The translations under genes and the position numbers were made by a program. This document shows, one piece after another, positions 1 through 64,000 of a stretch of 64,000 nucleotides of DNA (positions are counted from its first letter, which is position 1; the number at the start of each line of letters is the position of its first letter). The notes under the pieces are model-generated. The model was not told the DNA's origin and made no database searches. It saw nothing but the letters and a program-made list of their open reading frames with translations. Origin of the DNA: an uncultured Erysipelotrichaceae bacterium (lineage in GTDB: Bacteria > Bacillota_I > Bacilli_A > RFN20 > CAG-826); NCBI GenBank assembly GCA_902802905.1, contig CADCNT010000003.1, forward strand, positions 24,354 to 88,353, given 5' to 3'.

Positions 1-1802
1 TCACCTTTGGAACGGGAGCGATGAAATGTACACCTGCTCATGATCCAAATGACTTTAATATTGGTAAAAAATATGGCTTAGAAATGCCAACCATCTTTAA
101 TAAAGATGCCACAATGAATGAGAAGTGCGGCAAATATCAAGGTTTAGACCGCTTTGTCTGTAGAGAAAAGCTCATTGAAGATATCAAGAGTCGTGGAGAC
201 TTTATCAAGCAAGAAAAGATTATTCACGCGGTTGGCCATTCGCAAAGAAATAACTGTGTAGTGGAGCCAATGCTTTCTAAACAATGGTTTGTGAAAATGA
301 AACCACTCGCTGAAGAATCAATCAAAAACCAGCAAGGTAAAGATAGAGTTAATTTTGTTCCTCAAAGATTTGAAAACACCTTCCTTCAATGGATGAATAA
401 CATCGAAGATTGGTGCATATCTCGTCAATTATGGTGGGGACACAGAATTCCTGCCTATTACCATAAGGTAACCGGTGAAGTCGTGGTCAGCGAAAACCCA
501 CCAAAAGATATGGAAAACTATGTCCAAGATAATGATGTCTTAGACACATGGTTCTCTAGTGGTTTATGGCCATTTTCCACAATGGGTTGGCCAGAAAAGA
601 CTGATGATTTAGAAAGGTATTTCCCAACCAGCTGCTTAGTTACAGCATACGATATTATCTTCTTCTGGGTTTCTAGAATGATTTTCCAATCTTTAAATAT
701 TACTCATAGAAAACCATTTGATGATGTAGTTATCCATGGCTTAGTGCGTGACGAACTCGGTAGAAAAATGTCGAAGTCTTTAGGTAACGGAGTAGACCCA
801 ATAGAGGTTATTGATCAATATGGTGTTGATGCACTTAGATATTTCTTAACTACTAACTCCACACCTGGACAAGACATGAGATATATTGAAGAAAAAGTGC
901 AAAGTAGTGCTAATTATTTAAACAAGATTTGGAACTCAGCTCGCTATGTTTTAAGCTCAATTCCAGAAGGATTTGTAGAGGTCAAATTATCTAAAGATAA
1001 TTTATCTAACTTAGATAAGTGGCTCCTTAATCGTTTGATGATCACTATTAAGAATGTTACTAACAACATGGAGAAATATGATTTCAACGCTGCTAGTAAC
1101 CACTTATATAACTTTGTTTATGATGATTTCTGCTCACAATATTTAGAGATGAGTAAGGTTAAATTAAACGAAGAAGGATTATCACGTGATGTCACACGTA
1201 CCGTCTTATTAAAAACGCTTAAAACTATCATTCTTCTTATTTACCCATACACCCCATTTATTGCTGAAGAATTATACTTAAATCTACCAAACCACTTAGA
1301 AAGTGTAATGCTTGAAAGTTATCCAAAAGTGGAGAAAGAATTCTTGAGTGAAGACGGCAAAGAAGAAATGGATTTAATCTTTGATATCATTAGAGAAGTC
1401 CGTAACTATAAAATAGTTAATTCTTTGGCTCCTAACGCTAAACTTGGATTAAGTATCAATCTAAAGATTATAGTTAGTAGTGACTTTGCTTTATTAGTAA
1501 AAAGATTTACATTCTCTGATTTTGATATAGTGGATGATATGTCTTCTTTAAAAGGCGAATTATTCACATTTGACTATGGTTCAATGATGATCACCTCTGG
1601 AGTCAATAAAGATGAAATGAAAGAGAAATTAGAAAAAGAAATTGCTTTCGACAAGAGCGCAATTGCTCGTTCTGAAAACATGCTCAACAATCCAAACTTC
1701 ATCGCTAAAGCTCCAAAAGAAAAGGTGGAAAGTGAGAAAGCAAAACTCGAGCTTCACCTTGCTAAACTTAAAGAACTTGAAGAAAAGTTAAAAAATATTT
1801 AA
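1..1802 (+). CDS. valS: Valine--tRNA ligase, 3' portion (5' end lies outside the window)
   Basis: The frame is open to the window start (codons from nt 3: TFGTGAMKCTPAHDPNDF). KMSKS motif (RKMSKSLGN) is present. C-terminal coiled-coil tail is typical of ValRS. Confidence 0.95.
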   Translation, partial: TFGTGAMKCTPAHDPNDFNIGKKYGLEMPTIFNKDATMNEKCGKYQGLDRFVCREKLIEDIKSRGDFIKQEKIIHAVGHSQRNNCVVEPMLSKQWFVKMKPLAEESIKNQQGKDRVNFVPQRFENTFLQWMNNIEDWCISRQLWWGHRIPAYYHKVTGEVVVSENPPKDMENYVQDNDVLDTWFSSGLWPFSTMGWPEKTDDLERYFPTSCLVTAYDIIFFWVSRMIFQSLNITHRKPFDDVVIHGLVRDELGRKMSKSLGNGVDPIEVIDQYGVDALRYFLTTNSTPGQDMRYIEEKVQSSANYLNKIWNSARYVLSSIPEGFVEVKLSKDNLSNLDKWLLNRLMITIKNVTNNMEKYDFNAASNHLYNFVYDDFCSQYLEMSKVKLNEEGLSRDVTRTVLLKTLKTIILLIYPYTPFIAEELYLNLPNHLESVMLESYPKVEKEFLSEDGKEEMDLIFDIIREVRNYKIVNSLAPNAKLGLSINLKIIVSSDFALLVKRFTFSDFDIVDDMSSLKGELFTFDYGSMMITSGVNKDEMKEKLEKEIAFDKSAIARSENMLNNPNFIAKAPKEKVESEKAKLELHLAKLKELEEKLKNI

Positions 1803-1808
1803 TCAGTT

Positions 1809-1836
1809 AGACCTGCATTGCAGGTCTTTCTTTTTT
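1809..1836 (+). terminator. Rho-independent terminator of valS
   Basis: Hairpin AGACCTGC-ATT-GCAGGTCT followed by TTCTTTTTT, 7 nt after the valS stop. Confidence 0.75.
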
Positions 1837-1842
1837 CTAATT

Positions 1843-1904
1843 CACTTTTGAAAAATTTTTTAGCAAATTTTGAAAAAAATCGCCTCTTTATTATATGAGG
1901 GGGG
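1843..1904 (+). promoter_or_regulatory. Conserved promoter-like element, copy A (partner at 52439-52499 on the minus strand)
   Basis: About 60 nt nearly identical to the reverse complement of 52439-52499, with a ~42-nt identical core. It contains TTTTGAAAAA twice at 22-bp spacing (1846-1855, 1868-1877), TTGAAA (1870-1875), a 16-nt spacer and TATATG (1892-1897). Confidence 0.5.
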
Positions 1905-1973
1905 AATTCTATCCTCGATTATTATTGGCATTGTGAAACTCCTTATAAATTCTCCCCTCAGGAGGTACAAAAA

Positions 1974-2156
1974 ATGAAATATGAATTACTTTCTGAACAA
2001 GAAATGGAAAATCAAGTTAGTGGTGAAGCCTTAACTTTAACCGCAGTGATGGCGGTACTTGCGACAGCGATTATTGCCGTCATTGTCTATCGTATGTTCA
2101 TGTCTGACAAAGGGAGCGCAACCGTTCCTGGTGGTTGGAAATTCTCTTGGAATTAA
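1974..2156 (+). CDS. Small membrane-active peptide/protein with a double-glycine-like leader (60 aa)
   Basis: Strong SD AGGAGG lies 8 nt upstream of the ATG. The N-terminus MKYELLSEQEMENQVSG resembles an LSxxELxxIxGG leader. It has one hydrophobic helix and a GGWKFSWN tail. Its stop overlaps the radC ATG (TAATG). Confidence 0.6.
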   Translation: MKYELLSEQEMENQVSGEALTLTAVMAVLATAIIAVIVYRMFMSDKGSATVPGGWKFSWN

Positions 2157-2833
2157 TGGGCATTATTAAATCATTGCCTACACTTGAGCGCCCACGCGAA
2201 AAGGCGCTCAGGTATGGTTTAGATGAATTGAGCGATTATGAACTATTAGCGATCCTTCTTGGCAGTGGTTATAAAGGGGAAAATGTCATGGAGCTCGCCT
2301 TTAGTTTACTAAGTAAATATGGGGGATTAGAAAATCTAACAAACATACCTTTTTCAGAACTAAAAAAGAACAAAGGAATTAAAAATGCGAAAGCGCTTAA
2401 TCTAGAAGCGATATTCGAATTTCATCGACGCTTACTATTTAAAAAGTATGAGCAAAATGATGAAATAATTGATGCAGAGTATTTATTTAATAAATACTTT
2501 CCTATATTTGGGAGAGCAAATCAGGAGCAAATTGTCATCGTTATTTTGTCTAAATATAAAAAGATAATTCATGAGTCAATTCTTTTCAAAGGCGGTGAAG
2601 ATGGGGTTCAGATTTCTCTTAGTGAGATTATTAAAGAAGTGATGTCTTATGGGGGCAAATATTTCTATCTGATTCATAACCATCCAAATGGCAGTCACGA
2701 GCCTAGTAAACAAGACACAATGGCCACTAGTTATCTCTTTGCTGAGAGTCGAAGAATGAAGATTCCAATGTTAGATCACATCATCATATCTATAAATGGG
2801 TATTATTCATTTAAAAAAATGAAAAAAACTTAG
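2156..2833 (+). CDS. radC: RadC-family JAB/MPN domain protein
   Basis: N-terminal LERPREKALRYG and an HNHPNGSHEPSKQD JAMM-like motif. The start is placed at ATG 2156 (MGIIKSL...), with an alternative in-frame ATG at 2135. Position between valS and rplU matches Bacillus. Confidence 0.85.
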   Translation: MGIIKSLPTLERPREKALRYGLDELSDYELLAILLGSGYKGENVMELAFSLLSKYGGLENLTNIPFSELKKNKGIKNAKALNLEAIFEFHRRLLFKKYEQNDEIIDAEYLFNKYFPIFGRANQEQIVIVILSKYKKIIHESILFKGGEDGVQISLSEIIKEVMSYGGKYFYLIHNHPNGSHEPSKQDTMATSYLFAESRRMKIPMLDHIIISINGYYSFKKMKKT

Positions 2834-2841
2834 ATTTCTTG

Positions 2842-2981
2842 TTGAACTATATTTATAACTTATGTTATATTACTCACGTTGTCGCCTCACTAGCTACAAC
2901 CGCCTAGAAAAGGTTTTATAAAAACCTATGGTTACCTTAATAGCGAGTCCTTAGTGAATTTTAAAAAGAAGGAGGGACATT
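2842..2981 (+). promoter_or_regulatory. rplU operon promoter plus ~100-nt structured leader (possible L21-leader type autoregulatory RNA)
   Basis: TTGAAC (2842-2847), 18-nt spacer, extended -10 TGtTATATT (2863-2871). The leader has a local hairpin AGGTTTT-ATA-AAAACCT and long-range TCACTA/TAGTGA complementarity. Firmicutes carry an L21 leader at this position. Confidence 0.4.
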
Positions 2982-3290
2982 ATGTACGCAATCATCGAAA
3001 CTGGTGGAAAACAAATTCGCGTAGAAGTCGGCGCTAAAATTTTCGTTGAAAAGTTAGACGCTGAAGTTGGTTCAACTGTCACCTTAGACAAAGTTCTCCT
3101 CGTTTGTGACAAAAAAGCAAAAGTCGGAACCCCTTATGTTAAAGGCGCAAATGTAGTTGCTAAAGTTGAAAAACAAGGTAAATCCAAAAAAATTCGTGTT
3201 TTCACCTATAAGAATAAGGCTAACGAAAAACGCTGCTTAGGCCATCGTCAACCTTATACATGTTTAGTCATTGAAAGCATTAACGCTTAA
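2982..3290 (+). CDS. rplU: 50S ribosomal protein bL21
   Basis: [17 protein letters not shown]... is a typical L21 N-terminus. SD GGAGGG lies upstream. Confidence 0.95.
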
Positions 3291-3298
3291 TTGTAACT

Positions 3299-3607
3299 AT
3301 GATTAAAGTAGTTATCAAAAGAGACGAATCCACTGACAAAATTACTTCAATAGAGGTTAAAGGTCACGCTCACAAAGATGCCTATGGCAAAGATCTAGTC
3401 TGTGCTGCTATAAGCGCCATCATGACTGGAGGAATGAACGCCTTAGTTGATAAAGATTATCGCTTCATTCTCGAGGAAGGTCATGCCCTAGTGGAAGCCC
3501 TAGATATCCCAAGTGATTATGACGCAGTTGTCTTAAAGACAATTGAGATTCAATTAAAAACCGTTGAAGAAGCTGAAAAGGATTTCGTCCAAGTCAAGAA
3601 TTTATAG
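3299..3607 (+). CDS. prp: Ribosomal-processing cysteine protease Prp (YsxB family)
   Basis: Sits between rplU and rpmA. GHAH...DLVCAAISA motif (His/Cys dyad). Confidence 0.85.
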
Positions 3608-3612
3608 AAAGG

Positions 3613-3909
3613 ATGAATCACATTATGATGTTTAAATTAAACTTACAACTCTTCGCTTCTAAAAAAGGTGTTGGTTCTACTAAAAACGGTCGTGACTCTG
3701 CTGGTCGTAGGTTAGGTGCTAAAGTTGCTGATGGTCAATGGTGCCATGCTGGTAGCATTATCTATCGTCAAAGAGGTACAAGAATCTATCCAGGAGAAAA
3801 TACCAAGAGAGGCAAAGATGACACAATCTTTGCAACCGCTAACGGTATTGTCAAATACGAACGTTTAGGTAAAGACCGCAAACAAGTGAGAGTTATTGCT
3901 GATAAATAA
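3613..3909 (+). CDS. rpmA: 50S ribosomal protein bL27 with N-terminal propeptide
   Basis: [23 protein letters not shown] matches the Firmicutes L27 propeptide and Prp cleavage site. The true start may be ATG 3625 or 3628 rather than 3613. Confidence 0.9.
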
Positions 3910-3932
3910 TAGTTATCGCAAAATTCACAAAT

Positions 3933-3961
3933 AGACCACATTAAATTGTGGTCTTTTTTTA
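3933..3961 (+). terminator. Rho-independent terminator of the rplU-prp-rpmA operon
   Basis: AGACCACA-TTAAAT-TGTGGTCT followed by a T7 run. Confidence 0.8.
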
Positions 3962-3985
3962 TATTTTATTATAAAATATCCGTGT

Positions 3986-5263
3986 ATGTTTATTGACCGT
4001 GCTGTAATCGAAGTTAGAAGTGGTAAAGGTGGCGACGGAGCCATCGCTTTTAGACGCGAAAAATATGTACCTAAAGGTGGACCTGCTGGCGGTAACGGAG
4101 GACGTGGTGCTTCCATCATTTTAAAAGCGAACAGCAAGATCAATACATTGTTCAATTTCCGCCACTCCAAATGCTTCATCGGACCAGATGGAGAAAAAGG
4201 TGGTATCAAAAATCAATATGGACGTCATAGTGATGACATCATCGTTGAAGTTCCTGTCGGCACAATGGTGTTTGAAGAAAAAGATCACAAGTTTCTTGGC
4301 GACTTATCTGTTGACGGCATGACCCTAAAAGTTGCTAAAGGTGGAAGAGGTGGAAGAGGTAACACTTGTTTTAAAAGTTCCACAAATCGAGTTCCACGTA
4401 TTGCTGAAAACGGAGAGCCAGGAGAAACTAAACGTTTAATTTTAGAATTAAAATTACTCGCTGATGTTGGTTTAGTAGGTTTCCCAAGTGTTGGTAAATC
4501 CACGCTTTTATCTGTAGTTACTTCCGCAAAGCCAGAAATAGCTGATTATCCATTTACTACAATCATTCCAAATCTTGGTGTGGTCTATGTTAAAGATGGT
4601 AGAAGCTTTGTGCTAGCGGATTTACCAGGAATTATTGAGGGCGCTCATTTAGGAAAAGGTTTAGGCTTACAATTCCTACGCCATATTGAAAGATGTCGAA
4701 TCATCGTCCATGTTGTGGATATGTCAGAAAATGGAAGAGATCCAGTTGAAGATTACAAAGTAATTCAAAAAGAATTAAAAGAATACGGGTTTGGATTAGA
4801 TAAAAGACCTGTAATTGTAGTAGCTAGCAAAATGGATGAAGAAGGTTCTTTAGAAAGATTAAAAGCTTTCGAGAAGAAAACTAAAGTTAAATGCATCCAA
4901 GTTTCAGCTTTAACTGAAGAAGGCTTGGATGAACTTATTTATAAATGTGCTGATTTATTAGATCAAACTCCTGCGTTCCCATTATTCGATAAAGATGAAG
5001 AAGTGCTTGAAAATAAAGTTTATGAGCTTCCTGAAGAAGAAAACGAATTTGAAATCAAACATCCAACAAGCAATACTTGGGTTATCACTGGGGATAAAAT
5101 CATCAAGTTTTATCGCATGACAAACATCTCTACTGATGATGGCATGATGAAATTATTAACAAAGTTAAGAAAATTAAGAATCGATGATAAATTAGAAGAA
5201 ATGGGGGCAAAAGATGGGGATCTCGTCTATTTAGATGACTTCACTTTTGAGTATTATCGTTAA
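3986..5263 (+). CDS. obg: GTPase Obg/CgtA
   Basis: MFIDRAVIEVRSGKGGDG glycine-rich Obg fold, G1 GFPSVGKST, and a C-terminal Obg_CT-like domain. Confidence 0.95.
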   Translation: MFIDRAVIEVRSGKGGDGAIAFRREKYVPKGGPAGGNGGRGASIILKANSKINTLFNFRHSKCFIGPDGEKGGIKNQYGRHSDDIIVEVPVGTMVFEEKDHKFLGDLSVDGMTLKVAKGGRGGRGNTCFKSSTNRVPRIAENGEPGETKRLILELKLLADVGLVGFPSVGKSTLLSVVTSAKPEIADYPFTTIIPNLGVVYVKDGRSFVLADLPGIIEGAHLGKGLGLQFLRHIERCRIIVHVVDMSENGRDPVEDYKVIQKELKEYGFGLDKRPVIVVASKMDEEGSLERLKAFEKKTKVKCIQVSALTEEGLDELIYKCADLLDQTPAFPLFDKDEEVLENKVYELPEEENEFEIKHPTSNTWVITGDKIIKFYRMTNISTDDGMMKLLTKLRKLRIDDKLEEMGAKDGDLVYLDDFTFEYYR

Positions 5264-5265
5264 TT

Positions 5266-6003
5266 ATGAAATTAGAAGAATACCTCAAGGTAATTGAAAA
5301 ATTCTGCGCTGATTATTTAGTAAAGAACAACATGAAGCAATATGTTCTCGGCCTTTCTGGTGGAGTTGATTCTTCTTTGGTGACCGCTATTTTAAGAAAT
5401 GCAGTGGGAAAAGATAAATTAACTTGCATCATGATTCCGATTGATTCTCATCCAAGTGATTTAGAAGATGCTCTCGATTTAGTCAAACAACTAGATTTAA
5501 ATTACATCATCATTGATGGCAGTGAATCATTTCATAAAACCGTTGAGCAATTTACTTCTCAAGGTATCGAATTAGATAGAGGCACACTCTCTAATTTAAA
5601 AGTTAGAATTAGAATGACCGTTTTATACGCTTACGCTCAAAAAGTGGGCGGATTAGTGGTTGGCACTGACAATATGGATGAGAGATATACCGGTTACTTC
5701 ACTAAATATGGTGATGGCGCTGCTGATATCTTACCAATTGTCTATCTCACCAAAGGTGAAGTGGTGCAGGCTTGCAAAATGTATGGAGTATCCAAGCGTT
5801 TAGCGGAACGTACTCCAACCGCAGGCTTATTTGAAGGACAAACTGATGAAGGTGAAATGGGCGTTAAATACGCTGATTTAGATAGATATCTATTAGGCGG
5901 AGAAATCGACGAGACTAGCAGAGCTAGAATTGAACATCTCCATCGTATAAGCGAACACAAGCGCGCTCCAATCCCAACTCCAGAGGAATTTAAAAGAGAT
6001 TAA
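5266..6003 (+). CDS. nadE: NH3-dependent NAD+ synthetase
   Basis: SGGVDSS PP-loop motif; ~245 aa; typical NadE C-terminus. Confidence 0.9.
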   Translation: MKLEEYLKVIEKFCADYLVKNNMKQYVLGLSGGVDSSLVTAILRNAVGKDKLTCIMIPIDSHPSDLEDALDLVKQLDLNYIIIDGSESFHKTVEQFTSQGIELDRGTLSNLKVRIRMTVLYAYAQKVGGLVVGTDNMDERYTGYFTKYGDGAADILPIVYLTKGEVVQACKMYGVSKRLAERTPTAGLFEGQTDEGEMGVKYADLDRYLLGGEIDETSRARIEHLHRISEHKRAPIPTPEEFKRD

Positions 6004-6092
6004 TGAAAAAATTTGATATTGCATTTTTTTCTGGAGTATTAGCATCGGTTATTGCATTAGCAATACTGGTGGTATTTGTTTTGATTTATTAG
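6003..6092 (+). CDS. Candidate 29-aa hydrophobic mini-protein (MKKFDIAFFSGVLASVIALAILVVFVLIY)
   Basis: Not in the ORF track because it is below the length cutoff. Its ATG overlaps the nadE stop (TAATG). It has a single predicted TM helix. Its stop TAG is embedded in the ruvA SD (TAGGAGGG). Confidence 0.3.
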   Translation: MKKFDIAFFSGVLASVIALAILVVFVLIY

Positions 6093-6101
6093 GAGGGACA
6101 T

Positions 6102-6653
6102 ATGATTTATTTTTTAAGAGGAGTTATCCATCAAGTTAATTCTGATAGCGTCATTATTGACGTAAGAGACGTCGGCTATGAAGTTTTAGTGTCCCATATT
6201 GATGCTTATGAAGTGGGACAAAATGTACTTTTATATACATATAATGTCGTTAGAGAAGACGAGAATTATTTAATCGGCTTCATGGACATCGAAGAAAGAA
6301 ATGTTTTCATGTCTTTAATAAAAGTCAAAGGTCTTGGACCAAAGACTGTGATTAATGCATTAAGTGCAACCACACCACAAGATGTGATTAACGCGATTAG
6401 TTCCAATAATGTCGCTTTCTTAAAGAAGCTTCCTGGACTTGGTGCTAAAGCTGCCGGACAAATCATTTTGGACTTAAAAGGTGAACTTACCGGTTCTAAG
6501 GGTAATCCAAAACAATATGAAGAAGTGTATGATGCTTTAAAATCTTTAGGTTTTAAAGGAGCGGCGATTGATCGTGTTTTAGCCACCATTAATGAGCCAA
6601 ATGCTTCTACTGAAGATATATTAAGAATCGCTTTAAGCAGGTTAAAGAAATAA
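6102..6653 (+). CDS. ruvA: Holliday junction DNA helicase subunit RuvA
   Basis: MIYFLRGVI... N-terminus and HhH motifs ([17 protein letters not shown]). Confidence 0.93.
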
Positions 6654-6654
6654 C

Positions 6655-7659
6655 ATGAGTAGATTATTAGATGCAAAGCCAGATAAAGAAGAACAACTAG
6701 ATAACTCGCTTAGACCTTTAACTCTAAAAGAGTATGTCGGACAAACAGATTTGAAAGAGAATCTGAAAGTTTTTATTGGGGCTGCGCTTCATAGAGAAGA
6801 GCCACTTGACCATGTTTTACTATATGGTCCTCCAGGATTAGGAAAGACCACATTAGCGCATGTCATCGCCCATGAAATGGGCACTAATATTAGAGTGGTC
6901 ACCGGTACCACAATTGAAAAAACCGGTGATTTAGCCGCGATATTATCAGAATTAGAGCCGGGTGATGTTCTTTTCATTGATGAAATTCATCGTTTACCAC
7001 GAGTGGTAGAAGAATCTTTGTACTCCGCAATGGAGGATTTTAGATTTGATATCATCATCAATAAAGACACTTCAAGCAAATCGCTAAGTATCAATTTACC
7101 ACCTTTCACTCTTATAGGCGCAACCACAAGAGCAGGTGATCTTAGCGCACCATTGCGTGCTCGATTCGGTATTGTCGAAAAGCTTAATTTCTACACAGTT
7201 GATGAAATCAAAGATATCGTCAAAAGAACCGCTCGTGTGTTAAATACGAAGATTGATGAAGAAGCAGAATTAGAGATTGCCAAACGTAGTAGAGGCACAC
7301 CAAGAATTGCTAATCGCTTATTTAAACGTGTGCGTGATTTTGCTAACTATCAACACCGCGACGATATTTCTTATAGTGATGCAATTAACGCTTTAAATGC
7401 ATTAAAAGTAGACTCTATCGGCTTAGATGATGTCGATATTCGTTACTTATTGACACTCATCAACCGTTTCAAAGGTGGACCAGTTGGTCTAGATACTTTA
7501 GCTAACGCCATCGGCGAAGAAATAATGAATTTAGAAGATGTTTATGAGCCATATTTATTACAGATCGGGTTCATAGATCGTACTCCTCGAGGTAGGGTGG
7601 CTCGAGAGAAAGCATATAAACACCTAAACATCACTCACCAAATTAGTTTGATTGATTAG
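6655..7659 (+). CDS. ruvB: Holliday junction DNA helicase RuvB
   Basis: [12 protein letters not shown] and Walker [12 protein letters not shown]; AAA+ RuvB layout. Confidence 0.96.
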
Positions 7660-7768
7660 TGCATACACGTGTGCGCAATAATTTATTGAAATAAATTGGC
7701 GATTGTTGTATTTTATTTAATAGCGCGTAAACGCAGGATGATTTAGAAAGTACTGGAGGTATTCAGTT

Positions 7769-10495
7769 ATGAGAAGATTATGGGCATACTTGATTGTGGT
7801 CTTCACTGCATTAGTTGCAGTTTTTGCCTCATTCACACATGTGATTGGCGGAGTGACCACAAATGGCGAATTTGAAACACGTCGTGAATTTACATTCCAA
7901 CTCACAGAAAGAGCTAAAGAAGACGATGACGTCGATCCAAAAGCATTAGATGATAATAGTGCTAAGGATATGGCCGAGATTATGAAATCTCGTTTAGAAA
8001 AATATAATGTGTCATCTTATGATTTAAGAACATCAGGAAATGATACAGTTTATGTTTCCTTTAGCGCCGATAGCGATAGCAAATATCAACAAATTGTCAC
8101 TTACTTATGCTTCAGTGGTTCATTTGCTTTGGTTAATCAAAACGATGATATCGTTGAAGGAAAAGATTTCTTAAATGGTAATGCCTATACCAAATCATAC
8201 GCTGTTAACGAATACCCAACAGTCATCATCCCAATCAAAACTGAAAACTCCGATTATCAAGCAGTCATTCAAGGCGCAAAAGATAACCCTGAAACTAAAG
8301 AAGCCACCGAAGAAGGCGCAGAAGCAGAATCTGTTGGCCGAATCTACCTTCTTTACAACTGGCAAAAAGGCGAAACTTATCAAACCTTAAAAGCTGCTAA
8401 TACATTAGAAAGCAAAATCTTAATGCAAATTGACTTCACACCAGATGAGGAAGAAGAAGGTTTATATTATGACAGCAACAAGAATTCTTTCTTTAGAACT
8501 TGTGGCTTCCAAGATGCAAATGGTAATGGTGTAGCTGATCCTAACGAAGTCTCTGCAGCTTATGATTTAGCAGACTACTTTGTTAACTTATTCTCCGCTT
8601 CTGCATTAGATTACGAAGTAAAATGTATCCGTGGTCTTGCTAGTGGAACCGAAGTTTGGTTAGACGCCAAAACCGAAGAAGTCTTATCCTTAGAAGGTAA
8701 ACTCGTTTGGAATCGTACTTTAACCGCTGTTATCGCAGCTATCGTGATTCTCACTTTACTCTTAGTCTTCTTCTACAAGATGGGTGCTATCAGCACATTA
8801 ACAACCGCTCTTGTTTCTGTCTTCTTTGCCATCTTAGTTATGGTGAAATCCGGACTTGAATATAACGTCTTAGGCGTTGTTGGTCTTGTCTTAGTCGCTA
8901 TTTTATCCATTATCAGTGGCGTTATTTATTTAAATAAAATTAAAGAAGATTGCTATAAAGGACACACTATTAAGAAAGCTAATACCGAAGCTAGCAAGAA
9001 GAGTTTATTACCAATTTGTGATATTCACTTAGTCGCTTTAGTGGTTGGCGTTATGTGTTACGTCTTAGGTGGCGCCGCCTTAAGATCATTTGGCGCTATC
9101 TTAGGTATTGGTAGTGTTATCTCCTTTGTAATCAACACCTTAGGCTTAAAAGGCTTAATGTGGTTATTAACTAACGCTACATTCTTAAATAACAGATACG
9201 ATTTACTTGGTATCAACCCAGAAAATGTTCCAGACCATATGGCTGAAGAAAAACAAACATTCTATGGCGCATATACTGAAAAGAGCTTCTCCAAACATAA
9301 AAAAGCAGTTAGCATCTTTGCTTGCTTTGCATTCTTACTTTCTGTTGCTGGCATGATTAGCGCTGCCGCACTTAGAGGTGGAGATTTATTCAAGAACACT
9401 GGTTCTTCTAAACTTGGTAGCGAAATCTACATCCAAAATAGAATTATCGCCAATAACGATGAAAAATCTCCATTAGATGATAATTCCTTAGACACAATTT
9501 TAGATAACATCCTCATCCAAAAAACTGCAGGAGTGGATATCGACCAAAGCGAAGTAGTGGCTGAAGGTGAAAAGCCAACAACTTATGTTGTTTTAGCAGA
9601 TTACATTAGCAAGCGTGTCATTTTCGCCACAAGCGAATCTAAGATTGAAGAAGAAATTGCTAATAACTACGTTGATACTTATTTCTACTTAACCTTAAAT
9701 AAGAATTTAACTGGTGATGAAACCGCTGAAATTAGAGGTGTTGTTGGCAGTACAACTACATTATCTGAAGTCTTTGGTGAATATTTTGATGAAACATCTA
9801 CATTCACTCCAAAGAGTGATAAAGAATTCACCACAATGTCATTAAAGAGTGTTAGTACTGTCGCTAACGCTAGTAGTCCAAAATGGGACAAGATTGTTCT
9901 TGCTACTGCTGTTGCTATCTTAATTATTACTGTCTACTTAATGTTAAGATATCGCTTAAGCAGAGGCTTAGCATCAATTATCTTCCCAACTCTTGCCAGC
10001 GCTGTCATTTTAGGAATTATGTTATTATTTAATTTCTTCTTAACCATTCCAGCTAATGTAGCAATTGCAGTCCCAGTAGTGACCTTATTCTCTTATTTCT
10101 TCACGATTCAATTCTTCAATAGAGAAAGAGAATTACTCGCTGACGAGAAAGTTAAAGACAATTCTAAAGAACATCGTTCTGAAGTGGCAATGAGAGCCTT
10201 AGGCATAGCCTACACTCCAATTCTTGCTACTGCCGTTCTTGGAATTTACTGCTTAATTAACTTCTTTGGATTTGGTCCAAGCAATATCTCAGTTGCCTAT
10301 GTCGCAATGTTTGTGGGATCAATTATCGCTTTAGCGTTTATTAGCTGCTTAGTGGTTCCTTCCTGTAATTTATTATTTGGCTGGTTCTCTAAGGTCAAGA
10401 TTAATATCCGTCGTCCAAAGAAAAATAAGACTGGTAAACCTGTGCATAAATCAGCAGAACCTGAAGAAGCAATCTTTATCGGTATTAACGATTAA
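7769..10495 (+). CDS. secDF: Fused protein translocase subunit SecDF (unusually long, 908 aa)
   Basis: Two blocks of about six TM helices, each preceded by a large extracytoplasmic domain. Position between ruvB and recJ matches Bacillus. Confidence 0.7.
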   Translation: MRRLWAYLIVVFTALVAVFASFTHVIGGVTTNGEFETRREFTFQLTERAKEDDDVDPKALDDNSAKDMAEIMKSRLEKYNVSSYDLRTSGNDTVYVSFSADSDSKYQQIVTYLCFSGSFALVNQNDDIVEGKDFLNGNAYTKSYAVNEYPTVIIPIKTENSDYQAVIQGAKDNPETKEATEEGAEAESVGRIYLLYNWQKGETYQTLKAANTLESKILMQIDFTPDEEEEGLYYDSNKNSFFRTCGFQDANGNGVADPNEVSAAYDLADYFVNLFSASALDYEVKCIRGLASGTEVWLDAKTEEVLSLEGKLVWNRTLTAVIAAIVILTLLLVFFYKMGAISTLTTALVSVFFAILVMVKSGLEYNVLGVVGLVLVAILSIISGVIYLNKIKEDCYKGHTIKKANTEASKKSLLPICDIHLVALVVGVMCYVLGGAALRSFGAILGIGSVISFVINTLGLKGLMWLLTNATFLNNRYDLLGINPENVPDHMAEEKQTFYGAYTEKSFSKHKKAVSIFACFAFLLSVAGMISAAALRGGDLFKNTGSSKLGSEIYIQNRIIANNDEKSPLDDNSLDTILDNILIQKTAGVDIDQSEVVAEGEKPTTYVVLADYISKRVIFATSESKIEEEIANNYVDTYFYLTLNKNLTGDETAEIRGVVGSTTTLSEVFGEYFDETSTFTPKSDKEFTTMSLKSVSTVANASSPKWDKIVLATAVAILIITVYLMLRYRLSRGLASIIFPTLASAVILGIMLLFNFFLTIPANVAIAVPVVTLFSYFFTIQFFNRERELLADEKVKDNSKEHRSEVAMRALGIAYTPILATAVLGIYCLINFFGFGPSNISVAYVAMFVGSIIALAFISCLVVPSCNLLFGWFSKVKINIRRPKKNKTGKPVHKSAEPEEAIFIGIND

Positions 10496-10502
10496 TAACA
10501 AT

Positions 10503-10530
10503 AGCCGCACCACGCTGTGTGGCTTTTTTA
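10503..10530 (+). terminator. Rho-independent terminator of secDF
   Basis: AGCCGCAC-CACGCT-GTGTGGCT (one G-U pair) followed by TTTTTT. Confidence 0.7.
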
Positions 10531-10534
10531 TACA

Positions 10535-12091
10535 ATGAACAAGACTTTATTTGAACGCTTGCTTGATTACTATCAAATCAGTCAAGAAGAGTATGAAAGA
10601 ATTACTTCTGAAGTCTCTTTGACTACTTTTAGTAGTGGCCATCAATTTGACGAAATTGATAAAGCAGTTAATCTTGTTAAGGATGTTCTAAAAAGTGACG
10701 GCAAAATCCTTGTCTATGGTGATTATGATGCGGATGGAATAATGGGAACTTCTATCTTGGTAAAGATGTTCAACTATTTAGATAAAGAAATCGATTATTA
10801 CATTCCTAATCGTTACAACGATGGTTACGGGTTAAATGTTGAACACGCTAAAGAATATATTGAAGAAAAATACGATTTGATTATCACTGTAGATAACGGC
10901 ATTACCGCGTTTGAACCGATTGAGATGCTACATAATGCCGGCATTAAGGTCTTAATCTTAGATCATCATCAAAATCAAGATACAGTGCCTCTAGCAGACG
11001 CGATTTGTCATCCAATCTATTCTCATTTTGGAGAAACCCCTTCTAGTGGTGCGTTTACCGCTTTTATGTTCTCCATAACTTTATTAGGTAGAATTGATAA
11101 ATATTTGTCAGTACTAGCATCTATTTCTCTAGTGAGTGATATGATGCCTTTATTAGATTACAATCGCTCTTTATTAAGAGCGGTAATCGCTTCTTATAAA
11201 CATGACGAATTTTTAGCGGTCGATTTATTAGGTGATAAAGAAACATTTAACGAACAACTCATTGGTATGAAAATCGCTCCTAGAATCAACGCGATTGGAA
11301 GACTTTGCGATGATACTTCAATAAATGAAATTGTGAAATATTTTGTCAGCGATGATAAAGATTTTATTTTAAACTACCATTCCTATATTTTAGAGATGAA
11401 CACCGCCAGAAAAGAACTCTCCAAATTTGACATCGATAAGTCTAATTTTACCGGCGAAGAAAAGGCGATTGTGTTCATTGGAGATTTTAAAGAAGGAATC
11501 ATTGGACTTGCCGCTAATTCAATTATGTCGGCCTATCATATACCTGTCGTGGTTTTTACTGAAACTAGTGATGGAAGTTTAAAAGGTAGTGCACGTGCTC
11601 CAGAAGGTTTTGATATTGTGGAAGCCTTTTCTATGCTAGACGATATTTTACTCACTCATGGCGGTCACGCGATGGCGGGAGGCTGCTCGATTAAAAAAGA
11701 AGATTTTGATGAATTCAAGCGTCGTTTTATAAAGATTGCGGAAACAAAACCTTTAAAAAAGGTTGAGCACGCTTTTATTGATTTAGGGATTAGCGAATTA
11801 ACATTTGATAACTACGACTTAATTCAATCATTCTCTCCATTTGGTGAATCTTGGCCTGCTCCATTATTTAAATTAAAGCACATCAAGGTTAGTTCACTGA
11901 TGTATTCACGTGATCACAAGCATGTGATAACCAATATTGGCAATAGGCAAAAACTCGTCTATTTCAACTATCCAAAAGATAAGTTGGAAGGCGAAAACTT
12001 CATTGATGTTACTGGCTACATTTCTAAAAAATCATTCCAAGGATACATCTATTTAGAATTCAGCGTCAAAGAGATGTTTCCTGCCAAATAA
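10535..12091 (+). CDS. recJ: Single-stranded-DNA-specific exonuclease RecJ (short form)
   Basis: DHH family motifs (GDYDADGI, LDHHQ) and a DHHA1-like GGHAMAGG. The track start GTG 10517 lies inside the secDF terminator, so ATG 10535 is preferred. Confidence 0.85.
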   Translation: MNKTLFERLLDYYQISQEEYERITSEVSLTTFSSGHQFDEIDKAVNLVKDVLKSDGKILVYGDYDADGIMGTSILVKMFNYLDKEIDYYIPNRYNDGYGLNVEHAKEYIEEKYDLIITVDNGITAFEPIEMLHNAGIKVLILDHHQNQDTVPLADAICHPIYSHFGETPSSGAFTAFMFSITLLGRIDKYLSVLASISLVSDMMPLLDYNRSLLRAVIASYKHDEFLAVDLLGDKETFNEQLIGMKIAPRINAIGRLCDDTSINEIVKYFVSDDKDFILNYHSYILEMNTARKELSKFDIDKSNFTGEEKAIVFIGDFKEGIIGLAANSIMSAYHIPVVVFTETSDGSLKGSARAPEGFDIVEAFSMLDDILLTHGGHAMAGGCSIKKEDFDEFKRRFIKIAETKPLKKVEHAFIDLGISELTFDNYDLIQSFSPFGESWPAPLFKLKHIKVSSLMYSRDHKHVITNIGNRQKLVYFNYPKDKLEGENFIDVTGYISKKSFQGYIYLEFSVKEMFPAK

Positions 12092-12201
12092 CTTTTAAAC
12101 TACATACACTCATTTTCAACAAGATAACTTAAGCAAAATTATGAATAAAATAATTTTGTTTTTTATTAGGTGTATTCTTTATTTCTTTATAAAAGGAATA
12201 A

Positions 12202-14439
12202 ATGAGACTACAATATTCAAGTATGAGCAAAGAAAACAAGTCTTTAGTCAATGGTGGATATCCTTTACACACCTTCGAGCAACTCGAAGAAAGATATAAG
12301 GAGTATATTTCTAATGAGGCTGACATTCAAGCGATTAGAGATGCGTATCAATTCATCATCAAAAAGCATCAAGGTCAATTTAGAAAAAGTGGTGAACCTT
12401 ATTATCACCATCTTTTAGAAGTGGCTTTTATTCTTGCTTCTTTGCAAGCTGGTCCAATTACCATTATTGCCGGCTTGTTGCATGATGTTGTCGAAGACAC
12501 TGATACATCAATTGAAGATTTAAGAAGAAGATGGGGCGATGAAGTTGCTAAGATTGTCGACTCATTAACTAAGATTCAACGTTTAAAGCTATCTAAGATA
12601 AGCAGTGAAGATTTTGAAGCCGAAGATCATCGTAAGATTTTCATCGGCATGGCTAAAGATATCCGTGTCATTATCATCAAATTAGCGGATCGCTTGCATA
12701 ACATGAGAACACTAGGTTCTTTATCTCAAGAAAGACAGATTGCCTTATCAAAAGAAACCAGAGACGTTTTTGTGCCAATCGCACATCGACTAGGTTTAGA
12801 CAACATTAAGTGTGAGCTCGCTGATTTGTGTCTAAAATATTTAGAACCAGAAAAATATCAAGAGATTGTCTCATTGCTTTCTCAAAAAGAGAAAAAGTTA
12901 AAGAAATCTCTTAGTGTTTTCCAAAAGAAGTTAGCAGATATCATCTTTGAACACGGCATTCCTTTTGAAATCTCTTCAAGAGTGAAATCCATTTCTTCAA
13001 TTTATGACAAGATGTATATCAAAGGTCATCAATTTGATGAAATCTACGATATTCTCGCATTGCGTATCATTTGTGAAACCGAACTTCAATGTTATGAAAT
13101 CCTCGGTTTAATTCACCAAATATACACCCCAGTTCCAGGGAGATTTAAAGACTATATTGCCATGCCTAAACCAAACATGTATCAGTCTTTACACACCACG
13201 GTGATTTCTGGTGATGGAAACTTCTATGAAGTACAAATCCGTACCAAAGAAATGGATGAAGTCGCCGAATCTGGCGTTGCCGCTCACTGGGCTTATAAAG
13301 AACAAGCGGGATATAATCCAAAAGAAGAACAAAAAGAAATTGAAAATAAATTGCATTGGTTTAGAGACTTTGTCTCTATTAGTAGTGACAAAGACGCTAG
13401 CGCGAGCGACTATATGGATACGCTCTCGCACGACATTTTCGAAGCTAACGTTTATGTCTTTACCCCAACCGGTAAAGTTATTGAGCTTGCTAGCGGATCA
13501 ACTCCAATCGACTTTGCTTATCGTATTCACACCAAAGTTGGTGATAGTGCAGTCGGCGCCATCGTTAACGGAGTTATGGTGCCGCTTAATACCGTCCTTA
13601 AAACTGGCGACAAAGTGGAAATCAAAACTAGTAAGTCTTCTCCAGGCCCTAATGAAGGATGGCTTGAATTTGTTAAAACTGGTTTAGCCAGAAGCCAAAT
13701 CAAAAAATTCTTAGCCAAAAAGAACGCGGCCCTAGTTAGAGAAGAGAAAATTGCCAAAGGCAAACAATCAGCCTTAGATGCGTTTAAAGACCGTGGAATT
13801 GAAGAAGCAGAAATGTTAGAAATGCTTTCAAGTGACAAAGTTTTAAACGAATTTGGCTTTGATAATATAGATGAATTGTTTATCGGCATTTCGAATAGAA
13901 AACCGGTTCCAAGTGCAATTATTGAATTCTTAAAAATTAAAAAGCCAGTTGCTCTTCCTATTGGAAAAGCAAAGAGTAGAAGTGGCGATAATAGTGTTCC
14001 TGTCTACTGTAGAGGCGCTGATCGCATCGCGATATCGCTTGCAAACTGCTGTACGCCAATTCCAGGAGATAACATTGTTGGCTATGTGACACGCGGTAAA
14101 GGAATTCAAGTGCATAGAGCGAATTGTCCAAATGTTGCCGAGCAAAAACAAAGATTAATCGATGTTTATTGGAAAGAAGATATTGAATACGCGACATATC
14201 CAGTCGATGTCTCTTTAGAGGCTAATGACCGTTCCAATCTATTGATTGATATCATGAACACACTTAGCAGTGCAAAAGTGATGGTCTCTAGTTTGCATGC
14301 ACAAATTCAACATCATAATACCACTGTTGTTGTGGTCACTATGACCATTTATGTCAGTGATGCAAAACGATTAAATGATATTTTTAATATCATATTAAAT
14401 ATTAAAGGTGTTTATAACATCAAAAGAGTAATTCATTAA
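12202..14439 (+). CDS. relA: Bifunctional (p)ppGpp synthetase/hydrolase Rel
   Basis: HD hydrolase motif (LLHDVVEDT), synthetase domain, and TGS and ACT-like C-terminus; 745 aa. Confidence 0.93.
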   Translation: MRLQYSSMSKENKSLVNGGYPLHTFEQLEERYKEYISNEADIQAIRDAYQFIIKKHQGQFRKSGEPYYHHLLEVAFILASLQAGPITIIAGLLHDVVEDTDTSIEDLRRRWGDEVAKIVDSLTKIQRLKLSKISSEDFEAEDHRKIFIGMAKDIRVIIIKLADRLHNMRTLGSLSQERQIALSKETRDVFVPIAHRLGLDNIKCELADLCLKYLEPEKYQEIVSLLSQKEKKLKKSLSVFQKKLADIIFEHGIPFEISSRVKSISSIYDKMYIKGHQFDEIYDILALRIICETELQCYEILGLIHQIYTPVPGRFKDYIAMPKPNMYQSLHTTVISGDGNFYEVQIRTKEMDEVAESGVAAHWAYKEQAGYNPKEEQKEIENKLHWFRDFVSISSDKDASASDYMDTLSHDIFEANVYVFTPTGKVIELASGSTPIDFAYRIHTKVGDSAVGAIVNGVMVPLNTVLKTGDKVEIKTSKSSPGPNEGWLEFVKTGLARSQIKKFLAKKNAALVREEKIAKGKQSALDAFKDRGIEEAEMLEMLSSDKVLNEFGFDNIDELFIGISNRKPVPSAIIEFLKIKKPVALPIGKAKSRSGDNSVPVYCRGADRIAISLANCCTPIPGDNIVGYVTRGKGIQVHRANCPNVAEQKQRLIDVYWKEDIEYATYPVDVSLEANDRSNLLIDIMNTLSSAKVMVSSLHAQIQHHNTTVVVVTMTIYVSDAKRLNDIFNIILNIKGVYNIKRVIH

Positions 14440-14452
14440 AGGAGGAATAGCG

Positions 14453-15760
14453 ATGGAAGAAATCAAAAATGTCAAAGGCACTCATGACGTATATGCGGAT
14501 GAGAATAATGCCTATGAAAAAGTTGAAAACTTGATGAAATCAATTGCTGAGATTTATGCTTATCAGGGTGTTAGACCCCCAGTTTTAGAGCATAGTCCTG
14601 TCTTTGTACGTGGTGTTGGTGAAGGAAGCGACATCGTTAGAAAAGAAATGTATACATTCTTGGATAAAGGTGGTCGTGAATTGACCCTCCGTCCAGAATT
14701 TACCGCTGGTATCATGCGTTTAGTGGTGCAAAACAAATTGTATGCTACTAACGAATTGCCACTTAAACTCTACTATGTAGGTCCAGTATTCCGCTATGAA
14801 AGACCACAATTAGGTAGATATCGTCAATTCAACCAATTTGGTGTGGAATCAATTGGCCATAATTCTCCTTTAAATGATGTTGAAGTCATTGTTTTGGCTT
14901 ATACAATTCTCTGCTCTCTAGGATTAGAGAATGTGAAAATTAAAATCAATACATTAGGTGATGAAGAATCACGTAATAATTATAGAAATGCCTTAAAGGC
15001 ATACTTTGCTGGTCATATTGAGAATATGTGTGTGGACTGCAAGAGCAGATTTGAAATCAATCCACTCCGTATTTTAGACTGCAAAGTTCCTGAAGACCGT
15101 CCAATTATCGAAGGGGCTCCAAAAATCGGCGCTTACTTATCTAAAGACAGCCAAGAAAGATTTGATCAAGTTCTTGAAGCGCTCGAAGCTTTGCAGATTC
15201 CTTATGAAATCAATCAAAGTTTAGTTAGAGGCTTAGATTATTATTCAGAAACCGTCTTTGAATTCCATTATAAGAGCAAGGAAGGCAATGATTATGGCGC
15301 AGTTGGCGCTGGTGGACACTATGGCAAGCTCATGAGCGAACTTGGTGGACCAGATCTTCCGGGTGTTGGTTTTTCTTTCGGAATCGAAAGAATTGTCTCT
15401 GTTTTAAAAGATGATGGCTTATTAGAAGACGTAAAAAATCAATTAGATGCTTACATCATGCCTTTAGACAAGGAATCGATGATTTACGCTGAGGAAGTCG
15501 CAGTTATTTTACGTAATAGCGGCGGCTATAAAGTCGATATGTGCTTTGACAACGTCAAATTAGGCAACATGTTTAAGCGCGCAGCAAATAAAAAAGCAAA
15601 ATTTGCCATTATCATTGGCGAAAATGAAGTTAAAGAAGAATCAGTGGTTTTAAAAGATCTTGCAAAGCAAGAACAAATCACTGTCAAAGTTGAAGAGCTC
15701 GTCGATAAGTTCGACGAATTATATGAAGCGTCATATGGTGAAGAGGAGGAAGAATTATGA
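14453..15760 (+). CDS. hisS: Histidine--tRNA ligase
   Basis: Class II motifs (LRPEFTAG, FRYERPQLGRYRQF, GGGHY-like). SD GGAGG lies upstream. Confidence 0.95.
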   Translation: MEEIKNVKGTHDVYADENNAYEKVENLMKSIAEIYAYQGVRPPVLEHSPVFVRGVGEGSDIVRKEMYTFLDKGGRELTLRPEFTAGIMRLVVQNKLYATNELPLKLYYVGPVFRYERPQLGRYRQFNQFGVESIGHNSPLNDVEVIVLAYTILCSLGLENVKIKINTLGDEESRNNYRNALKAYFAGHIENMCVDCKSRFEINPLRILDCKVPEDRPIIEGAPKIGAYLSKDSQERFDQVLEALEALQIPYEINQSLVRGLDYYSETVFEFHYKSKEGNDYGAVGAGGHYGKLMSELGGPDLPGVGFSFGIERIVSVLKDDGLLEDVKNQLDAYIMPLDKESMIYAEEVAVILRNSGGYKVDMCFDNVKLGNMFKRAANKKAKFAIIIGENEVKEESVVLKDLAKQEQITVKVEELVDKFDELYEASYGEEEEEL

Positions 15761-17490
15761 AAAGAACCTGCTTCAACACAGAATTAAATGAAAAAAATGT
15801 CGGTCAAGAAGTGACCCTCATTGGTTGGGTTAGCAAGAAGAGAAATCTTGGCTCAATTGTCTTTATTGATTTACGTGATCGTAGTGGAATTATCCAAATC
15901 ACAGTCAATGAAGGAGTAGAAATTCCAGATATTCGTAACGAATATGTTATCTCAGTTACTGGTAAGGTTTCTCTAAAAGAGAAAGAGAACGTCAATTTAA
16001 AGACTGGTAAGATTGAAGTTGTCGCTAGCGAAATTAAAGTAATTAATACCGCGAAGACCACACCTTTAATCATTGCCGATGAAACCGACGCTCTTGAAGA
16101 TACAAGATTAAAGTATCGTTATCTTGATTTAAGAAGACCGATTATGCAATCTTACTTAGATGTTCGTCACCAAATCAAAATGGCAGTTCATGAATATCTT
16201 TCAAAAGAGCACTTCATAGAAGTGGAGACTCCTATTTTAACTCTTTCTACACCTGAAGGCGCACGTGACTATTTGGTTCCAAGTAGAGTGCATCACGGGA
16301 AATTCTATGCGCTGCCACAATCCCCACAAATCTTTAAGCAACTCTTAATGATCGGTGGCGTGGAAAGATATTATCAAATCGCTCGTTGCTTTAGAGATGA
16401 AGACTTAAGAGCGGACAGGCAACCAGATTTCACACAAATTGATATTGAAACCAGTTTCCTTGATCAAGATCAATTCCTCACTATGATGGAAGGATTAATC
16501 AAAGAAATATTTAAAAAAACTATCAACTATGATGTGAAGCTACCATTAAGAAGACTTCCATATAAAGAAGCCATGGATAATTATGGTAGCGATAAGCCAG
16601 ATACAAGATTTGATATCAAACTTCAAGATGTCAAAGACATCTTCTCCAAGAGTGAGTTTGGTGGTTTTAAAGATGTAGAAACCATTAAGGCTATTGTCGT
16701 CAACGGCGTTGCTGAACAAACCAGCAGAAAAGTTATTGATACATTAACTTTAGAAGCTAAGAAATTCGGTTTAGGTGGTTTAAGCGTGCTTAAGTATGAA
16801 GCTGATGAATTTACCGGATCATTCGTTAAATTCCTTTCTGAGGAAGAAAAAGCAGCTTTAAAAGCTAAATTGAACGTGAAGAACGATGACATAGTCATTA
16901 TCGCTGCCGGCAAATACAACCGTGTATGCCCACTTTTAGGCGCATTAAGACTAAGATATGGTAAAGAGCTAGGTTTAATTAAACCTAACACATTCGATTT
17001 ACTCTGGGTAGTTGATTTCCCACTCTTTGAAAGAGATGTGGAAAATGGGGCAATCACTTCTACGCATCACCCATTCACACGTCCAAGAGACGAAGATCTC
17101 AAATATTTAGATAGTGACCCAACAAGAATTTTAAGTTATGCTTATGATATAGTCATAAATGGTTATGAAGCTGGTGGTGGTTCGTTAAGAATTTACAATC
17201 AAGATGTCCAAAAGAAGATTTTTTCAGTGCTCGGCTTGAGCGATGAAGATATCAAGAGAAAATTTGGATTCTTTGTCGATGCATTCCAATATGGAACTCC
17301 TCCTCATGCAGGTATGGCCTTTGGCTTAGATAGATTAACCATGATTCTTGGTGGAACCGACAATATTAGAGATGTTATTGCCTTCCCTAAGAACCTTGCC
17401 GCAGTCTGTCCAATGTCCTTAGCTCCAAATGCGGTTGATGAAGCGCAATTACAAGAGTTAGGAATAGCGGTTACAGATTACGAAAAATAG
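15757..17490 (+). CDS. aspS: Aspartate--tRNA ligase
   Basis: CFRDEDLRADRQPDFTQIDIE and GLDRL motifs. Its start overlaps the hisS stop (ATGA). Confidence 0.96.
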   Translation: MKRTCFNTELNEKNVGQEVTLIGWVSKKRNLGSIVFIDLRDRSGIIQITVNEGVEIPDIRNEYVISVTGKVSLKEKENVNLKTGKIEVVASEIKVINTAKTTPLIIADETDALEDTRLKYRYLDLRRPIMQSYLDVRHQIKMAVHEYLSKEHFIEVETPILTLSTPEGARDYLVPSRVHHGKFYALPQSPQIFKQLLMIGGVERYYQIARCFRDEDLRADRQPDFTQIDIETSFLDQDQFLTMMEGLIKEIFKKTINYDVKLPLRRLPYKEAMDNYGSDKPDTRFDIKLQDVKDIFSKSEFGGFKDVETIKAIVVNGVAEQTSRKVIDTLTLEAKKFGLGGLSVLKYEADEFTGSFVKFLSEEEKAALKAKLNVKNDDIVIIAAGKYNRVCPLLGALRLRYGKELGLIKPNTFDLLWVVDFPLFERDVENGAITSTHHPFTRPRDEDLKYLDSDPTRILSYAYDIVINGYEAGGGSLRIYNQDVQKKIFSVLGLSDEDIKRKFGFFVDAFQYGTPPHAGMAFGLDRLTMILGGTDNIRDVIAFPKNLAAVCPMSLAPNAVDEAQLQELGIAVTDYEK

Positions 17491-17515
17491 AAAATATATA
17501 CTTTGTATATACAAA

Positions 17516-17544
17516 TACTAATCTATTACTAATTTAATACTAAT
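17516..17544 (-). repeat. Phased heptamer array (3 x TACTAAT on the plus strand, 11-bp period)
   Basis: TACTAAT at 17516, 17527 and 17538. It is preceded by the AT hairpin TATATAC-TTT-GTATATA (17495-17511). It lies between the aspS stop and the tkt SD. Confidence 0.85.
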
Positions 17545-17564
17545 CATAAACAAGGAGAAATAGT

Positions 17565-19538
17565 ATGAAAGAAATCGAAAAATTATCAGTCGCAACGATT
17601 AGAAGTTTGTGTATTGATATGATTAACAAGGCTAATTCTGGTCACCCAGGCATGGCTTTAGGTAGCGCCCCTATTATGTACGCATTGTTCGCAAATCATT
17701 TAGTGTCAGACCCAAAAGATCCTGAATGGATGAATAGAGACCGCTTTGTTTTATCTGCAGGACACGCCTCTAGCTTGCTTTATGCCATGCTTCATTTATG
17801 TGGTTACGAAGTAAGTTTGGATGATTTAAAACAATTTAGACAAATTAACTCCTTAACTCCTGGCCATCCAGAATATCACTGGACAAAAGGTGTTGATGCA
17901 ACCAGTGGTCCCTTAGGACAAGGTATTGCTCAAGCCGTTGGTATGGCGATTGCGGAAGCATCAATTGCCGCTAACTATACCGAAGGTAAGAAGATTATGA
18001 ACCATTACACATACGTATTATGCGGTGATGGCTGCTTACAAGAAGGCTTGTCTCAAGAAGCAATCTCCTTTGCCGGACACCAAAAATTAAATAAATTAAT
18101 TTTATTCTACGACGCTAACCAAGTTACACTTGACGGCGCCCTCGATCTTTCTTTCTCCGAAAGTGTAAAAAATAGATTCTTAGCCAGTGAATGGAATGTC
18201 TTAGAAGTGGAAGATGGCAATGATGTTGATGCAATCAACAAGGCTATCGTCGAAGCTAAGAAATCTAAAGACAAACCAACCATGATTCTTGTTCATACAG
18301 TTATTGGTTATGGTAGTGCTAAGCAAGGAACATGCAAAGTTCATGGTTCACCTTTAGGTGTTGAAGATGGAAAGCACGCCAAAGTCGATGTCTATGGTTT
18401 TGACCACGAAGATTTCTACATTCCAGAAGAAGTTAAAGGTCATTTCGAAGAAACATTCATGGCTCGTGGACAAAAAGCTCACGAACAATATAAGAAAGAT
18501 TTCGAAGAATATCGTGCAGCCCACAAAGCTGAAGCTGATAGATTCGAATCTTTAGCAAATTTAGATGTATCTAAATACTTGCCAGAAGAAATGCCAGAAT
18601 TCACTGCTGGAAGTTCTACAAGTACACGTGTTGCCAGCGGAAAAGCGCTCAACGATTACATGCTTAGCATTCCAATGTTAGTTGGTGGTTCAGCAGACGT
18701 TGCTGGTAGTGTTATGACCAAATTAAATGGTGGAGTGGATTTCACTCCAGAACACCGCGAAGGTCACAACGTGAACTGGGGTATTAGAGAATTCGCAATG
18801 GGATGTATGCAAAATGGTATGCTCCTCCATGGTGGCATCAGAAGTTATGTCGGCTGCTTTGCAGTTTTCTCAGATTACATGAAACCTGCTATTAGAATGG
18901 CGGCCTTATCTCACCTTCCAGGCATTTATCTCTTCTCACACGACAGCATCGCTGTTGGTGAAGATGGGCCAACTCACCAGCCAATTGAACAATTAGCTAT
19001 GCTAAGATCAATTCCTAACATGAGAGTTTTACGTCCAGCCGATGAAAGAGAAACCTATGCTTGTTGGAGAGAAGCCTTAAGAAGTACAAAAACACCTACA
19101 GCCTTGATATTATCAAGACAAAATTTGCCTTTACTCGAAGGTAGTTCTGCTGAAGGCGTAAAACGTGGTGCTTATATCGTTTCTAAAGAAAAGAAGAAAG
19201 CCGACTTAGTGCTTATCGCTACTGGTAGTGAAGTTGCTTTAGCAATTGAAGCTCAACAAAAGCTTATTGAGAAGCACATTGATGTTCGTGTTGTTTCTAT
19301 GCCATCTTGGGAAATCTTTGCCGAGCAAGCAAAAGATTATAGACGCGAAGTTCTCCTCTTGCCAAGTGAAAGAAGAGTGTCTGTAGAAATGCTTTCAACC
19401 TTTGGTTGGGGTAAATGGGCGAAGTATCACATGGGCATAGATGAGTTCGGCGCTAGCGCTCCTGCAAAAGATGTGATTAGCAAATTCAACTTTACCAGCG
19501 ATCGTTTAGTGGAACTCTGCGAATCCATATTTAAGTAA
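17565..19538 (+). CDS. tkt: Transketolase
   Basis: GHPG, the GDGCLQEG ThDP motif and HDSIAVGEDGPTHQP. Confidence 0.96.
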   Translation: MKEIEKLSVATIRSLCIDMINKANSGHPGMALGSAPIMYALFANHLVSDPKDPEWMNRDRFVLSAGHASSLLYAMLHLCGYEVSLDDLKQFRQINSLTPGHPEYHWTKGVDATSGPLGQGIAQAVGMAIAEASIAANYTEGKKIMNHYTYVLCGDGCLQEGLSQEAISFAGHQKLNKLILFYDANQVTLDGALDLSFSESVKNRFLASEWNVLEVEDGNDVDAINKAIVEAKKSKDKPTMILVHTVIGYGSAKQGTCKVHGSPLGVEDGKHAKVDVYGFDHEDFYIPEEVKGHFEETFMARGQKAHEQYKKDFEEYRAAHKAEADRFESLANLDVSKYLPEEMPEFTAGSSTSTRVASGKALNDYMLSIPMLVGGSADVAGSVMTKLNGGVDFTPEHREGHNVNWGIREFAMGCMQNGMLLHGGIRSYVGCFAVFSDYMKPAIRMAALSHLPGIYLFSHDSIAVGEDGPTHQPIEQLAMLRSIPNMRVLRPADERETYACWREALRSTKTPTALILSRQNLPLLEGSSAEGVKRGAYIVSKEKKKADLVLIATGSEVALAIEAQQKLIEKHIDVRVVSMPSWEIFAEQAKDYRREVLLLPSERRVSVEMLSTFGWGKWAKYHMGIDEFGASAPAKDVISKFNFTSDRLVELCESIFK

Positions 19539-19559
19539 TATCACCCAAATAAATAAGAA

Positions 19560-19589
19560 GTAATGGTTAATTCCATTGCTTTTTATTTT
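19560..19589 (+). terminator. Rho-independent terminator of tkt
   Basis: GTAATGG-TTAATT-CCATTGC followed by TTTTTATTTT. Confidence 0.6.
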
Positions 19590-19615
19590 GACTTGTTGAT
19601 ACGCTCATATATAAT
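19588..19615 (+). promoter_or_regulatory. Sigma-A type promoter of the nusB-xseAB-dxs cluster
   Basis: TTGACT (19588-19593), 16-nt spacer, TATAAT (19610-19615). Confidence 0.6.
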
Positions 19616-19636
19616 ATATGTGGGCTTTGAAAAACT

Positions 19637-20056
19637 ATGGAAATCACAAGAAATCAACAACATTACATTATCATGACTGCTATCTATAACGAGCTCACAG
19701 ATTTTACTTTTGGCGAGCAAAAAATGACTCGTGACGCTACCGATATTATTGCTAGCCTTTGTGAATGTGACATCAAAGATGTTGACCCATATGTGATTGA
19801 TAGTGTGATGGTCTCTTTGCAAAAATATGGCGAAGCGAGAACTGCTTTCACCCCATATTTAAAAAACTGGAAGTGGGAAAGACTCCCATTATTAACACAA
19901 GCCATTTTGTTAATGAGTTATACTCATTATTACTATATTGAAAAAGTAGAACGTGCTGTTGTTATCAATATTGCGGTAGAACTCGCCAAGAAATACATTG
20001 ACGACAAGCAAGCAAAGTTTGTTAACGCCGTGCTTGATGCTGGGGTGCTTAAATAG
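19637..20056 (+). CDS. nusB: Transcription antitermination factor NusB-like
   Basis: 139-aa helical protein directly upstream of xseA-xseB-dxs, matching Bacillus nusB-(folD)-xseA-xseB-(ispA)-dxs. The C-terminal KFVNAVLD motif is NusB-like. Confidence 0.65.
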   Translation: MEITRNQQHYIIMTAIYNELTDFTFGEQKMTRDATDIIASLCECDIKDVDPYVIDSVMVSLQKYGEARTAFTPYLKNWKWERLPLLTQAILLMSYTHYYYIEKVERAVVINIAVELAKKYIDDKQAKFVNAVLDAGVLK

Positions 20057-21199
20057 ATGTACGAATCAGCGCCTATCTTACTAGTAAGTGACATAAACAC
20101 TTACATCAAAAGCGTATTGACCACAGATGAAAGATTGAAATTCGTCCGAGTGAAAGGTGAGATTAGTAATTTCAAAGCCTATCCAAGTGGACATTTTTAT
20201 TTTTCACTTAAAGATCAAAATTCCGTGATTAGCGCCGTGATGTTTGCTAATTACGCAAAGCGTATTGCCTTTTCTCCTAAAAATGGAGATGAAGTAATCG
20301 TGTTAGCTAGTGTCGATGCATACGTTCCTCGTGGTAGTTATAATCTCAACGTCTTCGAAATGGAAGAAGTGGGATTAGGACAACAATTAGTGGAGCTTGA
20401 AAAGCTCAAAAAGCAATTGGCTAGCGAAGGTTTATTTGATGAATCAAGAAAAAGACCAATTAACATCTATCCAAAAGCAATAGGGGTTATCACCGCACCA
20501 AATGGGGCAGCAGTTAGAGATATCGTCACTAACATCAAAAGAAGATATCCAATCGCAGACATTTATGTCTTTCCATCATTAGTGCAAGGTGAACAAGCTC
20601 CTGAGAGACTATTAAAAGCATTTAATAAGTCACAGGAATATGACTTAGATACTTTGATTATTGGCCGTGGTGGTGGCGCTAGCGAAGACTTAAGTGCCTT
20701 CAATGACGAAACATTAGTCAGAGCGGTTGCTAAAAGCAAAATGCCAATTATTGCCGCAGTAGGACACGAAATAGACACGACTTTAATCGACTATATTGCT
20801 GATAAACGTGCTTCTACACCAACTGGTGCGGCTGAACTCGCTACTGTGGATCGAAGAGAAATAGAGCATTTCTTCTCACAATCAACGCTACTTATGGAAC
20901 AAGCACTTTATGAATATGTTGATGAACAAAAAGAGGATATTGCTTCTTTAAAAGAAGAACTCGATGAATCATTAAAAGATTTATTGGATTATCAAAAGCA
21001 AGAAGTGGAAAAATATTCTAAACAACTAGAGATTCTTAATCCAAAAGCAGTCTTATCTAGAGGGTATTCAATTTCTCTAGATGAAAATGGTAAACCAATT
21101 AGGTCGATAAAAGACATAAAAGAGCGTCAACAAATCAAAACTATATTAGAAAATGGTGAATTCACAAGTGAAGTGATTAAAATAGAAGGAGAGAAATAA
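20057..21199 (+). CDS. xseA: Exodeoxyribonuclease VII large subunit
   Basis: N-terminal OB fold (VRVKGEISNFK...SGHFYFSLKD), GRGGGA motif and a coiled-coil tail. Confidence 0.92.
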   Translation: MYESAPILLVSDINTYIKSVLTTDERLKFVRVKGEISNFKAYPSGHFYFSLKDQNSVISAVMFANYAKRIAFSPKNGDEVIVLASVDAYVPRGSYNLNVFEMEEVGLGQQLVELEKLKKQLASEGLFDESRKRPINIYPKAIGVITAPNGAAVRDIVTNIKRRYPIADIYVFPSLVQGEQAPERLLKAFNKSQEYDLDTLIIGRGGGASEDLSAFNDETLVRAVAKSKMPIIAAVGHEIDTTLIDYIADKRASTPTGAAELATVDRREIEHFFSQSTLLMEQALYEYVDEQKEDIASLKEELDESLKDLLDYQKQEVEKYSKQLEILNPKAVLSRGYSISLDENGKPIRSIKDIKERQQIKTILENGEFTSEVIKIEGEK

Positions 21200-21201
21200 C
21201 G

Positions 21202-21396
21202 ATGGAAAAAGAAATCAATTTTGAAAAAGAATTAGAGCGATTAAAAGAAATCGTTTCTTTAATCCAGCAAAAGAATCTCTCTTTAGATGAAAGTTTGAAG
21301 CTTTACGAAGAAGGTTCAAAAATCGTTAAAGTCCTCAACGAAGAATTAGAAAAGGCAGAAAAGAAAGTCGAGAAAGTTATCGATATCGATAAATAA
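21202..21396 (+). CDS. xseB: Exodeoxyribonuclease VII small subunit
   Basis: 64-aa helical protein (FEKELERLKEIV..LSLDESL.LYEEG) immediately after xseA. Confidence 0.9.
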   Translation: MEKEINFEKELERLKEIVSLIQQKNLSLDESLKLYEEGSKIVKVLNEELEKAEKKVEKVIDIDK

Positions 21397-21397
21397 T

Positions 21398-23251
21398 ATG
21401 GCCAAAAAAGAAATCAAGCACTTTGACATTGAGAAAATTGAAAACCCCGAGTTTTTAAAAGGCTTGTCCTATAAAGAACTCGATGTTTTAAGTGACGACA
21501 TTCGTGATTACATTATCGAAATGGTCTCAAGAAACGGTGGGCATTTATCCGCTAACTTAGGCACCATCGACTTCACAATCTCCTTATGTCGTAATTTTGA
21601 TTTTACTAAAGACAAGATTGTCTTCGATGTCGGACACCAATGCTATACATACAAGATTTTAACCGGAAGAAAACTTGACACTTTAAGAAAGAAAGATGGC
21701 ATTAGTGGCTTCCAAAAGATGGACGAATCTCCATATGACCATTTTGAAGCCGGGCATTCATCAACTTCCATTAGTGCGGTTTCTGGAATGGCAATCGCTA
21801 GAGACCTCAAAGGCGAAAAATATGACGTTATTGCCTTTATTGGTGATTCCGCAATCCAAAATGGTTTAGCTTTTGAAGCTTTAAATAACGCAGCCCAAGC
21901 AAATCATAAAGTGATTATCATTTTAAACGATAACGGTATGTCCATCTCCCAACCTGTTGGCGGAATGAGCAAATTATTTAGAAGATTATCCGGTTCCGCA
22001 TTCTACTTAAAAAGTAAAAATGTCTTCCGCCGCATCTTCTGGGTCACTAGATTTGGTAGATGGATATGGGTCAAATTCACTAAGATTAAAAACTGGTTTA
22101 AACGCAAAGTTATTAACTTAACAATTTTTGATAGATTGGGCTTTGACTATATTGGCCCAATAGACGGGCATTACATCCGCCACTTAGATAAAGCCTTAAA
22201 AAGAGCGAAAAAGTCTCCAAAATCGGTTGTTTTGCACATTAAAACCATTAAGGGCAAAGGCTATAGCTATGCTGAAGAAGATGTTGAAGGCGAATGGCAC
22301 GGCGTTGGCAAGTTTAACAAAGAGACTGGTGAGATTGCTATTAAAGACGCAGTGGTCTCTTGGAGTGAGCAGTATAAAGTTCTTTTAAGAAACGAAATGG
22401 AACTCAATCCAAATATCGTTACCATTGTTCCTGCAACTGGGCATGGATCTGACTTAGATTCAATGTTTAAAACATTCCCGACAAGGATGATTGATGTTGG
22501 TATTGCCGAAGAACACGCCTTCACTTTAGCTGGTGGTCTTGCTGCGAGCGGCATCCATCCTGTAGTGTCAATTTATTCCACCTTCTTGCAAAGAAGTTAT
22601 GACGAATTATTCCATGATGTTGCCAGAATGAATTTTGATATGACTATTCTTATTGATAGAGCTGGACTTGTGGGAAGTGATGGAGATACCCATCAAGGTG
22701 TTTATGATGAAGCCTTCTTATACACAATCCCTAATGTCACCATTGCAATGGCGTCAAAAAGCAATGAAGCGCTTTCGTTGATGAAAGAATCTTTGTGCCA
22801 CCATGGTGTATTCGCGATTAGATATCCACGTGAATCGTTCCAAAACAAAGTTGATGAAGTCAAAAAGATTCCTTATGGCACTTGGAAAGTAGAAATTGAA
22901 AGCTCATCAAAAGATACCGCTATCGTTTCTGTTGGTCCAATCACTGTGGGATTAAAAGAAAAACTCTTAGAGTTAAATAAAAACGTGACTTTATATAATG
23001 CGGTCTATGTAAAACCATACGACACCGCTAAGGTCAAAGAGTTACTTAAATTCAAGAAAGTCATCATCTATAACGCTTATGCCACCAAAGAAGGTTTCGC
23101 TAATGCTTTAGTTGCTGATTTAATGGAGCAATCATATGCTGGCGAAGTTATTGTTAAGACTGTTCCAACCATCTTTGTTAAGCAAGCCTCAATTGATGAA
23201 CAAAGGGAAGAATTTGGACTAAGAATCGATGATATCATCGATTTGTTATAA
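21398..23251 (+). CDS. dxs: 1-deoxy-D-xylulose-5-phosphate synthase
   Basis: GGHLSANLG and the GDSAIQNG ThDP motif; transketolase-like domains; 617 aa. Confidence 0.93.
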   Translation: MAKKEIKHFDIEKIENPEFLKGLSYKELDVLSDDIRDYIIEMVSRNGGHLSANLGTIDFTISLCRNFDFTKDKIVFDVGHQCYTYKILTGRKLDTLRKKDGISGFQKMDESPYDHFEAGHSSTSISAVSGMAIARDLKGEKYDVIAFIGDSAIQNGLAFEALNNAAQANHKVIIILNDNGMSISQPVGGMSKLFRRLSGSAFYLKSKNVFRRIFWVTRFGRWIWVKFTKIKNWFKRKVINLTIFDRLGFDYIGPIDGHYIRHLDKALKRAKKSPKSVVLHIKTIKGKGYSYAEEDVEGEWHGVGKFNKETGEIAIKDAVVSWSEQYKVLLRNEMELNPNIVTIVPATGHGSDLDSMFKTFPTRMIDVGIAEEHAFTLAGGLAASGIHPVVSIYSTFLQRSYDELFHDVARMNFDMTILIDRAGLVGSDGDTHQGVYDEAFLYTIPNVTIAMASKSNEALSLMKESLCHHGVFAIRYPRESFQNKVDEVKKIPYGTWKVEIESSSKDTAIVSVGPITVGLKEKLLELNKNVTLYNAVYVKPYDTAKVKELLKFKKVIIYNAYATKEGFANALVADLMEQSYAGEVIVKTVPTIFVKQASIDEQREEFGLRIDDIIDLL

Positions 23252-23269
23252 AATATTTCGATAAATAAG

Positions 23270-23298
23270 TTAACATAATCTATTCGCGCGTTTATAAT
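23270..23298 (+). promoter_or_regulatory. Sigma-A type promoter placing the TSS on the dinB ATG (leaderless mRNA predicted)
   Basis: TTAACA (23270-23275), 17-nt spacer, TATAAT (23293-23298). Only 6 nt separate the -10 from ATG 23305, and there is no SD. Confidence 0.5.
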
Positions 23299-23304
23299 TA
23301 AAAC

Positions 23305-24486
23305 ATGGCAAAAGTTATTGTTCATATTGACTTAAACGCGTTTTTTGTTAGAGCGGAAGAAATTCGTAATCCGGATTTAGAAAACAAAGCTGTCGCTATC
23401 GGGCATTTAGGTAGAGGCGGTATTGTTTCCACTTGCTCTTATGAAGCACGTAAATTTGGGGTGAGAAGTGGAATGCCAATGAATAAAGCGGTGAAGCTAT
23501 GCCCACATTTACTCATTGTTCCACCTGATTATCGTTTTTATATCACCTTGTCACATGAATTCAAAAAATACATCCGCCATATTACTCCGAAAGTAGAATC
23601 CGCTTCCATCGATGAGCTTTTCGCTGACTTTACTGATGTGGTCAAAGGTAAAAGAAATGTTGAGACTTATTTTAGAGAAATCCAGGCTGGATTATATAAA
23701 AAGACCAAACTTAAATGTTCAATTGGTGTTGGGCCTACTAAGTTTTTAGCTAAGATGGCAAGTGATTATCGTAAGCCAATGGGTTTAACCATTATCAGAA
23801 GAAAAGATATTGAAGAGATTTTATATCCTTTACCAATCGAGGATATGTTTGGTGTTGGCAAGAAAAGCGCTCCGAGATTAAGACATATTGGTATTAACAC
23901 AATTGGTGATTTAGCTAAGAAATTAAATGATAATGACCCTACAACCCTTTCCTTGTTAGGAAAAGGAGCAGAAGAGCTCCATAAATGGCTTAAGGGTTAT
24001 GGCTCTGATGAGATTATCACTGAGTATGACGATCCAAAATCAATCGGTAACTCAACTACTTTGGTAAAGGACACATCAGAATATGAGTACATTAAGCAAA
24101 CATTTGAGATTCTTGCTGAAGAAGTATCAATGCGCGCTAAAAAGGAATCGATGATTGGTAGCACTATTCAAATCATGGTAAAAGACACTAATTATCAAGC
24201 ACATAATAAGTCAGTGGCGATTAATCCACCCACAAATAACGCCAAAGATATTTTTACTACTGCCATAAAACTATATGAGAAGAACTATCTCGATATGACC
24301 ATTAGAGCGGTGGGAGTGACTTTACAAAACTTAATTAACATCAAAGATGTTGCTGTGCAAATGACTTTCTTTGATTACGAGATGCACGAAGAAGAAAACA
24401 AAACCAAACTCATCATTAACGAAATCAATCGTAAAATCAAAGGAGCGCCGCTAAAAAGAGCGAGTGAAATCAAAAAGAAATGCTAA
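23305..24486 (+). CDS. dinB: DNA polymerase IV (Y-family)
   Basis: HIDLNAFFVRAEE and SIDELF catalytic motifs; little-finger domain. Confidence 0.92.
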   Translation: MAKVIVHIDLNAFFVRAEEIRNPDLENKAVAIGHLGRGGIVSTCSYEARKFGVRSGMPMNKAVKLCPHLLIVPPDYRFYITLSHEFKKYIRHITPKVESASIDELFADFTDVVKGKRNVETYFREIQAGLYKKTKLKCSIGVGPTKFLAKMASDYRKPMGLTIIRRKDIEEILYPLPIEDMFGVGKKSAPRLRHIGINTIGDLAKKLNDNDPTTLSLLGKGAEELHKWLKGYGSDEIITEYDDPKSIGNSTTLVKDTSEYEYIKQTFEILAEEVSMRAKKESMIGSTIQIMVKDTNYQAHNKSVAINPPTNNAKDIFTTAIKLYEKNYLDMTIRAVGVTLQNLINIKDVAVQMTFFDYEMHEEENKTKLIINEINRKIKGAPLKRASEIKKKC

Positions 24487-25361
24487 TTAATGACGCCGTG
24501 GAATTATTTGCACAATATTTGCTAGTAGAAAAAGGTCTGTCCAAGAAAACGGTGGAAGCCTATCTAGCAGATCTCAAGCAGTTTTTCGCTTACTATAAAG
24601 ACAAGCAAGAAGTTAGTGATTTAAGTCCATATGATTTACAGTCCTTTGTGATTTATGGCTCTAGCATTGGAGTAACACCTGCAACCACATTAAGAAGAGC
24701 GTCTTCTATTAAACAGTTTTATCTCTTTCTAAAGAAAGATGGATATTATGAGGACGAGATTCCTGATATTGAAAGTATTAAAAAACCAAAGCATTTACCA
24801 ACATGTATTTCTGTTGAAGAAGTTGAGGCATTATTGAACGCTCCAAACATGAAATCGTTAAGTGGAATTAGAGATCGCGCTATGCTGGAACTCATGTATG
24901 CAAGCGGACTCCGTGTTAGTGAACTATTAGCGTTAGAACTTGGTAACATCAATCTTAAAAGAGGAATTGTTACTGTATTTGGTAAAGGGGCCAAGGAAAG
25001 AAAAGTACCGATTGGAGACTACGCTTTAGAATATGTAATCAAATATCTAAATGAAGTTAGAGATAAATTCAATGGAAGAAACTCTAAATATCTTTTCTTA
25101 AATAGAAAAGGAAAGCCAATTAGTCGTATATATTTCTTTAAACAAATTAAGAAGTATGCAAAAGAAGTGGGAATTATGGAAGAGATTTCCCCACACACTC
25201 TTAGACACTGCTTTGCTACCCACTTATTAGAAGGTGGAGCGCAGCTAAGAACTGTGCAAGGAATGCTTGGTCACAGCAACATTGCAACTACACAAATCTA
25301 CACTCATGTATCTAGAGAAAGAATTGCCAGTGCATATGATTTGTTAATGAATAAAAAATAG
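24480..25361 (+). CDS. xerD: Tyrosine recombinase XerD/XerC type
   Basis: HTLRHCFATHLL...GHSNIATTQIYTHV catalytic R-H-R-Y motifs. Position upstream of deoB matches Bacillus ripX-drm. Confidence 0.88.
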   Translation: MLINDAVELFAQYLLVEKGLSKKTVEAYLADLKQFFAYYKDKQEVSDLSPYDLQSFVIYGSSIGVTPATTLRRASSIKQFYLFLKKDGYYEDEIPDIESIKKPKHLPTCISVEEVEALLNAPNMKSLSGIRDRAMLELMYASGLRVSELLALELGNINLKRGIVTVFGKGAKERKVPIGDYALEYVIKYLNEVRDKFNGRNSKYLFLNRKGKPISRIYFFKQIKKYAKEVGIMEEISPHTLRHCFATHLLEGGAQLRTVQGMLGHSNIATTQIYTHVSRERIASAYDLLMNKK

Positions 25362-25388
25362 TATATTATTTTTATCGAGGTAAAAAAT

Positions 25389-26606
25389 ATGTCATATCCA
25401 TACAAAAGAATCTTTGTTGTGGTGGCCGATTCAGCAGGAATTGGTTATGAACCAGACGCAGATAAATTTTTCAATGCCGGACATACTGACTGGGGTAGTA
25501 ATACCTTTGTCCATATCGCCGAGAAAATGCCTAATGGATTAAATATTCCAAACATGGAAGCTATTGGTATTGCTGATTTAGCGGATATCCGTGGCACTAA
25601 AAAAGTGAGTCACCCACATTCATTCGTTGCTCGCGCTAGAGAAGTTAGTAATGGCAAAGACACCATGACTGGTCACTGGGAAATGATGGGTATAAATACC
25701 CAAGTTCCATTTAAAACCTTTACTGATACCGGATTCCCAAAAGAATTAATGGATGAATTAGAAAAAAGAACTGGTCATAAATTAATCGGTAACTGTGCTG
25801 CTAGTGGTACCGAAATTATCAAAGAATTAGGTGAAGAACAAATTAGAGATAACTCCTTAATTATTTATACATCTAGCGACTCTGTTTTACAGATTGCCGC
25901 TAGCGAAGAAGTCACAGGCTTACAAGAATTATATCGTTGCTGCGAAATCGCTAGAGAAATATGTATGAAGCCAGAATGGATGGTGGGAAGAGTTATCGCT
26001 CGCCCGTACGTTGGTAAAACTCCTGAAACATTCAAAAGAACATCCAATAGACACGATTTGGCTTTAAAGCCAACTCATCCAACTGCGATGAATGTTTTAC
26101 AAGATAACGGCTTTATGACAAGCTGCGTTGGTAAGATTGGTGATATCTTTGATGGATATGGCGTCGAAAAAACCCAAAAGACCGTTTCTAATGAAGACGG
26201 GATGGATAAAACCATTGATGAATTATTGCATCACGATTTCACTGGTATGTGCTTTGTTAACTTAGTGGAATTCGATAGTGAATACGGCCATAGAAGAGAT
26301 CCAATTGGATATGGTGAGGCTCTTGAAAGATTTGACAAGAGAGTTGGCGAATTCATGTCTAAAATGAGAGATGATGATTTATTAATCATCACCGCCGACC
26401 ACGGTAACGATCCAACCTGGCCAGGAACCGATCACACTAGAGAAAAGATTCCTCTACTTATGTACTCACCAAGTATTAAAAACGGTAGATATTTAGAAGA
26501 AAGAGAATGCTTCGGTGATATCGGCGCAACAGTACTTGAAAACTTCAACTTAAAGTTGCCAAATAATCTAGTTGGCAAACCAATGGTGGAAGTCTTAAAG
26601 AAATAA
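25389..26606 (+). CDS. deoB: Phosphopentomutase
   Basis: VVADSAGIG and TADHGNDPT metal-site motifs; ~405 aa. Confidence 0.93.
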   Translation: MSYPYKRIFVVVADSAGIGYEPDADKFFNAGHTDWGSNTFVHIAEKMPNGLNIPNMEAIGIADLADIRGTKKVSHPHSFVARAREVSNGKDTMTGHWEMMGINTQVPFKTFTDTGFPKELMDELEKRTGHKLIGNCAASGTEIIKELGEEQIRDNSLIIYTSSDSVLQIAASEEVTGLQELYRCCEIAREICMKPEWMVGRVIARPYVGKTPETFKRTSNRHDLALKPTHPTAMNVLQDNGFMTSCVGKIGDIFDGYGVEKTQKTVSNEDGMDKTIDELLHHDFTGMCFVNLVEFDSEYGHRRDPIGYGEALERFDKRVGEFMSKMRDDDLLIITADHGNDPTWPGTDHTREKIPLLMYSPSIKNGRYLEERECFGDIGATVLENFNLKLPNNLVGKPMVEVLKK

Positions 26607-26611
26607 CAAAC

Positions 26612-26647
26612 AAAAAAAGAAGCTTGGGCTAATTGCTCAAGCTTTTT
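26612..26647. terminator. Bidirectional terminator between convergent deoB and the ABC permease gene
   Basis: A-run, then AAGCTTGGGC-TAATT-GCTCAAGCTT, then a T-run. It overlaps the last codons of the permease gene. Confidence 0.7.
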
Positions 26648-27414
26648 AAATCGATGTGAAATGCTTTCTTTATTATCCAAATAATTAAAGAAACAATAAG
26701 CATTACCAAGATGGCGATAAAAGCATAAGCAAAAGTGGAGATTAATCCATTGGTCTGATTAGAGAAAGCAACGCTTATTGCTCTACCTAAGCCGTATGAT
26801 TCACTACTGGAAGTTAGTGCTTCCGCCATAATCTCTATCTTAAATGATAGAGCAAAGCTAGTAGTGAGGCCAACAGCGATATAAGGCATGCTTAATGGCA
26901 ATTTAACTTTGAAGTTGTTTCTGAATGCATTAGGGCTGTCTACACGCATTGCCATAATTACATATTTATCGATGTTTTGATAACCGCTTACTGTGGCTTC
27001 ATAGACCATTGGGAAAACGATAATCATCACAATATATAAAGAAGCGTTCTTAAAACCAACAAGCACTAAAAGAAGGAACACAAGCGCAGCAGTAGGTACG
27101 CTTCTTAAGGCAATCATTGTTGGATTAAAGACATATTTCATCTTCGTGAAATTACCAACAAGCATTCCTAAAGCAATTCCTAGAATTGAAGCTACGGAAA
27201 AGCCTATTAACATACGATATAAAGAACCCCATATACACTTGTATAAGTATGGCTTTCCGAAGTAGGAGAAGGCCTCTTTTATAACGCTGATTGGATCTGG
27301 AAAAATATAAATACTGCTACCCGCTAATATAAATATTAGATACCATAGCAAAAAGAAGAAAATGATTCCTAAAATAGTTAGCGTATAACGATTAATAATA
27401 TACTTCTTCATCAA
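26629..27414 (-). CDS. ABC transporter permease (NitT/TauT/SsuC-like family)
   Basis: About six TM helices. The LRSVPTAALVFLLLVLVG segment resembles the conserved TauC/SsuC-type loop. It overlaps the upstream binding-protein gene by 23 nt. Confidence 0.8.
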   Translation of the reverse strand: MMKKYIINRYTLTILGIIFFFLLWYLIFILAGSSIYIFPDPISVIKEAFSYFGKPYLYKCIWGSLYRMLIGFSVASILGIALGMLVGNFTKMKYVFNPTMIALRSVPTAALVFLLLVLVGFKNASLYIVMIIVFPMVYEATVSGYQNIDKYVIMAMRVDSPNAFRNNFKVKLPLSMPYIAVGLTTSFALSFKIEIMAEALTSSSESYGLGRAISVAFSNQTNGLISTFAYAFIAILVMLIVSLIIWIIKKAFHIDLKSLSN

Positions 27415-28330
27415 GTGTTAAGCCTGAGTTGAGAATGGTGTTAACAAAATATTCAACTTCATTTTTTGCAGTTTTTGCTCTTAAATAGCCAAGGCCAAGG
27501 CCATTATGACCTTTCATACATTTTGAAATAATATCAGCATTAACACCAAATTTATTTGCTTGTTCATCTACATCTCCAAATAGATTGAAGGTGTTAACAA
27601 TATTTTTTGGATTCTTGACAGCGTCGTTTAAGTCTTTCTCTAAAAGAGAAAGGAAGTTATCAACTTTTGATTTTTCAAGAGTTTTTTTAACGAAAACAGC
27701 AGCCTGAATAATTCTTTTTCCATCAGATTTTTCTTTAAACGTGTCAGAGGCCCATTCTTTTACTTGGGATACCTTATTCAAGTTGGAAATAAGTGGTTCA
27801 GCAGAGAAAACATAGTCAAGTTGAATGGTGGTGGTTTCGTCAACTTTATAAGTTCCAGTATTTAATGCGGTAGCTGTAGCATTTACAGCGTCAACTGAAT
27901 AAGTCGTGAGACCTAAATCACCATATAAATATTCAAATGTCTTTCCTGGAATATCGTTTGGTTGGAAATATAATACTTTATCACCTGCATTAAGCTCTCC
28001 GTCATCATCATTTCCAGTAGCAACAAGGCCAAAGTTACCAAAGGTAACTACCGCCGCCATTTGAAAATTAGCAGATTGTTTTACGATGGTGGTCAAACCA
28101 CCTTTTGCAGGGGCAACAATAATGTCGTAATTATCTTGCTTGAATTGTGGAATTAACTCTGTTTGTGGGTTTGTTACAGTTGTTAAACCGTTAACAAAGT
28201 TATACAAAGCAACCGCAGGAGCTCCTTGTGGCGCTAAAATTTTTAAATCAGTCTTCCTTAAAGATGGGTTTGAACCTCCACATCCTGTTAATAAAGCTGT
28301 AAGTGTGATTAATAATAATGCCTTTTTCAT
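27392..28330 (-). CDS. ABC transporter substrate-binding lipoprotein
   Basis: Lipoprotein signal MKKALLLITLTALLTGC (lipobox LTGC). 312 aa, co-oriented and overlapping with the permease. SD GAGGA lies upstream. Confidence 0.75.
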   Translation of the reverse strand: MKKALLLITLTALLTGCGGSNPSLRKTDLKILAPQGAPAVALYNFVNGLTTVTNPQTELIPQFKQDNYDIIVAPAKGGLTTIVKQSANFQMAAVVTFGNFGLVATGNDDDGELNAGDKVLYFQPNDIPGKTFEYLYGDLGLTTYSVDAVNATATALNTGTYKVDETTTIQLDYVFSAEPLISNLNKVSQVKEWASDTFKEKSDGKRIIQAAVFVKKTLEKSKVDNFLSLLEKDLNDAVKNPKNIVNTFNLFGDVDEQANKFGVNADIISKCMKGHNGLGLGYLRAKTAKNEVEYFVNTILNSGLTLDEEVYY

Positions 28331-28343
28331 TTTTTTATCCTCG

Positions 28344-28372
28344 TTGATATTTTAAGCATAGACTCATATAAT
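28344..28372 (+). promoter_or_regulatory. Sigma-A type promoter of the Crp/Fnr-family regulator gene
   Basis: TTGATA (28344-28349), 17-nt spacer, TATAAT (28367-28372). The predicted TSS falls inside the TGTGA box. Confidence 0.6.
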
Positions 28373-28375
28373 AAA

Positions 28376-28391
28376 TGTGATTCAAATCACG
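28376..28391. promoter_or_regulatory. Crp/Fnr-type operator TGTGA-N6-TCACG
   Basis: TGTGATTCAAATCACG fits the TGTGA-N6-TCACA consensus with one mismatch. It lies in the 64-bp divergent region between the ABC operon and the regulator gene. Confidence 0.6.
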
Positions 28392-28394
28392 AAA

Positions 28395-28988
28395 ATGGAA
28401 AAAATAATAAATATTATATTAAGAAGATATAAAGAGACATTTGAGTCTAAATCGTTTAAAGCCAACGAAACTATTTTTTATGAACACGATAAATGCGATC
28501 ATATCGGAATAGTCAAAAATGGAGAAATAAGCATCAAATCTTATTTTGCAGATGGCAAGGAAGTCACATATAACACGCTAAAAACTGGTCAGATGTTTGG
28601 AAACAACCTGATTTTTTCTTCAAGACCATTTTATAGAGGCGACGTCATCGCGGAAAAAGATAGCGAAATCATCTTCATCAGCAAAGAAACGTTGATAGAC
28701 TTGTTAATGAATGACCAAGAATTTCTGATGGCGTATCTTTCCGAGCAATCAGATTTTTCTAAGACACTAAATTTTAAAATCAAATTATTAACAATTTCAG
28801 GTGCAGAAGATAGATTTGTGTATTATCTTACATTTAACAATAATAAAATCAGTTTTAAGTCAGTTACAAAACTCGCAAACGAGCTATACATGACAAGAGA
28901 ATCTTTGAGTCGTACAATCAAAAAATTGAAAGACTCAGGAAGAATTTTAGTAGATCAGAAAACCATAACATTGATGGTGGAAAAATAA
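28395..28988 (+). CDS. Crp/Fnr-family transcriptional regulator
   Basis: cNMP-binding-like beta-roll plus a C-terminal HTH (MTRESLSRTIKKLKDSGRI). The start is moved from GTG 28377, which lies inside the operator, to ATG 28395. No Fnr-type Cys cluster is present. Confidence 0.8.
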   Translation: MEKIINIILRRYKETFESKSFKANETIFYEHDKCDHIGIVKNGEISIKSYFADGKEVTYNTLKTGQMFGNNLIFSSRPFYRGDVIAEKDSEIIFISKETLIDLLMNDQEFLMAYLSEQSDFSKTLNFKIKLLTISGAEDRFVYYLTFNNNKISFKSVTKLANELYMTRESLSRTIKKLKDSGRILVDQKTITLMVEK

Positions 28989-29006
28989 ATTAGTAGATAA
29001 TTAGTA
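28989..29006 (+). repeat. Phased heptamer array (2 x ATTAGTA, 11-bp period)
   Basis: ATTAGTA at 28989 and 29000, starting on the nucleotide after the regulator stop codon. The second unit forms the left arm of the terminator stem. Confidence 0.8.
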
Positions 29007-29026
29007 GGTGGAAATCTACTGTTTTT
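29003..29026 (+). terminator. Weak rho-independent terminator of the regulator gene
   Basis: AGTAG-GTGGAAAT-CTACT followed by GTTTTT. Confidence 0.5.
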
Positions 29027-29162
29027 GTGGATAAAAGAGAAATGTCCACAATAAGATAATAATCATTTTGATAATGTAGAAAGTTCGTTCCACATATTTA
29101 GAATTGCATTTTTTATATCGTTTAGTTAACATAATGACAATTATGCGAAGTTATTGTATTTT

Positions 29163-29192
29163 AATAAAAACACCCACATTGATGTGTGGATG
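29163..29192 (-). terminator. Rho-independent terminator of the yqeG...nadD/yqeK operon
   Basis: On the minus strand: CATCCACA-CATCAA-TGTGGGTG followed by TTTTTATT, 19 nt after the nadD/yqeK stop. Confidence 0.7.
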
Positions 29193-29210
29193 TTAATTCT
29201 TTAGTTTTGT

Positions 29211-30296
29211 CTATTTAAGATATTGATTAAGGCACGCCATCTGTAAATCGTTACGATAATCTATGTTTCTTTTTGTGTAATAATCAATGTTAGATTTTAA
29301 GACTTCTGCAAAACCATCAATTACACTACTTTTTAGTGCATTTATTAGTTCTGTTGAGTCAAATCCACGTGTTGGTTCTATCTTATCAACACAGTGCACT
29401 ATTATTCCAACATCTGTCATATTGCTATTAGCGGTTGTGTGGAACATAATAGCATCCAGTATAACTGGATCATGTATATCAAAGTCTCTTTCAACTAGAT
29501 AAACACCTATAAATTGATGATAAATGGCCGGTGGATAATTCAAATAATCCCTAAAATGCTCTGCCATTACTTCTCTTTGTTCGCTCATTGGCATTTCTTT
29601 TCCAATATCATGTAACAGTGCTGCAATTAGAGCCTTTTTAGCATCTTTTAGATTATTTGCTATAGCAACTTCATAAGATAACTTTGCGGTACTTATAACA
29701 TGTAATAAGCGTTTTTCTGACATATAGCCAGCAATTCTTTGCATAAAGTAGAGACGGTGATCGATGATGTAATCAATTACAGAATCAGGCGTCTCAAGGC
29801 TCTTTAGATTGCGAATATCTGTTGAGCTGACATCAACTTCGCCACCACTAATCTCTTTCATTTTGAATCTTTTGATGTTTTCATCGCTCAATTCTAAATC
29901 GGGGCGTTTAAAGTAAACGATTGTCGCTAATTCCGCCAATTCATCAGCGTCTTTCCACTTGTGGAAGCTGTTAACTTGGTCGGCACCAATTAAAAAATAC
30001 AGTCTAGAATCTTTATAAGATTCTTTGAAGTGTTTGACTGTATCAATCGAATAATTAACTTCTTCTTGTGAGTCAGCCTCGTATCTTGATAGATGAAATC
30101 TCTTTTCACCTTCGATGGCGAGTTGAATCATATTGATTTTGTCTTCAATGGGTGAAGAATCATTTTTCCAAACCGCAATCTTAGCAGGTATGAAAAAAAT
30201 ATCGGCATCTAATTGTTTTGATGCTTCCTTTGCCATATTAATATGGCCGAAATGAATAGGATCAAATGCACCACCAAAAAGAACGATATTTTTCAT
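29211..30296 (-). CDS. nadD: Fused nicotinate-nucleotide adenylyltransferase (NadD) and HD-domain YqeK
   Basis: The N-terminal half has GGAFDPIHFGH (HxGH). The C-terminal half has the HD motif LLHDIGK. The start is placed at MKNIVLFGG (ATG 30296), 1 nt after the yhbY stop, rather than at the track start 30401. Confidence 0.85.
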   Translation of the reverse strand: MKNIVLFGGAFDPIHFGHINMAKEASKQLDADIFFIPAKIAVWKNDSSPIEDKINMIQLAIEGEKRFHLSRYEADSQEEVNYSIDTVKHFKESYKDSRLYFLIGADQVNSFHKWKDADELAELATIVYFKRPDLELSDENIKRFKMKEISGGEVDVSSTDIRNLKSLETPDSVIDYIIDHRLYFMQRIAGYMSEKRLLHVISTAKLSYEVAIANNLKDAKKALIAALLHDIGKEMPMSEQREVMAEHFRDYLNYPPAIYHQFIGVYLVERDFDIHDPVILDAIMFHTTANSNMTDVGIIVHCVDKIEPTRGFDSTELINALKSSVIDGFAEVLKSNIDYYTKRNIDYRNDLQMACLNQYLK

Positions 30297-30297
30297 C

Positions 30298-30588
30298 TTA
30301 TTTAAGTTTGATTTTTGGATTTTCTTTGTTCTTGCGATATAGAACAATGGTTCTTCCCACCACTTGAACGACATCAGCGTGTAATTTTGAAGAGAGATCA
30401 AGTGTTAGTTCCATGATTGGAGTTGTTGAGCTCTTCAAAACTTCAATTTTGATTAATTCTCTAGCAGTTAATGCTTTATCTAATACGTCTAAAAGCGAGT
30501 TTGTGACCTCACTCTTACCAATTTGATATTTTGTTTTGTCTAAGGCAATTATTGCTCGTAATTGCTTCTTTTCGCTTTGTGATAGCAT
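30298..30588 (-). CDS. yhbY: RNA-binding CRM-domain protein YhbY/YqeI
   Basis: 96 aa (LSQSEKKQLRAIA...GRTIVLYR). Position between yqeH and nadD matches Bacillus. Confidence 0.8.
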   Translation of the reverse strand: MLSQSEKKQLRAIIALDKTKYQIGKSEVTNSLLDVLDKALTARELIKIEVLKSSTTPIMELTLDLSSKLHADVVQVVGRTIVLYRKNKENPKIKLK

Positions 30589-30591
30589 ATT

Positions 30592-31728
30592 TTATCTAAT
30601 CTTGGACAATGATTCTTTAACAGCGGCGCCTTTTGGTAGCAAGACACGGATTGTTTGTCCTTTACCTCTCATAGAGAACCAGCATAAGCCTTCAACAGAA
30701 ATATCATGTCTTAAGCCATCACTTTCTAAGTCGTATTCAAACATGTCGTAGTCTCTAAATGAGGCGTATCTAGTGGATACTGGTTTAACACTTTTTTTCT
30801 TAAGATTATGAGCTAAGAATTCATCAACTCTATCGTTATCAACCACTTTGATTTCCACTTTTTCACTAGTGAAAACACGGATTGAAGTGTGATGGCCTTT
30901 GATTACGTATAAGCATGCAAGGTTGCCCACAACGATCGCGCTTCCGGCGCCGATAAAGCGTCTTGTCATGTTCACTTCCTTTTTAGGAGTGATGATTTTT
31001 TGAATTGCAGGTTCGACTCTAGAATACACAGATGTATTATTGCTCAAATCAGGCAATTCATAGAAGAACGAGGAGTTAGTTAAAGGAATTTCTAACACGT
31101 TAGAATTGGTTCCTGGATATAATTCAGATTTAACTTGCCATCTAGTGTTGTTTTCATAATCTTTCAACATTTTATTAACAAATGTTGTTTTTCCACTATT
31201 GAGTTCGCCTAATAAATAGACATCTCTACCTTTACGGTATTCACCAAATTGTTTTAATTTTTCTTTGATGTTAATTGAATCTTCGCTACCAATTAAGTCG
31301 ATGGCGATTGGATTAATTCCCACATCAGCAAATCTCTCATCAAGATATCTGATGAGCATTTCGTCCGTCGCTAATGAAGGCATTAAATCTCTCTTGGAAC
31401 CAATAACAACAACATTAAGCTTTTTAACTTTCTTAACAATCTCTGGATTTAATGTGCCATTAAATGTAAACAAATCAACCATCCAGACGATCAAGGAATC
31501 AGTAGCGACTGCATCTTTAAGGATTTTTAAAATATCCTTATCGGTTTCGTGATCTAAGGAACTGCTATTGAGTGACAACATTTTTCCATAACATGAGTTA
31601 CAATATGGAATCTTTGGCACTCCGTTTTCAATGATTGCTCTAGAAATAAAGCCTGGTTTGTTTTTTGAATCTGCTTGCAAAATTGCTCCGCAACTTTGAC
31701 ATCTGATTACTCTTTTTGCACTTGCCAT
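30592..31728 (-). CDS. yqeH: Ribosome biogenesis GTPase YqeH
   Basis: N-terminal zinc finger (CQSCG...CNSC) and circularly permuted GTPase motifs (IGSKRDL ... GELNSGKTTFVN). Confidence 0.85.
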   Translation of the reverse strand: MASAKRVIRCQSCGAILQADSKNKPGFISRAIIENGVPKIPYCNSCYGKMLSLNSSSLDHETDKDILKILKDAVATDSLIVWMVDLFTFNGTLNPEIVKKVKKLNVVVIGSKRDLMPSLATDEMLIRYLDERFADVGINPIAIDLIGSEDSINIKEKLKQFGEYRKGRDVYLLGELNSGKTTFVNKMLKDYENNTRWQVKSELYPGTNSNVLEIPLTNSSFFYELPDLSNNTSVYSRVEPAIQKIITPKKEVNMTRRFIGAGSAIVVGNLACLYVIKGHHTSIRVFTSEKVEIKVVDNDRVDEFLAHNLKKKSVKPVSTRYASFRDYDMFEYDLESDGLRHDISVEGLCWFSMRGKGQTIRVLLPKGAAVKESLSKIR

Positions 31729-31729
31729 A

Positions 31730-32251
31730 TTATTTGTTCCTCCAGTCCACGAGATTTCCTTTTTTTCTATGATATCTTCTTATTGGTCGATCCATCAATC
31801 TATTGATGTGAGTTGTCCATTGGTCTTCTTTCACAACCTTTTCCGTAAGAACAACCCTGATTTTCGCTCCATGCGAAGCGAGCACGTCTGTCATCATTTG
31901 GTCGCCCACTAGCATCACTTCGTTATTAGTTAAGCCTCTTCTAGCAATTTCTGCTTTTATCTTCTTGCTGAACGGCTTTCTTGCGCTTGCGAGATACTCA
32001 ACGCCTAACTTGTCTGCATAGATGCACACTCTGCGTGCCTTATTATTCGAGATAATTACCGGATTAATACCAACATCTCTAAGTTTCTTGATAAGAACAA
32101 TTGTTCTTTCTTGAGGCTCGGTAGCACGATAGCTATCAAGCGTGTTGTCTAAATCGATGAATAAAGTTTTAACGCCATTCTTAAGAAAAAAGTCCACTTC
32201 AATTTCATAAATTGATTGAGCATGGGCGAAGGGAATAAAACTTTTAAACAT
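31730..32251 (-). CDS. yqeG: HAD-superfamily phosphatase YqeG
   Basis: DLDNTL and GDQMMTD HAD motifs; 173 aa; upstream of yqeH as in Bacillus. Confidence 0.85.
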   Translation of the reverse strand: MFKSFIPFAHAQSIYEIEVDFFLKNGVKTLFIDLDNTLDSYRATEPQERTIVLIKKLRDVGINPVIISNNKARRVCIYADKLGVEYLASARKPFSKKIKAEIARRGLTNNEVMLVGDQMMTDVLASHGAKIRVVLTEKVVKEDQWTTHINRLMDRPIRRYHRKKGNLVDWRNK

Positions 32252-32336
32252 TTTTCAACCACAAAATAGTTTATACGAAAAAGTCTTATTTTTATAGACT
32301 TTTATAAAAAAGTTGATTGTAGCTTTCTTATTTAAA

Positions 32337-32363
32337 GAAAAAAGTAGTCAATTATTAACTACT
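32337..32363 (-). terminator. Rho-independent terminator after parC
   Basis: Minus strand: AGTAGT-TAATAATTG-ACTACT followed by TTTTTT. The left arm is the last heptamer unit. Confidence 0.65.
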
Positions 32364-32388
32364 AATCAACTACTAATTTTCTACTATA
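32360..32388 (-). repeat. Phased heptamer array (minus strand TATAGTA, ATTAGTA, ATTAGTA; 11-bp period)
   Basis: Plus strand: TACTAAT at 32360 and 32371, TACTATA at 32382. The AT hairpin ATATAAC-TTT-GTTATAT (32399-32415) lies between the parC stop and the array. Confidence 0.85.
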
Positions 32389-32414
32389 TTTTTAATGTAT
32401 ATAACTTTGTTATA

Positions 32415-35039
32415 TCAGTCAAGATCATCGAAGATTGAAATCTGTTCGAACGATACTTCTTTCTTTTCTTCCTCTTCTTCCTTAGTTGATTCATCAGATT
32501 CAGCAGGAGTTTCTTCTAGAGCTTCCACTTCTTCAATCTTAGGTTCTTTAACTAATATCGGATGAGAAATATTGTGTTTACCAATATTTACGATTTCAGT
32601 ATCAAAGACAAATGAGATTTGTTGTTTTAATGTTATTTCATCAATGTTCTTCTTAGCATATTGTGCTTCTGTATTTCTGAAATCGTTAACAAGGATTTGC
32701 TTATAGGTTCTATCATTTAAATATAATACTATATTTAATTCCTCGTCACGGCTTGCTTTCATTGCGCAGACAATATTGTGTGGCTCACCTTTAAATGATT
32801 GAAGAATGGTTTGCACTTTGCCCAAACGAGCGGTTTTGAAGAATTTATTAATATCTGTTACGCGTAGGTGTCCTTTGTTAGTAAATAATAGAATCTTGCT
32901 TCTTTCTTCGTGCTCAAAGGCTAATAATCCAGCGGTTGAGTTGCTTCCTAAGCCAGATACAGATTTAACGCCTCCAGCTTTGTTTCCTAAGACGGTTAAT
33001 TCGTTCTCATTAAAGAATGTACAATTACCATTATTAGTTATAACTAATAAGTCACTATCACCTGACACTAATTGGATGCCAGTAATAGAATCGTTTGGCA
33101 AAAGTTTCATGCATTTAGTTGGGCGGGAACGTTTAGCTAACTCTAAAGTTGAAACAGCCATACGCTTAATTTGACCAATTTTTGTTAAAATGACTAAATA
33201 TAAGTCATTTCTCATTTCGCTCAACGACATGACCTTTATGATCTTCTCACCGCTACTTAGCATGGTGAAATCATTGATGTGGGTTCCTTCATCTTTCCAT
33301 TTGGTATCGGTTAAAGAGTGAACTGGAATGGTTGTATAATTACCATAATTTGTAAAACAAATTAAGTAATCGGTTGTCATTGCTTTTCCACTAGCAACAA
33401 GCATATCGCCATCTTTTAAGCCAGGAAGTTCGCCGTTACTGCTGCTAAAGCTTCTAATAGAGCTTCTTTTGAGGTAGCCATCATAGCTAACAGCAATAGC
33501 AACTTCTTCCTTAGCGATAAGATCTCTCTTATCAATTTCTTTGGTTTCGCCTTTTTCGATAATTTGAGTTCTACGATCATCACCATATTTGTTGGAAAGA
33601 TTTTTTAAATCTTTAATGATGACTCGATTCAATTTATTAGGATCTTCAAGAATCTCTTTGAGATTTGTGATATCCTTTTCTAGTTGTTCTTTTTCTTTCT
33701 CTAAAATTAACTCATCAGTGTGACTTAATTTGTATAAAGGCATAGTAACGATAGCTTCAGCTTGTTTGTCTGATAATTCATATTGTTTCATCAAGTTGGT
33801 TTTGGAATCGTTTTTATCCTTACTTTTGCGAATGATATCCACTACTTCATTAATATTTAGCGAAGCTAAAAGTAAGCCGTTAACGATGTGCAAACGTTCG
33901 GAATATTTGCTTAAATCAAATTGACATTTTCTAGTGACAACATCGACTTGATGCTCAATATAAGCATCAACATAGTCGAGTAATGATAAGGTCTTTGGTC
34001 TACCATTAACAATCGCCACCATATTAGCGGTATAGCCTGTCATTAAGTTGGTTTTCTTCATTAAATATTGAAGAATGAGATCAGTTTTTGCGTTCTTTTT
34101 GATGTCGATTGCAATTCTAATTCCTTTATAATCAGACTCATCTCTCACTTCGATAATGCCGTCGATAGCTTTAGAATGCCTAATTTTGTCTATTTCATAG
34201 ACAAGCTGAATTTTCACCACTTTATAAGGTACTTCAGTGATAATAATTTGGTTTATGTCCTTTTTTTCAACGATTTCCGCTTTGCCAGAAATTTCAATTC
34301 TTCCACGGCCTGTTTGATAGATTTGCTGAAGTCCTGGAGAGTTATAAATATATCCTCCAGTAGGGAAATCAGGGCCCTTAACGAACATCATTAAATCATC
34401 CACTGTCGCTGTTTTATGGTTAATGCGGTAAATGACAGCGTCAATTACTTCTCTAAGATTATGAGGTGGGATTTCAGTTGCTAAAGCAACTGCGATACCT
34501 TCAGTGCCGTTAACTAATAGATTTGGGAATCTCGCTGGAAGAACGATTGGCTCTAATTCTGTATCATCAAAATTGAACTGCATATCCACAGTTTTCTTTT
34601 CGATGTCCGCAATTAATTCGTTAGATAATTCGCTTAATCTGCTTTCGGTATAACGATAAGCAGCAGGTGAGTCGCCATCAATAGAACCATTGTTACCTTG
34701 GAAGTCGATAAGTGGGTATCTAACTTTCCAATCCTGGCTCATTCTCGCTAAAGCTTCGTAAATCGAAGTATCGCCATGTGGGTGATAAGTTCCCATAACT
34801 GCACCAACAGTATGAGCACATTTTTTAGTTGGCTTATTAAAAGTGTTACCACTTTTATACATGGAGAAAATGATTCTTCTTTGAACTGGTTTTAAGCCGT
34901 CCCTGACATCAGGAATAGCACGATCTTGGATGACATACTTTGCATAGGTTGCATAACGATCACCCATTACATCTTCAAGGGGCTCAACAGAAATATTTTC
35001 TTCAATAATTTCTTCGACTACTTCTTGTTTTTTCGCCAT
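32415..35039 (-). CDS. parC: DNA topoisomerase IV subunit A
   Basis: Active-site AAYRYTESRLS. No GyrA-box (QRRGGKG-like) seen in the C-terminal domain. The parE-parC pair is divergent from plsY, as in Bacillus and Staphylococcus. Acidic C-terminal tail. Confidence 0.8.
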   Translation of the reverse strand: MAKKQEVVEEIIEENISVEPLEDVMGDRYATYAKYVIQDRAIPDVRDGLKPVQRRIIFSMYKSGNTFNKPTKKCAHTVGAVMGTYHPHGDTSIYEALARMSQDWKVRYPLIDFQGNNGSIDGDSPAAYRYTESRLSELSNELIADIEKKTVDMQFNFDDTELEPIVLPARFPNLLVNGTEGIAVALATEIPPHNLREVIDAVIYRINHKTATVDDLMMFVKGPDFPTGGYIYNSPGLQQIYQTGRGRIEISGKAEIVEKKDINQIIITEVPYKVVKIQLVYEIDKIRHSKAIDGIIEVRDESDYKGIRIAIDIKKNAKTDLILQYLMKKTNLMTGYTANMVAIVNGRPKTLSLLDYVDAYIEHQVDVVTRKCQFDLSKYSERLHIVNGLLLASLNINEVVDIIRKSKDKNDSKTNLMKQYELSDKQAEAIVTMPLYKLSHTDELILEKEKEQLEKDITNLKEILEDPNKLNRVIIKDLKNLSNKYGDDRRTQIIEKGETKEIDKRDLIAKEEVAIAVSYDGYLKRSSIRSFSSSNGELPGLKDGDMLVASGKAMTTDYLICFTNYGNYTTIPVHSLTDTKWKDEGTHINDFTMLSSGEKIIKVMSLSEMRNDLYLVILTKIGQIKRMAVSTLELAKRSRPTKCMKLLPNDSITGIQLVSGDSDLLVITNNGNCTFFNENELTVLGNKAGGVKSVSGLGSNSTAGLLAFEHEERSKILLFTNKGHLRVTDINKFFKTARLGKVQTILQSFKGEPHNIVCAMKASRDEELNIVLYLNDRTYKQILVNDFRNTEAQYAKKNIDEITLKQQISFVFDTEIVNIGKHNISHPILVKEPKIEEVEALEETPAESDESTKEEEEEKKEVSFEQISIFDDLD

Positions 35040-35040
35040 A

Positions 35041-36975
35041 TTACTTCGCCTCCTTTAAGAATGTATCCACAGTGTTGAAATCAACATTTTCTTCAACCCA
35101 TTTTCTTCTTAAGCTGGCATCTTTGCCCATTAAAACGTTAACACGTTTTTCTACTAAGAATGGGTCGTTGATATCAACTTGAATTAAGAATCTTGTTTTT
35201 GGATCCATGGTTGTTTCTTTAAGCTGAATTGCATCCATTTCACCAAGACCTTTGTATCGATTAATTTTTGGGCTTCCACCGACTTTTTTCTTTGCTTCTT
35301 GTAAGCCAGCGTCATCCCAAGCATATTCTTGGATGAGCTTTTTGCCATCTTCTCTATATATTCTATATAGAGGCGGGACAGCAATATAAACATGCCCGGT
35401 GGTAATAAGGGTTCTCATGTAGTGATAGAAGAAAGTGAGTAAAAGAGTTTGAATGTGAGCACCATCGGTATCAGCATCGGTCATGATGATGATTTTTCCA
35501 TAATGGATGTCATTGATATCAAATGTTTGTCCAAATCCAGCACCAATTGTGTTGATGATGGTTGCAATTTCTTCATTATGCACTAATTTATCAAGTGAGA
35601 TTGAATCTGTGTTTAGTGGTTTACCACGTAGTGGTAGAATCGCTTGATGGATTCTATCTCTGCCTTTTTTAGCAGTACCACCAGCGGAATCACCTTCGAC
35701 GATAAATAGTTCGTTTTTGAGATAGTCTTTTGATTGAGCTGGAGTCAATTTGTCGGAAAGGATAACCTCTTGTTTAGCTTTTTTACTACTTCTAGCTTCA
35801 TCTTTTGCTTTTCTTGCAGCAATACGAGCTTGTTGAGAATCCATGCACTTCTTTATGATGCGCATGGCGTTTTCTTTGTTTTCAGTTAGATAATAAGTAA
35901 ACTTATTATAGATTAAATTTGAAACGACAGGAGCAGCGGCAGGTGTACCTAATTTGCCCTTTGTTTGTCCTTCAAATTCCAAAAGCTCTTCTGGGATCTT
36001 AAGTGAGATGATTGCAGTTAAACCTTCACGGATATCGCTTCCTTCAAGTTTTTTGCCTTTCAGAAGACCTTGGGCTTCTGCGAAATCGTTAACAGCACGG
36101 GTAATACCGGTTCTAAATCCAGATTCATGGGTTCCACCATCACCTGTTTTGACGTTGTTAACATAGGAGTAAATGGTTTCGTTATAGTCTTCATAGCAAT
36201 ATTGAAGTGCGATTTCAGTTTCAATTTGTGTTGAAGGATCGACTTCATCAAATTCCACTACAGGGATAATCTCTTTTTTGTCTTCGTTAAGAATTGTGAC
36301 GTATTCAACTAAGCCATTTTGATAGAAAAATTCTTGTTTTTCATTGATTCTTTCATCAATGATGATGAAACGAACCCCTTTCATCAAGAATGCAGATTCT
36401 CTAAGGTGACTGGAGATTGTGTCGTATTTAAATTCCACGGTAGAGAAAATGAGTGGATCAGGTTTAAAACGAACAAGGGTACCGTGTTTTTTAGTTTCTC
36501 CAACTCTTTCAAGTGGAGTAACTAAGTGACCACCATTTTCAAATCTGAGGTGATAGATTCCACCATTTTGATAAACGGTAACATCGCACCATTCAGAAAG
36601 AGCATTGGTTACAGAAGCACCAACACCATGAAGACCACCAGCACTCTTATAGACTGCTGAATTGAACTTTCCGCCAGCATGTAATTCGGTAAAAACGATT
36701 TCCACACCAGGTCTACCTGTTTCTTTATTTATACCGACAGGAATACCACGTCCTTCATCTAAAACAGAGCAGCTTCCGTCTTTGTGCAGAGTGACAGTTA
36801 TGTTTTTTCCATAGCCAGAAAGAGCCTCATCGACCGCGTTGTCAACTACCTCCCAAACGAGGTGATGCAAACCGCTGGCGTTAGAGCTACCAATGTACAT
36901 AGCTGGTCTTTTTCTAACACCCTCGAGGCCTTGCAAAATTTGGATATCATTTGCTGTATATTGTCTCTCTGCCAT
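35041..36975 (-). CDS. parE: DNA topoisomerase IV subunit B
   Basis: GHKL ATPase N-terminus (GLHHLVWEVVDNAVDE) and TOPRIM EGDSAGG, PLRGKPLN. It lies immediately upstream of parC. Confidence 0.8.
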   Translation of the reverse strand: MAERQYTANDIQILQGLEGVRKRPAMYIGSSNASGLHHLVWEVVDNAVDEALSGYGKNITVTLHKDGSCSVLDEGRGIPVGINKETGRPGVEIVFTELHAGGKFNSAVYKSAGGLHGVGASVTNALSEWCDVTVYQNGGIYHLRFENGGHLVTPLERVGETKKHGTLVRFKPDPLIFSTVEFKYDTISSHLRESAFLMKGVRFIIIDERINEKQEFFYQNGLVEYVTILNEDKKEIIPVVEFDEVDPSTQIETEIALQYCYEDYNETIYSYVNNVKTGDGGTHESGFRTGITRAVNDFAEAQGLLKGKKLEGSDIREGLTAIISLKIPEELLEFEGQTKGKLGTPAAAPVVSNLIYNKFTYYLTENKENAMRIIKKCMDSQQARIAARKAKDEARSSKKAKQEVILSDKLTPAQSKDYLKNELFIVEGDSAGGTAKKGRDRIHQAILPLRGKPLNTDSISLDKLVHNEEIATIINTIGAGFGQTFDINDIHYGKIIIMTDADTDGAHIQTLLLTFFYHYMRTLITTGHVYIAVPPLYRIYREDGKKLIQEYAWDDAGLQEAKKKVGGSPKINRYKGLGEMDAIQLKETTMDPKTRFLIQVDINDPFLVEKRVNVLMGKDASLRRKWVEENVDFNTVDTFLKEAK

Positions 36976-37060
36976 ACTATATTTACCTTTTCGGCGTTTA
37001 TTATAAACGGAAATTGTTGCAAAATTAAAGTTATTTAGTAAAATAAAATGCAGGTCAAAA

Positions 37061-37825
37061 ATGGATATTATTTTATATAATATATTGGTTGCAATTAGTG
37101 TCGTAATAATTGGGTATGTCTTCGGATCAATCCCAAATGGTATTTGGATTGGAAAGATATTTTTTCACAAGGATCCTCGCGATTTTGGTTCGGGAAATCC
37201 AGGTGGGACAAATGTTGGAAGACTATTTGGAAAAAAGATTGGTGTTTTAGTCATTTTTCTTGATGGATTAAAGGTGGCTGCCCCGCTTTATGCTTGTTGG
37301 GCAATCTTAACTTTTGTGCCAATGAGAAATGGTTTACCACTCATGCCAACAGTTCAAATCAAGTATTATGGCGATCCTTCAATGTACACAATTCAATGGC
37401 CAGTTTACTTTTTGACACTTGTCGGATGTAGCTTTGGACATTGCTGGCCTATATTTTCTGGGTTTAAAGGCGGTAAAAATGTCTCTTCGTTCATGGGATT
37501 TATTTGTTTTGCTTCTTGGCTATTAGGATTTATCCCAGCATTTTTATATCTCGCACTCTTGAAATGGAAAAAGATGGTCTCGTTAGCAGGAATTGCCATC
37601 AGTTGGATTATTTCTCTTATTTCCTGGATTTGGGCAATCCTAATGCTTACCGGTGTAATTCAAGGTTGGGTTAACTGGTTACCATCTTATGGACCATTAT
37701 TTGATTATGGATATGTCTATGCATCAGTAGTCACTTTTGCCGCTGCAATTTTAACCATCAGACATCACGAAAACATCAAACGAATAAAGGCAGGTACGGA
37801 AAGAAAAATTACATGGATGAAATAA
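37061..37825 (+). CDS. plsY: Glycerol-3-phosphate acyltransferase PlsY (with internal insertion)
   Basis: GSGNPGGTNVGR motif and multiple TM helices. At 254 aa it is longer than the usual ~200 aa. Confidence 0.8.
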   Translation: MDIILYNILVAISVVIIGYVFGSIPNGIWIGKIFFHKDPRDFGSGNPGGTNVGRLFGKKIGVLVIFLDGLKVAAPLYACWAILTFVPMRNGLPLMPTVQIKYYGDPSMYTIQWPVYFLTLVGCSFGHCWPIFSGFKGGKNVSSFMGFICFASWLLGFIPAFLYLALLKWKKMVSLAGIAISWIISLISWIWAILMLTGVIQGWVNWLPSYGPLFDYGYVYASVVTFAAAILTIRHHENIKRIKAGTERKITWMK

Positions 37826-37828
37826 TCC

Positions 37829-37857
37829 ATTAGTAATAAATTAGTAGAAAATTAGTA
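37829..37857 (+). repeat. Phased heptamer array (3 x ATTAGTA, 11-bp period)
   Basis: ATTAGTA at 37829, 37840 and 37851, starting 3 nt after the plsY stop and upstream of the plsY terminator. Confidence 0.9.
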
Positions 37858-37882
37858 ATTGATACTAGTTGTGAATTGAATT

Positions 37883-37913
37883 ATCCACATACGAGTGAAA
37901 TGTGGATTTTTTT
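37883..37913 (+). terminator. Rho-independent terminator of plsY
   Basis: ATCCACAT-ACGAGTGAA-ATGTGGAT followed by TTTTTT. Confidence 0.8.
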
Positions 37914-37997
37914 ATGATTGTATCAAATGTTTTTAATTGACTTTACAATCAATTTAAGACTCAAATAAGTAAAAGCACTACTTTTACTATAATTGTA

Positions 37998-38032
37998 ATA
38001 AAAAACGCCACAATCGTTTGATTTGTGACGTT
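37998..38032 (-). terminator. Rho-independent terminator of the efp-yneF transcription unit
   Basis: Minus strand: AACGTCACAA-ATCAAACGA-TTGTGGCGTT followed by TTTTTTATT. Confidence 0.75.
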
Positions 38033-38053
38033 ATTTGTTAACCTATAAGACTG

Positions 38054-38275
38054 TTATTTTTGTTGTCTTCTAACAGCAGCCATTGTACGTTGAATATCGG
38101 CTTCAGAAGGCTTTCTTCCAACACTTTGATACAAGGCTCTGATCATGCCTTCATTGATTGGAGGATTCTTTTCGAGTTGTCTCTTGAAGAACCATCTGGC
38201 TCCAAAGAAACCGACAATTAGTCCAACCACTAATGCTGCGATTGCGATACCAACAACTGCACCTGTAGCTAACAT
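38054..38275 (-). CDS. yneF: UPF0154 small membrane protein (YneF family)
   Basis: N-terminal TM helix followed by RQLEKNPPINEGMIRALYQSVGRKPSEADI, the conserved YneF signature. Confidence 0.8.
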   Translation of the reverse strand: MLATGAVVGIAIAALVVGLIVGFFGARWFFKRQLEKNPPINEGMIRALYQSVGRKPSEADIQRTMAAVRRQQK

Positions 38276-38285
38276 TTTCTACCTC

Positions 38286-38843
38286 CTAGGCTCTTCCATC
38301 GTAGTCGCCGTTGTCGGTTCTAACTAAGATGACTTCGCCTTCTTCAATGAATAATGGGACACGGACTTTTAGTCCGGTTTCTAATTCAGCGTCTTTCATT
38401 GCTTTGTTAACTGTATCACCTCTAATGGCTGGCTCACAGTGTGTAATCTTTAAAGCAACCTTGGCTGGTAAGTTGATACCGATGACTTCGCCTTCGTAGC
38501 TTGTGATTTCAACAATTTCTTCGCCCTTCAAGAATTGAACTTCCCATTTTAATCTATCTTTTGAGATTTCAATTTGTTCATATGTTTCTTGATCCATGAA
38601 GCAAAGAGCATCACCAGTATCATAAAGATACTGCATTTGGCGTTTTTCTAATCTGATAGTTTCGATTGCGTATCCACTATTACGGGCCATTTCTGTAATA
38701 GCACCAGTACGTAAGTTCTTAGCTTTGACTTTAGCAACCATTTTTCTCATCGCGGTTTTATTTAACAAGATATCTAAAACTTGGTAGATATTACCCTCTT
38801 CGATGAAATAGTTTCCTGGTCTTAATTCAGTAACATTAACCAT
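38286..38843 (-). CDS. efp: Translation elongation factor P
   Basis: MVNVTELRPGNYFIEEGNIYQVLD; 185 aa; three OB-like domains. Confidence 0.95.
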   Translation of the reverse strand: MVNVTELRPGNYFIEEGNIYQVLDILLNKTAMRKMVAKVKAKNLRTGAITEMARNSGYAIETIRLEKRQMQYLYDTGDALCFMDQETYEQIEISKDRLKWEVQFLKGEEIVEITSYEGEVIGINLPAKVALKITHCEPAIRGDTVNKAMKDAELETGLKVRVPLFIEEGEVILVRTDNGDYDGRA

Positions 38844-38889
38844 ATTTATAATCCTTTCTTTAAATGTTCTTTGGTATTATACCAAATTA

Positions 38890-39525
38890 TTAAAATATTA
38901 AAAAGTTATTTAGCAATAGCTCACTTTCCAGGACAGTGTTAGGACCATGACCTGGGTAGATTTTTGTTTCTTTTGGCAAACTTTTGATTTTGTTTAAAGA
39001 AACGCGAGTTTGACTTGGATCTGCATGTGGTAAATCATCTCTGCCAATTGATTGTTTGAACAGTGTATCGCCACTAAATAGCAATTTATTATTTATAAAA
39101 TAATAGCATGTGCTTCCTTTTGTGTGGAAAGGAGTGTGGATTATCTTAATCTTATCTTCGCTAAGTAAATCGAGGACCTGCCCATCATCTAAAGCAATCA
39201 CTTCTGCATCTAATTGAAATGTGGCACCCAGCTGATGCGAAAGGTTTAATTTGGAATTATAGAGCATATCTTCGTCTAATCTATTAATATAAACAGGAAC
39301 TTTATATAGTTTTGTAATTCTATTGATTCCCCCTATATGATCGTAGTGCCCATGCGTGAGCAAAATAGCGCATGGTGTGAGATTGTTCTTGCTAAGATAA
39401 TTGACAATGCCATAATCATCTTTGCCTGGATCAACCACCACGCATTTTCCACTAGTTTCGCTTATCACGTACGTATTAGAAACTAGTTCATCGATACTAT
39501 TATAGTTAAATTTTTCAACATGCAT
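38890..39525 (-). CDS. Metallo-beta-lactamase fold hydrolase
   Basis: LLTHGHYDHIGG zinc-binding motif; 211 aa. Confidence 0.8.
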   Translation of the reverse strand: MHVEKFNYNSIDELVSNTYVISETSGKCVVVDPGKDDYGIVNYLSKNNLTPCAILLTHGHYDHIGGINRITKLYKVPVYINRLDEDMLYNSKLNLSHQLGATFQLDAEVIALDDGQVLDLLSEDKIKIIHTPFHTKGSTCYYFINNKLLFSGDTLFKQSIGRDDLPHADPSQTRVSLNKIKSLPKETKIYPGHGPNTVLESELLLNNFLIF

Positions 39526-39554
39526 ATTTTTATAAAATAAAAATAGGTTTTACC

Positions 39555-39722
39555 CTATTTCTTTTTCTCTTTGTGGAGAGTTTTCTTTTGACAGCGTGGG
39601 CAATATTTTAATTTTTCCAAACGATCTGGATTGCTTTTTTTATTTTTGGAAGTGAGATAATTCTCTTCACCACACTCTGTGCATTTTAATGTAATTGAGA
39701 TTCTGTCTTCTTTTTTTGCCAT
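39555..39722 (-). CDS. rpmG: 50S ribosomal protein bL33 (zinc-ribbon form)
   Basis: [22 protein letters not shown]...[19 protein letters not shown] lies upstream of ATG 39722, so the track start 39758 is rejected. Confidence 0.9.
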
Positions 39723-39817
39723 AACTAATTCTCCTGAATTGCTATGATATGTTACCATAATGTCAAAAATAATAAAAGTATATTTTTATTAGTTCTAATG
39801 TTAGAATAACAAGCGAA

Positions 39818-40867
39818 ATGAAAAGAACAGAAACTAGACAAGTTAAAATCGGTAATTTGTTGATTGGCGGACAAAACAAAGTTGTCATTCAATCGATGTG
39901 CAACATCAAAACAGAGAATTTTCTCGCTGTAAGCGAGCAGATTAATGAATGTGCAAAGATGGGTGCTGAACTCATGCGTGTTTCTGTGATGGATGAAAAA
40001 GACGCTGCCGCCATAAAAGAAATTAAAAAAAGAATATCAATTCCACTAGTGGCTGATATTCATTTTGATTACCGTTTGGCATTATTAGCCATGGAAAACG
40101 GCGTTGATAAAATTAGAATCAATCCTGGAAACATTGGCGATATCGAAAATGTTAAAAAAGTTGTCGATATGGCTAAATCCAAACATATTCCAATTAGAAT
40201 TGGCGTTAACTCAGGATCATTAGATAAAACAATCCACGATTATTCCAGTCAATATACAGCAGAAAAGTTAGTAGCTTCTGCTAAAAAGCACGTTGAGATT
40301 CTTGAGAATCTTGGCTTTTATGACATAGTCATATCTTTAAAAGGTTCAAATATTTTAGAAACCATTGCGGCTTATGAGCTCGCATCAAAAACATTTAAAT
40401 ATCCACTTCATTTAGGAATAACTGAGGCTGGGTTTAAAGAAATATCAATGGTCAGGAGTTCTGCTGGATTAGCCCCTCTTCTTTTAGAAGGAATTGGTGA
40501 TACAATCCGTATTTCCATCTCTGGAGATCCAAAAGATGAAATTCGTGTGTGTAAATTATTGCTCCATGATTGTGGTTTGTATCCTAATTATCCAACTTTA
40601 GTTGCCTGCCCAACTTGTGGAAGAACTCAAGTCAATGTCGAAGAGCTTGCTAGAAAAGTCATGACTTATCTAGAAACAATCAATAAGCCAATTCATGTTG
40701 CTGTCATGGGATGTGTAGTTAACGGACCAGGTGAAGCTAAAAACGCAGACATTGGCATCGCCGGCGGGCATCATGAATATGTTATCTTTAAAAAAGATAA
40801 AGTTATTAAAAAAGTCCCAGAAGCAGAAGCTTTCGAGACTTTAGTTGAAGAGATTAATAAATTCTAA
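39818..40867 (+). CDS. ispG: 4-hydroxy-3-methylbut-2-en-1-yl diphosphate synthase (MEP pathway)
   Basis: RQVKIGNLLIGGQNKVVIQSMCN N-terminus and C-terminal Fe-S cysteines (CPTCGR ... GCVVNGPGE). Confidence 0.92.
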   Translation: MKRTETRQVKIGNLLIGGQNKVVIQSMCNIKTENFLAVSEQINECAKMGAELMRVSVMDEKDAAAIKEIKKRISIPLVADIHFDYRLALLAMENGVDKIRINPGNIGDIENVKKVVDMAKSKHIPIRIGVNSGSLDKTIHDYSSQYTAEKLVASAKKHVEILENLGFYDIVISLKGSNILETIAAYELASKTFKYPLHLGITEAGFKEISMVRSSAGLAPLLLEGIGDTIRISISGDPKDEIRVCKLLLHDCGLYPNYPTLVACPTCGRTQVNVEELARKVMTYLETINKPIHVAVMGCVVNGPGEAKNADIGIAGGHHEYVIFKKDKVIKKVPEAEAFETLVEEINKF

Positions 40868-41745
40868 TCACGCCAATTATCAACGTATTTACCGCTCCTT
40901 AGCATTTCAATTTCTTGCTTATAAGGAGCTTTTTCATTGTAATAAGGTGTTTCAAGAATCATCGGAATTCCTTTTAATAATGGATGATGAACCACATCAT
41001 AGAGAGTTTTAAAGCCTAAATAACCATAGCCAATGTTTTCATGGCGATCTTTATGAGCACCAATTGGGTTCTTAGTGTCGTTGACATGGACCACTAATAA
41101 TCTAGACAAGCCAATCACATCATCAAATTCTTTCAAGACTTTATTAAAGTCTTTGACATCATAGCCAGCGTCAGAGATGTGACATGTATCCAAACATACT
41201 CCCAATCTGTGTTTGTTCTTGCAGTGGTCAATAATCGACGCAATCTCTTGAAAAGAGATGCCAATTTCATGACCTTTTCCTGCCATTGTTTCAAGAGCAA
41301 TCTTAACATTGGTACCATCACATGCCAATGCAACATCTAGTGCCTTTGCTAAAGCAATGATGCCATTCTCTGCACCCATACCAACATGGCTTCCTGGATG
41401 AAGAACGAGGATTTGTGCGCCAAAGCCAGCAGTTCTTTTTAGTTCACTAACAATTGTGTTTATGGACATTTCATACAAATCTGGTCTTGTGTAATTTGCA
41501 GCATTGATAATGTAAGGAGCATGAACAATTAGTTTGCTTTCATCAAATCCAGCTTCTAGTAGAAGCTTTCTCCCCTCTTGAATCTTTAATTCGGAAAGAG
41601 GTTTTCTAAAAGAGTTTTGTGGTGCACCAGTATAGAACATGAACGTGTTAGAGCCATAAGATATAGCTTCTTTAACACTTCCTAAATAAAAGTCAGGAGC
41701 GTTCATGCTGACATGACTACCTAAATATATCCCATCGTTTTTCAT
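40864..41745 (-). CDS. nfo: Endonuclease IV
   Basis: YLGSHVS, HAPYIIN and HxND motifs of the TIM-barrel AP endonuclease. The start is set at MKNDGIYLG (ATG 41745), which has an AGAGGA SD. Confidence 0.9.
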   Translation of the reverse strand: MKNDGIYLGSHVSMNAPDFYLGSVKEAISYGSNTFMFYTGAPQNSFRKPLSELKIQEGRKLLLEAGFDESKLIVHAPYIINAANYTRPDLYEMSINTIVSELKRTAGFGAQILVLHPGSHVGMGAENGIIALAKALDVALACDGTNVKIALETMAGKGHEIGISFQEIASIIDHCKNKHRLGVCLDTCHISDAGYDVKDFNKVLKEFDDVIGLSRLLVVHVNDTKNPIGAHKDRHENIGYGYLGFKTLYDVVHHPLLKGIPMILETPYYNEKAPYKQEIEMLRSGKYVDNWRD

Positions 41746-41781
41746 ATTTTGATATCCTCTTGAATATGTTAACATATTTTT

Positions 41782-42645
41782 ATGCACGTAAGTCTAATAA
41801 AACCTCAAGGATTTTGTTCCGGAGTAACAAAAGCAGTATCAATTGCTAAGCAAGCAAAGAAAGAACACCCAAACGAGAATGTCTATATTTTAGGTATGCT
41901 TGCGCATAATCAAACATTGATTGACGATTTAACTAAAGAAGGACTTATCACATTAAGTGATGAGAATGAAATTAAAGCGTTAGAAAAGTTACAAAAAGGT
42001 GATGTTGTTATTTTTACCGCGCATGGACACAGTGAAAAGGTAGAGCAGAAAGCAAAAGATTTAGGCTTAATTATATACGATGCAACATGCTTTAAAGTGA
42101 AAAGCAATCTCGAGAAGATTAAAGAAGAAATCAACGCTGGACATCAAGTGATTTACATCGGACAAAAGGGTCACAAAGAAACAAATGCAGCGTTATCAGT
42201 TTCAAACAATGTATCATTATATGATACAAAACTACTAATAAACTACTATTTAATTACTGATAAAAATCCTTATGTTATAAACCAAACAACCCTTAATTTT
42301 CAAGAATTAAATAAGCTTCACGAAGATATTTTGAGTCATATTCCAGGTGCTAGAATCGAAAATGAGATATGCGCCGCCACAAGATTAAGACAAGAAGCTG
42401 TCGGCAAAATTGAACGCGATACTGATTTAATCATTATTGTTGGTCATCAAAAATCAAGTAACTCAAATAGATTATTTGAAATTGCGAGCAATCTTTTCCA
42501 TAACGCCACAGTCATTATGGTTAACGATTTAGATGAATTAAAGAAGCATGACATTGAAGCAAAGAAAAAAGCCGCTGTTGTTTCAGGGGCTTCTACTCCA
42601 CAATACGTGGTTGATGAAATATATAAATATTTGCTTAGCAAATAA
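41782..42645 (+). CDS. ispH: 4-hydroxy-3-methylbut-2-enyl diphosphate reductase (MEP pathway)
   Basis: PQGFCSGV, INQTTL and SSNSNRL motifs of IspH/LytB. Confidence 0.92.
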   Translation: MHVSLIKPQGFCSGVTKAVSIAKQAKKEHPNENVYILGMLAHNQTLIDDLTKEGLITLSDENEIKALEKLQKGDVVIFTAHGHSEKVEQKAKDLGLIIYDATCFKVKSNLEKIKEEINAGHQVIYIGQKGHKETNAALSVSNNVSLYDTKLLINYYLITDKNPYVINQTTLNFQELNKLHEDILSHIPGARIENEICAATRLRQEAVGKIERDTDLIIIVGHQKSSNSNRLFEIASNLFHNATVIMVNDLDELKKHDIEAKKKAAVVSGASTPQYVVDEIYKYLLSK

Positions 42646-43405
42646 CCTTTGGCATTTTTTCGTGATCAACGGTTACAATCTCTAAATCGCTATCTAATTC
42701 AAGTAGCAACTTCTTCATGGTCGGCATGAAGATTTTTTCTACTTCATGAGGAACATCTAAGTAATTGTATTTGCTATCAACAATATCCCTTCTAACGTGA
42801 TGTGGAACATCACCTGAGATAAAAATATCATATCCAGCATCTTTAGCAATAATGAAGTTCCCAGATCCTGCTCCACCAATAATAGCAGCAGATTCAACTA
42901 CTGGCTTGCCGTATGCAGTTAATAATGCATAATCAACGCCGAGAGTTTTCTTGGCGTATTCTGCAAACTCTTTAACTTCCATAGGCTTTTTAAGCCTACC
43001 ACCACGCATCATAATATTTGCTTCAACGATTTTGATATCTTCTAGGCCAAGCGCTTCTGCTAATGCATCATTCATTCCGCCACATCCTGTATCAAAGTTT
43101 GTGTGCATACTATAAACAGGAATATTTAAAGATTCTAGTTTCTCCGAAAGTGCTTTTTTGCTTGGATAACGCTTGAATACAAAACTTTTAGTTCCGTAAA
43201 TAAATGGGTGATGTGTTAAAACTAAATCTGGTTTAGCTTTTTCTATTTCTGGAAAAACCTCCCAGTCGCAATCGAGGCACAAGAAAATCTTGTGAACTTC
43301 TTCAGGCAACTTGCCACACATCAAACCAACATAGTCGTGATTCATCTTTGCGTATCGCTTAGGGAATCTATTTGCGAGTTTTCTCAAAAGAATTTTGGTT
43401 TTCAT
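42635..43405 (-). CDS. yqfO: Nif3-family dinuclear metal center protein (YqfO)
   Basis: LTHHPFIY motif; 256 aa. It follows trmK downstream of rpoD, as in Bacillus. Confidence 0.8.
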   Translation of the reverse strand: MKTKILLRKLANRFPKRYAKMNHDYVGLMCGKLPEEVHKIFLCLDCDWEVFPEIEKAKPDLVLTHHPFIYGTKSFVFKRYPSKKALSEKLESLNIPVYSMHTNFDTGCGGMNDALAEALGLEDIKIVEANIMMRGGRLKKPMEVKEFAEYAKKTLGVDYALLTAYGKPVVESAAIIGGAGSGNFIIAKDAGYDIFISGDVPHHVRRDIVDSKYNYLDVPHEVEKIFMPTMKKLLLELDSDLEIVTVDHEKMPKVIC

Positions 43406-44061
43406 AAAACTTTAATGATCCTTTCTTTCTCGTTATTAAGTGTTGCAATTCTCTCTGGAGAAAGTTTTTCTTTTGATAATAAATTATCAATTTCTTCGAT
43501 TCTTGTTTTATATTTTGCTTTAAAGGTTAGCGACTTCTCGCTTCTTAAAACTGGGCCAAATTCATAATCAGGATCATCAAGATACGCACATTCACCAGTA
43601 ATGAACTTGATTATTTCATAATATTTGCCAGCATCATTAACAATGTCTTCATCTGCAATAATGTACCCCATCTTGCAAACTTGTTTACGCAATTCAGGAA
43701 TAGCGTTATGTGCATCGACGATTATTGTTCTAACATTCTTTAACTTTTGAGGATGAGCTTTTAAAATTTCAACTATGTTGAATCCGCCCATTCCCGCAAT
43801 GATTACTGTATCAACATCACTAGGAAGTTCGCTTATGCCATCAGAAAGCATTGGGATAACATTATCCGCAACACCAGCTTCTTGTATGGCTTTTTCTAAT
43901 CTAGAAAACGGTCCTTTTTTATTCTCAATTGCATATCCTTTAGTGATTACACCATTTTGAAATAAGGAAATTATTAATTTCCCATGGTCACTACCAACAT
44001 CGGCAGCGACGCCAGTAGGAACCATATCATAAATGGCTTGTAATCTCTTGGATAATTTCAT
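43402..44061 (-). CDS. trmK: tRNA (adenine22-N1)-methyltransferase TrmK
   Basis: ADVGSDHGKL SAM-binding motif. It follows rpoD with a TAATG overlap. Confidence 0.8.
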   Translation of the reverse strand: MKLSKRLQAIYDMVPTGVAADVGSDHGKLIISLFQNGVITKGYAIENKKGPFSRLEKAIQEAGVADNVIPMLSDGISELPSDVDTVIIAGMGGFNIVEILKAHPQKLKNVRTIIVDAHNAIPELRKQVCKMGYIIADEDIVNDAGKYYEIIKFITGECAYLDDPDYEFGPVLRSEKSLTFKAKYKTRIEEIDNLLSKEKLSPERIATLNNEKERIIKVL

Positions 44062-45350
44062 TATGAATTACGATAATCTCCTAATTTTTTACGTCTTGTT
44101 GGATGTTTAAGCTTTTTAATAGCTTTAGCTTCGATTTGACGAATACGTTCACGGGTAACGCCAAATTCTTTACCAACTTCTTCAAGAGTTCTTGGTCTGT
44201 TGTCATCAAGACCATAACGTAAACGAAGGACTCTTTCTTCTCTGTCGGTTAACTCTGTAAGGATTGCGTCCAATTCTTCTTTGAGCAATCTCTTAGTAGT
44301 ATATTCGACAGGTGACTCATTGTCCTTATCTTCGATAAAGTCAATTAAGTGTGAATCATCTTCTTCGCCAATTGGGGTTTCAAAAGAAACTGGTTCCAAA
44401 GCGATTCTTTGAATTTCACGAATTCTTTTTGGAGTCAATTCTCCGCCCATAGCCTCAGAAATTTCTTCAGCTGTTGGTTCTCTATCTAAGTCTTGGACTA
44501 ATTGTCTTTGGACTCTGGTCATCTTATTGATAGTTTCCACCATGTGGACAGGGATACGAATGGTTCTAGCTTGGTCAGCAATAGCACGTGTGATAGCTTG
44601 ACGAATCCACCATGTGGCATAAGTTGAAAACTTAAATCCTTTAGTGTAATCAAATTTATCAACGGCTTTCATCAAACCAAGGTTACCTTCTTGGATAAGA
44701 TCAAGGAAAAGCATTCCACGACCAACGTAATGTTTGGCAATGTTGACAACTAACCTAAGGTTAGCGTTAATCAATCTTTGCTTAGCTTCTTCATCGCCTT
44801 CTAAGATTTTAGCGGCGAGGATTGGCTCTTCTTCTGGCTTTAAAAGTTCGAATTTACCGATTTCTTTAAGATAAATCTTAACTGAGTCGTTAACTTTGAC
44901 ATCTCCACCAATTGAAGTATCAAGATGATCAATATCAAAATCTAAATCTTCTTCTTCGCCAGTTTCATCGGTTTCGTAAAAATCATCGTCATCTTCTTCT
45001 AACGACATTTTGGATTCATCGAAATCCTCATCGTCATCGAGATCTTCTTCTTCTTCGTCATCAGTGATAACTTCGATATTTTGCTTTGCAAAGTATTCAA
45101 TTAAATCATCGATAACATCATCATCGAGTTCATAATCGCTTAAAGCATCATAAATATCGCTTTGATCAATACAATCACCATTGTTTCTGGCTTTCTTAAG
45201 AAGTTTAGCTTCGATTTCTGCTAAAGTTGCTAAAGTTTCGTTGCTTCTTTTCTTTGCAGCTGGTTTCTTTGCTTTCTTTGGTTCGGCAGCAGCTTTTTCT
45301 TTCTTTGCTGCTGGTTTTTTAGCTTCTTCGTTTTTCTTTGGTCTTCCCAT
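44061..45350 (-). CDS. rpoD: RNA polymerase primary sigma factor
   Basis: Regions 2-4 ([27 protein letters not shown]; [17 protein letters not shown]). It lies downstream of dnaG. The N-terminus is unusually basic and then hyper-acidic. Confidence 0.95.
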
Positions 45351-45387
45351 TGTTTTGTTCTCCCTTCAAATCAATAAGATTTAGTTT

Positions 45388-47205
45388 CTATTTGTCTTCG
45401 TCATCATTAGGATTTTTATTCAACATCATTCGTCGATTGTAATCACTGATAATGCGCGCTTTTTCTAATTCACTCTTGCCCTCAAGCGATTGTTTGAGTA
45501 CATCCTCTTCACTAATGCGCTTTCGTTCGCTAAGGATTGTTTCAAGCAAGTTATTCAATAATTCGTCTGTACATTCACCTGGGTGCGTTTCCATGTAAAT
45601 GGCAATCAAATCATTTATGATTTTTTGTTTGTTCTCGATGTCACTTTCTTCAAGTAACATCATAAGGCCAGTGTCATTCATCGCATCATGACTTGCGGCG
45701 TATTCAATGATGTAATTTGCAATTGTACGGTAGATATCATCATAGAATCCTGGCACCTTTTGCTCATAAAAGGCCACTGCAGCTTTGTTTTGGCTCATTT
45801 GGTATAAAAGTTCGCGTTCGGCTGTTAATAGCTTCTGGAGAGCCTTTCTTTCAGGATGGAAGTCCTCGATAACTTCCTTAACTGTAGCAGTTTCCCCACC
45901 ATTAACTTTGTTTTTTGCTTTTTTAACAACGTTACGGATGTCTTCAACATCAAAGCCAGTTGCTTTTGAGAGCTTACGTAAGTACGTATCTAATTCTAAT
46001 TGTTCCTCAATCCTTACTAAGAACGGCAAAAATTCTTTGATTAAGGTTCTTTTTTCTTCGATTGTTTTAAGAGGATTAGATCTTAAATAATAATTTAAGA
46101 CAAAATCCATTTTTGGTAAAAGCTTGTTTAGGTACGCTTCCAAGGCCTCTTTTCCATCTTCGTTTAAGATCTCATCAGGGTCTTTAGAGCTTCCTTGATT
46201 ATCAACAACTACATATTTGAGTCCAGCTTTTGATAATTTTTGCGAAGCTTTCATCATCGCACTTTGTCCTGGCAAATCACCATCAAGACAAAGTCTTATT
46301 TCAACATTAAGCGATCTTAATAATTGAATATGCTCGTCAGTAAGCGCTGTACCCATAGTAGCCACTGCGGCATCAACACCGATTTTACTTAGTGCATACA
46401 CATCCATGAAACCTTCACATATGTAGAGGTAGCCTTTCAACTTAGCGGCACTTTTTGCAATGTGAATGTTATATAAGTTGTTGGTTTTATGAAACAAATA
46501 TGTTTCAGGCGTATTCATATACTTAGCGGTATCGTCATTTACTAATCGACGAGCGCTGAAGCCTATGACATTGCCGTCAATGTCGCAAATTGGGAATATT
46601 ACACGACCTTCATTCATGTCGGTGTATTCACCATTTTTAAGCATTTTAGCGATGCCAGCATTTTCAATTGTTATGATGGAATGTCCTTTCTTTTGCAAGA
46701 ATGCAATTGTGGATTTTCCATCTTTGTAGGCATAGCCTAACTTATACTTATTTCTAATAGAAGCATCTAACTTACGGCTCTCAAAATAATCTAATCCCTC
46801 TTTTCCCTCAGGTGTATTGAGTGCGAACTGATAGTAAAGAGTTAAATCGTGTAAACACTTAAGTATGGCTTCTTTTTTCTCATCCACTTTCTTAGGTTTA
46901 GCGATTGATTCCAAACCTTCTGGGTGATAATTCATGATCTCCGCTACTTTTTTAACAGCTTCTCCAAAGGAGCATTTATCATATTTTTGTACAAATGAGA
47001 TTGCTGTTCCACCAGTACCGCAAACAAAGCATTTAAAGAATTGTTTTTCTGGAGACACAACTAAAGAAGGATTTGTGTCATCATGGAATGGGCAAACTGC
47101 CTTATAGTTCTTACCTTGCTTGATTAAAGGAAGATAAGAAGAGATGACTTGAACAATATCCGCATGTTTTAATACATCTTCAGCTAACGAATTGTTAAAT
47201 GCCAT
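45388..47205 (-). CDS. dnaG: DNA primase
   Basis: Zinc finger CPFHDDTNPSL...CFVCG and TOPRIM EGFMDV. Confidence 0.95.
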   Translation of the reverse strand: MAFNNSLAEDVLKHADIVQVISSYLPLIKQGKNYKAVCPFHDDTNPSLVVSPEKQFFKCFVCGTGGTAISFVQKYDKCSFGEAVKKVAEIMNYHPEGLESIAKPKKVDEKKEAILKCLHDLTLYYQFALNTPEGKEGLDYFESRKLDASIRNKYKLGYAYKDGKSTIAFLQKKGHSIITIENAGIAKMLKNGEYTDMNEGRVIFPICDIDGNVIGFSARRLVNDDTAKYMNTPETYLFHKTNNLYNIHIAKSAAKLKGYLYICEGFMDVYALSKIGVDAAVATMGTALTDEHIQLLRSLNVEIRLCLDGDLPGQSAMMKASQKLSKAGLKYVVVDNQGSSKDPDEILNEDGKEALEAYLNKLLPKMDFVLNYYLRSNPLKTIEEKRTLIKEFLPFLVRIEEQLELDTYLRKLSKATGFDVEDIRNVVKKAKNKVNGGETATVKEVIEDFHPERKALQKLLTAERELLYQMSQNKAAVAFYEQKVPGFYDDIYRTIANYIIEYAASHDAMNDTGLMMLLEESDIENKQKIINDLIAIYMETHPGECTDELLNNLLETILSERKRISEEDVLKQSLEGKSELEKARIISDYNRRMMLNKNPNDDEDK

Positions 47206-47223
47206 ATAATAAAATTATAAACC

Positions 47224-47252
47224 TACTAATTTTTTACTAATTTTATACTAAT
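47224..47252 (-). repeat. Phased heptamer array (3 x ATTAGTA on the minus strand, 11-bp period)
   Basis: Plus strand: TACTAAT at 47224, 47235 and 47246. The unit at 47246 contains the glyQS TAG stop codon. The array fills the glyQS-dnaG spacer. Confidence 0.9.
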
Positions 47253-48621
47253 AGAATACCTTGACTCCTAAGTACTTCACCAAGTCAATAATCGGGATTC
47301 TAATTTGATTCATAGAATCTCTTTCACGAATTGTAACTTGGTTATCTTCTAAAGAATCGAAGTCCACTGTGATACAGAATGGAGTTCCCACTGCATCTTG
47401 ACGACGATATCTCTTACCGATACTACCAGTGTCGTCATAGACGACAGGCATATATCTGGATAAAAGATTTTGAATATCTCTAGCCTTGTCTTCAAGTTTC
47501 TTGGATAAAGGCAAGATGGCAGCTTTAATTGGGGCTACTAATGGAGATAAGTGCATGACAATTCTACTGTCTCCATTTTCTAATTGTTCTTCATCATATG
47601 CATCACATAACACCATAAGTGTTAATCTATCAAGACCAACTGATGGTTCAATACAATATGGAACATATTTCTCATTGGTTTCTGGATCAAGATACTCTAA
47701 GGACTCACCACTATAGGACATATGACGTTTTAAATCGTAATCTGTTCTATCAGCGATACCCCAAACTTCACCCCAACCAAATGGGAACATAAATTCGATG
47801 TCGGTTGTAGCTTTTGAATAGAATGCTAATTCTTCTGGATCATGGTCGCGATAACGAAGATTCTCGTTCTTAATACCTAAGGTATTAATGAAAGACAAAC
47901 ATTCTTTCTTCCAATGTTCAAACCATTCTAAGTCAGTGCCTGGTTTGCAGAAGAATTCCATTTCCATTTGTTCGAATTCACGCATTCTGAATGTCATTTG
48001 ACCAGGAGTGATTTCGTTTCTGAATGCCTTACCAACATTACAAATACCTAAAGGTAATTTTCTTCTTGTGGTACGAACAACATTCTTAAAGTTCACAAAC
48101 ACGCCTTGAGCGGTTTCTGGTCTTAAATAAACTGTGGATTTGCTATCTTCGGTAACACCAATATGTGTTTTAAACATCATATTGAATTGACGAATATCAG
48201 TGAAATTCTCGCTGCCACAATTTGGACAAGCAATGTGATGACCACGGATATATTCCATCATTTGGTCATTTGTCATTGATGTCACTGGAGCGTTTGGATC
48301 AGCTTCTTCAATTAATTGATCAGCTCTAAAACGTTGCTTACACTTCTTACAATCAATTAAAGGATCGTTAAATGCTTGCACGTGTCCAGTTGCTTCCCAG
48401 ACTCTAGGATTCATCAAGATTGCCGCATCAATTCCAACATTGGTTGGGCTTTCTTGAACGAATTTTTTCCACCACATTCTACGAATGTTTGATTTGATTT
48501 CCGCACCTAAAGGACCATAATCCCAAGTGTTTGATAAGCCACCATAAATTTCGCTTCCTTGGAAATAATATCCAGAAGAAATTAAATGGCTACATATTTT
48601 TTCAAAACTATAATCACCCAT
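47248..48621 (-). CDS. glyQS: Glycine--tRNA ligase (homodimeric GlyQS type)
   Basis: [14 protein letters not shown] and class II motifs. The start is set at MGDYSFEK (ATG 48621), which has a GGAGG SD, rather than the track start 48642. Confidence 0.93.
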
Positions 48622-48649
48622 GTGACTACCTCCAAAAAACACGAGTAAA

Positions 48650-48678
48650 AGTATATGGTCTCATTGATATCTTGTCAA
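48650..48678 (-). promoter_or_regulatory. Sigma-A type promoter of glyQS
   Basis: Minus strand: TTGACA (48678-48673), 17-nt spacer, TATACT (48655-48650). The short leader leaves no room for a T-box. Confidence 0.65.
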
Positions 48679-48705
48679 CCCATTATCAGTGTACTTTTTA
48701 ATTAA

Positions 48706-49422
48706 TTATTTTAATAAAAGATCAAAAGTTCTTAGATTCACGCCTATAGTGTTATCAACAAACTCTTTTAATTTTTTCAAAATTAATTTCTTATCTTCAA
48801 GTGAATAATTCTCGATTTTAAGACATGAATAATCTGGTGATTTAAAGATATATCTAATTAATTTCATCTGCGATTTTGCTAAATCACGCACAATTCCATC
48901 ACGCATACAATTTGTGCAAACAAACCCACCATTTTCAAAAGAGAATGTGGCAATGCTCGTTGTGCCTCCACAGAATACGCAATGATCAACTTCAAACTCT
49001 ACACCACTAAATTTCAATAATCTACTTAAGTAGATTAAGACAACCATGTAGCAGTCTTTACCATTCTTCAGTGCCTTGATTGCTGCTAATAAATCGTTAA
49101 ACGCTAAATGCTTTTCTTCGTCTTGTAAAACGTTATTGGAAATCTCAATTAGTGCGTTTACCGCTGCTAAATATTCCAAGGTATAGTCGTTATTCAATGC
49201 AAAAGCTACCGGCATGGCGTTTTTTAATAAACTATGTTTATAGCGGCCATCTTCCATAAACTCAACATCCGCAATTGTTAATGGGTTGTTGAGCCAAATA
49301 AATTTTCCTTTAGGATCTTGCGCTCCTTTTGCTTGAAAGGAAATAAATCCATCTTTACTGATTGCATTAAAAATGCAGTCTTTTTCTTTATACTTGCTGA
49401 CTGATAGTATAATAACTTTCAT
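48706..49422 (-). CDS. recO: DNA repair protein RecO
   Basis: N-terminal OB fold and a C-terminal zinc motif (CVFCGG...CTNC). It lies downstream of era, as in Bacillus. Confidence 0.85.
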   Translation of the reverse strand: MKVIILSVSKYKEKDCIFNAISKDGFISFQAKGAQDPKGKFIWLNNPLTIADVEFMEDGRYKHSLLKNAMPVAFALNNDYTLEYLAAVNALIEISNNVLQDEEKHLAFNDLLAAIKALKNGKDCYMVVLIYLSRLLKFSGVEFEVDHCVFCGGTTSIATFSFENGGFVCTNCMRDGIVRDLAKSQMKLIRYIFKSPDYSCLKIENYSLEDKKLILKKLKEFVDNTIGVNLRTFDLLLK

Positions 49423-49424
49423 TT

Positions 49425-50312
49425 TTACTTCTTTTTGATTTTATATCCGTATGCTTCTAAAGAAGCTTCGTCGTTTCGCCAATCTTCTTTGACTTTCACA
49501 AACAATTCTAAGAAGACGTGCTTTCCTAATAGTTTTTCAATACTATTACGTGATTTTTGGCCAATCTCTTTAATCATTTTGCCGCCTTTTCCAATCACTA
49601 TTCCCTTCTGGGAATCTTTCTCAACAATAATTGAGGCGACGATGTGGATTGGTTTGGCTTCCCAGTCAATGCTATTAATGTAAATAGCAATACTATGTGG
49701 GACTTCATCTCTTAAGATTTTGAGTGCCTTTTCTCTAATAATTTCTTTGATTTGGAAAATCTCATCCTTGTCAGTGATTTCTTCACCAGGATAATATTCT
49801 GGGCCCTCTGGCAAGAGTTCTTCCACCATTTTGATCAATAAGTCTAAATTGAATCTTTCGCTCGCTACAGTGTCAATAAAATGGCTTTCTGGGAGTTTTT
49901 CATGATAGATTGCCTTTAACTTTTCTACTTTATCAAGTCGAGCTTGGTCAATTTTATTAAATACGATGATTAAAGGGGCATTTTTAATATCAAGATGTTG
50001 CAAAAGATATTCGTCCCCTTCTCCAAATGGTTTAGAAGCATCGACCACTAAAATATTCACATCCGCATCATGTGCAGAGGAATAAGCCATGTTATTCATT
50101 TCCTCGCCAAGTTTAGCGTGAGGTTTATGAATACCAGGAGTGTCGATGAAAATAATCTGTGAATTCTCACCGCGATAAATGCCTTTAATCACATTACGAG
50201 TGGTTTGGCTTTTATCGGTGACAATGGAGATTTTTCTATTGATAATGCCATTTAAAATGGTAGATTTGCCAACGTTTGGATGACCTAAGATGGTAACAAA
50301 CCCGGATTTCAT
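49425..50312 (-). CDS. era: GTPase Era
   Basis: GHPNVGKSTILN, DTPG, NKID and a C-terminal KH domain. Confidence 0.95.
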   Translation of the reverse strand: MKSGFVTILGHPNVGKSTILNGIINRKISIVTDKSQTTRNVIKGIYRGENSQIIFIDTPGIHKPHAKLGEEMNNMAYSSAHDADVNILVVDASKPFGEGDEYLLQHLDIKNAPLIIVFNKIDQARLDKVEKLKAIYHEKLPESHFIDTVASERFNLDLLIKMVEELLPEGPEYYPGEEITDKDEIFQIKEIIREKALKILRDEVPHSIAIYINSIDWEAKPIHIVASIIVEKDSQKGIVIGKGGKMIKEIGQKSRNSIEKLLGKHVFLELFVKVKEDWRNDEASLEAYGYKIKKK

Positions 50313-50713
50313 TACTTTAAGTCATCTCCTGAGAAAGCAAAGGGGAGAAGTTCGTCAATATTAGTCTCTTGCTCGTCCCCTTTCAAATTGCTCATATAAA
50401 TTGGAGCTTTGCGAGGAAATAATTCACTTATCACTTGACGACATGCTCCGCATGGAGAACATGGTTGGTCAGTGTCTGCTGATAAGGCTAAAGCGACAAA
50501 GTCATCTTTTTTATAACCATGCATCATCGCGTTGTATAATGCATTTCTTTCTGCGCACATGCATAGAGGATAGGAAGAATTTTCGATGTTTGCCCCAACG
50601 AAAACTTGTCCATCCTTTGTTAATACAGCCGCTCCGACTGCGAAATGGCTATAGGGAGAATAAGATAACGCTCTTGCTTCTTTAGCTTTAATAATCAGTT
50701 CTTTTTTGTCCAT
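50312..50713 (-). CDS. cdd: Cytidine deaminase
   Basis: CAERNA and PCGACRQ zinc motifs; 133 aa. Confidence 0.93.
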   Translation of the reverse strand: MDKKELIIKAKEARALSYSPYSHFAVGAAVLTKDGQVFVGANIENSSYPLCMCAERNALYNAMMHGYKKDDFVALALSADTDQPCSPCGACRQVISELFPRKAPIYMSNLKGDEQETNIDELLPFAFSGDDLK

Positions 50714-50716
50714 GAG

Positions 50717-51172
50717 TTATATTCCTTTCGCTGATAAGATTTCATCTTGTAAACTAAACATTATTTTTTCATCTTCTTCTTTCATGTGATCAAACCCTAG
50801 TAAATGAAGCAACCCATGAATGAAGAGAAATGATAATTCCCGGTGGAGACTATGTCCATATTCTTCAGCTTGCTCTTTTGCTTTATCAATTGAGATATAA
50901 ATATCTCCTAAAACAACAACACCTGGGGAAGAAAGTATTTTATCATAGTTTCCTTCCGCGTCAACAAAAGCAAAGCTGATGACATCAGTTGGGCGATCAA
51001 TACCGCGGTACTTCTTATTGATTTTATGGATGTATTTGTTGTCCACAAAGGAAACAGAAACAATTGGATCACACTTAATGTCCAACCTTTTAAGCGTGAA
51101 CGCCATTAAATCTAAATAATGTTCTTCGTATTGATCGAATTCCGGAAATTTTGAATTAAAATCTAATTCCAT
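50717..51172 (-). CDS. ybeY: rRNA maturation endoribonuclease YbeY
   Basis: HGLLHLLGFDH metal-binding motif; 151 aa. Confidence 0.93.
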   Translation of the reverse strand: MELDFNSKFPEFDQYEEHYLDLMAFTLKRLDIKCDPIVSVSFVDNKYIHKINKKYRGIDRPTDVISFAFVDAEGNYDKILSSPGVVVLGDIYISIDKAKEQAEEYGHSLHRELSFLFIHGLLHLLGFDHMKEEDEKIMFSLQDEILSAKGI

Positions 51173-51199
51173 ATGAATATCTTATCATAGATAATTAGC

Positions 51200-52417
51200 T
51201 CATACTATTGAATTGTTACTCACATTTAAATCGAGGCAATGGAGTAGTTTCACTAATTGGTTGTCGAAGTCCTCGCTCTGCGAAGAACATTCGAGCAAAC
51301 GGATGAAATTATCTTTAAGATAAACTGATATACAAAGATAAAAGACAACATAAATCACACTGACGACATGAGATAGAGACATGATGGTAACCGCTGACAT
51401 CAATAAAACGGCAACTTCAATGTAAGAGAAAGTGTTTCTAAATAAACCTAACTGATACGCCGCGTCATGAGTGTTATTCACTACTGCGCGAAATTGAAAT
51501 TGATTGGCTACTGTCTTGATTTTTAGTTCTTCTTCTGCGAGTTCATTGCTCTTTCTTTTATGATAAGGAAGATAAACATAGACATGAATAATGGCTAAAA
51601 CTAGTGCTAAAAGCACATAGATAACATTAATTGCCCCATTCATGACTAAAAGCACTGTCATAAAGATAGAAACTAAAGCCGCATAGATGAAATTAGGAAT
51701 CGTCGACAATGCCACGTAGCGGTATTTTTCTTCAACTTTATAAAATTCGTATAGCTCGCTAGGTTCTACGGTGATTTTATAGTTGAAAATGTTGTCATCC
51801 ATTCTTTTTAAAGCATTAATCAAACCTTTACGAAATATAATTTCGAAGATGAAGAATAACGCAAAGAGAATGATCGGAACGAAGAAATAGGAGCTGGAAT
51901 TAATGAAATAGACAGCAAGCAAAAGTGAAACTCCACTAGCGAGCTGCCAGATAGGAAGAGCGACCTTGTCTTTCTTGCTGATGAAATCAATGGGCTCAAA
52001 ATCACATTCTACGTGCACGTATTCTTGCTCTTTTTCAATAATTAACGCCCGTAAATCCCATTGTTCATATAAAGTATCCAATGGAATCCTTCTTTTTCCA
52101 ACTTCTGGATCATAAACTTTGACATATTTTTTAGTTGCTTTAAGCAAAAGAACACTATGTCTAATTCCTTTGCCTTTATCAAGAGTTATCATAAATGGAA
52201 ATTCTTTACTTCCAATTAACTCCTGCACACTTTTGATTTTGATGCCTAATGTGTTCATATGATATTTTGAAGCAATATCTTTGAGTTCTTTAAAACTGTA
52301 GGCATCTTTCTTTCCGGGTAAGAAAAGATAATTCTTGTCGTGATGATAATTAGCCAACATCATCTTTAGACAAGCAAAGGCACAATCATGTTGGCCGACT
52401 TGAGATATAAAATACAT
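51200..52417 (-). CDS. Peptidase C39 (bacteriocin-processing type) domain fused to a multi-pass membrane domain, with no ABC ATPase domain
   Basis: The N-terminal ~130 aa carry the full C39 signature: Q6/Q9, C12 in GQHDCAFACLKMML, H87 in IRHSVLLL, D103 in VYDPEVG. About 5-6 TM helices follow. The protein ends at 405 aa without Walker motifs. Strong SD AAGGAGG. Confidence 0.75.
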   Translation of the reverse strand: MYFISQVGQHDCAFACLKMMLANYHHDKNYLFLPGKKDAYSFKELKDIASKYHMNTLGIKIKSVQELIGSKEFPFMITLDKGKGIRHSVLLLKATKKYVKVYDPEVGKRRIPLDTLYEQWDLRALIIEKEQEYVHVECDFEPIDFISKKDKVALPIWQLASGVSLLLAVYFINSSSYFFVPIILFALFFIFEIIFRKGLINALKRMDDNIFNYKITVEPSELYEFYKVEEKYRYVALSTIPNFIYAALVSIFMTVLLVMNGAINVIYVLLALVLAIIHVYVYLPYHKRKSNELAEEELKIKTVANQFQFRAVVNNTHDAAYQLGLFRNTFSYIEVAVLLMSAVTIMSLSHVVSVIYVVFYLCISVYLKDNFIRLLECSSQSEDFDNQLVKLLHCLDLNVSNNSIV

Positions 52418-52438
52418 TTGACCTCCTTTGTAGAGTAT

Positions 52439-52499
52439 CCCCTACATATAATAAAGAGGCGATTTTTTTCAAAATTTGCTAAAAAAATTTTCGAAAGTG
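52439..52499 (-). promoter_or_regulatory. Conserved promoter-like element, copy B (partner at 1843-1904)
   Basis: The reverse complement reads CACTTTCGAAAATTTTTTTAGCAAATTTTGAAAAAAATCGCCTCTTTATTATATGTAGGGG. This has 2 substitutions over the first 57 nt relative to copy A. Confidence 0.5.
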
Positions 52500-52504
52500 A
52501 TGTT

Positions 52505-52532
52505 AGTAAAAGAAAAGACCCATTAGGGTCTT
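52505..52532 (-). terminator. Rho-independent terminator of the hrcA-grpE-dnaK-dnaJ operon
   Basis: Minus strand: AAGACCC-TAAT-GGGTCTT followed by TTCTTTT. The hairpin overlaps the dnaJ stop. Confidence 0.7.
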
Positions 52533-53661
52533 ATTTTTTGAAATTTTTTTTGAATTTGTTATAAGGGTTATCACTGTCTTTGGTGTTGTCCTTATATTGT
52601 TGCAAGGCTTCTTTTTGCTTGCGATTAAGGGAGGTTGGAGACTTGATGTCGAGATGAACATATTGGTCGCCAGGCTTACCAGTACGCAAATCTTTAATAC
52701 CCTGCCCGCGCATTCTCAGTGTTTGTCCAGGTTGAGTGCCTTCTGGAATGGTAAGTAAGACATCACCGTTCACTGTTGGGACTTCAATCTTAGTTCCTAA
52801 GATAGCGTCAACAAAGTCGATTGGAATGTCGATATGAATATCGTTTCTTTCGCGTTTGAAGTATGGATGTGGTTTGACATTGATTTCAATATAGAGATCG
52901 CCGTGTTCTCCACCATTGCTTCCAGCACCACCCATTCCTTGTAGACGAATTTGTTGTCCGCTTTGAATACCGACTGGAATATGAATCTTCATCGTCTTCT
53001 TAACGCGCTTATGGCCGCTACCACCACAGACTGAACATTTCTTTGAAATGATACGGCCGCTACCACCACAATCTGGACAGACTGTTTCCGTATTCACCAT
53101 ACCAAACAAGCTTCTTTGTTGTCTAATAATTGAGCCTTTACCACCACACTTAGAACAGGTTTTTACATCGCTTGGTGTATCAGCACCTGTACCGTGACAA
53201 TGTGGGCAATCATCATCAAAGTCGAATGATACTTCTTCATCTTTGCCGTTCACCACGTCCATAAATTCGACGCGATGCTTCATCAAGATGTCGTCTCCTC
53301 TTTGAGGACCGGTTCGATGTGCACTACGACGTGAACCGCCTCCAAAGAAGCTTGAGAAGATGTCACCTAAGTTGATATCCTCTCCAAATCCAGAGAATCC
53401 ACCAAATGGATTGCCTCCAGCAGGGCCTCCTCCGGTTTGTTCAAAGGCAGCATGGCCAAATTGATCATAGGCTGAACGTTTTTGGTCATCATATAAAATA
53501 TCGTATGCTTCCTGAACCTCTTTAAATTTCGCTTCATCACCAGTTTCTTTATTGTCTGGATGATATTTTTTCGCTAATTTACGATAGGCAGATTTGATTT
53601 CATCTTTAGATGCACTTTTAGAGACACCTAGAACTTCATAATAATCTCTTTTTGTTGCCAT
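52531..53661 (-). CDS. dnaJ: Chaperone DnaJ
   Basis: J domain (HPD in KKYHPDNK), a G/F region and four CxxCxGxG zinc repeats. Confidence 0.96.
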
Positions 53662-53685
53662 ACTCGTCCTTTCTATTCCGCCTAA

Positions 53686-53703
53686 AGAGGGCCGAAGCCC
53701 TCT
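53686..53703 (-). other. Intercistronic stem-loop between dnaK and dnaJ
   Basis: Minus strand: AGAGGGC-UUCG-GCCCUCU (UUCG tetraloop) with no strong U tract. Likely an mRNA stability element or attenuator. Confidence 0.4.
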
Positions 53704-53734
53704 AAAGAAAGGAAATTAGATTTATGATTTTCAA

Positions 53735-56125
<2,391 letters not shown>

Positions 56126-56139
<14 letters not shown>

Positions 56140-57157
56140 TATCTCCTTTGTCGTTAAAGTATTTTTCTAATTCTTGGGCCAAATATTCTAGAGCAGACAT
56201 CGCTTTGTCATAATCCATTCTTTTTGGTCCCACTAATGTGATGGTGTTTTCACTATCCTCGCCAACCTTGATGGTTGCGGTCACAAGAGCGACATCAGGA
56301 TTACCTTCGATGTCACCAATGCTGACGACTGGTTCATCGCTTTCGATTGCTTGACGATCAACCTTTTTAAATAGCGAAGCATCTTCTAATAGTTTCATGA
56401 CACGAATTAAAGCTTCAGTATCATTTTTGAATTCTGGATGGGTGAACAATTCTTCTCTTCCGTATAATGAGAGTCGATCACCTGCGAATCTTACGAATGT
56501 TTCAAGTAAAGCTTGATACACAGCGTCATGGCTTACTACGTAATCAGACAAGACTGGTTTTAAGGCTTCCATCTTTTCGATTAATTCGGTAACTGGTGTG
56601 CCTTTTAAACGGTCATTGAGTAAGTTTACGCATTTGACTAGGTCATCCGCTTTAATATTTTCTTCTAGGATGAAGGTTTTGTTTTGTACATAACCTTTAT
56701 CAGTAATGAAGATTGCAGTAATTGTGTTCTCATTAATTGGTACGAGTTGCACCGAGAGCAGTCTTTCTTTTTCTTCTTCTGGTTGAGAGACTACGCTAAC
56801 AAGTTTTGTCATATGAGATATAATCTCACAACTCTGTTTAATCACTTCTTCAATACTTTGTACCTTGCTAGATAACACGTTTTGAATGGAATAACGGAGT
56901 TGGTCATCAACATCCTTATCACGTAAGTGCTCACAATAATATGCATAACCTTTAGAAGAAGGAATTCTACCTGCGCTTGTATGAGGCTTTTCAAGATATC
57001 CCATCTTTTCAAGAGCACTCATCTCGTTTCTGATAGTGGCACTACTATAAGGGAGATTATATTGTTCGATTAATGTTTGGCTTCCAACTGGTTCGGCAGT
57101 CTTGATGAAATATTCCACAATCATCTTGAGAATAGTTTCACTTCTAGTTAACGACAT
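56126..57157 (-). CDS. hrcA: Heat-inducible transcription repressor HrcA
   Basis: N-terminal wHTH (PVGSQTLIEQYNLPYSSATIRNEMSALEKMGYLEKPHTSAGRIPS). It is the first gene of the dnaK operon, preceded by CIRCE elements. Confidence 0.95.
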
Positions 57158-57172
57158 AATAACAACCTCCTT

Positions 57173-57199
57173 TTAGCACTCTTCAGCTTTAATTGCTAA
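57173..57199. promoter_or_regulatory. CIRCE-like operator (proximal, degenerate)
   Basis: TTAGCACTC-N9-AATTGCTAA between the -10 and the hrcA SD. The right arm has two mismatches to GAGTGCTAA. Confidence 0.6.
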
Positions 57200-57203
57200 T
57201 ACT

Positions 57204-57231
57204 ATTATAACTTCTTTGTTAGCACTGTCAA
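57204..57231 (-). promoter_or_regulatory. Sigma-A promoter of the hrcA operon
   Basis: Minus strand: TTGACA (57231-57226), 16-nt spacer, TATAAT (57209-57204). Confidence 0.7.
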
Positions 57232-57245
57232 CACATTAGTGCTAA
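57219..57245. promoter_or_regulatory. CIRCE operator (distal, near-perfect)
   Basis: TTAGCACTG-N9-TAGTGCTAA overlapping the -35 hexamer. Confidence 0.85.
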
Positions 57246-57271
57246 TTTTTTTATTTACAAAGTAAGTTGCA

Positions 57272-57294
57272 CAAAAAAAGACGCTTTCGCGCCT
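57272..57294 (-). terminator. Rho-independent terminator after hemW
   Basis: Minus strand: AGGCGC-GAAA-GCGTCT followed by a T7 run. Confidence 0.7.
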
Positions 57295-57318
57295 ATAAAT
57301 CCTTATTAATAATTATAT

Positions 57319-58419
57319 TTAAAGGGCTAAATAGATGGTGTCTAGCATCATCATTCCTTCAAAAGTCGCCACGATTTCCCCATCGACTTTTTTGAGTAAT
57401 TTGCTTTCAACAAAATGATCAATGTTAGCTTTGTGCTCTTCGTAAAAATCAACACCAAACTTATCTTTAAATTCTTTCAAGTTGATGCCATATTTAGTTC
57501 TTAATCTTAGCATCACTTCATAGTCTTTTTCATCCTTTGGAGTCACTATTTCTTCTTCTTTTTCATTTTTAAATGAAATGTAGTCTTGGAAGTTAGTTGT
57601 ATTTTTGTATCTGAGGTTGCCTATATACCCGCTAGCGGCAAGTCCTACCCCATAATATCTTTCGTTTTTCCAATATGTGAGGTTATGCTTACTTTCAAAG
57701 CCATCTTTAGCCCAATTAGACACTTCATAATGGCTGTAGCCATTTTCTTGTAAAATATCGTTTATTTCTTTATAGGCTTCAAAGGCAAAATCATCATCAG
57801 GTTCCACTATTCCATCAAGATAAAACTTAGTGTGCTCATGAACAGTCAAACTATAAGCAGAGATATGGTTAGGATTTAATGATAAGATATTTTTAATATC
57901 TTTCATAAGCATATTTTTGCTGACATTTGGTAGGCCGATGATAAGATCGAGATTGATATTTTCAATTCCGTTTTCCCTTAAATTTTTAACTGCGGATTTT
58001 ACATCGTTAAATGTGTGCTTGCGGTTAATAGCTATTAAGATATTGTCATCTGTTGACTCCACACCGATAGAAACACGGTTAACATGGTATTTCTTCATCA
58101 ATTTTATCTTTGATAAAGTTAATGATTCTGGGTTAGCTTCTACTGTGAACTCAATTACCTTTTGAGCGTATGGCTTTACCATGGCTAGGAGTTTTTCGAA
58201 TTGATCATCACTCAAAGAAGATGGAGTACCTCCGCCTATATAGATGGTTTTTAATTCCTTATTGTCCACTACTTGGATTAGTTCTTTTTCTAAGGCGATA
58301 AGATAAGATTCTGCGAAATTATGAAAATACTGCAACTTTGCAAAGTCACAGTAATTACATATGGATTCACAGAAAGGAATGTGAATATATAAAGCACTAA
58401 TTTGATTAGTCTTCTTCAT
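57319..58419 (-). CDS. hemW: Radical SAM heme chaperone HemW (HemN-like)
   Basis: CESICNYCDF radical SAM motif in YIHIPFC... The start is set at MKKTNQISALYIHIPFC (ATG 58419). It lies between lepA and hrcA, as in Bacillus. Confidence 0.88.
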   Translation of the reverse strand: MKKTNQISALYIHIPFCESICNYCDFAKLQYFHNFAESYLIALEKELIQVVDNKELKTIYIGGGTPSSLSDDQFEKLLAMVKPYAQKVIEFTVEANPESLTLSKIKLMKKYHVNRVSIGVESTDDNILIAINRKHTFNDVKSAVKNLRENGIENINLDLIIGLPNVSKNMLMKDIKNILSLNPNHISAYSLTVHEHTKFYLDGIVEPDDDFAFEAYKEINDILQENGYSHYEVSNWAKDGFESKHNLTYWKNERYYGVGLAASGYIGNLRYKNTTNFQDYISFKNEKEEEIVTPKDEKDYEVMLRLRTKYGINLKEFKDKFGVDFYEEHKANIDHFVESKLLKKVDGEIVATFEGMMMLDTIYLAL

Positions 58420-58639
58420 CCTTATAATTTTCAACTGCCTTAGCAGTTTCTTCGTCTTCAATTGGTTTTAAGACACGATTCATTTCTTCTTGAACAACTT
58501 GCTCATCGGTTGGTTTATCGTCTTTTTTTAGTTTTGGTTTTAAGTATAAGTGAATCAAAAATGCGACTAAACCAATAACGAATGCAGCGCCGATAACAAT
58601 TAAGATTACGAGTAAGTTTGTATTAATCTCTAAAATCAT
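58406..58639 (-). CDS. Small single-pass membrane protein with an acidic C-terminal tail (77 aa)
   Basis: N-terminal TM helix (LLVILIVIGAAFVIGLVAFLIHLYL), then KPKLKKDDKP and an acidic tail. It starts 10 nt after the upstream Fic-like gene ends and overlaps the hemW start by 14 nt. Confidence 0.55.
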   Translation of the reverse strand: MILEINTNLLVILIVIGAAFVIGLVAFLIHLYLKPKLKKDDKPTDEQVVQEEMNRVLKPIEDEETAKAVENYKDEED

Positions 58640-58649
58640 ATTTTAAGTC

Positions 58650-60089
58650 TCACTTTCTTTTAACTGGCGTATAAACGAATTTCTTGCCAACTAAAGTTTT
58701 TTCATAGTATCCATATTCCACTAACTTATCCATCGAAGTTCTGGCGGTTTCATAGACACATTTTACAGCTTTACGATATTGCTCAATTGTGTAGTACATG
58801 CCTAGTGTACAGTGGCGAGCATAGAAGTAAGCTTGACCTTTTTTAAGTCTGACATCTAGTTCAATTAGATGTCTTTCAAGCCTTTGAGCAGTCTTTTCAT
58901 CGAGCTCTTCAGGAATATAAGATACAGCAAGTCCTACTGGTTTTTCAATAACAGGTGAAGTTTTTACTTCAACTTTCTTTTCTTCTACTACTGGAGCAGG
59001 TTCTGGTTTTGCTTCTTCAACAGGTTTTCCTTCAACAACTGGATCTTGATGTACTTCTTCAACAGGTGCAGGAGCTGGTTCAGGTTCTTCTTTTGGCTCT
59101 TCCTCGTCTAACTTAAAGAAATCTTCTTTAATGACTTTGGATGAATACTCCGCTAAAGAATCAAGCATCTTATCAAACTCTTTGTTGATAAATCTTAATG
59201 CAAAGTTTAAGAAATAAGTGACATCAGAACTTGATTGAACGTCATTGAATATCTTTGATATTTCAGTTTCATTTTCATTAAGAATCGCTTCTAAAGGAAT
59301 ATAAATTGCAAAATCTCCAAGTGAATAATGCGCTAACACTGATTTAGCGAATAAAACAGCGATTTCATTATTGAATTCAGGGAATGGTTTAACAAATTGA
59401 ATGTAATAATAGGTAATCAAGGAACGACAAAGTGGGCTAACTGTACTCTTTTCAACAAAGTTGAATAATGAATCCATCATCGATTCGATAAGTTGTGCAG
59501 GTGCGCTCTTATAGACACGGGAGACAACTGCGGCAACATTAGAATCTTCTAAATCTCTTGTACGATAAAATGAGGTTAATTCATTGTTTCCTGTTACTTT
59601 GCTATAGAGTTCCGCTAAGAAATCTTCATTTACGTTATTAACGTAACGTTCCTTAATGTAATTTAATGCGTCAAGGTAATGTGCTAATTTAGGATCTCTA
59701 GCAGAACCAAGAACGACTGCTCTAACATGTTCTTCATCAGATAAAGACATGTTTGCTAAAGCAACATTTTGTAATGACTTAATAATGCATGATTGACGGA
59801 AGTATTGTTTATCGCTATTAACAGAATCAAGTTTGTTTGCTTCGCTAACAACTCTAAGTAATTTCCCTTCAACTGTATTGAGTTTTGCAGAGATTGTTGG
59901 ACATAAACAGACTCTTAATTGATTTTTATCAATTCCTCTAATAGACAAATAATGGCAAAAAGGTGCACGATAAGATAAAATCTTATCCCAAACGCCATCA
60001 ATGATTGAAATCTTTAGTTCTTTAGAAACTTCATTTTTAGTTGCGTAATTGGTTTCAGTAAAACGCACAGCGATATCATTAACACCCAT
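58650..60089 (-). CDS. Fic/Fido-fold-like protein with degenerate active-site motif, Pro/Glu-rich linker and C-terminal winged-helix-like domain
   Basis: The segment FYRTRDL...SPLCRSLITYYYIQFVKPFPEFNNEIAVLFAKSVL aligns to the Fic core (GxFR...hPlxxAaxxHxxFxxIHPFxDGNGRxxR), but HPFxDGNGR is replaced by KPFPEFNNE. A linker EEPKEEPEPAPAPVEE...KPEPAPVVEE follows. The C-terminal ~80 aa look like a wHTH. Confidence 0.5.
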   Translation of the reverse strand: MGVNDIAVRFTETNYATKNEVSKELKISIIDGVWDKILSYRAPFCHYLSIRGIDKNQLRVCLCPTISAKLNTVEGKLLRVVSEANKLDSVNSDKQYFRQSCIIKSLQNVALANMSLSDEEHVRAVVLGSARDPKLAHYLDALNYIKERYVNNVNEDFLAELYSKVTGNNELTSFYRTRDLEDSNVAAVVSRVYKSAPAQLIESMMDSLFNFVEKSTVSPLCRSLITYYYIQFVKPFPEFNNEIAVLFAKSVLAHYSLGDFAIYIPLEAILNENETEISKIFNDVQSSSDVTYFLNFALRFINKEFDKMLDSLAEYSSKVIKEDFFKLDEEEPKEEPEPAPAPVEEVHQDPVVEGKPVEEAKPEPAPVVEEKKVEVKTSPVIEKPVGLAVSYIPEELDEKTAQRLERHLIELDVRLKKGQAYFYARHCTLGMYYTIEQYRKAVKCVYETARTSMDKLVEYGYYEKTLVGKKFVYTPVKRK

Positions 60090-60112
60090 ATGAATTCTCC
60101 TTAAGTGTTTAC

Positions 60113-60141
60113 ATTATAAAAAATAATGTTTGGCATTACAA
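60113..60141 (-). promoter_or_regulatory. Sigma-A type promoter of the Fic-like/small membrane protein pair
   Basis: Minus strand: TTGTAA (60141-60136), 17-nt spacer, TATAAT (60118-60113), then SD AAGGAG. Confidence 0.6.
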
Positions 60142-60157
60142 TACTAAAACTAAAAAC

Positions 60158-60187
60158 CTACTAATTTTATACCAATTATTTATTAAT
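60158..60187 (-). repeat. Degenerate phased heptamer array at the lepA stop
   Basis: Plus strand: TACTAAT (60158), TACCAAT (60169), TATTAAT (60181, containing the lepA TAA stop). Spacings are 11 and 12 bp. Confidence 0.6.
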
Positions 60188-61997
60188 CTTCATCATCGTC
60201 AATCGATAAGATTGACATAAATGCTTCTTGAGGAACTTCAACAGATCCGACTTTTTTCATTCGTTTCTTGCCTTCTTTTTGCTTCTCTAAAAGCTTCTTT
60301 TTACGAGAAATGTCACCACCATAACACTTGGCTAAGACATCTTTTCTTACTGCTTTTACATCGACACGAGCAATAATCTTCCCACCAATAGCGGCTTGAA
60401 TTGGAATTTCAAATTGTTGACGTGGAATAACAGTTTTAATTCTACGAATTATACCTAGGCCTCTGTTGTATGCTTGAGGTCTATAAACAATGCTACTTAA
60501 AGCATCTACTACTTGCCCATTAAGTAAAACGTCCATCTTAATTAAGTCGCTAGAACGATAAACAGATGGTTCATAATCAAACGAAGCATATCCTTTCGTG
60601 CAGCTCTTTAACTTATCAAAGAAATTGTATACAATTTCCGATAAAGGTAATTCATACACAAGAATCATTCTTGTATCATCAAAATATTGTAAATCAATAT
60701 AAATGCCACGTTTCTCTTGGCAAAGTTCCATAATTGGACCAACATACTCCTTTGGAGTCATGATGTTGGCTTTAACATATGGCTCTTCAATTCTATTAAT
60801 CTTGGATGAATCAGGAAGTTTAGATGGGTTATCGATTGGTGTCATACTGCCATCAGTGAGATAAACATGATAAATCACCGAAGGTGCAGTTAAGATTAAA
60901 TCGATATTATATTCTCTTTCTAGTCTCTCTTGGATGACATCCATGTGAAGCAATCCTAAGAAGCCACATCTAAAGCCAAAGCCTAATGCTTGGGATGTCT
61001 CTGGAACAAATTGCAAAGAGGCATCATTCAAAGATAGCTTTTCTAAAGCATCTTTTAAGTCTTGATAATCATCACTATCAACCGGATAAAGCCCGCAGAA
61101 AACCATTGGATTGATATCGCGATAACCAGGTAAAGCTTTACTTGCTGGATGATCAAAGCTTGTCACAGTGTCACCTGGACGCACGTCGCGGATGTCTTTA
61201 ATCTGTGCACAAATAAAACCAACTTGACCACATCTAAGCTCTCTGAGCTTTAATTCATCAGGAGTTCTGATTCCAAGTTCGGTGATAACGTAATCCTTGT
61301 TGGATTGCATTAACTTAATATGGTCCCCAGCTTTCACAGAGCCTTCTTTAATTCTAACAAGAATTACTACACCACGATATGGGTCGTAATAAGAGTCGAA
61401 TATCAAAGCCTTGAGTGGAGCATTTTCATCTCCGCTTGGAGCAGGAATTTCTTTAATAATTGCTTCCAGCAATTCGTGGATGTGATAACCGGTTTTAGCA
61501 GATACATCAACAGCATGTTCGCTGGAAATACCAATGCGCTTTTCAATTTCTTCGCGCGCCCAATCAGGCATAGCGCTAGGTAAATCAACTTTGTTGATAA
61601 CTGGTAAAATTGCTAAATCATTATCAACCGCTAAATAGACATTAGCGAGAGTTTGTGCTTCAACTCCTTGAGTTGCATCCACTACTAAAACCGCTCCTTC
61701 ACATGCAGCAAGCGATCTAGATACTTCGTATGTAAAGTCGACGTGCCCAGGAGTGTCAATCAAATTGAAGATATATGTGTTTCCGTCATCACTTAAGTAG
61801 GATAATGTGACTGCATTTAACTTAATGGTGATTCCTCTTTCCCTTTCAAGATCCATGGAATCAAGGATTTGTTCCTTCATTTCCCGGGCAGAGATTGCGC
61901 CAGTCAACTCTAAAATACGATCTGCAAGTGTAGACTTGCCGTGATCGATATGAGCGATGATAGAGAAATTTCGTGTATATTTTTGATCAAAATCCAT
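60183..61997 (-). CDS. lepA: Translation elongation factor 4 (LepA)
   Basis: [27 protein letters not shown] and the LepA-specific C-terminal domain. Confidence 0.97.
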
Positions 61998-62023
61998 ATT
62001 TGCCTAGCATTATAACATTTATG

Positions 62024-64000
62024 TTACGATTTGAAAAAGTTTTGTAGTGTCTGTCTTAAATCTTCTTCATTGAGCACTACTTCATATTTACTCCACTCTT
62101 TTTTAAAAAGAGAACGGTAGTCATTCCACATATATCTTTCATCAATTAACAAGGCTACACCACGGTCTTTTTCAGTTCTGATGAGTCTACCTACTGCTTG
62201 CATAACTTTGTTCATGCCTGGATATGTATATGCATAATTAAAGCCGTTGATGTCGTTTTCTTTGTAATATTCCACTACTTGGTCGCTTTCAAAATTTATT
62301 TTTGGAAGACCAATACCAACAATGGCAACGCCAATAAGGGAATCACCAACAAGGTCAATGCCTTCTCCAAAGGCTCCACCAATAATTGCCAAACCAACTG
62401 TAGTTTTTTCATTATCTGCTTTGAAATGACTTATTAAGTCATTCTTCTCTACTTCACTCATATCTCTTTTTTGGATAAATAGATTAACCTCGTCATCAAA
62501 TTCAATGAGAGGTAAGAGATTATCGAGATATTCATAACTTGGTAAATAGATAAAGTAATTGCCCTTTTTAGAAGAGACAAACGTTCTTAAGTAATTTGCA
62601 ACCGTTTGATAGCTCTTTTCTCGATTCTTATATCTTGTAGATATTTTAGGAGCAATTAATAGCTTTAGGTTCTCGCTTGGGAATGGAGATTGTAACACTA
62701 AACTTGGATCTTTATCTTTATTTCCTCCTAAAACATCCATGTAATAGGATAGAGGCGATAATGTGGCAGAGAAAAACACTGCAGAATTCAAGCTTAATGC
62801 AGTTGCAGACAAAAATCTTGAAGCGTCTAAGCAGTATGCTTTCAAAGCGATATTGTCCTCGGATTTATCAACATATAAAAGGAATCTTTCTGAAAATAAT
62901 TCAGAAATCTTGATAAATTTATTAAGTTCTATGTATAAATTGGTGAGTTCTTTAGTTATGTCTTTATTGTTTTCTTTACTCACTTCTTGATACGTAGTGA
63001 TGAAATGGTTGAATTCTTTATAAGTGTCATCAGTGAAATCTTCCACTTTGGTTTGACCAACTTCAAAACTATCTTCATAGTAAATAAATAATTTATTTAT
63101 TCTTGCTAATGCATTTTTGATTTTTCTATTTGGAATGCTTTTCTGAGCAAATTTAGCGTCTAAATAAAGTTGCTTATTAATTGTGGCGGAATACATTTCT
63201 TTAGAACGTTCCACTAAGTTGTGGGCTTCATCCACTAACGCTAGATAATGAGTAGAATCCTCATCAAAATAACGCTTCATATATGAAATTGGATCAAAAA
63301 CATAGTTATAGTCACACACGATGACATCGCAGAAAAGCGATAAGTCGAGTTCCAATTCAAAAGGACAAACACTATATTTATTTGCAATATAGCAAATTGT
63401 TTCTAAATCGAAGTCATCATAACGAATGATTGATTCCTTGATGATGTTTTTAATTTTGTTGTAGTAGCCCTTGGTGAATGGGCACTCATCAGGATTACAG
63501 TTTTTTCCTTTACAAAAACATATCTTTTCTTTAGAGGTGATGATGACATCGCTAATATTGAGTCCGTTATCTTTTAAGATAGATAAGGCTTTATGAGCGT
63601 TTTCTTTTCCAGTCGCTTTCGCGGTTAAATAGAATATTTTGCTTTGTTCATCTTCTGCTAAATATTTGATGCTCGGGAAAATGGTAGACATAGTCTTGCC
63701 AATGCCTGTAGGCGCTTCAATAAAGAGCTTTCCTTTATTTTTAGCGACGCTATAGACGTATTTAGAGAGCTCTTTTTGTCCTTTACGATAATCTTCAAAT
63801 GGGAACTTTAATTCGGCAATAGAAGCGTTTCTAGCCTCAGTTAAACGCATAACAACGTGATAGAACTCTAAATAATTATCTAAGTAGCCATAAATATCTT
63901 TTTCTAACTCGGAAATATGGAAGGTGTATTCGTCAATTAGCTTCTTGCTGCCTTTACCTTGTTTGATGTAAGTGAGTCTAACCCCAATTGTTTCTAACTT
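62024..64000 (-). CDS. DinG/XPD(Rad3)-like Fe-S DNA helicase, N-terminus beyond the window edge
   Basis: Walker A APTGIGKT, DEAH-like VDEAHN, and a Cys cluster (CFCKGKNCNPDECPF...CPFE) in the DEAD_2-type insertion. The minus-strand frame stays open from 63850 to nt 64000, so the real start is probably outside the window. Confidence 0.75.
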   Translation of the reverse strand, partial: KLETIGVRLTYIKQGKGSKKLIDEYTFHISELEKDIYGYLDNYLEFYHVVMRLTEARNASIAELKFPFEDYRKGQKELSKYVYSVAKNKGKLFIEAPTGIGKTMSTIFPSIKYLAEDEQSKIFYLTAKATGKENAHKALSILKDNGLNISDVIITSKEKICFCKGKNCNPDECPFTKGYYNKIKNIIKESIIRYDDFDLETICYIANKYSVCPFELELDLSLFCDVIVCDYNYVFDPISYMKRYFDEDSTHYLALVDEAHNLVERSKEMYSATINKQLYLDAKFAQKSIPNRKIKNALARINKLFIYYEDSFEVGQTKVEDFTDDTYKEFNHFITTYQEVSKENNKDITKELTNLYIELNKFIKISELFSERFLLYVDKSEDNIALKAYCLDASRFLSATALSLNSAVFFSATLSPLSYYMDVLGGNKDKDPSLVLQSPFPSENLKLLIAPKISTRYKNREKSYQTVANYLRTFVSSKKGNYFIYLPSYEYLDNLLPLIEFDDEVNLFIQKRDMSEVEKNDLISHFKADNEKTTVGLAIIGGAFGEGIDLVGDSLIGVAIVGIGLPKINFESDQVVEYYKENDINGFNYAYTYPGMNKVMQAVGRLIRTEKDRGVALLIDERYMWNDYRSLFKKEWSKYEVVLNEEDLRQTLQNFFKS

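What the first reader, a model, noticed from the sequence alone, without database searches (positions are those of the whole stretch)
1843..1904. Near-identical ~60-bp promoter-like element precedes two unlinked genes: the leader-peptide gene and the C39-peptidase gene (partner copy at 52439-52499)
Seen in sequence: 1843-1904 (+) and the reverse complement of 52439-52499 align base for base as CACTTT(T/C)GAAAA(A/T)TTTTTTAGCAAATTTTGAAAAAAATCGCCTCTTTATTATATG, followed by a G run. The identical core is about 42 nt. I did not find this sequence in any other intergenic region of the window.

The local layout is the same at both sites. First comes the terminator of a housekeeping gene (valS, dnaJ) with the shared outer stem AGACC...GGTCT, then the element, a short leader, a strong SD, and the gene.

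Inside the element the 10-mer TTTTGAAAAA occurs twice with a 22-bp start-to-start distance (1846-1855 and 1868-1877). In copy B the left unit is TTTCGAAAAT. The right unit overlaps a TTGAAA -35-like hexamer, and only a weak -10 (TATATG) follows 16 nt later.

Established knowledge: 9-10-bp direct repeats separated by about 12 bp next to a poor core promoter are the known binding architecture of LytTR response regulators (ComE, PlnC/D, AgrA). These regulators drive double-glycine peptide, bacteriocin and competence operons.

Inference: the 60-aa peptide gene (with radC) and the C39/TMD gene form one co-regulated module despite lying 50 kb apart on opposite strands. No candidate kinase or response regulator is present in this window.
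Basis: partly seen in the sequence, partly recalled or inferred. Interest (0 to 1): 0.8.

Follow-up and report, generated by a model that had tools for sequence, protein, structure and literature searches.

The report
Co-evolving shared promoter, small regulon
The two near-identical 60-bp stretches are real and are most likely copies of one unusual promoter that an uncultured, mycoplasma-like gut bacterium places in front of a handful of scattered genes, including a small membrane peptide and the protease that probably cuts it; the copies stay alike within a genome while changing between species.

Summary
Observation confirmed: 1856-1897(+) and 52445-52486(-) are an exact 42-nt match (58/60 over the finding's span), none expected by chance, and no third copy in the window. 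In two related species the same two orthologous sites (valS|peptide-radC and dnaJ|C39) again carry near-identical elements, but with a species-specific sequence. In one relative (MAG RGIG9216) five copies exist. The other three precede a 257-aa unknown protein and two tiny hydrophobic peptides. Each copy ends exactly where a 5'-terminal hairpin begins. That hairpin covaries in the peptide leader and runs up to the SD, so the element is untranscribed promoter DNA with the start site at its 3' edge.

The conserved core (C-rich block, TnAnTAnATG, then (T)AGGG) fits no sigma-70 -10 register, nor the sigma-20 or ComX boxes. The 22-bp-spaced direct repeat that suggested a LytTR regulator is perfect only at window site A and is not conserved.

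Best reading: a non-canonical promoter of a small dispersed regulon, read by an unidentified dedicated factor, linking a double-glycine-like membrane peptide to an NBD-less PCAT-type peptidase. The co-regulation idea is supported; the LytTR/quorum-sensing mechanism is not. It is a new variant of a known kind, of moderate interest.

The parts
1809..1827 (+). valS intrinsic terminator (AGACC...GGTCT + T run), immediately upstream of copy A
   Evidence: the same terminator shape also occurs at 3933-3954 and 52515-52532, so it is generic
1843..1897 (+). Element copy A: untranscribed promoter. It has an A/T-tract upstream half (1843-1879), a C-rich block (1881-1886) and the AT-rich block TTTATTATATG (1887-1897). 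The exact 42-nt core is 1856-1897.
1897..1959 (+). 5'-terminal closing hairpin of the peptide leader. The left arm GAGGGGGGAATT (1897-1908) pairs with AATTCTCCCCTC (1948-1959). The inferred transcription start is at or next to 1897.
   Evidence: 94.5% of cells paired, 5 pairs with changes on both sides, 0/500 shuffles reach the score
1960..1965 (+). Shine-Dalgarno AGGAGG of the peptide gene, directly after the hairpin
1974..2156 (+). 60-aa peptide: variable leader (residues 1-15), invariant S16-G17, then a highly conserved TM helix and C-terminal PGGWKFSWN
2156..2833 (+). radC, start overlapping the peptide stop (TAATG), so it is co-transcribed and probably translationally coupled
52515..52532 (-). 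dnaJ intrinsic terminator, immediately upstream of copy B
52445..52499 (-). Element copy B (reverse complement of copy A); the exact 42-nt core is 52445-52486
52430..52445 (-). 5'-terminal hairpin GTAGGGGATACTCTAC of the C39 leader, whose first base is the last base of the element; the SD AGGAGG follows at 52427-52422
   Evidence: the same hairpin is present in L001 and L003; in L005 the arms GTAGG/CCTAC are complementary but the MFE fold differs; L011 has a 5-bp GTAGG/CCTAC version
51200..52417 (-). C39 peptidase + exporter-type transmembrane domain, with no nucleotide-binding domain (an NBD-less PCAT-like protein)
48706..51172 (-). ybeY-cdd-era-recO, following the C39 gene after a 27-nt gap with no terminator; probably also fed by copy B

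Best explanation
The element is the promoter of a small, dispersed regulon in an uncultured, low-GC, Mollicutes-like 'Bacilli bacterium' lineage from ruminant and animal guts.

Shown:
1. It lies between the terminator of the upstream housekeeping gene and the first base of a 5'-terminal hairpin. That hairpin covaries in the peptide leader and ends at the SD. The element is therefore not part of the mRNA, and transcription starts at or next to its last base (about 1897 on + and 52445 on -).
2. Across ten species variants the conserved part is the proximal ~20 nt plus the first transcribed bases. It consists of a C-rich block at -16..-14, then T(-10) n A(-8) n T(-6) A(-5) n A(-3) T(-2) G(-1), then (T)AGGG. 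Upstream of this lie variable phased A/T tracts of UP-element type.
3. No register of this block gives both the A2 and T6 of a sigma-70 -10 hexamer. The same organism has textbook sigma-A promoters elsewhere.
4. The copies in one genome are nearly identical over 30-55 nt, while orthologous copies diverge between species.

Inferred:
- The promoter is read by a dedicated factor (most likely an alternative sigma factor or a promoter-specific activator). Either this factor's specificity co-evolves with the sites, or the sites are homogenised by gene conversion.
- The factor co-expresses the double-glycine-like membrane peptide (with radC), the NBD-less PCAT-type peptidase that probably removes its leader after S16-G17, and, in at least one relative, an unknown 257-aa protein and two tiny hydrophobic peptides.
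- The 5' hairpin next to the SD probably stabilises these mRNAs.
For: - Exact 42-nt match, two copies only, none expected by chance.
- Both sites are syntenic in all relatives examined: valS-peptide-radC-rplU and dnaK-dnaJ-C39-ybeY-cdd-era-recO.
- Within-genome pairs score 65, 46 and 46 in local alignment. Across genomes the C39-site comparisons score 19-28, below every within-genome pair; the peptide-site scores of 33-40 come from alignments that run on through the terminator and the 5' UTR. Over the 33-nt core, window and species 2 differ at 12 positions, while the two copies inside each genome differ at 0-1.
- MAG RGIG9216 (JAGBLE01) has five copies with an identical 27-28-nt core (AATTTTCTTCCTCTATTTATTAAATG, preceded by C in four of the five) plus (T)AGGGG. 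Each lies upstream of and oriented towards an SD and start codon, 36-44 nt away for the C39 and 257-aa genes and about 72-130 nt for the peptide and the tiny peptides.
- The ortholog of the 257-aa gene in another species carries its own variant of the element.
- 5' hairpins start at the element's last G in most units (9 of 11 C39 and other units in the MFE folds, 8 of 9 peptide leaders). The peptide-leader stem covaries.
- The sigma-70 consensus scan does not call the element, while hrcA has TTGACA-16-TATAAT. The position table shows no register with both A2 and T6.
- There is no room for another promoter between the terminator and the element.
- The peptide has a variable leader and a conserved mature part. 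The C39 catalytic residues are conserved and the fold is PCAT1-like.
Against: - No transcription data exist; the start site and promoter activity are inferred from structure only.
- No candidate factor was found. The window holds only RpoD, HrcA and one Crp/Fnr-like protein, and the rest of the genome could not be read.
- Additional copies in the window's own genome are unknown. Neither genome scan returned any contig of the window's species, and one metagenome scan found only one further valS-peptide site.
- ybeY and era, housekeeping genes, appear to depend on copy B. This argues for substantial constitutive activity rather than tight induction.
- Identity across the whole spacer is more than sigma recognition needs. 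Part of the similarity may therefore reflect gene conversion rather than function.
Confidence: 0.7

Rival explanations
1. One reading: a LytTR response regulator (ComE/PlnC-D/AgrA type) binds two 10-bp direct repeats 22 bp apart. It induces a quorum-sensing-type double-glycine peptide and its C39 processing protein.
For: - Window site A has a perfect TTTTGAAAAA repeat at 22-bp phasing (1/500 shuffles).
- The core promoter is poor by sigma-70 rules.
- The gene pair (double-glycine-like peptide + C39 peptidase) matches the usual cargo of such regulons.
Against: - The repeat is 8/10 at site B. In the other species the best phased repeats mostly do no better than shuffles (two reach 16-19 of 500) and their positions differ.
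- What is conserved is the proximal -20..+5 block, not the distal half.
- The right repeat sits at about -30..-21, inside the core promoter.
- The mature peptide is 70-95% conserved across the lineage, unlike pheromones or bacteriocins.
- There is no kinase or LytTR gene in the window.
- Regulon members in RGIG9216 include non-peptide and non-double-glycine genes.
Confidence: 0.06
2. Ordinary constitutive promoter cassette: the element is a strong but odd-looking sigma-A promoter (UP-like A/T tracts, TTGAAA-16-TATATG) with no dedicated regulator. The copies stay alike only through gene conversion or repeated promoter reuse.
For: - Phased A/T tracts and a TTGAAA hexamer are present in the window clade.
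- The housekeeping genes ybeY-era-recO follow C39 without a terminator.
- Identity covers spacer positions that a sigma factor would not read.
- Reuse of near-identical promoters before unrelated genes is documented in prokaryotes (PMC3575422).
Against: - The -35-like hexamer is not conserved and its position shifts by 6 nt in species 3 and L005.
- The invariant bases (T-10, A-8, T-6, T-2, G-1, then AGGG) fit no sigma-70 -10 register.
- The element marks the same orthologous genes in several species, which indicates a maintained gene set.
- Only 2 copies occur in 64 kb, and 5 were detected in a MAG.
Confidence: 0.17
3. The element is transcribed and acts at the RNA level, as a shared 5'-UTR motif bound by an sRNA or protein, with the real promoter further upstream.
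For: CCTCT...AGGGG within the element could form a weak 5-bp hairpin (sequence).
Against: - Terminators end 10-15 nt before the element, leaving no room for a promoter.
- That pairing is not maintained in species 2 (CCGTTC / GAGGGG).
- The covarying RNA structure starts only at the last base of the element.
- Rfam finds nothing there.
Confidence: 0.05
4. Dispersed repeat or mobile element remnant (MITE/REP-like), or a recombination site pair, with no regulatory meaning. The two inverted copies lie about 25 kb either side of the replication terminus and could mediate a symmetric inversion.
For: - The copies are inverted relative to each other and nearly symmetric about the GC-skew maximum and strand switch at about 27-28 kb.
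- There are multiple copies in RGIG9216.
Against: - Every copy is oriented towards, and 36-130 nt upstream of, an SD and start codon.
- The sites are orthologous across species.
- All nine distinct C39 loci have dnaJ upstream (eight called by Pfam; in L006 the upstream gene was not looked up). All peptide loci that reach far enough upstream have valS there. No inversion product is seen.
- There are no terminal inverted repeats or target duplications.
- There is no match in IMG/VR.
Confidence: 0.03

Closest known systems
Mycoplasma genitalium sigma-20 (MG428) regulon (Torres-Puig et al., PMC4446450 and PMC6105099)
   Same: - It is a Mollicutes regulon of scattered transcription units marked by one non-canonical promoter.
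- Members include an ABC transporter annotated for peptide secretion (MG_390, with MG_389), several small proteins of unknown function and recombination genes.
- Here the marked units include a PCAT-type peptidase (followed by recO), a small peptide with radC, and tiny peptides.
- The promoter sequence differs between related species (M. genitalium TTGTCA/ATTWAT versus M. pneumoniae TTGGCR/ATTYAT).
   Different: - The consensus TTGTCA-N18/19-ATTWAT is absent from the window.
- In M. genitalium only the two hexamers are conserved and the spacer can be scrambled. Here the whole 30-55 nt is identical within a genome.
- No -35 element is conserved here.
- ruvAB in the window (6102-7659) carry no element.
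- Presence of an MG428 homolog could not be tested.
ComE/ComX competence circuit of streptococci and class II bacteriocin regulons (comC-comAB, plnABCD), controlled by LytTR regulators
   Same: - A double-glycine-type peptide and a C39 peptidase-exporter sit at separate loci under one shared promoter motif.
- radC is a late competence gene in S. pneumoniae (own knowledge).
   Different: - The direct-repeat architecture is not conserved.
- There is no cin-box.
- The peptide is a highly conserved membrane protein rather than a fast-evolving pheromone or bacteriocin.
- The C39 protein lacks the ATPase domain.
Phage-type (T7/T3/SP6) single-subunit RNA polymerase promoters
   Same: - They are compact promoters abutting the start site, nearly identical in all copies of one genome and different between relatives.
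- A specificity block is followed by an AT-rich melting block and a G-run at the start of the transcript.
   Different: This is a resemblance of architecture only. No such polymerase gene was seen or could be searched for, the pattern has no match in IMG/VR, and the AT-rich block is longer than in T7-type promoters.
Promoter reuse / putative mobile promoters in prokaryotes (PMC3575422)
   Same: Near-identical upstream regions sit in front of non-homologous genes within one genome.
   Different: Here the sites are orthologous across species and the sequence changes in concert. This is an old, maintained set rather than a recent spread.
5'-terminal stem-loop mRNA stabilisers of Firmicutes (e.g. 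aprE and ermC leaders; own knowledge)
   Same: A hairpin starting at or within a few nt of the 5' end is followed directly by a strong SD.
   Different: This concerns only the transcribed part downstream of the element. Stabilisation was not tested.

Membership tests
LytTR-regulated promoter (ComE, PlnC/D, AgrA type) | Two 9-10-bp direct repeats with 21-22-bp phasing | tested here: inconclusive
   Perfect 10/10 at window site A (1/500 shuffles) but 8/10 at site B (97/500)
LytTR-regulated promoter (ComE, PlnC/D, AgrA type) | The repeats are conserved at all promoters of the regulon and in related species | tested here: not met
   In species 2 and most other variants the best 19-24-bp-phased 10-mers reach 6-8/10 and do no better than shuffles. 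Two copies (sp3_pep, L005) reach 9/10 (16-19 of 500 shuffles), but at 19-20-bp phasing and different positions. The conserved block is proximal.
LytTR-regulated promoter (ComE, PlnC/D, AgrA type) | The repeats lie upstream of the -35 region | tested here: not met
   The right repeat 1868-1877 lies 20-29 nt from the inferred start at 1897
LytTR-regulated promoter (ComE, PlnC/D, AgrA type) | A cognate histidine kinase and LytTR response regulator are encoded in the genome, usually next to the peptide | not testable with these tools
   None in the 64-kb window; the rest of the genome is not available
Housekeeping sigma-70/sigma-A promoter | TTGACA-like -35, 16-18-nt spacer, TATAAT-like -10 with A at position 2 and T at position 6 | tested here: not met
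   Not called by the consensus scan, whereas hrcA (57231-57204) and glyS promoters are. No register of the conserved block has both A2 and T6 across variants.
Sigma-20 (MG428) promoter of M. genitalium / M. pneumoniae | TTGTCA-N18/19-ATTWAT (or TTGGCR-N18/19-ATTYAT) | tested here: not met
   0 matches for the M. genitalium consensus TTGTCA-N18/19-ATTWAT in the window (the M. pneumoniae variant was not scanned); consensus taken from PMC4446450
ComX/sigma-X late competence promoter | cin-box TACGAATA about 10 nt upstream of the start | tested here: not met
   The single match in the window is at 15930-15937, inside aspS, and not at either site
Dispersed repeat / MITE / REP element | Many copies placed without regard to gene starts, with terminal inverted repeats or target duplications | tested here: not met
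   2 copies in 64 kb. The 5 copies in RGIG9216 all point at an SD and start codon. The sites are orthologous. There is no IMG/VR match.
Peptidase-containing ABC transporter (PCAT), for gene 51200-52417 | N-terminal C39 peptidase with catalytic Gln/Cys/His/Asp | tested here: met
   PF03412 E 2.8e-16. H87 and D103 are invariant and Q6 and C12 are at least 90% conserved in 70 homologs. The domain aligns to the ComA and LahT-type peptidase domains.
Peptidase-containing ABC transporter (PCAT), for gene 51200-52417 | Exporter-type six-helix transmembrane domain | tested here: met
   Model pLDDT 87.7. Foldseek top hits are PCAT1 6v9z/4ry2, E 9e-14 to 2e-10, TM-score 0.59-0.64 on the query.
Peptidase-containing ABC transporter (PCAT), for gene 51200-52417 | C-terminal nucleotide-binding domain | tested here: not met
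   The protein ends at residue 405 after the last helix. Nearly all full-length homologs are 393-434 aa (a few shorter ones are likely fragments) and carry only PF03412. The next gene is ybeY.
Double-glycine leader peptide, for gene 1974-2156 | 15-18-aa leader ending in GG/GA/GS, with hydrophobic residues at -4, -7, -12, -15 and Glu at -8 | tested here: inconclusive
   With cleavage after the invariant S16-G17, the residues are Y(-15), L(-12), E(-8) and M/L(-7). However, -2 is Ser and -4 is polar. The leader is variable and the mature part is conserved. No family model matches.
Phage-type single-subunit RNA polymerase promoter | A cognate T7-like RNA polymerase gene (PF00940) in the same genome | not testable with these tools
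   The genome is not available; only the architectural resemblance was noted

The most novel reading that the evidence does not exclude
The element is read by a factor with an unusually long, start-site-abutting recognition sequence, about 25-30 nt from a C-rich block to the initiating G-run. This could be a highly specific minimal sigma, or even a chromosomally domesticated phage-type polymerase. The factor's specificity drifts between species while all of its promoters follow in lockstep. It would then form a private transcription channel in a reduced genome, co-expressing an NBD-less PCAT peptidase, its conserved double-glycine-like membrane peptide, radC and toxin-like mini-peptides.
Probability: 0.1. 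Interest if true: 0.85.

Novelty: new variant of a known kind. Interest (0 to 1): 0.55.

Why it matters
Regulon-specific promoters are well known. This one has three features worth attention:
- Every copy in a genome is identical over 30-55 nt, while orthologous copies diverge. That pattern is seen in phage polymerase promoters but is unusual for chromosomal regulons.
- It fits no described sigma or regulator consensus, in a lineage that cannot yet be cultured.
- It gives the first functional link between two lineage-specific orphan genes: a strongly conserved 60-aa double-glycine-like membrane peptide and a PCAT-type peptidase that has lost its ATPase.

If confirmed, the motif is a ready-made handle for defining a regulon and finding its regulator in reduced, Mollicutes-like gut bacteria from metagenomes alone. 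The closest experimental parallel, the M. genitalium sigma-20 regulon, controls recombination and gene transfer, so this regulon may govern a similar switch.

Tried and rejected
- **First degenerate pattern.** The 34-nt version found nothing in the GTDB representative genomes. It found one contig in the JGI metagenomes, another valS-peptide-radC site. Extra copies in the window's own species therefore remain unknown.
- **Looser second pattern.** The 24-nt pattern gave 26 loci:
  - Five are real copies in MAG RGIG9216.
  - Five lie in identical copies of a repeat in an Intestinibacillus chromosome.
  - Two are in Candidatus Pelethenecus, before duplicated genes.
  - Fourteen are single hits in unrelated phyla, close to my hand estimate of about a dozen chance hits. 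These were set aside.
- **Viral contigs.** The same pattern has no match in IMG/VR.
- **Pairing attempt.** Peptide contigs for P0125 and P0128 could not be assigned to the species of the C39 contigs L001 and L003. Their elements differ, so they added variants but no further pairs.
- **Rfam.** It finds only the L21 leader in the window, and only tRNAs in the RGIG9216 loci.
- **The 257-aa regulon member.** It has no Pfam, NCBIfam or PDB sequence match. Its upstream neighbour, considered as a possible small sigma, is a four-helix membrane protein.
- **Other promoter and binding-site types, rejected by eye.**
  - Sigma-54: only L005 has a TGGCA-like stretch, and it lacks the GC.
  - CIRCE: only the TTAGCA half is present, and it is not conserved.
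  - Bacteroidetes-type TAnnTTTG.
  - A small ORF starting at the ATG inside the element: in copy B it is followed directly by TAG.
- **Window versus RGIG9216.** No homologs of the extra RGIG9216 regulon members occur in the window.
Full report
**1. The observation**

Both sites were read directly and aligned. The + strand at 1842-1897 and the - strand at 52500-52445 read TCACTTT[T/C]GAAAA[A/T]TTTTTTAGCAAATTTTGAAAAAAATCGCCTCTTTATTATATG.
- The 42-nt core (1856-1897 / 52445-52486) is identical. It occurs exactly twice in the window at up to three mismatches, with none found in 100 shuffles.
- A profile HMM built later from 13 related elements finds only these two places (E 1e-13 and 1.5e-12; next best E 0.48).
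- The AGACC...GGTCTTTT terminator shape is generic. A third one follows rpmA at 3933-3954 without any element.

**2. Context**

The window is a housekeeping stretch of a low-GC (about 36%) genome.
- Left half, on the + strand: valS, the 60-aa peptide, radC, L21 leader-rplU-ysxB-rpmA, obg, nadE, ruvAB, recJ, relA, hisS, aspS, and so on.
- Right half, on the - strand: lepA, hemN-like, hrcA-grpE-dnaK-dnaJ, the C39 gene, ybeY-cdd-era-recO, glyS, dnaG, rpoD, and so on.
- Gene orientation converges, and the cumulative GC skew peaks, near 27-28 kb, so the replication terminus lies inside the window.
- The only regulators found are RpoD, HrcA and one Crp/Fnr-like protein. There is no kinase, response regulator or extra sigma factor.

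**3. The two genes**

The peptide (1974-2156):
- It has a variable 15-residue leader, an invariant S16-G17, then a strongly conserved transmembrane helix and a PGGWKFSWN tail.
- Homologs are 70-95% identical across a lineage in which the C39 protein drops to 40-60%.
- Its stop codon overlaps the radC start (TAATG).

The 405-aa protein (51200-52417):
- It has a Pfam C39 domain (E 2.8e-16).
- H87 and D103 are invariant, and Q6 and C12 are at least 90% conserved, in 70 homologs.
- A confident AlphaFold model (pLDDT 87.7) has PCAT1 as its best structural matches, covering the peptidase and the transmembrane domain (E 9e-14, TM-score 0.62-0.64). The protein ends without a nucleotide-binding domain.

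Both genes sit at the same syntenic positions in every relative examined.

**4. Related genomes: the key result**

Species 2 is represented by contigs L010 and L011; both proteins are also recorded on a 427,403-nt contig. Species 3 is MAG RGIG9216 (GCA_017635565.1, water deer rumen). In each, the two orthologous upstream regions are again nearly identical to each other, but with a sequence that differs from the window's:
- Species 2: ...AAATTTTCAGAAAACT[G/T]CCGTTCTAAATAAGTG(T)AGGGG
- Species 3...AATTTTCTTCCTCTATTTATTAAATGAGGGG

Local alignment scores are 65, 46 and 46 within genomes. Across genomes the C39-site comparisons score 19-28, below every within-genome pair; the peptide-site scores (33-40) come from alignments that also take in the terminator and the 5' UTR. 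Over the 33-nt core, window and species 2 differ at 12 positions, whereas the two copies inside each genome differ at 0-1. The two sites therefore change in concert.

**5. More copies**

- A degenerate pattern covering the window clade found nothing in the GTDB representative genomes. It found one further valS-peptide site in JGI metagenomes.
- A looser pattern found five copies in RGIG9216.
  - Two are the peptide and C39 sites.
  - One precedes a 257-aa protein with no detectable family.
  - Two precede paralogous 27-aa hydrophobic peptides (MEKAILLLLILCILVYMIKKSPSDNNR). Each has a ~130-nt structured leader and its own terminator, a layout reminiscent of type I toxins.
- All five share an identical 27-28-nt core plus (T)AGGGG.
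- The ortholog of the 257-aa gene in yet another species (L057) carries its own variant...CCACCTACTTAAGTATATGAGGGACC.
- The remaining hits of that scan are chance matches or unrelated repeats. There is no match in viral contigs.

The element thus marks a small regulon, not just one gene pair, and membership is at least partly conserved.

**6. Where transcription starts**

- In most of the transcription units, the base at the 3' edge of the shared element (the G of ...ATG) is the first base of a hairpin whose other arm ends just before the SD.
- In the peptide leader this closing stem is 9-18 bp long and covaries between species: GGAATT/AATTCT, TGA/TCA, CCAAAC/GTTTGG, ACAAA/TTTGT.
- On seven distinct sequences, 94.5% of cells pair and five pairs change on both sides. 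No shuffle out of 500 reaches the observed covariation score, and slid registers fall to 52-68% paired.
- These bases are therefore in the RNA, while sequence similarity between the two loci stops there.
- Upstream, the terminators of valS and dnaJ end 10-15 nt before the element, leaving no room for another promoter.

The element is therefore the promoter, and the start lies at or next to 1897 and 52445. The start site is inferred, not measured.

**7. What kind of promoter**

Ten distinct variants were aligned at the TG anchor.
- Invariant: T-29, T-10, A-8, T-6, T-2, G-1.
- Near-invariant: A-5, A-3, T-11, T-13 and C at -16..-14. (T)AGGG follows.
- The upstream half consists of A/T tracts with roughly 11-nt phasing. 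Its sequence, and even its distance (a 6-nt shift in species 3 and L005), vary.
- No register of the AT-rich block gives both the A2 and T6 of a sigma-70 -10 hexamer.
- The consensus scan does not call the element, although it finds TTGACA-16-TATAAT before hrcA and TTGACA-17-TATACT before glyS.
- The sigma-20 consensus of M. genitalium and the ComX cin-box are absent.

I conclude that a dedicated factor is likely, but its identity is unknown.

**8. The LytTR reading**

- The 10-mer repeat at 22 bp is perfect only at window site A (1/500 shuffles) and 8/10 at site B.
- In the other species the best 19-24-bp-phased 10-mers are mostly no better than shuffles and lie at different positions.
- The right repeat lies inside the core promoter.
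- The peptide is far too conserved for a pheromone or bacteriocin.
- At least three of the five regulon members in RGIG9216 are not double-glycine peptides.

This mechanism is therefore not supported. The co-regulation inference that it was meant to explain is supported.

**9. Why the copies stay identical**

This is the unexplained part. Sigma recognition alone would let spacer positions drift independently, as in the M. genitalium sigma-20 promoters, where scrambling the spacer has no effect. There are three possibilities:
- recognition of a long sequence by a factor whose specificity drifts, as in phage polymerases;
- gene conversion among the copies;
- both of these together.

In the window the two copies are inverted and lie about 25 kb either side of the terminus, so recombination between them would give a tolerated symmetric inversion. 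No inversion product was seen: dnaJ precedes the C39 gene at every distinct locus where the upstream gene could be identified (eight of nine), and valS precedes every peptide locus that reaches far enough upstream.

**10. Caveats**

- ybeY, cdd, era and recO follow the C39 gene without a terminator or a detected internal promoter. Copy B is therefore probably active during normal growth. This favours a constitutive or growth-linked regulon over a tightly induced one.
- The regulon in the window's own genome beyond these two sites is unknown.

**11. Verdict**

- The closest experimentally known system is the sigma-20 regulon of M. genitalium, which likewise includes a putative peptide-secretion ABC transporter gene (MG_390), small proteins and recombination genes. 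The promoter here fails that family's defining consensus.
- I rate it a new variant of a known kind, with interest 0.55.

Noticed in passing
window 51200-52417 (-): The gene encodes a PCAT-type protein (active-looking C39 peptidase plus exporter transmembrane domain, predicted fold matching PCAT1) that lacks any nucleotide-binding domain. It is conserved as a ~400-aa protein between dnaJ and ybeY across the whole lineage. How a PCAT works without its ATPase, or whether a separate ATPase partners it, is open.
   Followed up: partly
window 1974-2156 (+): The mature part of the 60-aa peptide is 70-95% identical across species whose C39 protein is only 40-60% identical. Only the leader varies. This is the reverse of what bacteriocins and pheromones show, and it suggests a structural membrane role. 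The stop codon overlaps the radC start (TAATG).
   Followed up: partly
window about 24480-29000: The replication terminus appears to lie inside the window. The cumulative GC skew peaks near 28 kb, gene orientation switches from + to - at 26.6 kb, and a XerC/D-type recombinase gene sits at 24480-25361. The two element copies are inverted and nearly symmetric about this point (midpoint 27.2 kb).
   Followed up: partly
L031 1860-2083 (-) and L044 1440-1662 (-), MAG RGIG9216: Two paralogous loci have the same layout: the shared promoter, a ~130-nt highly structured leader, a 27-aa hydrophobic peptide (MEKAILLLLILCILVYMIKKSPSDNNR) and a strong terminator. The layout resembles type I toxin genes. 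L044 has a second copy of the terminator module about 120 nt further on.
   Followed up: partly
L043 4869-5642 (+) and L057 about 3035-3816 (+): This is a 257-271-aa protein family (47 clusters) with no Pfam, NCBIfam or PDB sequence match. In two species it lies behind the shared promoter and next to a conserved four-helix membrane protein gene.
   Followed up: partly
window 3933-3954 (+), 1809-1827 (+), 52515-52532 (-): Three terminators share the outer stem AGACC...GGTCT followed by a T run, which looks like a house style of terminators in this genome.
   Followed up: no
window 2888-2961 (+): An Rfam L21 leader (RF00559, 40.9 bits) lies upstream of rplU, with its own TTGAAC-18-TATATT promoter at 2842-2871. 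The radC unit and the ribosomal protein operon are therefore separate.
   Followed up: no
window 58650-60089 (-) and 27392-28330 (-): ORFs of 479 aa and 312 aa have no Pfam match even at E 0.01. The first sits between the hemN-like gene and lepA.
   Followed up: no
L032, L034, L036, L041, L054 (OY760624.1, Intestinibacillus sp.): Five loci on this chromosome share identical sequence over the ~220 nt inspected around the pattern match, probably an insertion sequence. It matched the search pattern by chance and is unrelated to the element.
   Followed up: no
L040 1653-1676 (+) and L042 5086-5109 (-) (JBGVFV010000108.1, Candidatus Pelethenecus sp., Mollicutes incertae sedis): Two duplicated genes on one contig are preceded by TTTGTCTATTTATTATATGAAGGG, which resembles the proximal core of the element. 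There is no 5' hairpin. It is unclear whether this is a distant member of the same promoter class or chance plus gene duplication.
   Followed up: no

Follow-up and report, generated by a model that had tools for sequence, protein, structure and literature searches.

A conserved membrane micro-protein with a double-glycine-like leader segment, encoded in overlap with radC in uncultured Bacilli

RadC is among the most widespread bacterial proteins without known function, and its name has been called 'a misleading name'. In the window analysed here, a stretch of 64,000 nucleotides from an uncultured Erysipelotrichaceae bacterium, radC is preceded by a 60-codon ORF whose product the earlier note regarded as a possible secreted signal or toxin, released from a double-glycine-like leader by a C39 protein encoded elsewhere in the window; a small single-pass membrane protein was its fallback. 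This locus raises the question of what the short ORF encodes, whether its N-terminus is a genuine leader, and whether its product leaves the cell or remains in the membrane of the producer.

The ORF begins with ATG and encodes 60 residues, MKYELLSEQEMENQVSGEALTLTAVMAVLATAIIAVIVYRMFMSDKGSATVPGGWKFSWN:

1974 to 2156, forward strand: micro-protein gene including its stop codon (ORF list, relatives, pN/pS and genome counts)

Its coordinates, the AGGAGG sequence with 8-nt spacing and the TAATG overlap with radC, all claimed previously, were found again when the sequence was re-read. Relatives of the product fall into 204 protein clusters, nearly all of exactly 60 residues; a full HMMER scan of 1.84 billion representatives yielded 67 clusters, and for scanning genome contigs the profile was based on alignment A3, which is narrower than the broad alignment A2. 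Altogether, 198 species-representative genomes, all of them MAGs of uncultured Bacilli, encode a relative. Between four relatives, Nei-Gojobori estimates give pN of 0.19–0.23 versus pS of 0.50–0.84, and mean column identity over the whole 60-residue alignment of 30 sequences is 82%. The constant length of the clusters, the 198 species genomes and a pN well below pS indicate that the ORF is a real gene. Also, the gene is present in a single copy and keeps its synteny within a housekeeping region, its neighbours across loci being valS, radC, rplU or minCD. Judged from its sequence relatives, the ORF is an authentic gene under strong conservation, and its product is a tiny membrane protein. Searches of Pfam, NCBIfam, PHROGs and PDB sequences with the window peptide and 37 family members returned nothing above threshold, and the PHROGs and PDB matches to the peptide were generic transmembrane (TM) helices only (e.g., TLR4, syndecan), with no sequence homology. 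The protein is the founding member of a family without a name that is confined to a lineage of uncultured gut, rumen and digester Bacilli; one member is on record from 'Clostridium sp. CAG:288', a common human-gut organism, and many others come from rumen MAGs.

The link to radC is a trait of the family:

2154 to 2158, forward strand: TAATG stop/start overlap of the peptide gene and radC (sequence, family junctions)
2156 to 2833, forward strand: radC, with an N-terminal UPF0758/HhH domain and a JAB domain with an intact HNHPNGSHEPSKQD motif (Pfam, NCBIfam, motif)

The TAA stop codon of the peptide gene occupies 2154–2156 and the radC ATG occupies 2156–2158. The radC product matches RadC (PF04002, 1.8e-24) and UPF0758_N (PF20582, 3e-24) in Pfam and scores 150.9 bits with TIGR00608 (cut-off 133.85) and 175.2 with PRK00024, just below the cut-off of 180; it has both the UPF0758 N-terminal (HhH) domain and the JAB domain with HxH...S..D that define the RadC family. 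Among 85 distinct junctions, radC directly follows the peptide gene in 83, even where the other neighbours differ, so that both the conservation of the ORF upstream of radC, proposed earlier as a check, and the claimed translational coupling hold across relatives. The first possible radC start lies between −14 and +6 nt from the peptide stop in all 83 junctions having radC; 42 junctions are TAATG or TGATG, 9 are ATGA, 4 are directly adjacent and 14 have an ATG within 1–9 nt. Distant members, such as locus L010 with minCD, M23 and M50 neighbours and loci L095 and L096 with PP2C and patatin neighbours, also keep radC beside the peptide gene, and nearly all peptide-coupled RadCs have an intact HxH...S..D motif. 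Two lineages have the peptide without a functional adjacent RadC: loci L062 and L063 have no radC, and L067 and L068 have a degenerate JAB domain without HxH, suggesting that RadC is not obligatory for the peptide. The peptide gene and radC form a two-gene operon in which the peptide gene comes first. As the radC start overlaps the peptide stop, RadC synthesis should depend on translation of the peptide, whereas an L21 leader at 2888–2961 ahead of rplU (Rfam on 1750–3050) indicates that rplU is a separate regulatory unit.

The N-terminal part of the product bears on processing:

1974 to 2024, forward strand: leader-like N-terminal segment, residues 1–17 (conservation profile, AF2 helix, PCAT leader consensus)

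The leader consensus of peptidase-containing ABC transporters (PCATs) is L(-12)xxxE(-8)L(-7)xxxxG(-2)G(-1), with a helix over −10 to −4 and a 'hydrophobic knot' formed at −7 and −12, and in the PCAT1 structure the PEP cleft is so narrow that Gly-Gly alone fits (PMC6959990). In the window peptide, L6, S7, E10, M11, S16 and G17 take positions −12, −11, −8, −7, −2 and −1, respectively, so that four of the five consensus positions (L6, E10, M11 and G17) are present and S16 replaces G(-2); AF2 predicts a short helix at residues 8–13, which are positions −10 to −5. Across the family, with weighting by cluster, L(-12) is kept in 81%, E(-8) in 71%, L/M(-7) in 58%, G(-1) in 100% and G(-2) in 37%, and information within the N-terminal 17 residues peaks at −12, −8, −7 and −1, the PCAT leader contact positions at exact PCAT spacing. 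True Gly-Gly at −2/−1 is found in 33 of 226 distinct sequences (e.g., LSEEEMEEIRGG and LNKEELNAICGG), and the canonical LSxxELxxIxGG in about a third of the deep sublineages. By lineage, G is the commonest residue at −2, yet most family members have S, V, T, A, P, I or F there.

Leader-model searches, which the earlier note had recommended, did not bear out the leader: the best NCBIfam match of the window peptide is plantaricin C (E 0.093, 13 bits versus a cut-off of 29), Pfam gave none, and with 37 family members no curated double-glycine model reached threshold. Scattered sub-threshold matches of these members (E 0.001–0.1; TIGR01847, PF10439, TIGR03949, TIGR04149 and TIGR03893) are mainly to double-glycine families (the first four) and to lantibiotic leaders. 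The leader resemblance claimed earlier holds at family level for L(-12), E(-8), L/M(-7) and G(-1), but not for G(-2), which is Ser in the window. The conservation pattern suggests that the docking residues L(-12), E(-8), L/M(-7) and G(-1) are under selection family-wide, and that residues 1–17 would be a PCAT-type (double-glycine) leader. An association of Gly-Gly with a hydrophobic residue at −4 (raw p = 3e-10) fell to p = 0.07–0.2 after clustering of relatives and was left out of account. The signals of type IV prepilins and Flp pilins have the forms G|FTLIE and G|xxxxEY. These, as well as GlyGly-CTERM-like sorting, were rejected, as the leader is acidic, has no E at +5 and no EY motif, and has no Pfam or NCBIfam support. 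The predicted diagnostic peptides of the window protein are YELLSEQEMENQVSGEALTLTAVMAVLATAIIAVIVYR, the uncleaved leader-spanning N-terminal peptide, and EALTLTAVMAVLATAIIAVIVYR, a semi-tryptic peptide arising if cleavage occurs.

Behind the invariant glycine lies the best conserved part of the protein:

2025 to 2102, forward strand: transmembrane helix, residues 18–43, E18 to M43 (AF2, alignment)
2112 to 2150, forward strand: C-terminal aromatic beta-hairpin, residues 47–59, GSATV-PGG-WKFSW (AF2, alignment, charge)

AF2 places a helix at 18–43 of the window peptide (pLDDT 93–94) and a hairpin with strands at 47–51 and 55–59 and a turn at P52-G53-G54. The helix is the most conserved region, with A19, L22, V25, A27, L29, A30, A32, V36, Y39 and F42 invariant, and hairpin residues P52, G53, G54, W55, K56, F57 and W59 are invariant among close relatives; across about 200 species, the putative mature part (TM helix and PGG beta-hairpin) is far more conserved than the leader. 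The C-tail has a net charge of +3.0 versus −2.1 for the N-tail, and C exceeds N in 96% of sequences, so that by the positive-inside rule the hairpin is predicted to be cytoplasmic in an N-out/C-in topology. The predicted architecture is an acidic leader-like helix at residues 1–17, invariant Gly17, a conserved TM helix and a basic aromatic PGG hairpin. The fallback of a small single-pass membrane protein thus comes closer to the truth than a secreted signal or toxin.

A candidate partner for the leader is encoded on the opposite strand:

51200 to 52417, reverse strand: candidate partner, a 405-residue PCAT homologue (C39 peptidase domain and TMD, no NBD), between dnaJ and ybeY (Pfam, AF2, fold, synteny)

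The C39 domain named earlier was confirmed in this protein (Peptidase_C39, E 2.8e-16), and its catalytic residues are intact: Q6, C12, H87 and D103 are present and are invariant in 41 sequences of 38–82% identity. At C+1, among the residues that line the PEP cleft, the window type has Ala and the L109–L112 type has Gly. The AF2 model (pLDDT 87) matches PCAT1 by fold (6v9z/4ry2, E 1e-13, TMq 0.61–0.64) over both PEP and TMD. The nucleotide-binding domain (NBD) is missing, as the protein ends at residue 405 with no ABC_tran match, and beside its gene, whose neighbours are dnaJ and ybeY, there is no ATPase gene. The protein is therefore a PCAT homologue and not a PCAT. Its gene (C39-TM) is fixed in a dnaK-dnaJ-X-ybeY(-cdd-era-recO) operon and is vertically inherited down to 24% identity.

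The peptide and C39-TM genes lie on one contig in six genomes (the window and contigs of 427403, 117404, 83593, 106359 and 94864 bp), separated by about 50 kb in the window and about 54 kb on DAOPYW010000001.1. None of the six is of the GG type; VG- and TG-type peptides are found alongside intact C39 enzymes, suggesting that the peptide may not be a substrate or may not be cleaved. Both being core genes of a single lineage, they would be expected to occur together whether or not they are functionally linked. Within 6 kb of the peptide gene, no C39 homologue, ABC or immunity gene was found in any of 91 loci, nor were histidine-kinase or response-regulator genes found near it in these loci. In the reverse search, neither the peptide gene nor radC was found within 10 kb of 22 metagenome C39-TM loci, and a scan of the window for other ORFs with GG leaders gave only spurious in-gene matches. 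An apparent adjacency of peptide and C39 genes, suggested by two matches on contigs of 5448 bp, was rejected, the equal size being a coincidence.

We favour, at a probability of about 0.5, the reading that the product is not a diffusible bacteriocin or pheromone but a core micro-protein of the membrane that works with RadC and docks through its leader to the NBD-less PCAT homologue, which may also cut the leader. Most likely, the N-terminal leader would bind the C39 domain of the 51200–52417 protein, the only conserved PCAT homologue of the lineage. In GG lineages, the leader would probably be cut off to leave a 43-residue membrane-embedded peptide; in the window organism, with Ser at −2, the leader might dock without being cleaved or might be cleaved by a cleft that has co-adapted. 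The part that functions would be the TM helix with its hairpin, staying in the membrane of the producer and acting together with co-translated RadC, for instance as its tether or regulator. This reading is supported by the match of −12, −8, −7 and −1 to the published PCAT consensus and 'hydrophobic knot', by the predicted helix over −10 to −5, by the canonical GG leaders and sub-threshold matches to double-glycine families, and by the C39-TM protein with its PCAT1 fold and invariant catalytic set on the same contig in six genomes; against secretion speak a mature part more conserved than the leader and the lack of an adjacent transporter or immunity gene. Several points weigh against it: G(-2), demanded by the narrow PCAT1 cleft, is Ser in the window and variable in most members; an N-out topology by the positive-inside rule would separate the uncleaved leader from a peptidase domain in the cytoplasm; co-occurrence with C39-TM is seen in six genomes only and is expected between core genes anyway; and the peptide is retained in L062/L063 and L067/L068 without a functional adjacent RadC.

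A lesser but serious possibility is that the product is a plain small membrane protein that is never cleaved, its leader likeness being functionless; the N-terminus would be an acidic amphipathic tail translocated outside, with the N-out/C-in arrangement of Pf3 or M13 coat proteins, and the protein would serve as a RadC anchor or partner or have a separate membrane role, and C39-TM would have other substrates. The charge asymmetry that predicts N-out/C-in in 96% of members, the freedom of −2 to vary (V, P, I and F included), conservation lying mostly in the TM helix and C-terminal hairpin, the lack of a nearby C39 gene and the lack of a curated leader model at threshold are all consistent with it. 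However, the otherwise variable N-tail is conserved precisely at L(-12), E(-8), L/M(-7) and G(-1) with exact PCAT spacing, a textbook LSxxELxxIxGG occurs in a third of deep lineages, and a catalytically intact PCAT-like protein without an adjacent substrate gene is co-inherited.

The main proposal of the earlier note, a class II bacteriocin-like toxin or ComC-like pheromone precursor that is cut after SG by the C39 protein and released, is improbable. It draws on the leader-like N-terminus with its weak matches to bacteriocin leader families, on a hydrophobic, cationic and Trp-rich cargo like that of membrane-active peptides, and on the membership of radC in the core of the streptococcal competence (SigX) regulon. 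However, bacteriocins and pheromones diversify, whereas this cargo is nearly invariant over about 200 species; the diversifying cargo, patchy distribution and export that mark class II bacteriocins and pheromones are not seen in the family. Conservation stronger in the cargo than in the leader, together with the lack of a neighbouring transporter or immunity gene, makes a diffusible bacteriocin or pheromone unlikely. The claim of secretion is further weakened by a single-copy gene with fixed synteny in a housekeeping block and by the absence of C39, ABC and immunity genes within 6 kb, and of histidine-kinase and response-regulator genes nearby, at the 91 loci. Moreover, an ATPase domain that could drive export is missing from the PCAT homologue, and the 43-mer, being little more than one TM helix, would partition into the producer's own membrane.

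Very improbable, too, is that the ORF acts chiefly through its mRNA, either as a regulatory upstream ORF gating radC by coupling and Shine-Dalgarno (SD) sequestration or as a type-I-toxin-like membrane toxin silenced by mRNA structure. The upstream region bears on this idea:

1809 to 1827, forward strand: terminator-like hairpin after valS (stem of 8 pairs, 5 of them G-C, then a T run)
1870 to 1897, forward strand: promoter-like region TTGAAA-16 nt-TATATG (read from sequence)
1897 to 1959, forward strand: long-range stem in the 5'UTR (MFE structures, compensatory arm changes)
1940 to 1944, forward strand: anti-SD element CUCCU, predicted to base-pair with the SD in mRNA lacking the 5' arm of the long stem
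1960 to 1965, forward strand: Shine-Dalgarno AGGAGG, 8-nt spacer to the ATG at 1974 (sequence)

valS ends at 1802, and the terminator-like hairpin would separate it from the peptide-radC unit. A motif TATA(T/A)..(A/G)TGAGGGG recurs upstream of the peptide gene in relatives, although the promoter-like region was not among the elements listed by a scan of the window; the 5' end of the mRNA is likely to be at or near G1897. The arms of the long stem are GAGGGGGGAATT (5', 1897–1908) and AATTCTCCCCTC (3', 1948–1959), the latter abutting the SD, and relatives have compensatory arm changes (GAGGGGCCAAAC/GTTTGGTCCCTC in L005, GAGAGGGGTAG/CTACCCCTCTC in L017 and GAGGGGCCC/GGGCCCCTC in L020), whereas the energy z-score of the stem, −0.51, is by itself not significant. 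The predicted pairing probability of the SD is 0.08 with a 5' end at 1897 and 0.80–0.81 with a 5' end at 1915 or 1930, suggesting a two-state 5'UTR in the window. The family median is 0.99 versus 0.59 for other GGAGG genes at the same loci (p = 1e-20), and counts for the anti-SD hexamer are 45/70 versus 4/202. These comparisons and the compensatory changes place the peptide's own SD in a conserved, structured 5'UTR. Such SD pairing, the two predicted states and the dependence of radC on the ORF through the overlap speak for the mRNA-based idea. However, purifying selection acts over the whole 60 residues rather than on a short stalling motif, the peptide is retained where radC is missing, the gene is a single-copy core gene unlike those of type I toxins, and Rfam on 1750–3050 gave no match in the 5'UTR.

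JAB/MPN+ metalloproteases cut after the C-terminal Gly-Gly of ubiquitin-like proteins. That RadC itself, through its JAB domain, cuts the peptide after invariant G17 is nevertheless hardly credible: coupling to a JAB-domain protein with HxH...S..D intact in nearly all cases, and an invariant G(-1) with a variable −2, a poor fit to C39 enzymes, would agree with it, but a published analysis holds that RadC-family JAB domains have no ubiquitin-tail groove and more probably act on nucleic acids (PMC5512222), the positions conserved in the leader correspond to C39 ligands rather than ubiquitin tails, and the peptide is intact where RadC is absent (L062/L063) or has no HxH (L067/L068).

The implications of the favoured reading reach beyond this locus. 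With its codons overlapping those of radC across some 200 species, the micro-protein is a concrete and testable candidate for a RadC partner. To our knowledge, PCATs and double-glycine leaders have been described only for bacteriocins, pheromones and toxins that are secreted. In this lineage, the ATPase-less PCAT homologue and the leader-bearing peptide are each encoded by a vertically inherited core gene of a housekeeping operon, suggesting that the recognition system is reusable for the maturation of intracellular or membrane proteins. A tentative and somewhat doubtful extension is that a bacteriocin-export module has been domesticated for housekeeping: the ATPase-less PCAT homologue would recognise the leader, cleave or hold it and free the helix sideways into the producer's own membrane, where the cytoplasmic hairpin would recruit RadC. 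If so, this would be the first pair of GG leader and PCAT in the biogenesis of a core membrane protein, and would give RadC its first physical partner and membrane location. The small size of the proteins allows synthesis and assays in vitro even though the hosts are uncultured.

Among known systems, type I toxins (Hok, TisB, Fst and BsrG) resemble the peptide as small hydrophobic proteins with a single TM helix and an SD sequestered by the 5'UTR (as predicted here), whereas the peptide gene is core, single-copy, highly conserved and coupled to a downstream housekeeping gene. N-out/C-in micro-proteins such as the Pf3 and M13 major coat proteins, and small membrane proteins of the AcrZ/KdpF type that partner larger proteins, are like the family in a length of about 45–60 residues, with a single TM helix between an acidic N-tail and a basic aromatic C-tail, and in co-expression with a larger protein encoded in the same operon. 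The family differs in that it shows no sequence homology, is chromosomal and syntenic, and has as its would-be partner a soluble JAB/HhH protein.

The GG-leader peptides of PCATs (ComC/BlpC pheromones, class II bacteriocins and CtA of PCAT1) are like the family in a leader of 15–20 residues with L(-12), S/T(-11), E(-8), L/M(-7) and G(-1), in a short helix over −10 to −5, which is also predicted here, in the full LSxxELxxIxGG of many members, and in the presence of a C39-domain PCAT homologue in genomes with the peptide (six). Unlike in those peptides, G(-2) is not conserved, the cargo is a conserved TM helix with a hairpin, and the gene is coupled to radC in a housekeeping operon, far from the peptidase gene and without immunity or regulatory genes. 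With PCAT1, ComA and LahT, the 51200–52417 protein shares the Q/C/H/D set of PEP and an ABC-exporter-type TMD that superposes on PCAT1; unlike them, it has no NBD, and its gene belongs to a core housekeeping operon rather than to a bacteriocin or quorum-sensing locus.

The open reading frame (ORF) directly before radC is a genuine gene, which encodes a conserved single-helix membrane micro-protein. The elements of this region are as follows.

Features around the small ORF (window coordinates)
ending at 1802: valS, upstream of the small ORF
1809-1827: terminator-like hairpin after valS
1897-1908 (GAGGGGGGAATT) with 1948-1959 (AATTCTCCCCTC): long-range stem in the 5'UTR, as in the window clade
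1960-1965, + strand: Shine-Dalgarno (SD) sequence AGGAGG, 8 nt before the ATG of the small ORF
1974-2156, + strand: small ORF with ATG start, encoding MKYELLSEQEMENQVSGEALTLTAVMAVLATAIIAVIVYRMFMSDKGSATVPGGWKFSWN
2154-2156, + strand: TAA stop of the small ORF, the last base of which is common to the radC ATG (2156-2158)
2888-2961, + strand: ribosomal protein L21 leader (RF00559; 40.9 bits, gathering score 36), upstream of rplU-ysxB(Prp)-rpmA

Because valS ends and is followed by a hairpin on the upstream side, and the L21 leader precedes rplU on the downstream side, the transcription unit consists of the small ORF and radC. The L21 leader (2888-2961) marks the end of this unit. The downstream gene is radC (Pfam RadC, 1.8e-24; UPF0758_N, 3e-24; TIGR00608, above cut-off), listed with a TTG start at 2135 (2135-2833, + strand, 232 aa). 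This TTG arises from two conserved peptide codons, Ser and Trp (TCT TGG), and for that reason turns up again in relatives; radC likely begins with the ATG at 2156. The ORF, its SD with 8-nt spacing, the TAATG overlap and the identity of radC are all as the earlier note described them.

A search of 5.8 billion proteins matched 204 protein clusters, almost all of exactly 60 aa, with identities to the peptide from 100% down to 67% among the matches listed (the best 120 of the 204 clusters). A filter-free HMMER search of 1.84 billion representatives with the family profile yielded 67 clusters at E <= 1e-3, down to ~30% identity. With each prokaryotic species represented by a single genome, relatives are present in 198 genomes, every one a rumen, gut or digester MAG labelled as uncultured 'Bacilli', 'Erysipelotrichaceae' or 'Bacillales bacterium'; one cluster, found on at least 1000 contigs, contains a 'Clostridium sp. 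CAG:288' protein. Between four relatives, pN is 0.19-0.23 and pS 0.50-0.84. Conservation of the ORF in related genomes, which the earlier note proposed to check, is upheld both by retention in 198 genomes and by pN far below pS. The family is unnamed: no entry in Pfam, NCBIfam, PHROGs or PDB covers it, its members are called solely 'hypothetical protein' and 'unknown' in their sources, and searches of open-access literature yielded no description of a radC-coupled peptide or of a peptidase-containing ABC transporter (PCAT) without its ATPase domain in a housekeeping operon.

radC lies directly 3' of the small gene in every context inspected, and this holds for the most distant family members. 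In P0184 (E 7e-4 to the profile), the peptide gene is followed by radC-minC-minD-M23-M50, with unrelated genes upstream, and in P0165 it precedes radC amid PP2C, patatin and AddAB-like genes. Among 85 distinct stop junctions, TAATG/TGATG occurs in 42, ATGA in 9, an ATG directly after the stop in 4 and an ATG within 1-9 nt in 14, the remainder having mostly an overlapping upstream start. The earliest possible radC start is -14 to +6 nt from the stop in all 83 junctions with radC, which, together with the stop/start overlap in the window, bears out the proposed translational coupling of peptide and radC. The HxH...S..D motif is intact in nearly all coupled RadC copies. The coupling counts as obligate, with four exception loci that are informative: in L062 (5992-6165) and L063 (1042-1215), minC-like and minD genes come after the peptide gene and radC is absent, and in L067/L068 (5971-6588) the ORF 3' of the peptide is a 139-aa JAB/RadC remnant lacking HxH and the N-terminal domain. 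As the peptide is intact in both types of exception, the pairing is the rule and an adjacent active RadC is not strictly needed.

The surroundings of radC vary. In the window, rplU comes directly after it (2834-2981); in locus L010 its place is taken by minC-minD-M23-M50 (6851-9676), and in L093 by a minC-like gene (6893-7935). Bacillus subtilis radC is flanked by maf and mreBCD, which are missing here; the upstream position beside radC is taken in this lineage by the small ORF.

Ahead of the small ORF lies a conserved, structured 5'UTR (window 1897-1965; also the corresponding region in L005-L091, the peptide loci of relatives), which in most lineages has an SD-sequestering CCTCC...GGAGG hairpin; no Rfam family matches it. 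An anti-SD hexamer is located <=30 nt upstream in 45 of 70 distinct loci, compared with 4 of the 202 further GGAGG-ATG genes that these loci contain, and SD pairing is predicted with a median probability of 0.99, versus 0.59 for those further genes (p = 1e-20). The long-range stem of the window clade closes the UTR and shows compensatory changes in both arms among relatives. The SD is predicted to be free with a 5' end at G1897 (pairing probability 0.08), and to pair with CUCCU at 1940-1944 without the 5' arm (0.81). The unusually structured SD suggests translational control, which, given the dependence of radC on coupling, would extend to the entire operon.

An AlphaFold2 model of the peptide, built with 37 family sequences (pLDDT 84), consists of a short helix (8-13), a break (14-17), a long helix (18-43; pLDDT 93-94) and a beta-hairpin with strands 47-51 and 55-59, the turn of which is the invariant P52-G53-G54. 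In 30 close relatives, the helix and hairpin account for most of the invariant residues (A19, L22, V25, A27, L29, A30, A32, V36, Y39, F42, S44, K46, G47, P52-F57 and W59). Mean net charge is -2.1 for the N-tail and +3.0 for the C-tail, with C exceeding N in 96% of 226 sequences; by the positive-inside rule, this asymmetry predicts an N-out, C-in topology for the uncleaved chain.

The ORF at 51200-52417 (- strand) does carry a Peptidase_C39 domain, as noted earlier. Its residues Q6, C12, H87 and D103 are invariant in 41 homologues (38-82% identity), and the same set is kept in C39 homologues at 24-32% identity. In the AF2 model (pLDDT 87, pTM 0.79), the peptidase and transmembrane domains match PCAT1 (6v9z, 4ry2 and others; E 1e-13 to 1e-10), with TMq 0.58-0.64 to inward-facing entries. 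The protein ends at residue 405 with no ABC ATPase domain and its gene is flanked by dnaJ and ybeY; it thus amounts to a PCAT homologue lacking its engine. All homologues found are ~400 aa and form a family with a peptidase domain and an exporter-type TMD but no ATPase domain, and the gene always resides in dnaK-dnaJ-(...)-X-ybeY-cdd-era-recO, including those from digester and sludge metagenomes. This constant place marks it as a core gene inherited vertically, and no substrate gene lies beside it. NCBI names it only 'cysteine peptidase family C39 domain-containing protein'.

The catalytic residues are kept and the C39 gene is co-inherited with the peptide. Both share a contig in the window, and also, inferred from identical sizes of the longest contigs, on contigs of 427403, 117404 and 83593 bp (Ser-Gly at -2/-1 of the peptide) and on JAZRZI010000021.1 (106359 bp; Thr-Gly). 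On DAOPYW010000001.1 (Val-Gly), confirmed via the record name, the C39 gene occupies ~2.8-4.0 kb and the peptide lies around 57.6 kb, a spacing of ~54 kb that is similar to the 50 kb in the window. These cases cover SG-, TG- and VG-type genomes, with no GG-type genome among them. No peptide or radC was found within 10 kb of any C39 locus, no C39 within 6 kb of any peptide locus, and no further GG-leader ORF in the window. Window-type C39 domains have Ala directly behind the catalytic Cys (DCAFAC; 52381-52383), and the digester and sludge sublineage L109, L111 and L112 has Gly there, the canonical PCAT state (DCGFAC/DCGYAC); DAOPYW010000001.1, the sole linked case, combines a DCGFAC domain with a VG peptide.

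The site of action of the conserved helix and hairpin would be the membrane of the producing cell, with RadC, a product of the same ribosome and mRNA, as a plausible partner. The earlier note suggested a secreted signal or toxin and pointed to competence; radC does belong to streptococcal competence regulons, and the accounts of these regulons compared here do not mention a peptide upstream of radC. A secreted toxin or pheromone is unlikely because the conserved part of the peptide is the cargo, the gene is a syntenic core gene among housekeeping genes (valS, rplU, obg, ruvAB, recJ, relA, hisS, aspS, dnaG and sigA), and there is no ATPase domain in or beside the PCAT homologue to drive export. 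Nor is RadC itself a likely processing enzyme for the peptide: a groove for the ubiquitin tail is reportedly absent from JAB domains of the RadC type (PMC5512222), and the peptide persists where RadC has decayed.

The leader is conserved at PCAT contact positions. Counted back from the putative cleavage site, the profile of 226 distinct sequences, with the TM helix as anchor and weights from 63 clusters at 80% identity, has its maxima at -12 (L 81%, 3.0 bits), -8 (E 71%, 2.6 bits) and -1 (G 100%, 4.3 bits), and also at -11 (T/S/N) and -7 (L/M 58%); information is 1.2 bits at -10 and <1 bit at -3, -5, -6, -9, -13 and -14. Textbook double-glycine leaders occur in distant members (MLRKLSEEEMEEIRGG|E..., MKRQLNKEELNAICGG|A... 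and MRKLNDEELAKISGG|E...). Matches of curated models to the family, the leader check envisaged earlier, are all below threshold, and largely involve double-glycine families. Gly is the commonest residue at -2 (37% of lineages, weighted); in the remaining lineages this position is V, P, T, S, A, I or F. An association of GG with a hydrophobic -4 (raw p = 3e-10) falls to p = 0.07-0.2 after clustering and is not relied on.

What is unprecedented is the housekeeping, RadC-linked setting in which a peptide of the double-glycine-leader kind and a PCAT-like peptidase occur here; the peptide anatomy is solid and surprising, and RadC gains a testable partner. For the mechanism, we infer docking of the leader to the C39 domain, cleavage and interaction with RadC. 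In Gly-Gly lineages the leader would probably be cut off, leaving a 43-aa membrane peptide; cleavage after Ser-Gly in the window organism is uncertain, and it is doubtful whether a canonical C39 domain would cut after SG, and even more so after VG or PG. In PCAT substrates, the consensus is L(-12)xxxE(-8)L(-7)xxxxG(-2)G(-1); a 'hydrophobic knot' joins L(-7) and L(-12) to the peptidase domain, docking involves a short helix of residues -10 to -4, the variable -4 sets specificity, and Gly-Gly specificity is put down to a very narrow cleft (PMC6959990). Q(-4), singled out earlier as a deviation, is therefore minor. The family peaks agree with this consensus. In the window peptide, L6, E10, M11 and G17 fall in register and the predicted helix (8-13) spans -10 to -5; the leader resemblance described earlier holds except at -2, where Ser is the main departure from PCAT substrates.

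Follow-up and report, generated by a model that had tools for sequence, protein, structure and literature searches.

At the 3' end of glyQS in an uncultured Erysipelotrichaceae bacterium, three copies of the heptamer ATTAGTA succeed one another on the minus strand at intervals of exactly 11 bp (47224..47252; units at 47224, 47235 and 47246). A first-pass annotation, made from the sequence alone, had reported this architecture at six sites. What do such arrays do, and why do they lie where they lie? We analyzed the 64-kb stretch of DNA that contains them (the window; 53 called genes), its flanks and related genomes. The arrays and their clustering around the recombination site dif suggest an undescribed terminus-marking element in uncultured gut and rumen Bacilli.

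Seven arrays in phase and the genes around them

ATTAGTA occurs 20 times in the 64-kb window, where 11.9 copies are expected, and 13 of the 20 lie exactly 11 bp from another copy. Eight exact in-register pairs were found versus none in 100 dinucleotide-preserving shuffles, which bears out the earlier claim that copies in register exceed chance. The claimed period is also exact: when all spacings from 5 to 44 nt were scanned, exact pairs occurred at 11 (eight times) and 22 (three times) only. Using a position-weight matrix built from 42 arrays (null maximum 11.9 bits), we found exactly seven window loci above the null maximum, with three-unit arrays scoring 28–40 bits. They comprise the six sites known from the annotation, at which the exact units were found in place, and a seventh at 42233–42261. 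Each of the seven contains 2–4 units with an exact 11-bp period. A chance origin of the arrays is excluded. The profile of the 42 arrays defines the unit as the 11-mer A-T-T-A-G-T-A-D-W-W-A, which is nearly free of C; at spacer positions 9 and 10, G or C is found in just 7 of 190 cases.

The gene identities at the arrays agree with NCBIfam and Pfam. The glyQS–dnaG array (− strand, 38.6 bits) is made of three perfect units. The TAG stop of glyQS lies within the first unit, and the ATG of dnaG, a start with no Shine-Dalgarno sequence, lies 18 nt past the last. An AT hairpin, TATAAT-ttt-ATTATA (47205..47219, − strand), ends on the A of this ATG. Three perfect units also form the plsY array (37829..37857, + strand, 40.3 bits; units at 37829, 37840 and 37851), which is sense to plsY, begins 3 nt past its TAA stop and is followed by the plsY terminator, ATCCACA...TGTGGAT with T7 (37883..37914, + strand; seen in the sequence and by RNA folding). 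The aspS–tkt array (17516..17544, − strand, 35.6 bits; units at 17516, 17527 and 17538) is likewise perfect and is antisense to both genes. As the annotation had described, it is inverted and lies beside the AT hairpin TATATAC-ttt-GTATATA (17495..17511, − strand; sequence and RNA folding). The order on the minus strand is array, hairpin and T-rich run.

The array after parC (32360..32388, − strand, 30.2 bits) reads TATAGTA, ATTAGTA, ATTAGTA, with exact heptamers starting at 32360 and 32371 and TATAGTA at 32382. The TGA stop of parC is 26 nt upstream; directly after the stop, and thus between it and the array, is the AT hairpin TATAAC-aaa-GTTATA (32400..32414, − strand). The last unit of the array overlaps the terminator hairpin AGTAGTTAA-taa-TTGACTACT with T7 (32343..32363, − strand). 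Similarly, the last unit of a two-unit array directly after the TAA of a Crp-like gene (28989..29006, + strand; units at 28989 and 29000) provides the 5' arm of the hairpin TAGTAGGT-ggaa-ATCTACTG, which leads into a T-run (29002..29026, + strand). RNA folding upholds the observation that the last unit doubles as the left arm of the terminator stem at 29002 and 32343, a T-run following in both cases.

The lepA array is degenerate, with four units, ATTAATA, ATTGGTA, ATTAGTA and TTTAGTT (60148..60187, − strand, 28.7 bits), and the TAA stop of lepA lies within ATTAATA. The annotation had placed a degenerate set at 60158, 60169 and 60181. The set is real, but the first two starts were off by one; the true starts are 60159 (exact ATTAGTA), 60170 (ATTGGTA) and 60181 (ATTAATA). 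Read in the sequence, the relations between arrays and stop codons at glyQS, lepA, the Crp-like gene, plsY and parC are as the annotation had given them.

The seventh array (42233..42261, − strand, 32.7 bits; ATCAGTA, AATAGTA, ATTAGTA) lies antisense within the coding sequence of ispH, with the hairpin GTATCAT-ata-ATGATAC and then a T-rich run directly 3' of it (42211..42227, − strand). We compared five ispH orthologues, using only codons with a conserved amino acid. The fraction of identical codons is 0.71–0.80 in the array stretch versus about 0.25 (range 0–0.5) elsewhere in the gene, and the constraint spans the hairpin as well as the array. The unit whose TAA would be in frame reads TAT or CAA. 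Therefore, the array is held as near to consensus as the reading frame allows.

A perfect array is impossible inside any ORF, because it carries stops in all six frames. Specifically, 11 is 2 mod 3, so that three units place TAG in the three frames of one strand and TAA in the three frames of the other. The annotation had this arithmetic right and proposed from it that the arrays act as a six-frame stop cassette; as such a cassette, or as an unstructured spacer, they would serve only to release ribosomes in any frame before a terminator or the next gene. Most arrays indeed have three units, and 70% of units run on as TAG-TAG or TAG-TAA. But seven conserved bases and a fixed 11-nt period exceed what stop codons need, 47 of the 53 called window genes have no array, arrays next to dif often have just two units, and the clustering of arrays at dif is left without an account. 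We consider a pure stop cassette or spacer very improbable. The stop property is better read as the cause of the exclusion of arrays from ORFs and of their abutment on stop codons: arrays abut stop codons because six-frame stops bar them from ORFs and the ORFs of a compact genome run up to them. The arrays offer a clean natural case in which six-frame stop content dictates where a motif can live.

Conservation and turnover in relatives

We scanned one genome per species for three exact units; matches found by this pattern are perfect by construction. The matches listed are of two types. The first consists of near-identical 11-mer tandems, ATTAGTA[GT]GTG, in Paludibacteraceae and other Bacteroidales. 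The second consists of arrays with variable A/T-rich spacers in metagenome-assembled genomes (MAGs) of uncultured Bacilli, Erysipelotrichaceae, Mollicutes or Bacillales with 25–37% G+C. The array-bearing relatives are MAGs from rumen and gut.

To avoid the bias of the pattern, we fetched orthologous loci by DnaG and transketolase homologues (73–88% identity). In the loci retrieved in this way, arrays occur at the glyQS–dnaG and aspS–tkt junctions and downstream of plsY and of the Crp-like gene. They keep the 11-nt register but not the spacers, and one-base variants (ACTAGTA, AATAGTA, ATTAGTT) turn up occasionally. Because heptamers and register persist while spacers change, both the heptamers and their phase are under purifying selection. 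Absence from the orthologous positions of close relatives, which the annotation had named as a ground for doubt, is thus the opposite of what these loci contain.

Arrays might also arise neutrally, by tandem duplication through microsatellite-like slippage, or be left behind by a small mobile element. Most of the other three-unit matches listed from metagenomes and viral contigs are true 11-mer tandems with identical spacers, the Paludibacteraceae arrays are near-identical tandems as well, and the matches listed from metagenome and viral scans were, outside the clade, almost only true tandem repeats. Arrays of the clade differ from these in that spacers vary within arrays and between orthologues, also at loci fetched without the pattern, while heptamers and register are kept at 57–88% protein identity. 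Among the matches listed, true tandem versions were found only in unrelated taxa and viruses. Neither inverted ends, target duplications nor a nearby transposase accompany the arrays, and we regard this origin as hardly credible. The arrays are unlike REP/BIME elements, which are many-copy units of imperfectly palindromic form; 79 kb of this genome contains only seven arrays of non-palindromic units, and few are listed elsewhere.

The glyQS–dnaG array is orthologous in nine other genomes, three of which were retrieved without the pattern. An array after plsY is also found in relatives L116, L053, L115, L159, L027, L178, L241, L243 and L245. The aspS–tkt array keeps its orientation, with degenerate units, in L274–L276. 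The parC array has orthologues in L116, L177 and L188 and is lost in more distant relatives. An array at xseB is perfect in L121, L217, L104, L136 and others, has the variant first unit TATAGTA in L276, and is absent from the window, L274 and L275. Arrays thus turn over at single junctions (xseB, parC, aspS), and the regional set persists.

No variable-spacer array was among the matches listed from 2.9 million viral contigs, so we rejected a phage origin. The same scan indicates that the array is not a general expression signal, a point in favor of recognition on DNA. No Rfam family matched at any array; the sole Rfam match in the window is an L21 leader at 2888–2961. A literature search with ATTAGTA, TACTAAT and the combination of heptamer, 11-bp period and stop codons returned nothing matching, in line with the annotation, which was aware of no described element of this form.

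The nearest published analogue in form is a family of direct repeats of the heptamer TAACTGA in Beggiatoaceae, cyanobacteria and Bacteroidetes, which are intergenic, occur in 2–6 copies with one preferred orientation, provide stops in all frames and often end 1 nt ahead of a start codon without ribosome-binding site (PMC4679880). The TAACTGA repeats are contiguous (period 7), number about 170 sets per genome, are anchored at start codons and have no known function (PMC4679880). By comparison, the ATTAGTA arrays have period 11 and variable spacers, number a handful per genome, are anchored at stop codons and at dif, and cluster at the latter.

The replication terminus and dif

GC skew and AT skew change sign at 28–30 kb of the window, and genes run rightward before this point and leftward after it. 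The B. subtilis dif sequence as query gave no match in the window. With a looser XerD-arm pattern, a dif was found between the convergent Crp-like and nadD genes, right where GC skew and coding strand change over. The site, ACTTCGCATAA-ttgtca-TTATGTTAACT (29124..29151, − strand), has the XerC arm, 6-bp spacer and XerD arm expected of a canonical XerCD dif, and the xerD gene lies about 4 kb away (24480–25361). Gene convergence, a maximum of the cumulative GC skew and dif together identify the region as the terminus, not the origin.

On these grounds we rejected an origin of replication, a candidate because of two perfect DnaA-box 9-mers by the arrays. The first (TGTGGATAA on the + strand; 29026..29034, − strand) is 98 bp from dif and belongs to a second hairpin; a similar box is found 82–98 bp from dif in six of the eight genomes with dif described below. 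The window's other perfect 9-mer (37881–37889) is inside the plsY terminator. DnaA boxes are mostly arms of terminator hairpins here, and CCACA/TGTGG stems recur in terminators of the genome.

The weight-matrix scan spanned 79 kb of one genome, namely the window plus 7 kb to its left and 8 kb to its right. Arrays are found only between 17.5 and 60.2 kb, all seven between −12 and +31 kb of dif, and none in 36 kb of flanks, which include the first 17 kb of the window, the 7 kb further left and the 8 kb further right. Elsewhere, among the matches listed from genomes and metagenomes, about 23 of 28 variable-spacer arrays fall at orthologues of window genes (glyQS 7, plsY 6, xseB 8, parC 2, deoB 2); the remaining ones listed are at the dcw cluster, after groEL, before purT and in one context without assignment. 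Were the array a signal of gene ends in general, distributed over 1.5–2 Mb of genome (an assumed size), only a few per cent would be expected at such orthologues. The annotation's placement of arrays at gene 3' ends therefore holds as to stop codons, but not as a general feature of gene ends, since the arrays are few and clustered around dif.

Seven other loci also have a dif next to nadD, which, with the window, makes eight genomes with dif. In all eight, an array of 2–4 units lies on the XerD-arm side and is directed at dif. The units start 144 to 101 bp from the XerD arm, and in every genome one unit starts at 120–124 bp; in the window, the two starts are at 135 and 124 bp. What lies upstream of this array varies: the Crp-like gene, deoB, an ABC permease or some other gene. 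It is dif that the array follows, not a gene.

This arrangement resembles that of Xer accessory sequences. In cer (with ArgR/PepA) and psi (with ArcA/PepA), a protein-binding region lies about 100–180 bp from the recombination core, and ArcA, which binds direct repeats, is of the OmpR type. Similarly, the array lies 100–140 bp from dif, at a set distance, in 8/8 genomes. However, cer and psi belong to plasmids and have their accessory DNA next to the XerC arm, whereas this dif is chromosomal and its array flanks the XerD arm. Six further arrays, at 3–31 kb from dif, have no account in cer/psi-type accessory sequences.

The arrays also resemble matS, the target of MatP, in being a few specific sites confined to a dif-centered terminus region. 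The likeness ends there. The matS site (GTGACRNYGTCAC) is a 13-bp palindrome that is bound by a dimer, has no polarity and in E. coli spans about 800 kb; the units of the arrays are ATTAGTA direct repeats, not palindromes. MatP is, to our knowledge, not known in Firmicutes.

Because the units are directional, the orientation of each array relative to dif can be read. Five arrays point towards dif, namely those at dif itself (−0.12 kb), after parC (+3.2 kb, where it occupies the first intergenic gap on the right-hand side of dif), within ispH (+13.1 kb), at glyQS–dnaG (+18.1 kb) and at lepA (+31 kb); two point away, at aspS–tkt (−11.6 kb) and plsY (+8.7 kb). Ter sites, bound by RTP in B. subtilis and Tus in E. 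coli, are also polar, number about 7–10 around the terminus and often lie at gene ends, and the B. subtilis Ter consensus contains ACTAA-like cores. By analogy, the arrays could form a replication fork trap whose polar sites let forks enter the dif zone and keep them from leaving it. The arrays flank dif, the nearest on either side being at −0.12 and +3.2 kb; like five of the seven in the window, the arrays that relatives have at xseB and deoB point at dif; and a head-to-tail protein array would be intrinsically polar. However, the plsY array, the most deeply conserved, and the aspS array, also conserved, face incoming forks, an orientation wrong for a trap. The parC (−) and plsY (+) arrays are opposed, and if both blocked forks, the 5.4 kb between them would be unreplicable. 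We know of no such orientation exceptions in the Ter traps of E. coli and B. subtilis, and Ter sites are not arrays of three heptads with an 11-bp period. A fork trap is therefore unlikely.

KOPS and SRS are, like the arrays, polar sequences converging on dif. They are single G-rich 7–8-mers skewed genome-wide, whereas singleton ATTAGTA is rare and shows no marked skew: it occurs only seven times in 79 kb, five times towards dif and twice away (same-composition heptamers, 53%), with mixed orientations in relatives. We rejected a KOPS-like skew of single heptamers on these counts.

DNA or RNA as the target

We tentatively favor the reading, at somewhat less than an even chance, that the arrays are phased binding sites on double-stranded DNA for a putative protein and mark the replication-terminus region. 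The 11-bp unit, with seven conserved bases and an A/T-only spacer, would give one unit per helical turn and so align all units on one helical face, where a sequence-specific protein could bind head-to-tail as a 2–4-mer. The first-pass suggestion of a protein contacting one helical face fits this 7+4 unit well. About seven such sites would lie between −12 and +31 kb of dif, with one held about 100–140 bp from the XerD arm in the manner of an accessory site, and their likely role would be to organize or label terminus DNA for chromosome-dimer resolution or segregation. A perfect array would sit only between genes, with the ORFs of the compact genome running up to it, and a DNA element would therefore explain the abutment on stop codons without invoking translation. 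The arrays, their conservation and unit architecture, dif, the clustering and the placement of an array beside dif are observed. We infer a DNA rather than an RNA target, as well as the kind of binder and the function, and favor DNA because it accounts for the clustering around dif and for the fixed distance to the XerD arm.

The kind of binder is suggested by PhoB/OmpR-type winged-helix proteins, which bind boxes of 7+4 form head-to-tail on one face of the helix. Like the pho box, the arrays are tandem direct repeats of seven bases with a 4-bp A/T-rich spacer and an 11-bp period. The two differ in placement. PhoB/OmpR boxes take over the position of the −35 element in promoters, whereas the arrays sit after stops, in convergent spacers or 1–23 nt before an ATG; some are 1–5 nt from a start codon, and none was found in a divergent promoter region.

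In its more specific form, which we think quite possible though short of probable, this reduced-genome lineage of uncultured Bacilli would have a terminus-marking system in which a putative protein polymerizes head-to-tail at about seven sites within about 30 kb of dif, one of them about 125 bp from the XerD arm. If so, the array would be a new cis element that couples to dimer resolution or terminus segregation, possibly with insulation from transcription, and that takes the place of matS/MatP, Ter/RTP or the plasmid accessory sequences of model bacteria.

The main rival, already raised in the annotation as a 3'-UTR RNA motif, is an element recognized in the transcript. Three phased AUUAGUA motifs in a C-free, unstructured stretch directly after the stop might be bound by a putative oligomeric RNA-binding protein; this we regard as possible but on the doubtful side. 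With similar doubt, the bound protein might modulate a weak AT-rich terminator hairpin or the Shine-Dalgarno-less start of the next gene, by a logic like that of HutP or TRAP, and attenuation between glyQS and dnaG, parC and yqeG, or xseB and dxs or dinB would be conceivable, if not probable, examples. HutP binds three UAG per face, and both HutP and TRAP recognize repeated UAG/GAG motifs in single-stranded RNA that overlaps a terminator arm. However, their periods are 7 (HutP) and 5–6 (TRAP), with 4-nt or 2–3-nt spacers, in the 5' leader of one operon, while the UAGs of the arrays are 11 nt apart and lie at the 3' ends of unrelated genes.

The position of the arrays in transcripts speaks for RNA and counts against DNA. 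At about 10 of 12 independent junctions, the array runs in the sense direction of the gene upstream. All arrays lie 3' of the stop, in RNA that is transcribed but not translated, and most immediately precede a hairpin: specifically, they lie 0–35 nt 5' of a hairpin and U-run, or 1–23 nt 5' of an ATG without Shine-Dalgarno sequence (dnaG in ten genomes, dxs, dinB, yqeG and purT). No ORF enters unit 2 or 3. At the Crp-like gene and parC, and in L045, L116 and L177, the terminator takes its 5' arm from the last unit, so that binding and hairpin formation would exclude each other. Pairing in the AT hairpins is kept through compensatory changes: the closing pair of the dnaG hairpin is U-A, C-G or A-U in different species, and TATATAC-ttt-GTATATA at aspS–tkt is TATAAAC-aga-GTTTATA in L276. 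The antisense modules at aspS–tkt and within ispH keep the order of array, hairpin and U-rich run on their own strand, and the constraint within ispH includes the hairpin. An RNA-level element predicts the transcribed placement and the hairpins more naturally than does a DNA site. These facts keep an RNA-level or co-transcriptional function alive, and hairpins and arrays may work together.

On the other hand, recognition of RNA accounts neither for the location of nearly all arrays no more than about 30 kb from dif nor for the constant spacing from the XerD arm when four different genes lie upstream. The would-be target genes share no function, the A/T-only spacer and exact 11-unit period are typical of DNA recognition, many of the hairpins are just six A-U pairs and barely stable on RNA folding, and Rfam has no matching family. 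The DNA reading, for its part, has two further difficulties: the polarity towards dif holds for only five of seven arrays, both exceptions being perfect and conserved, and the arrays at the dcw cluster, after groEL and before purT had no dif in the 5–8 kb of sequence searched. Polarity cannot decide between the two. An orientation towards dif is seen in 5/7 arrays of the window, and so is one in the sense of the local gene; with the xseB array of relatives added, either rule fits six of eight positions, because genes are co-oriented with replication.

Taken across all these systems, we rate the element as outside every described kind, since in no family are all the defining features present. 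Beyond MatP and Tus of E. coli and RTP and the XerD unloading sites of Bacillus, little is known of the marking and handling of bacterial termini. The element is compact, easily recognized, deeply conserved and tied to dif, in bacteria known only from metagenomes. The 33-bp array provides a sequence handle, as bait, for the binding protein, allows a test of whether an accessory nucleoprotein complex takes part in dimer resolution, and can locate the terminus in fragmented MAGs. If the RNA reading is true, the arrays would be a new class of 3'-UTR attenuator.

Two genes next to arrays were considered as the binder and rejected. The product of the Crp-like gene is a cNMP-binding/HTH protein of ordinary type, and L034, L047 and L166 lack the gene next to dif; the 479-aa gene after lepA encodes a degenerate Fic-like protein. 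A leaderless dnaG promoter, suggested by TATAAT 7–9 nt from the ATG, was also rejected as the main reading: no −35 element accompanies the hexamer, which elsewhere reads TATAAC or TATAAA opposite a partner changed to match, and a promoter of this kind does not fit at dxs and dinB either. The 15-mer of the AT hairpin after parC has an identical copy at the start of dnaG in L040 and L041.

Single and tandem copies of the heptamer

ATTAGTA and its complement TACTAAT are rare outside the arrays (two to four units at an exact 11-bp period). Seven singletons are found in the 79 kb made up of the window and the flanking DNA of its own genome (L247 and L248), whereas heptamers with this base composition average about 24, and the stop codons that the heptamer supplies on both strands account for this rarity only in part. 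Among loci L001–L119, many near-identical 11-mer tandems, ATTAGTA[GT]GTG, are present in MAGs of Paludibacteraceae and other Bacteroidales, with 3–8 copies per array and up to nine or more loci per MAG (for example, L024 145–206, L113, and L009). All of these tandems are intergenic, and several terminate in ...GGTTATAATTGGNATCATC. Although they have the heptamer and the period in common with the Bacilli arrays, they are a repeat of a different kind.

DnaA boxes and XerD-arm copies

The window contains only two perfect DnaA-box 9-mers (29026–29034 and 37881–37889), both located no more than 60 nt downstream of an array. In relatives, a DnaA box is found at L047 2731, and boxes lie near dif, the XerCD site, in L274–L276. 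A TGTGGATAA-like box is positioned 82–98 bp from dif in six of eight genomes; in L274, three boxes occur within 50 bp. Because most of the DnaA boxes near arrays and dif form arms of terminator hairpins, their presence there may be incidental.

The 11-mer of the dif XerD arm, TTATGTTAACT, has a second exact copy in the dxs-dinB spacer (23268–23278, minus strand), upstream of the dinB-xerD genes. Corresponding copies in relatives are found at L274 15706, L275 15731, and L047 6252. The copy co-varies with the dif arm, and in L047 both read TTATGTAAAGT. The dxs-dinB copy may be a XerD half-site for autoregulation, or a site of the SMC-unloading type.

Gene junctions and overlaps

In the window (47203–47223) and in L019, L038, L040, L041, L099, L142, L241, L243, and L245, dnaG lacks a Shine-Dalgarno sequence. 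The A of the dnaG ATG is the last base of a 5–6-bp AT hairpin, and the closing pair of this hairpin shows compensatory changes between species. The arrangement looks like a built-in down-regulation of primase translation. The xseB/dxs junction in the window (within 21195–21400) reads TAAtATG, without a ribosome-binding site. In relatives, a 30–60-nt insert with a full array separates the same xseB stop and dxs start, and still terminates in ...ATTAGTAtATG (L121 3800–3870, L217, and L276 13827–13865).

In the ispG-ispH region (40864–42645), plus-strand ispH overlaps minus-strand neighbours at either end (41782–41787 and 42635–42645), while plus-strand ispG overlaps the 3' end of a minus-strand AP endonuclease gene (40864–40867). 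Transcripts that read through from the rpoD-trmK-nif3 operon would therefore extend antisense into ispH, the gene that carries the embedded array and hairpin.

Other genes and RNA elements

The minus-strand gene after the lepA array (58650–60089) encodes a 479-aa protein that has no match in Pfam or NCBIfam and weakly resembles members of the Fic family (E = 3e-8 with PDB 4rgl). On visual inspection, the protein has a Pro/Glu-rich linker and a putative winged-helix C-terminus. A ribosomal protein L21 leader (2888–2961, plus strand; Rfam RF00559, 40.9 bits) lies upstream of rplU. Finally, a single ORF of 396 aa (29211–30401, minus strand) is a nadD-yqeK fusion, joining nicotinate-nucleotide adenylyltransferase to an HD-domain Ap4A hydrolase.
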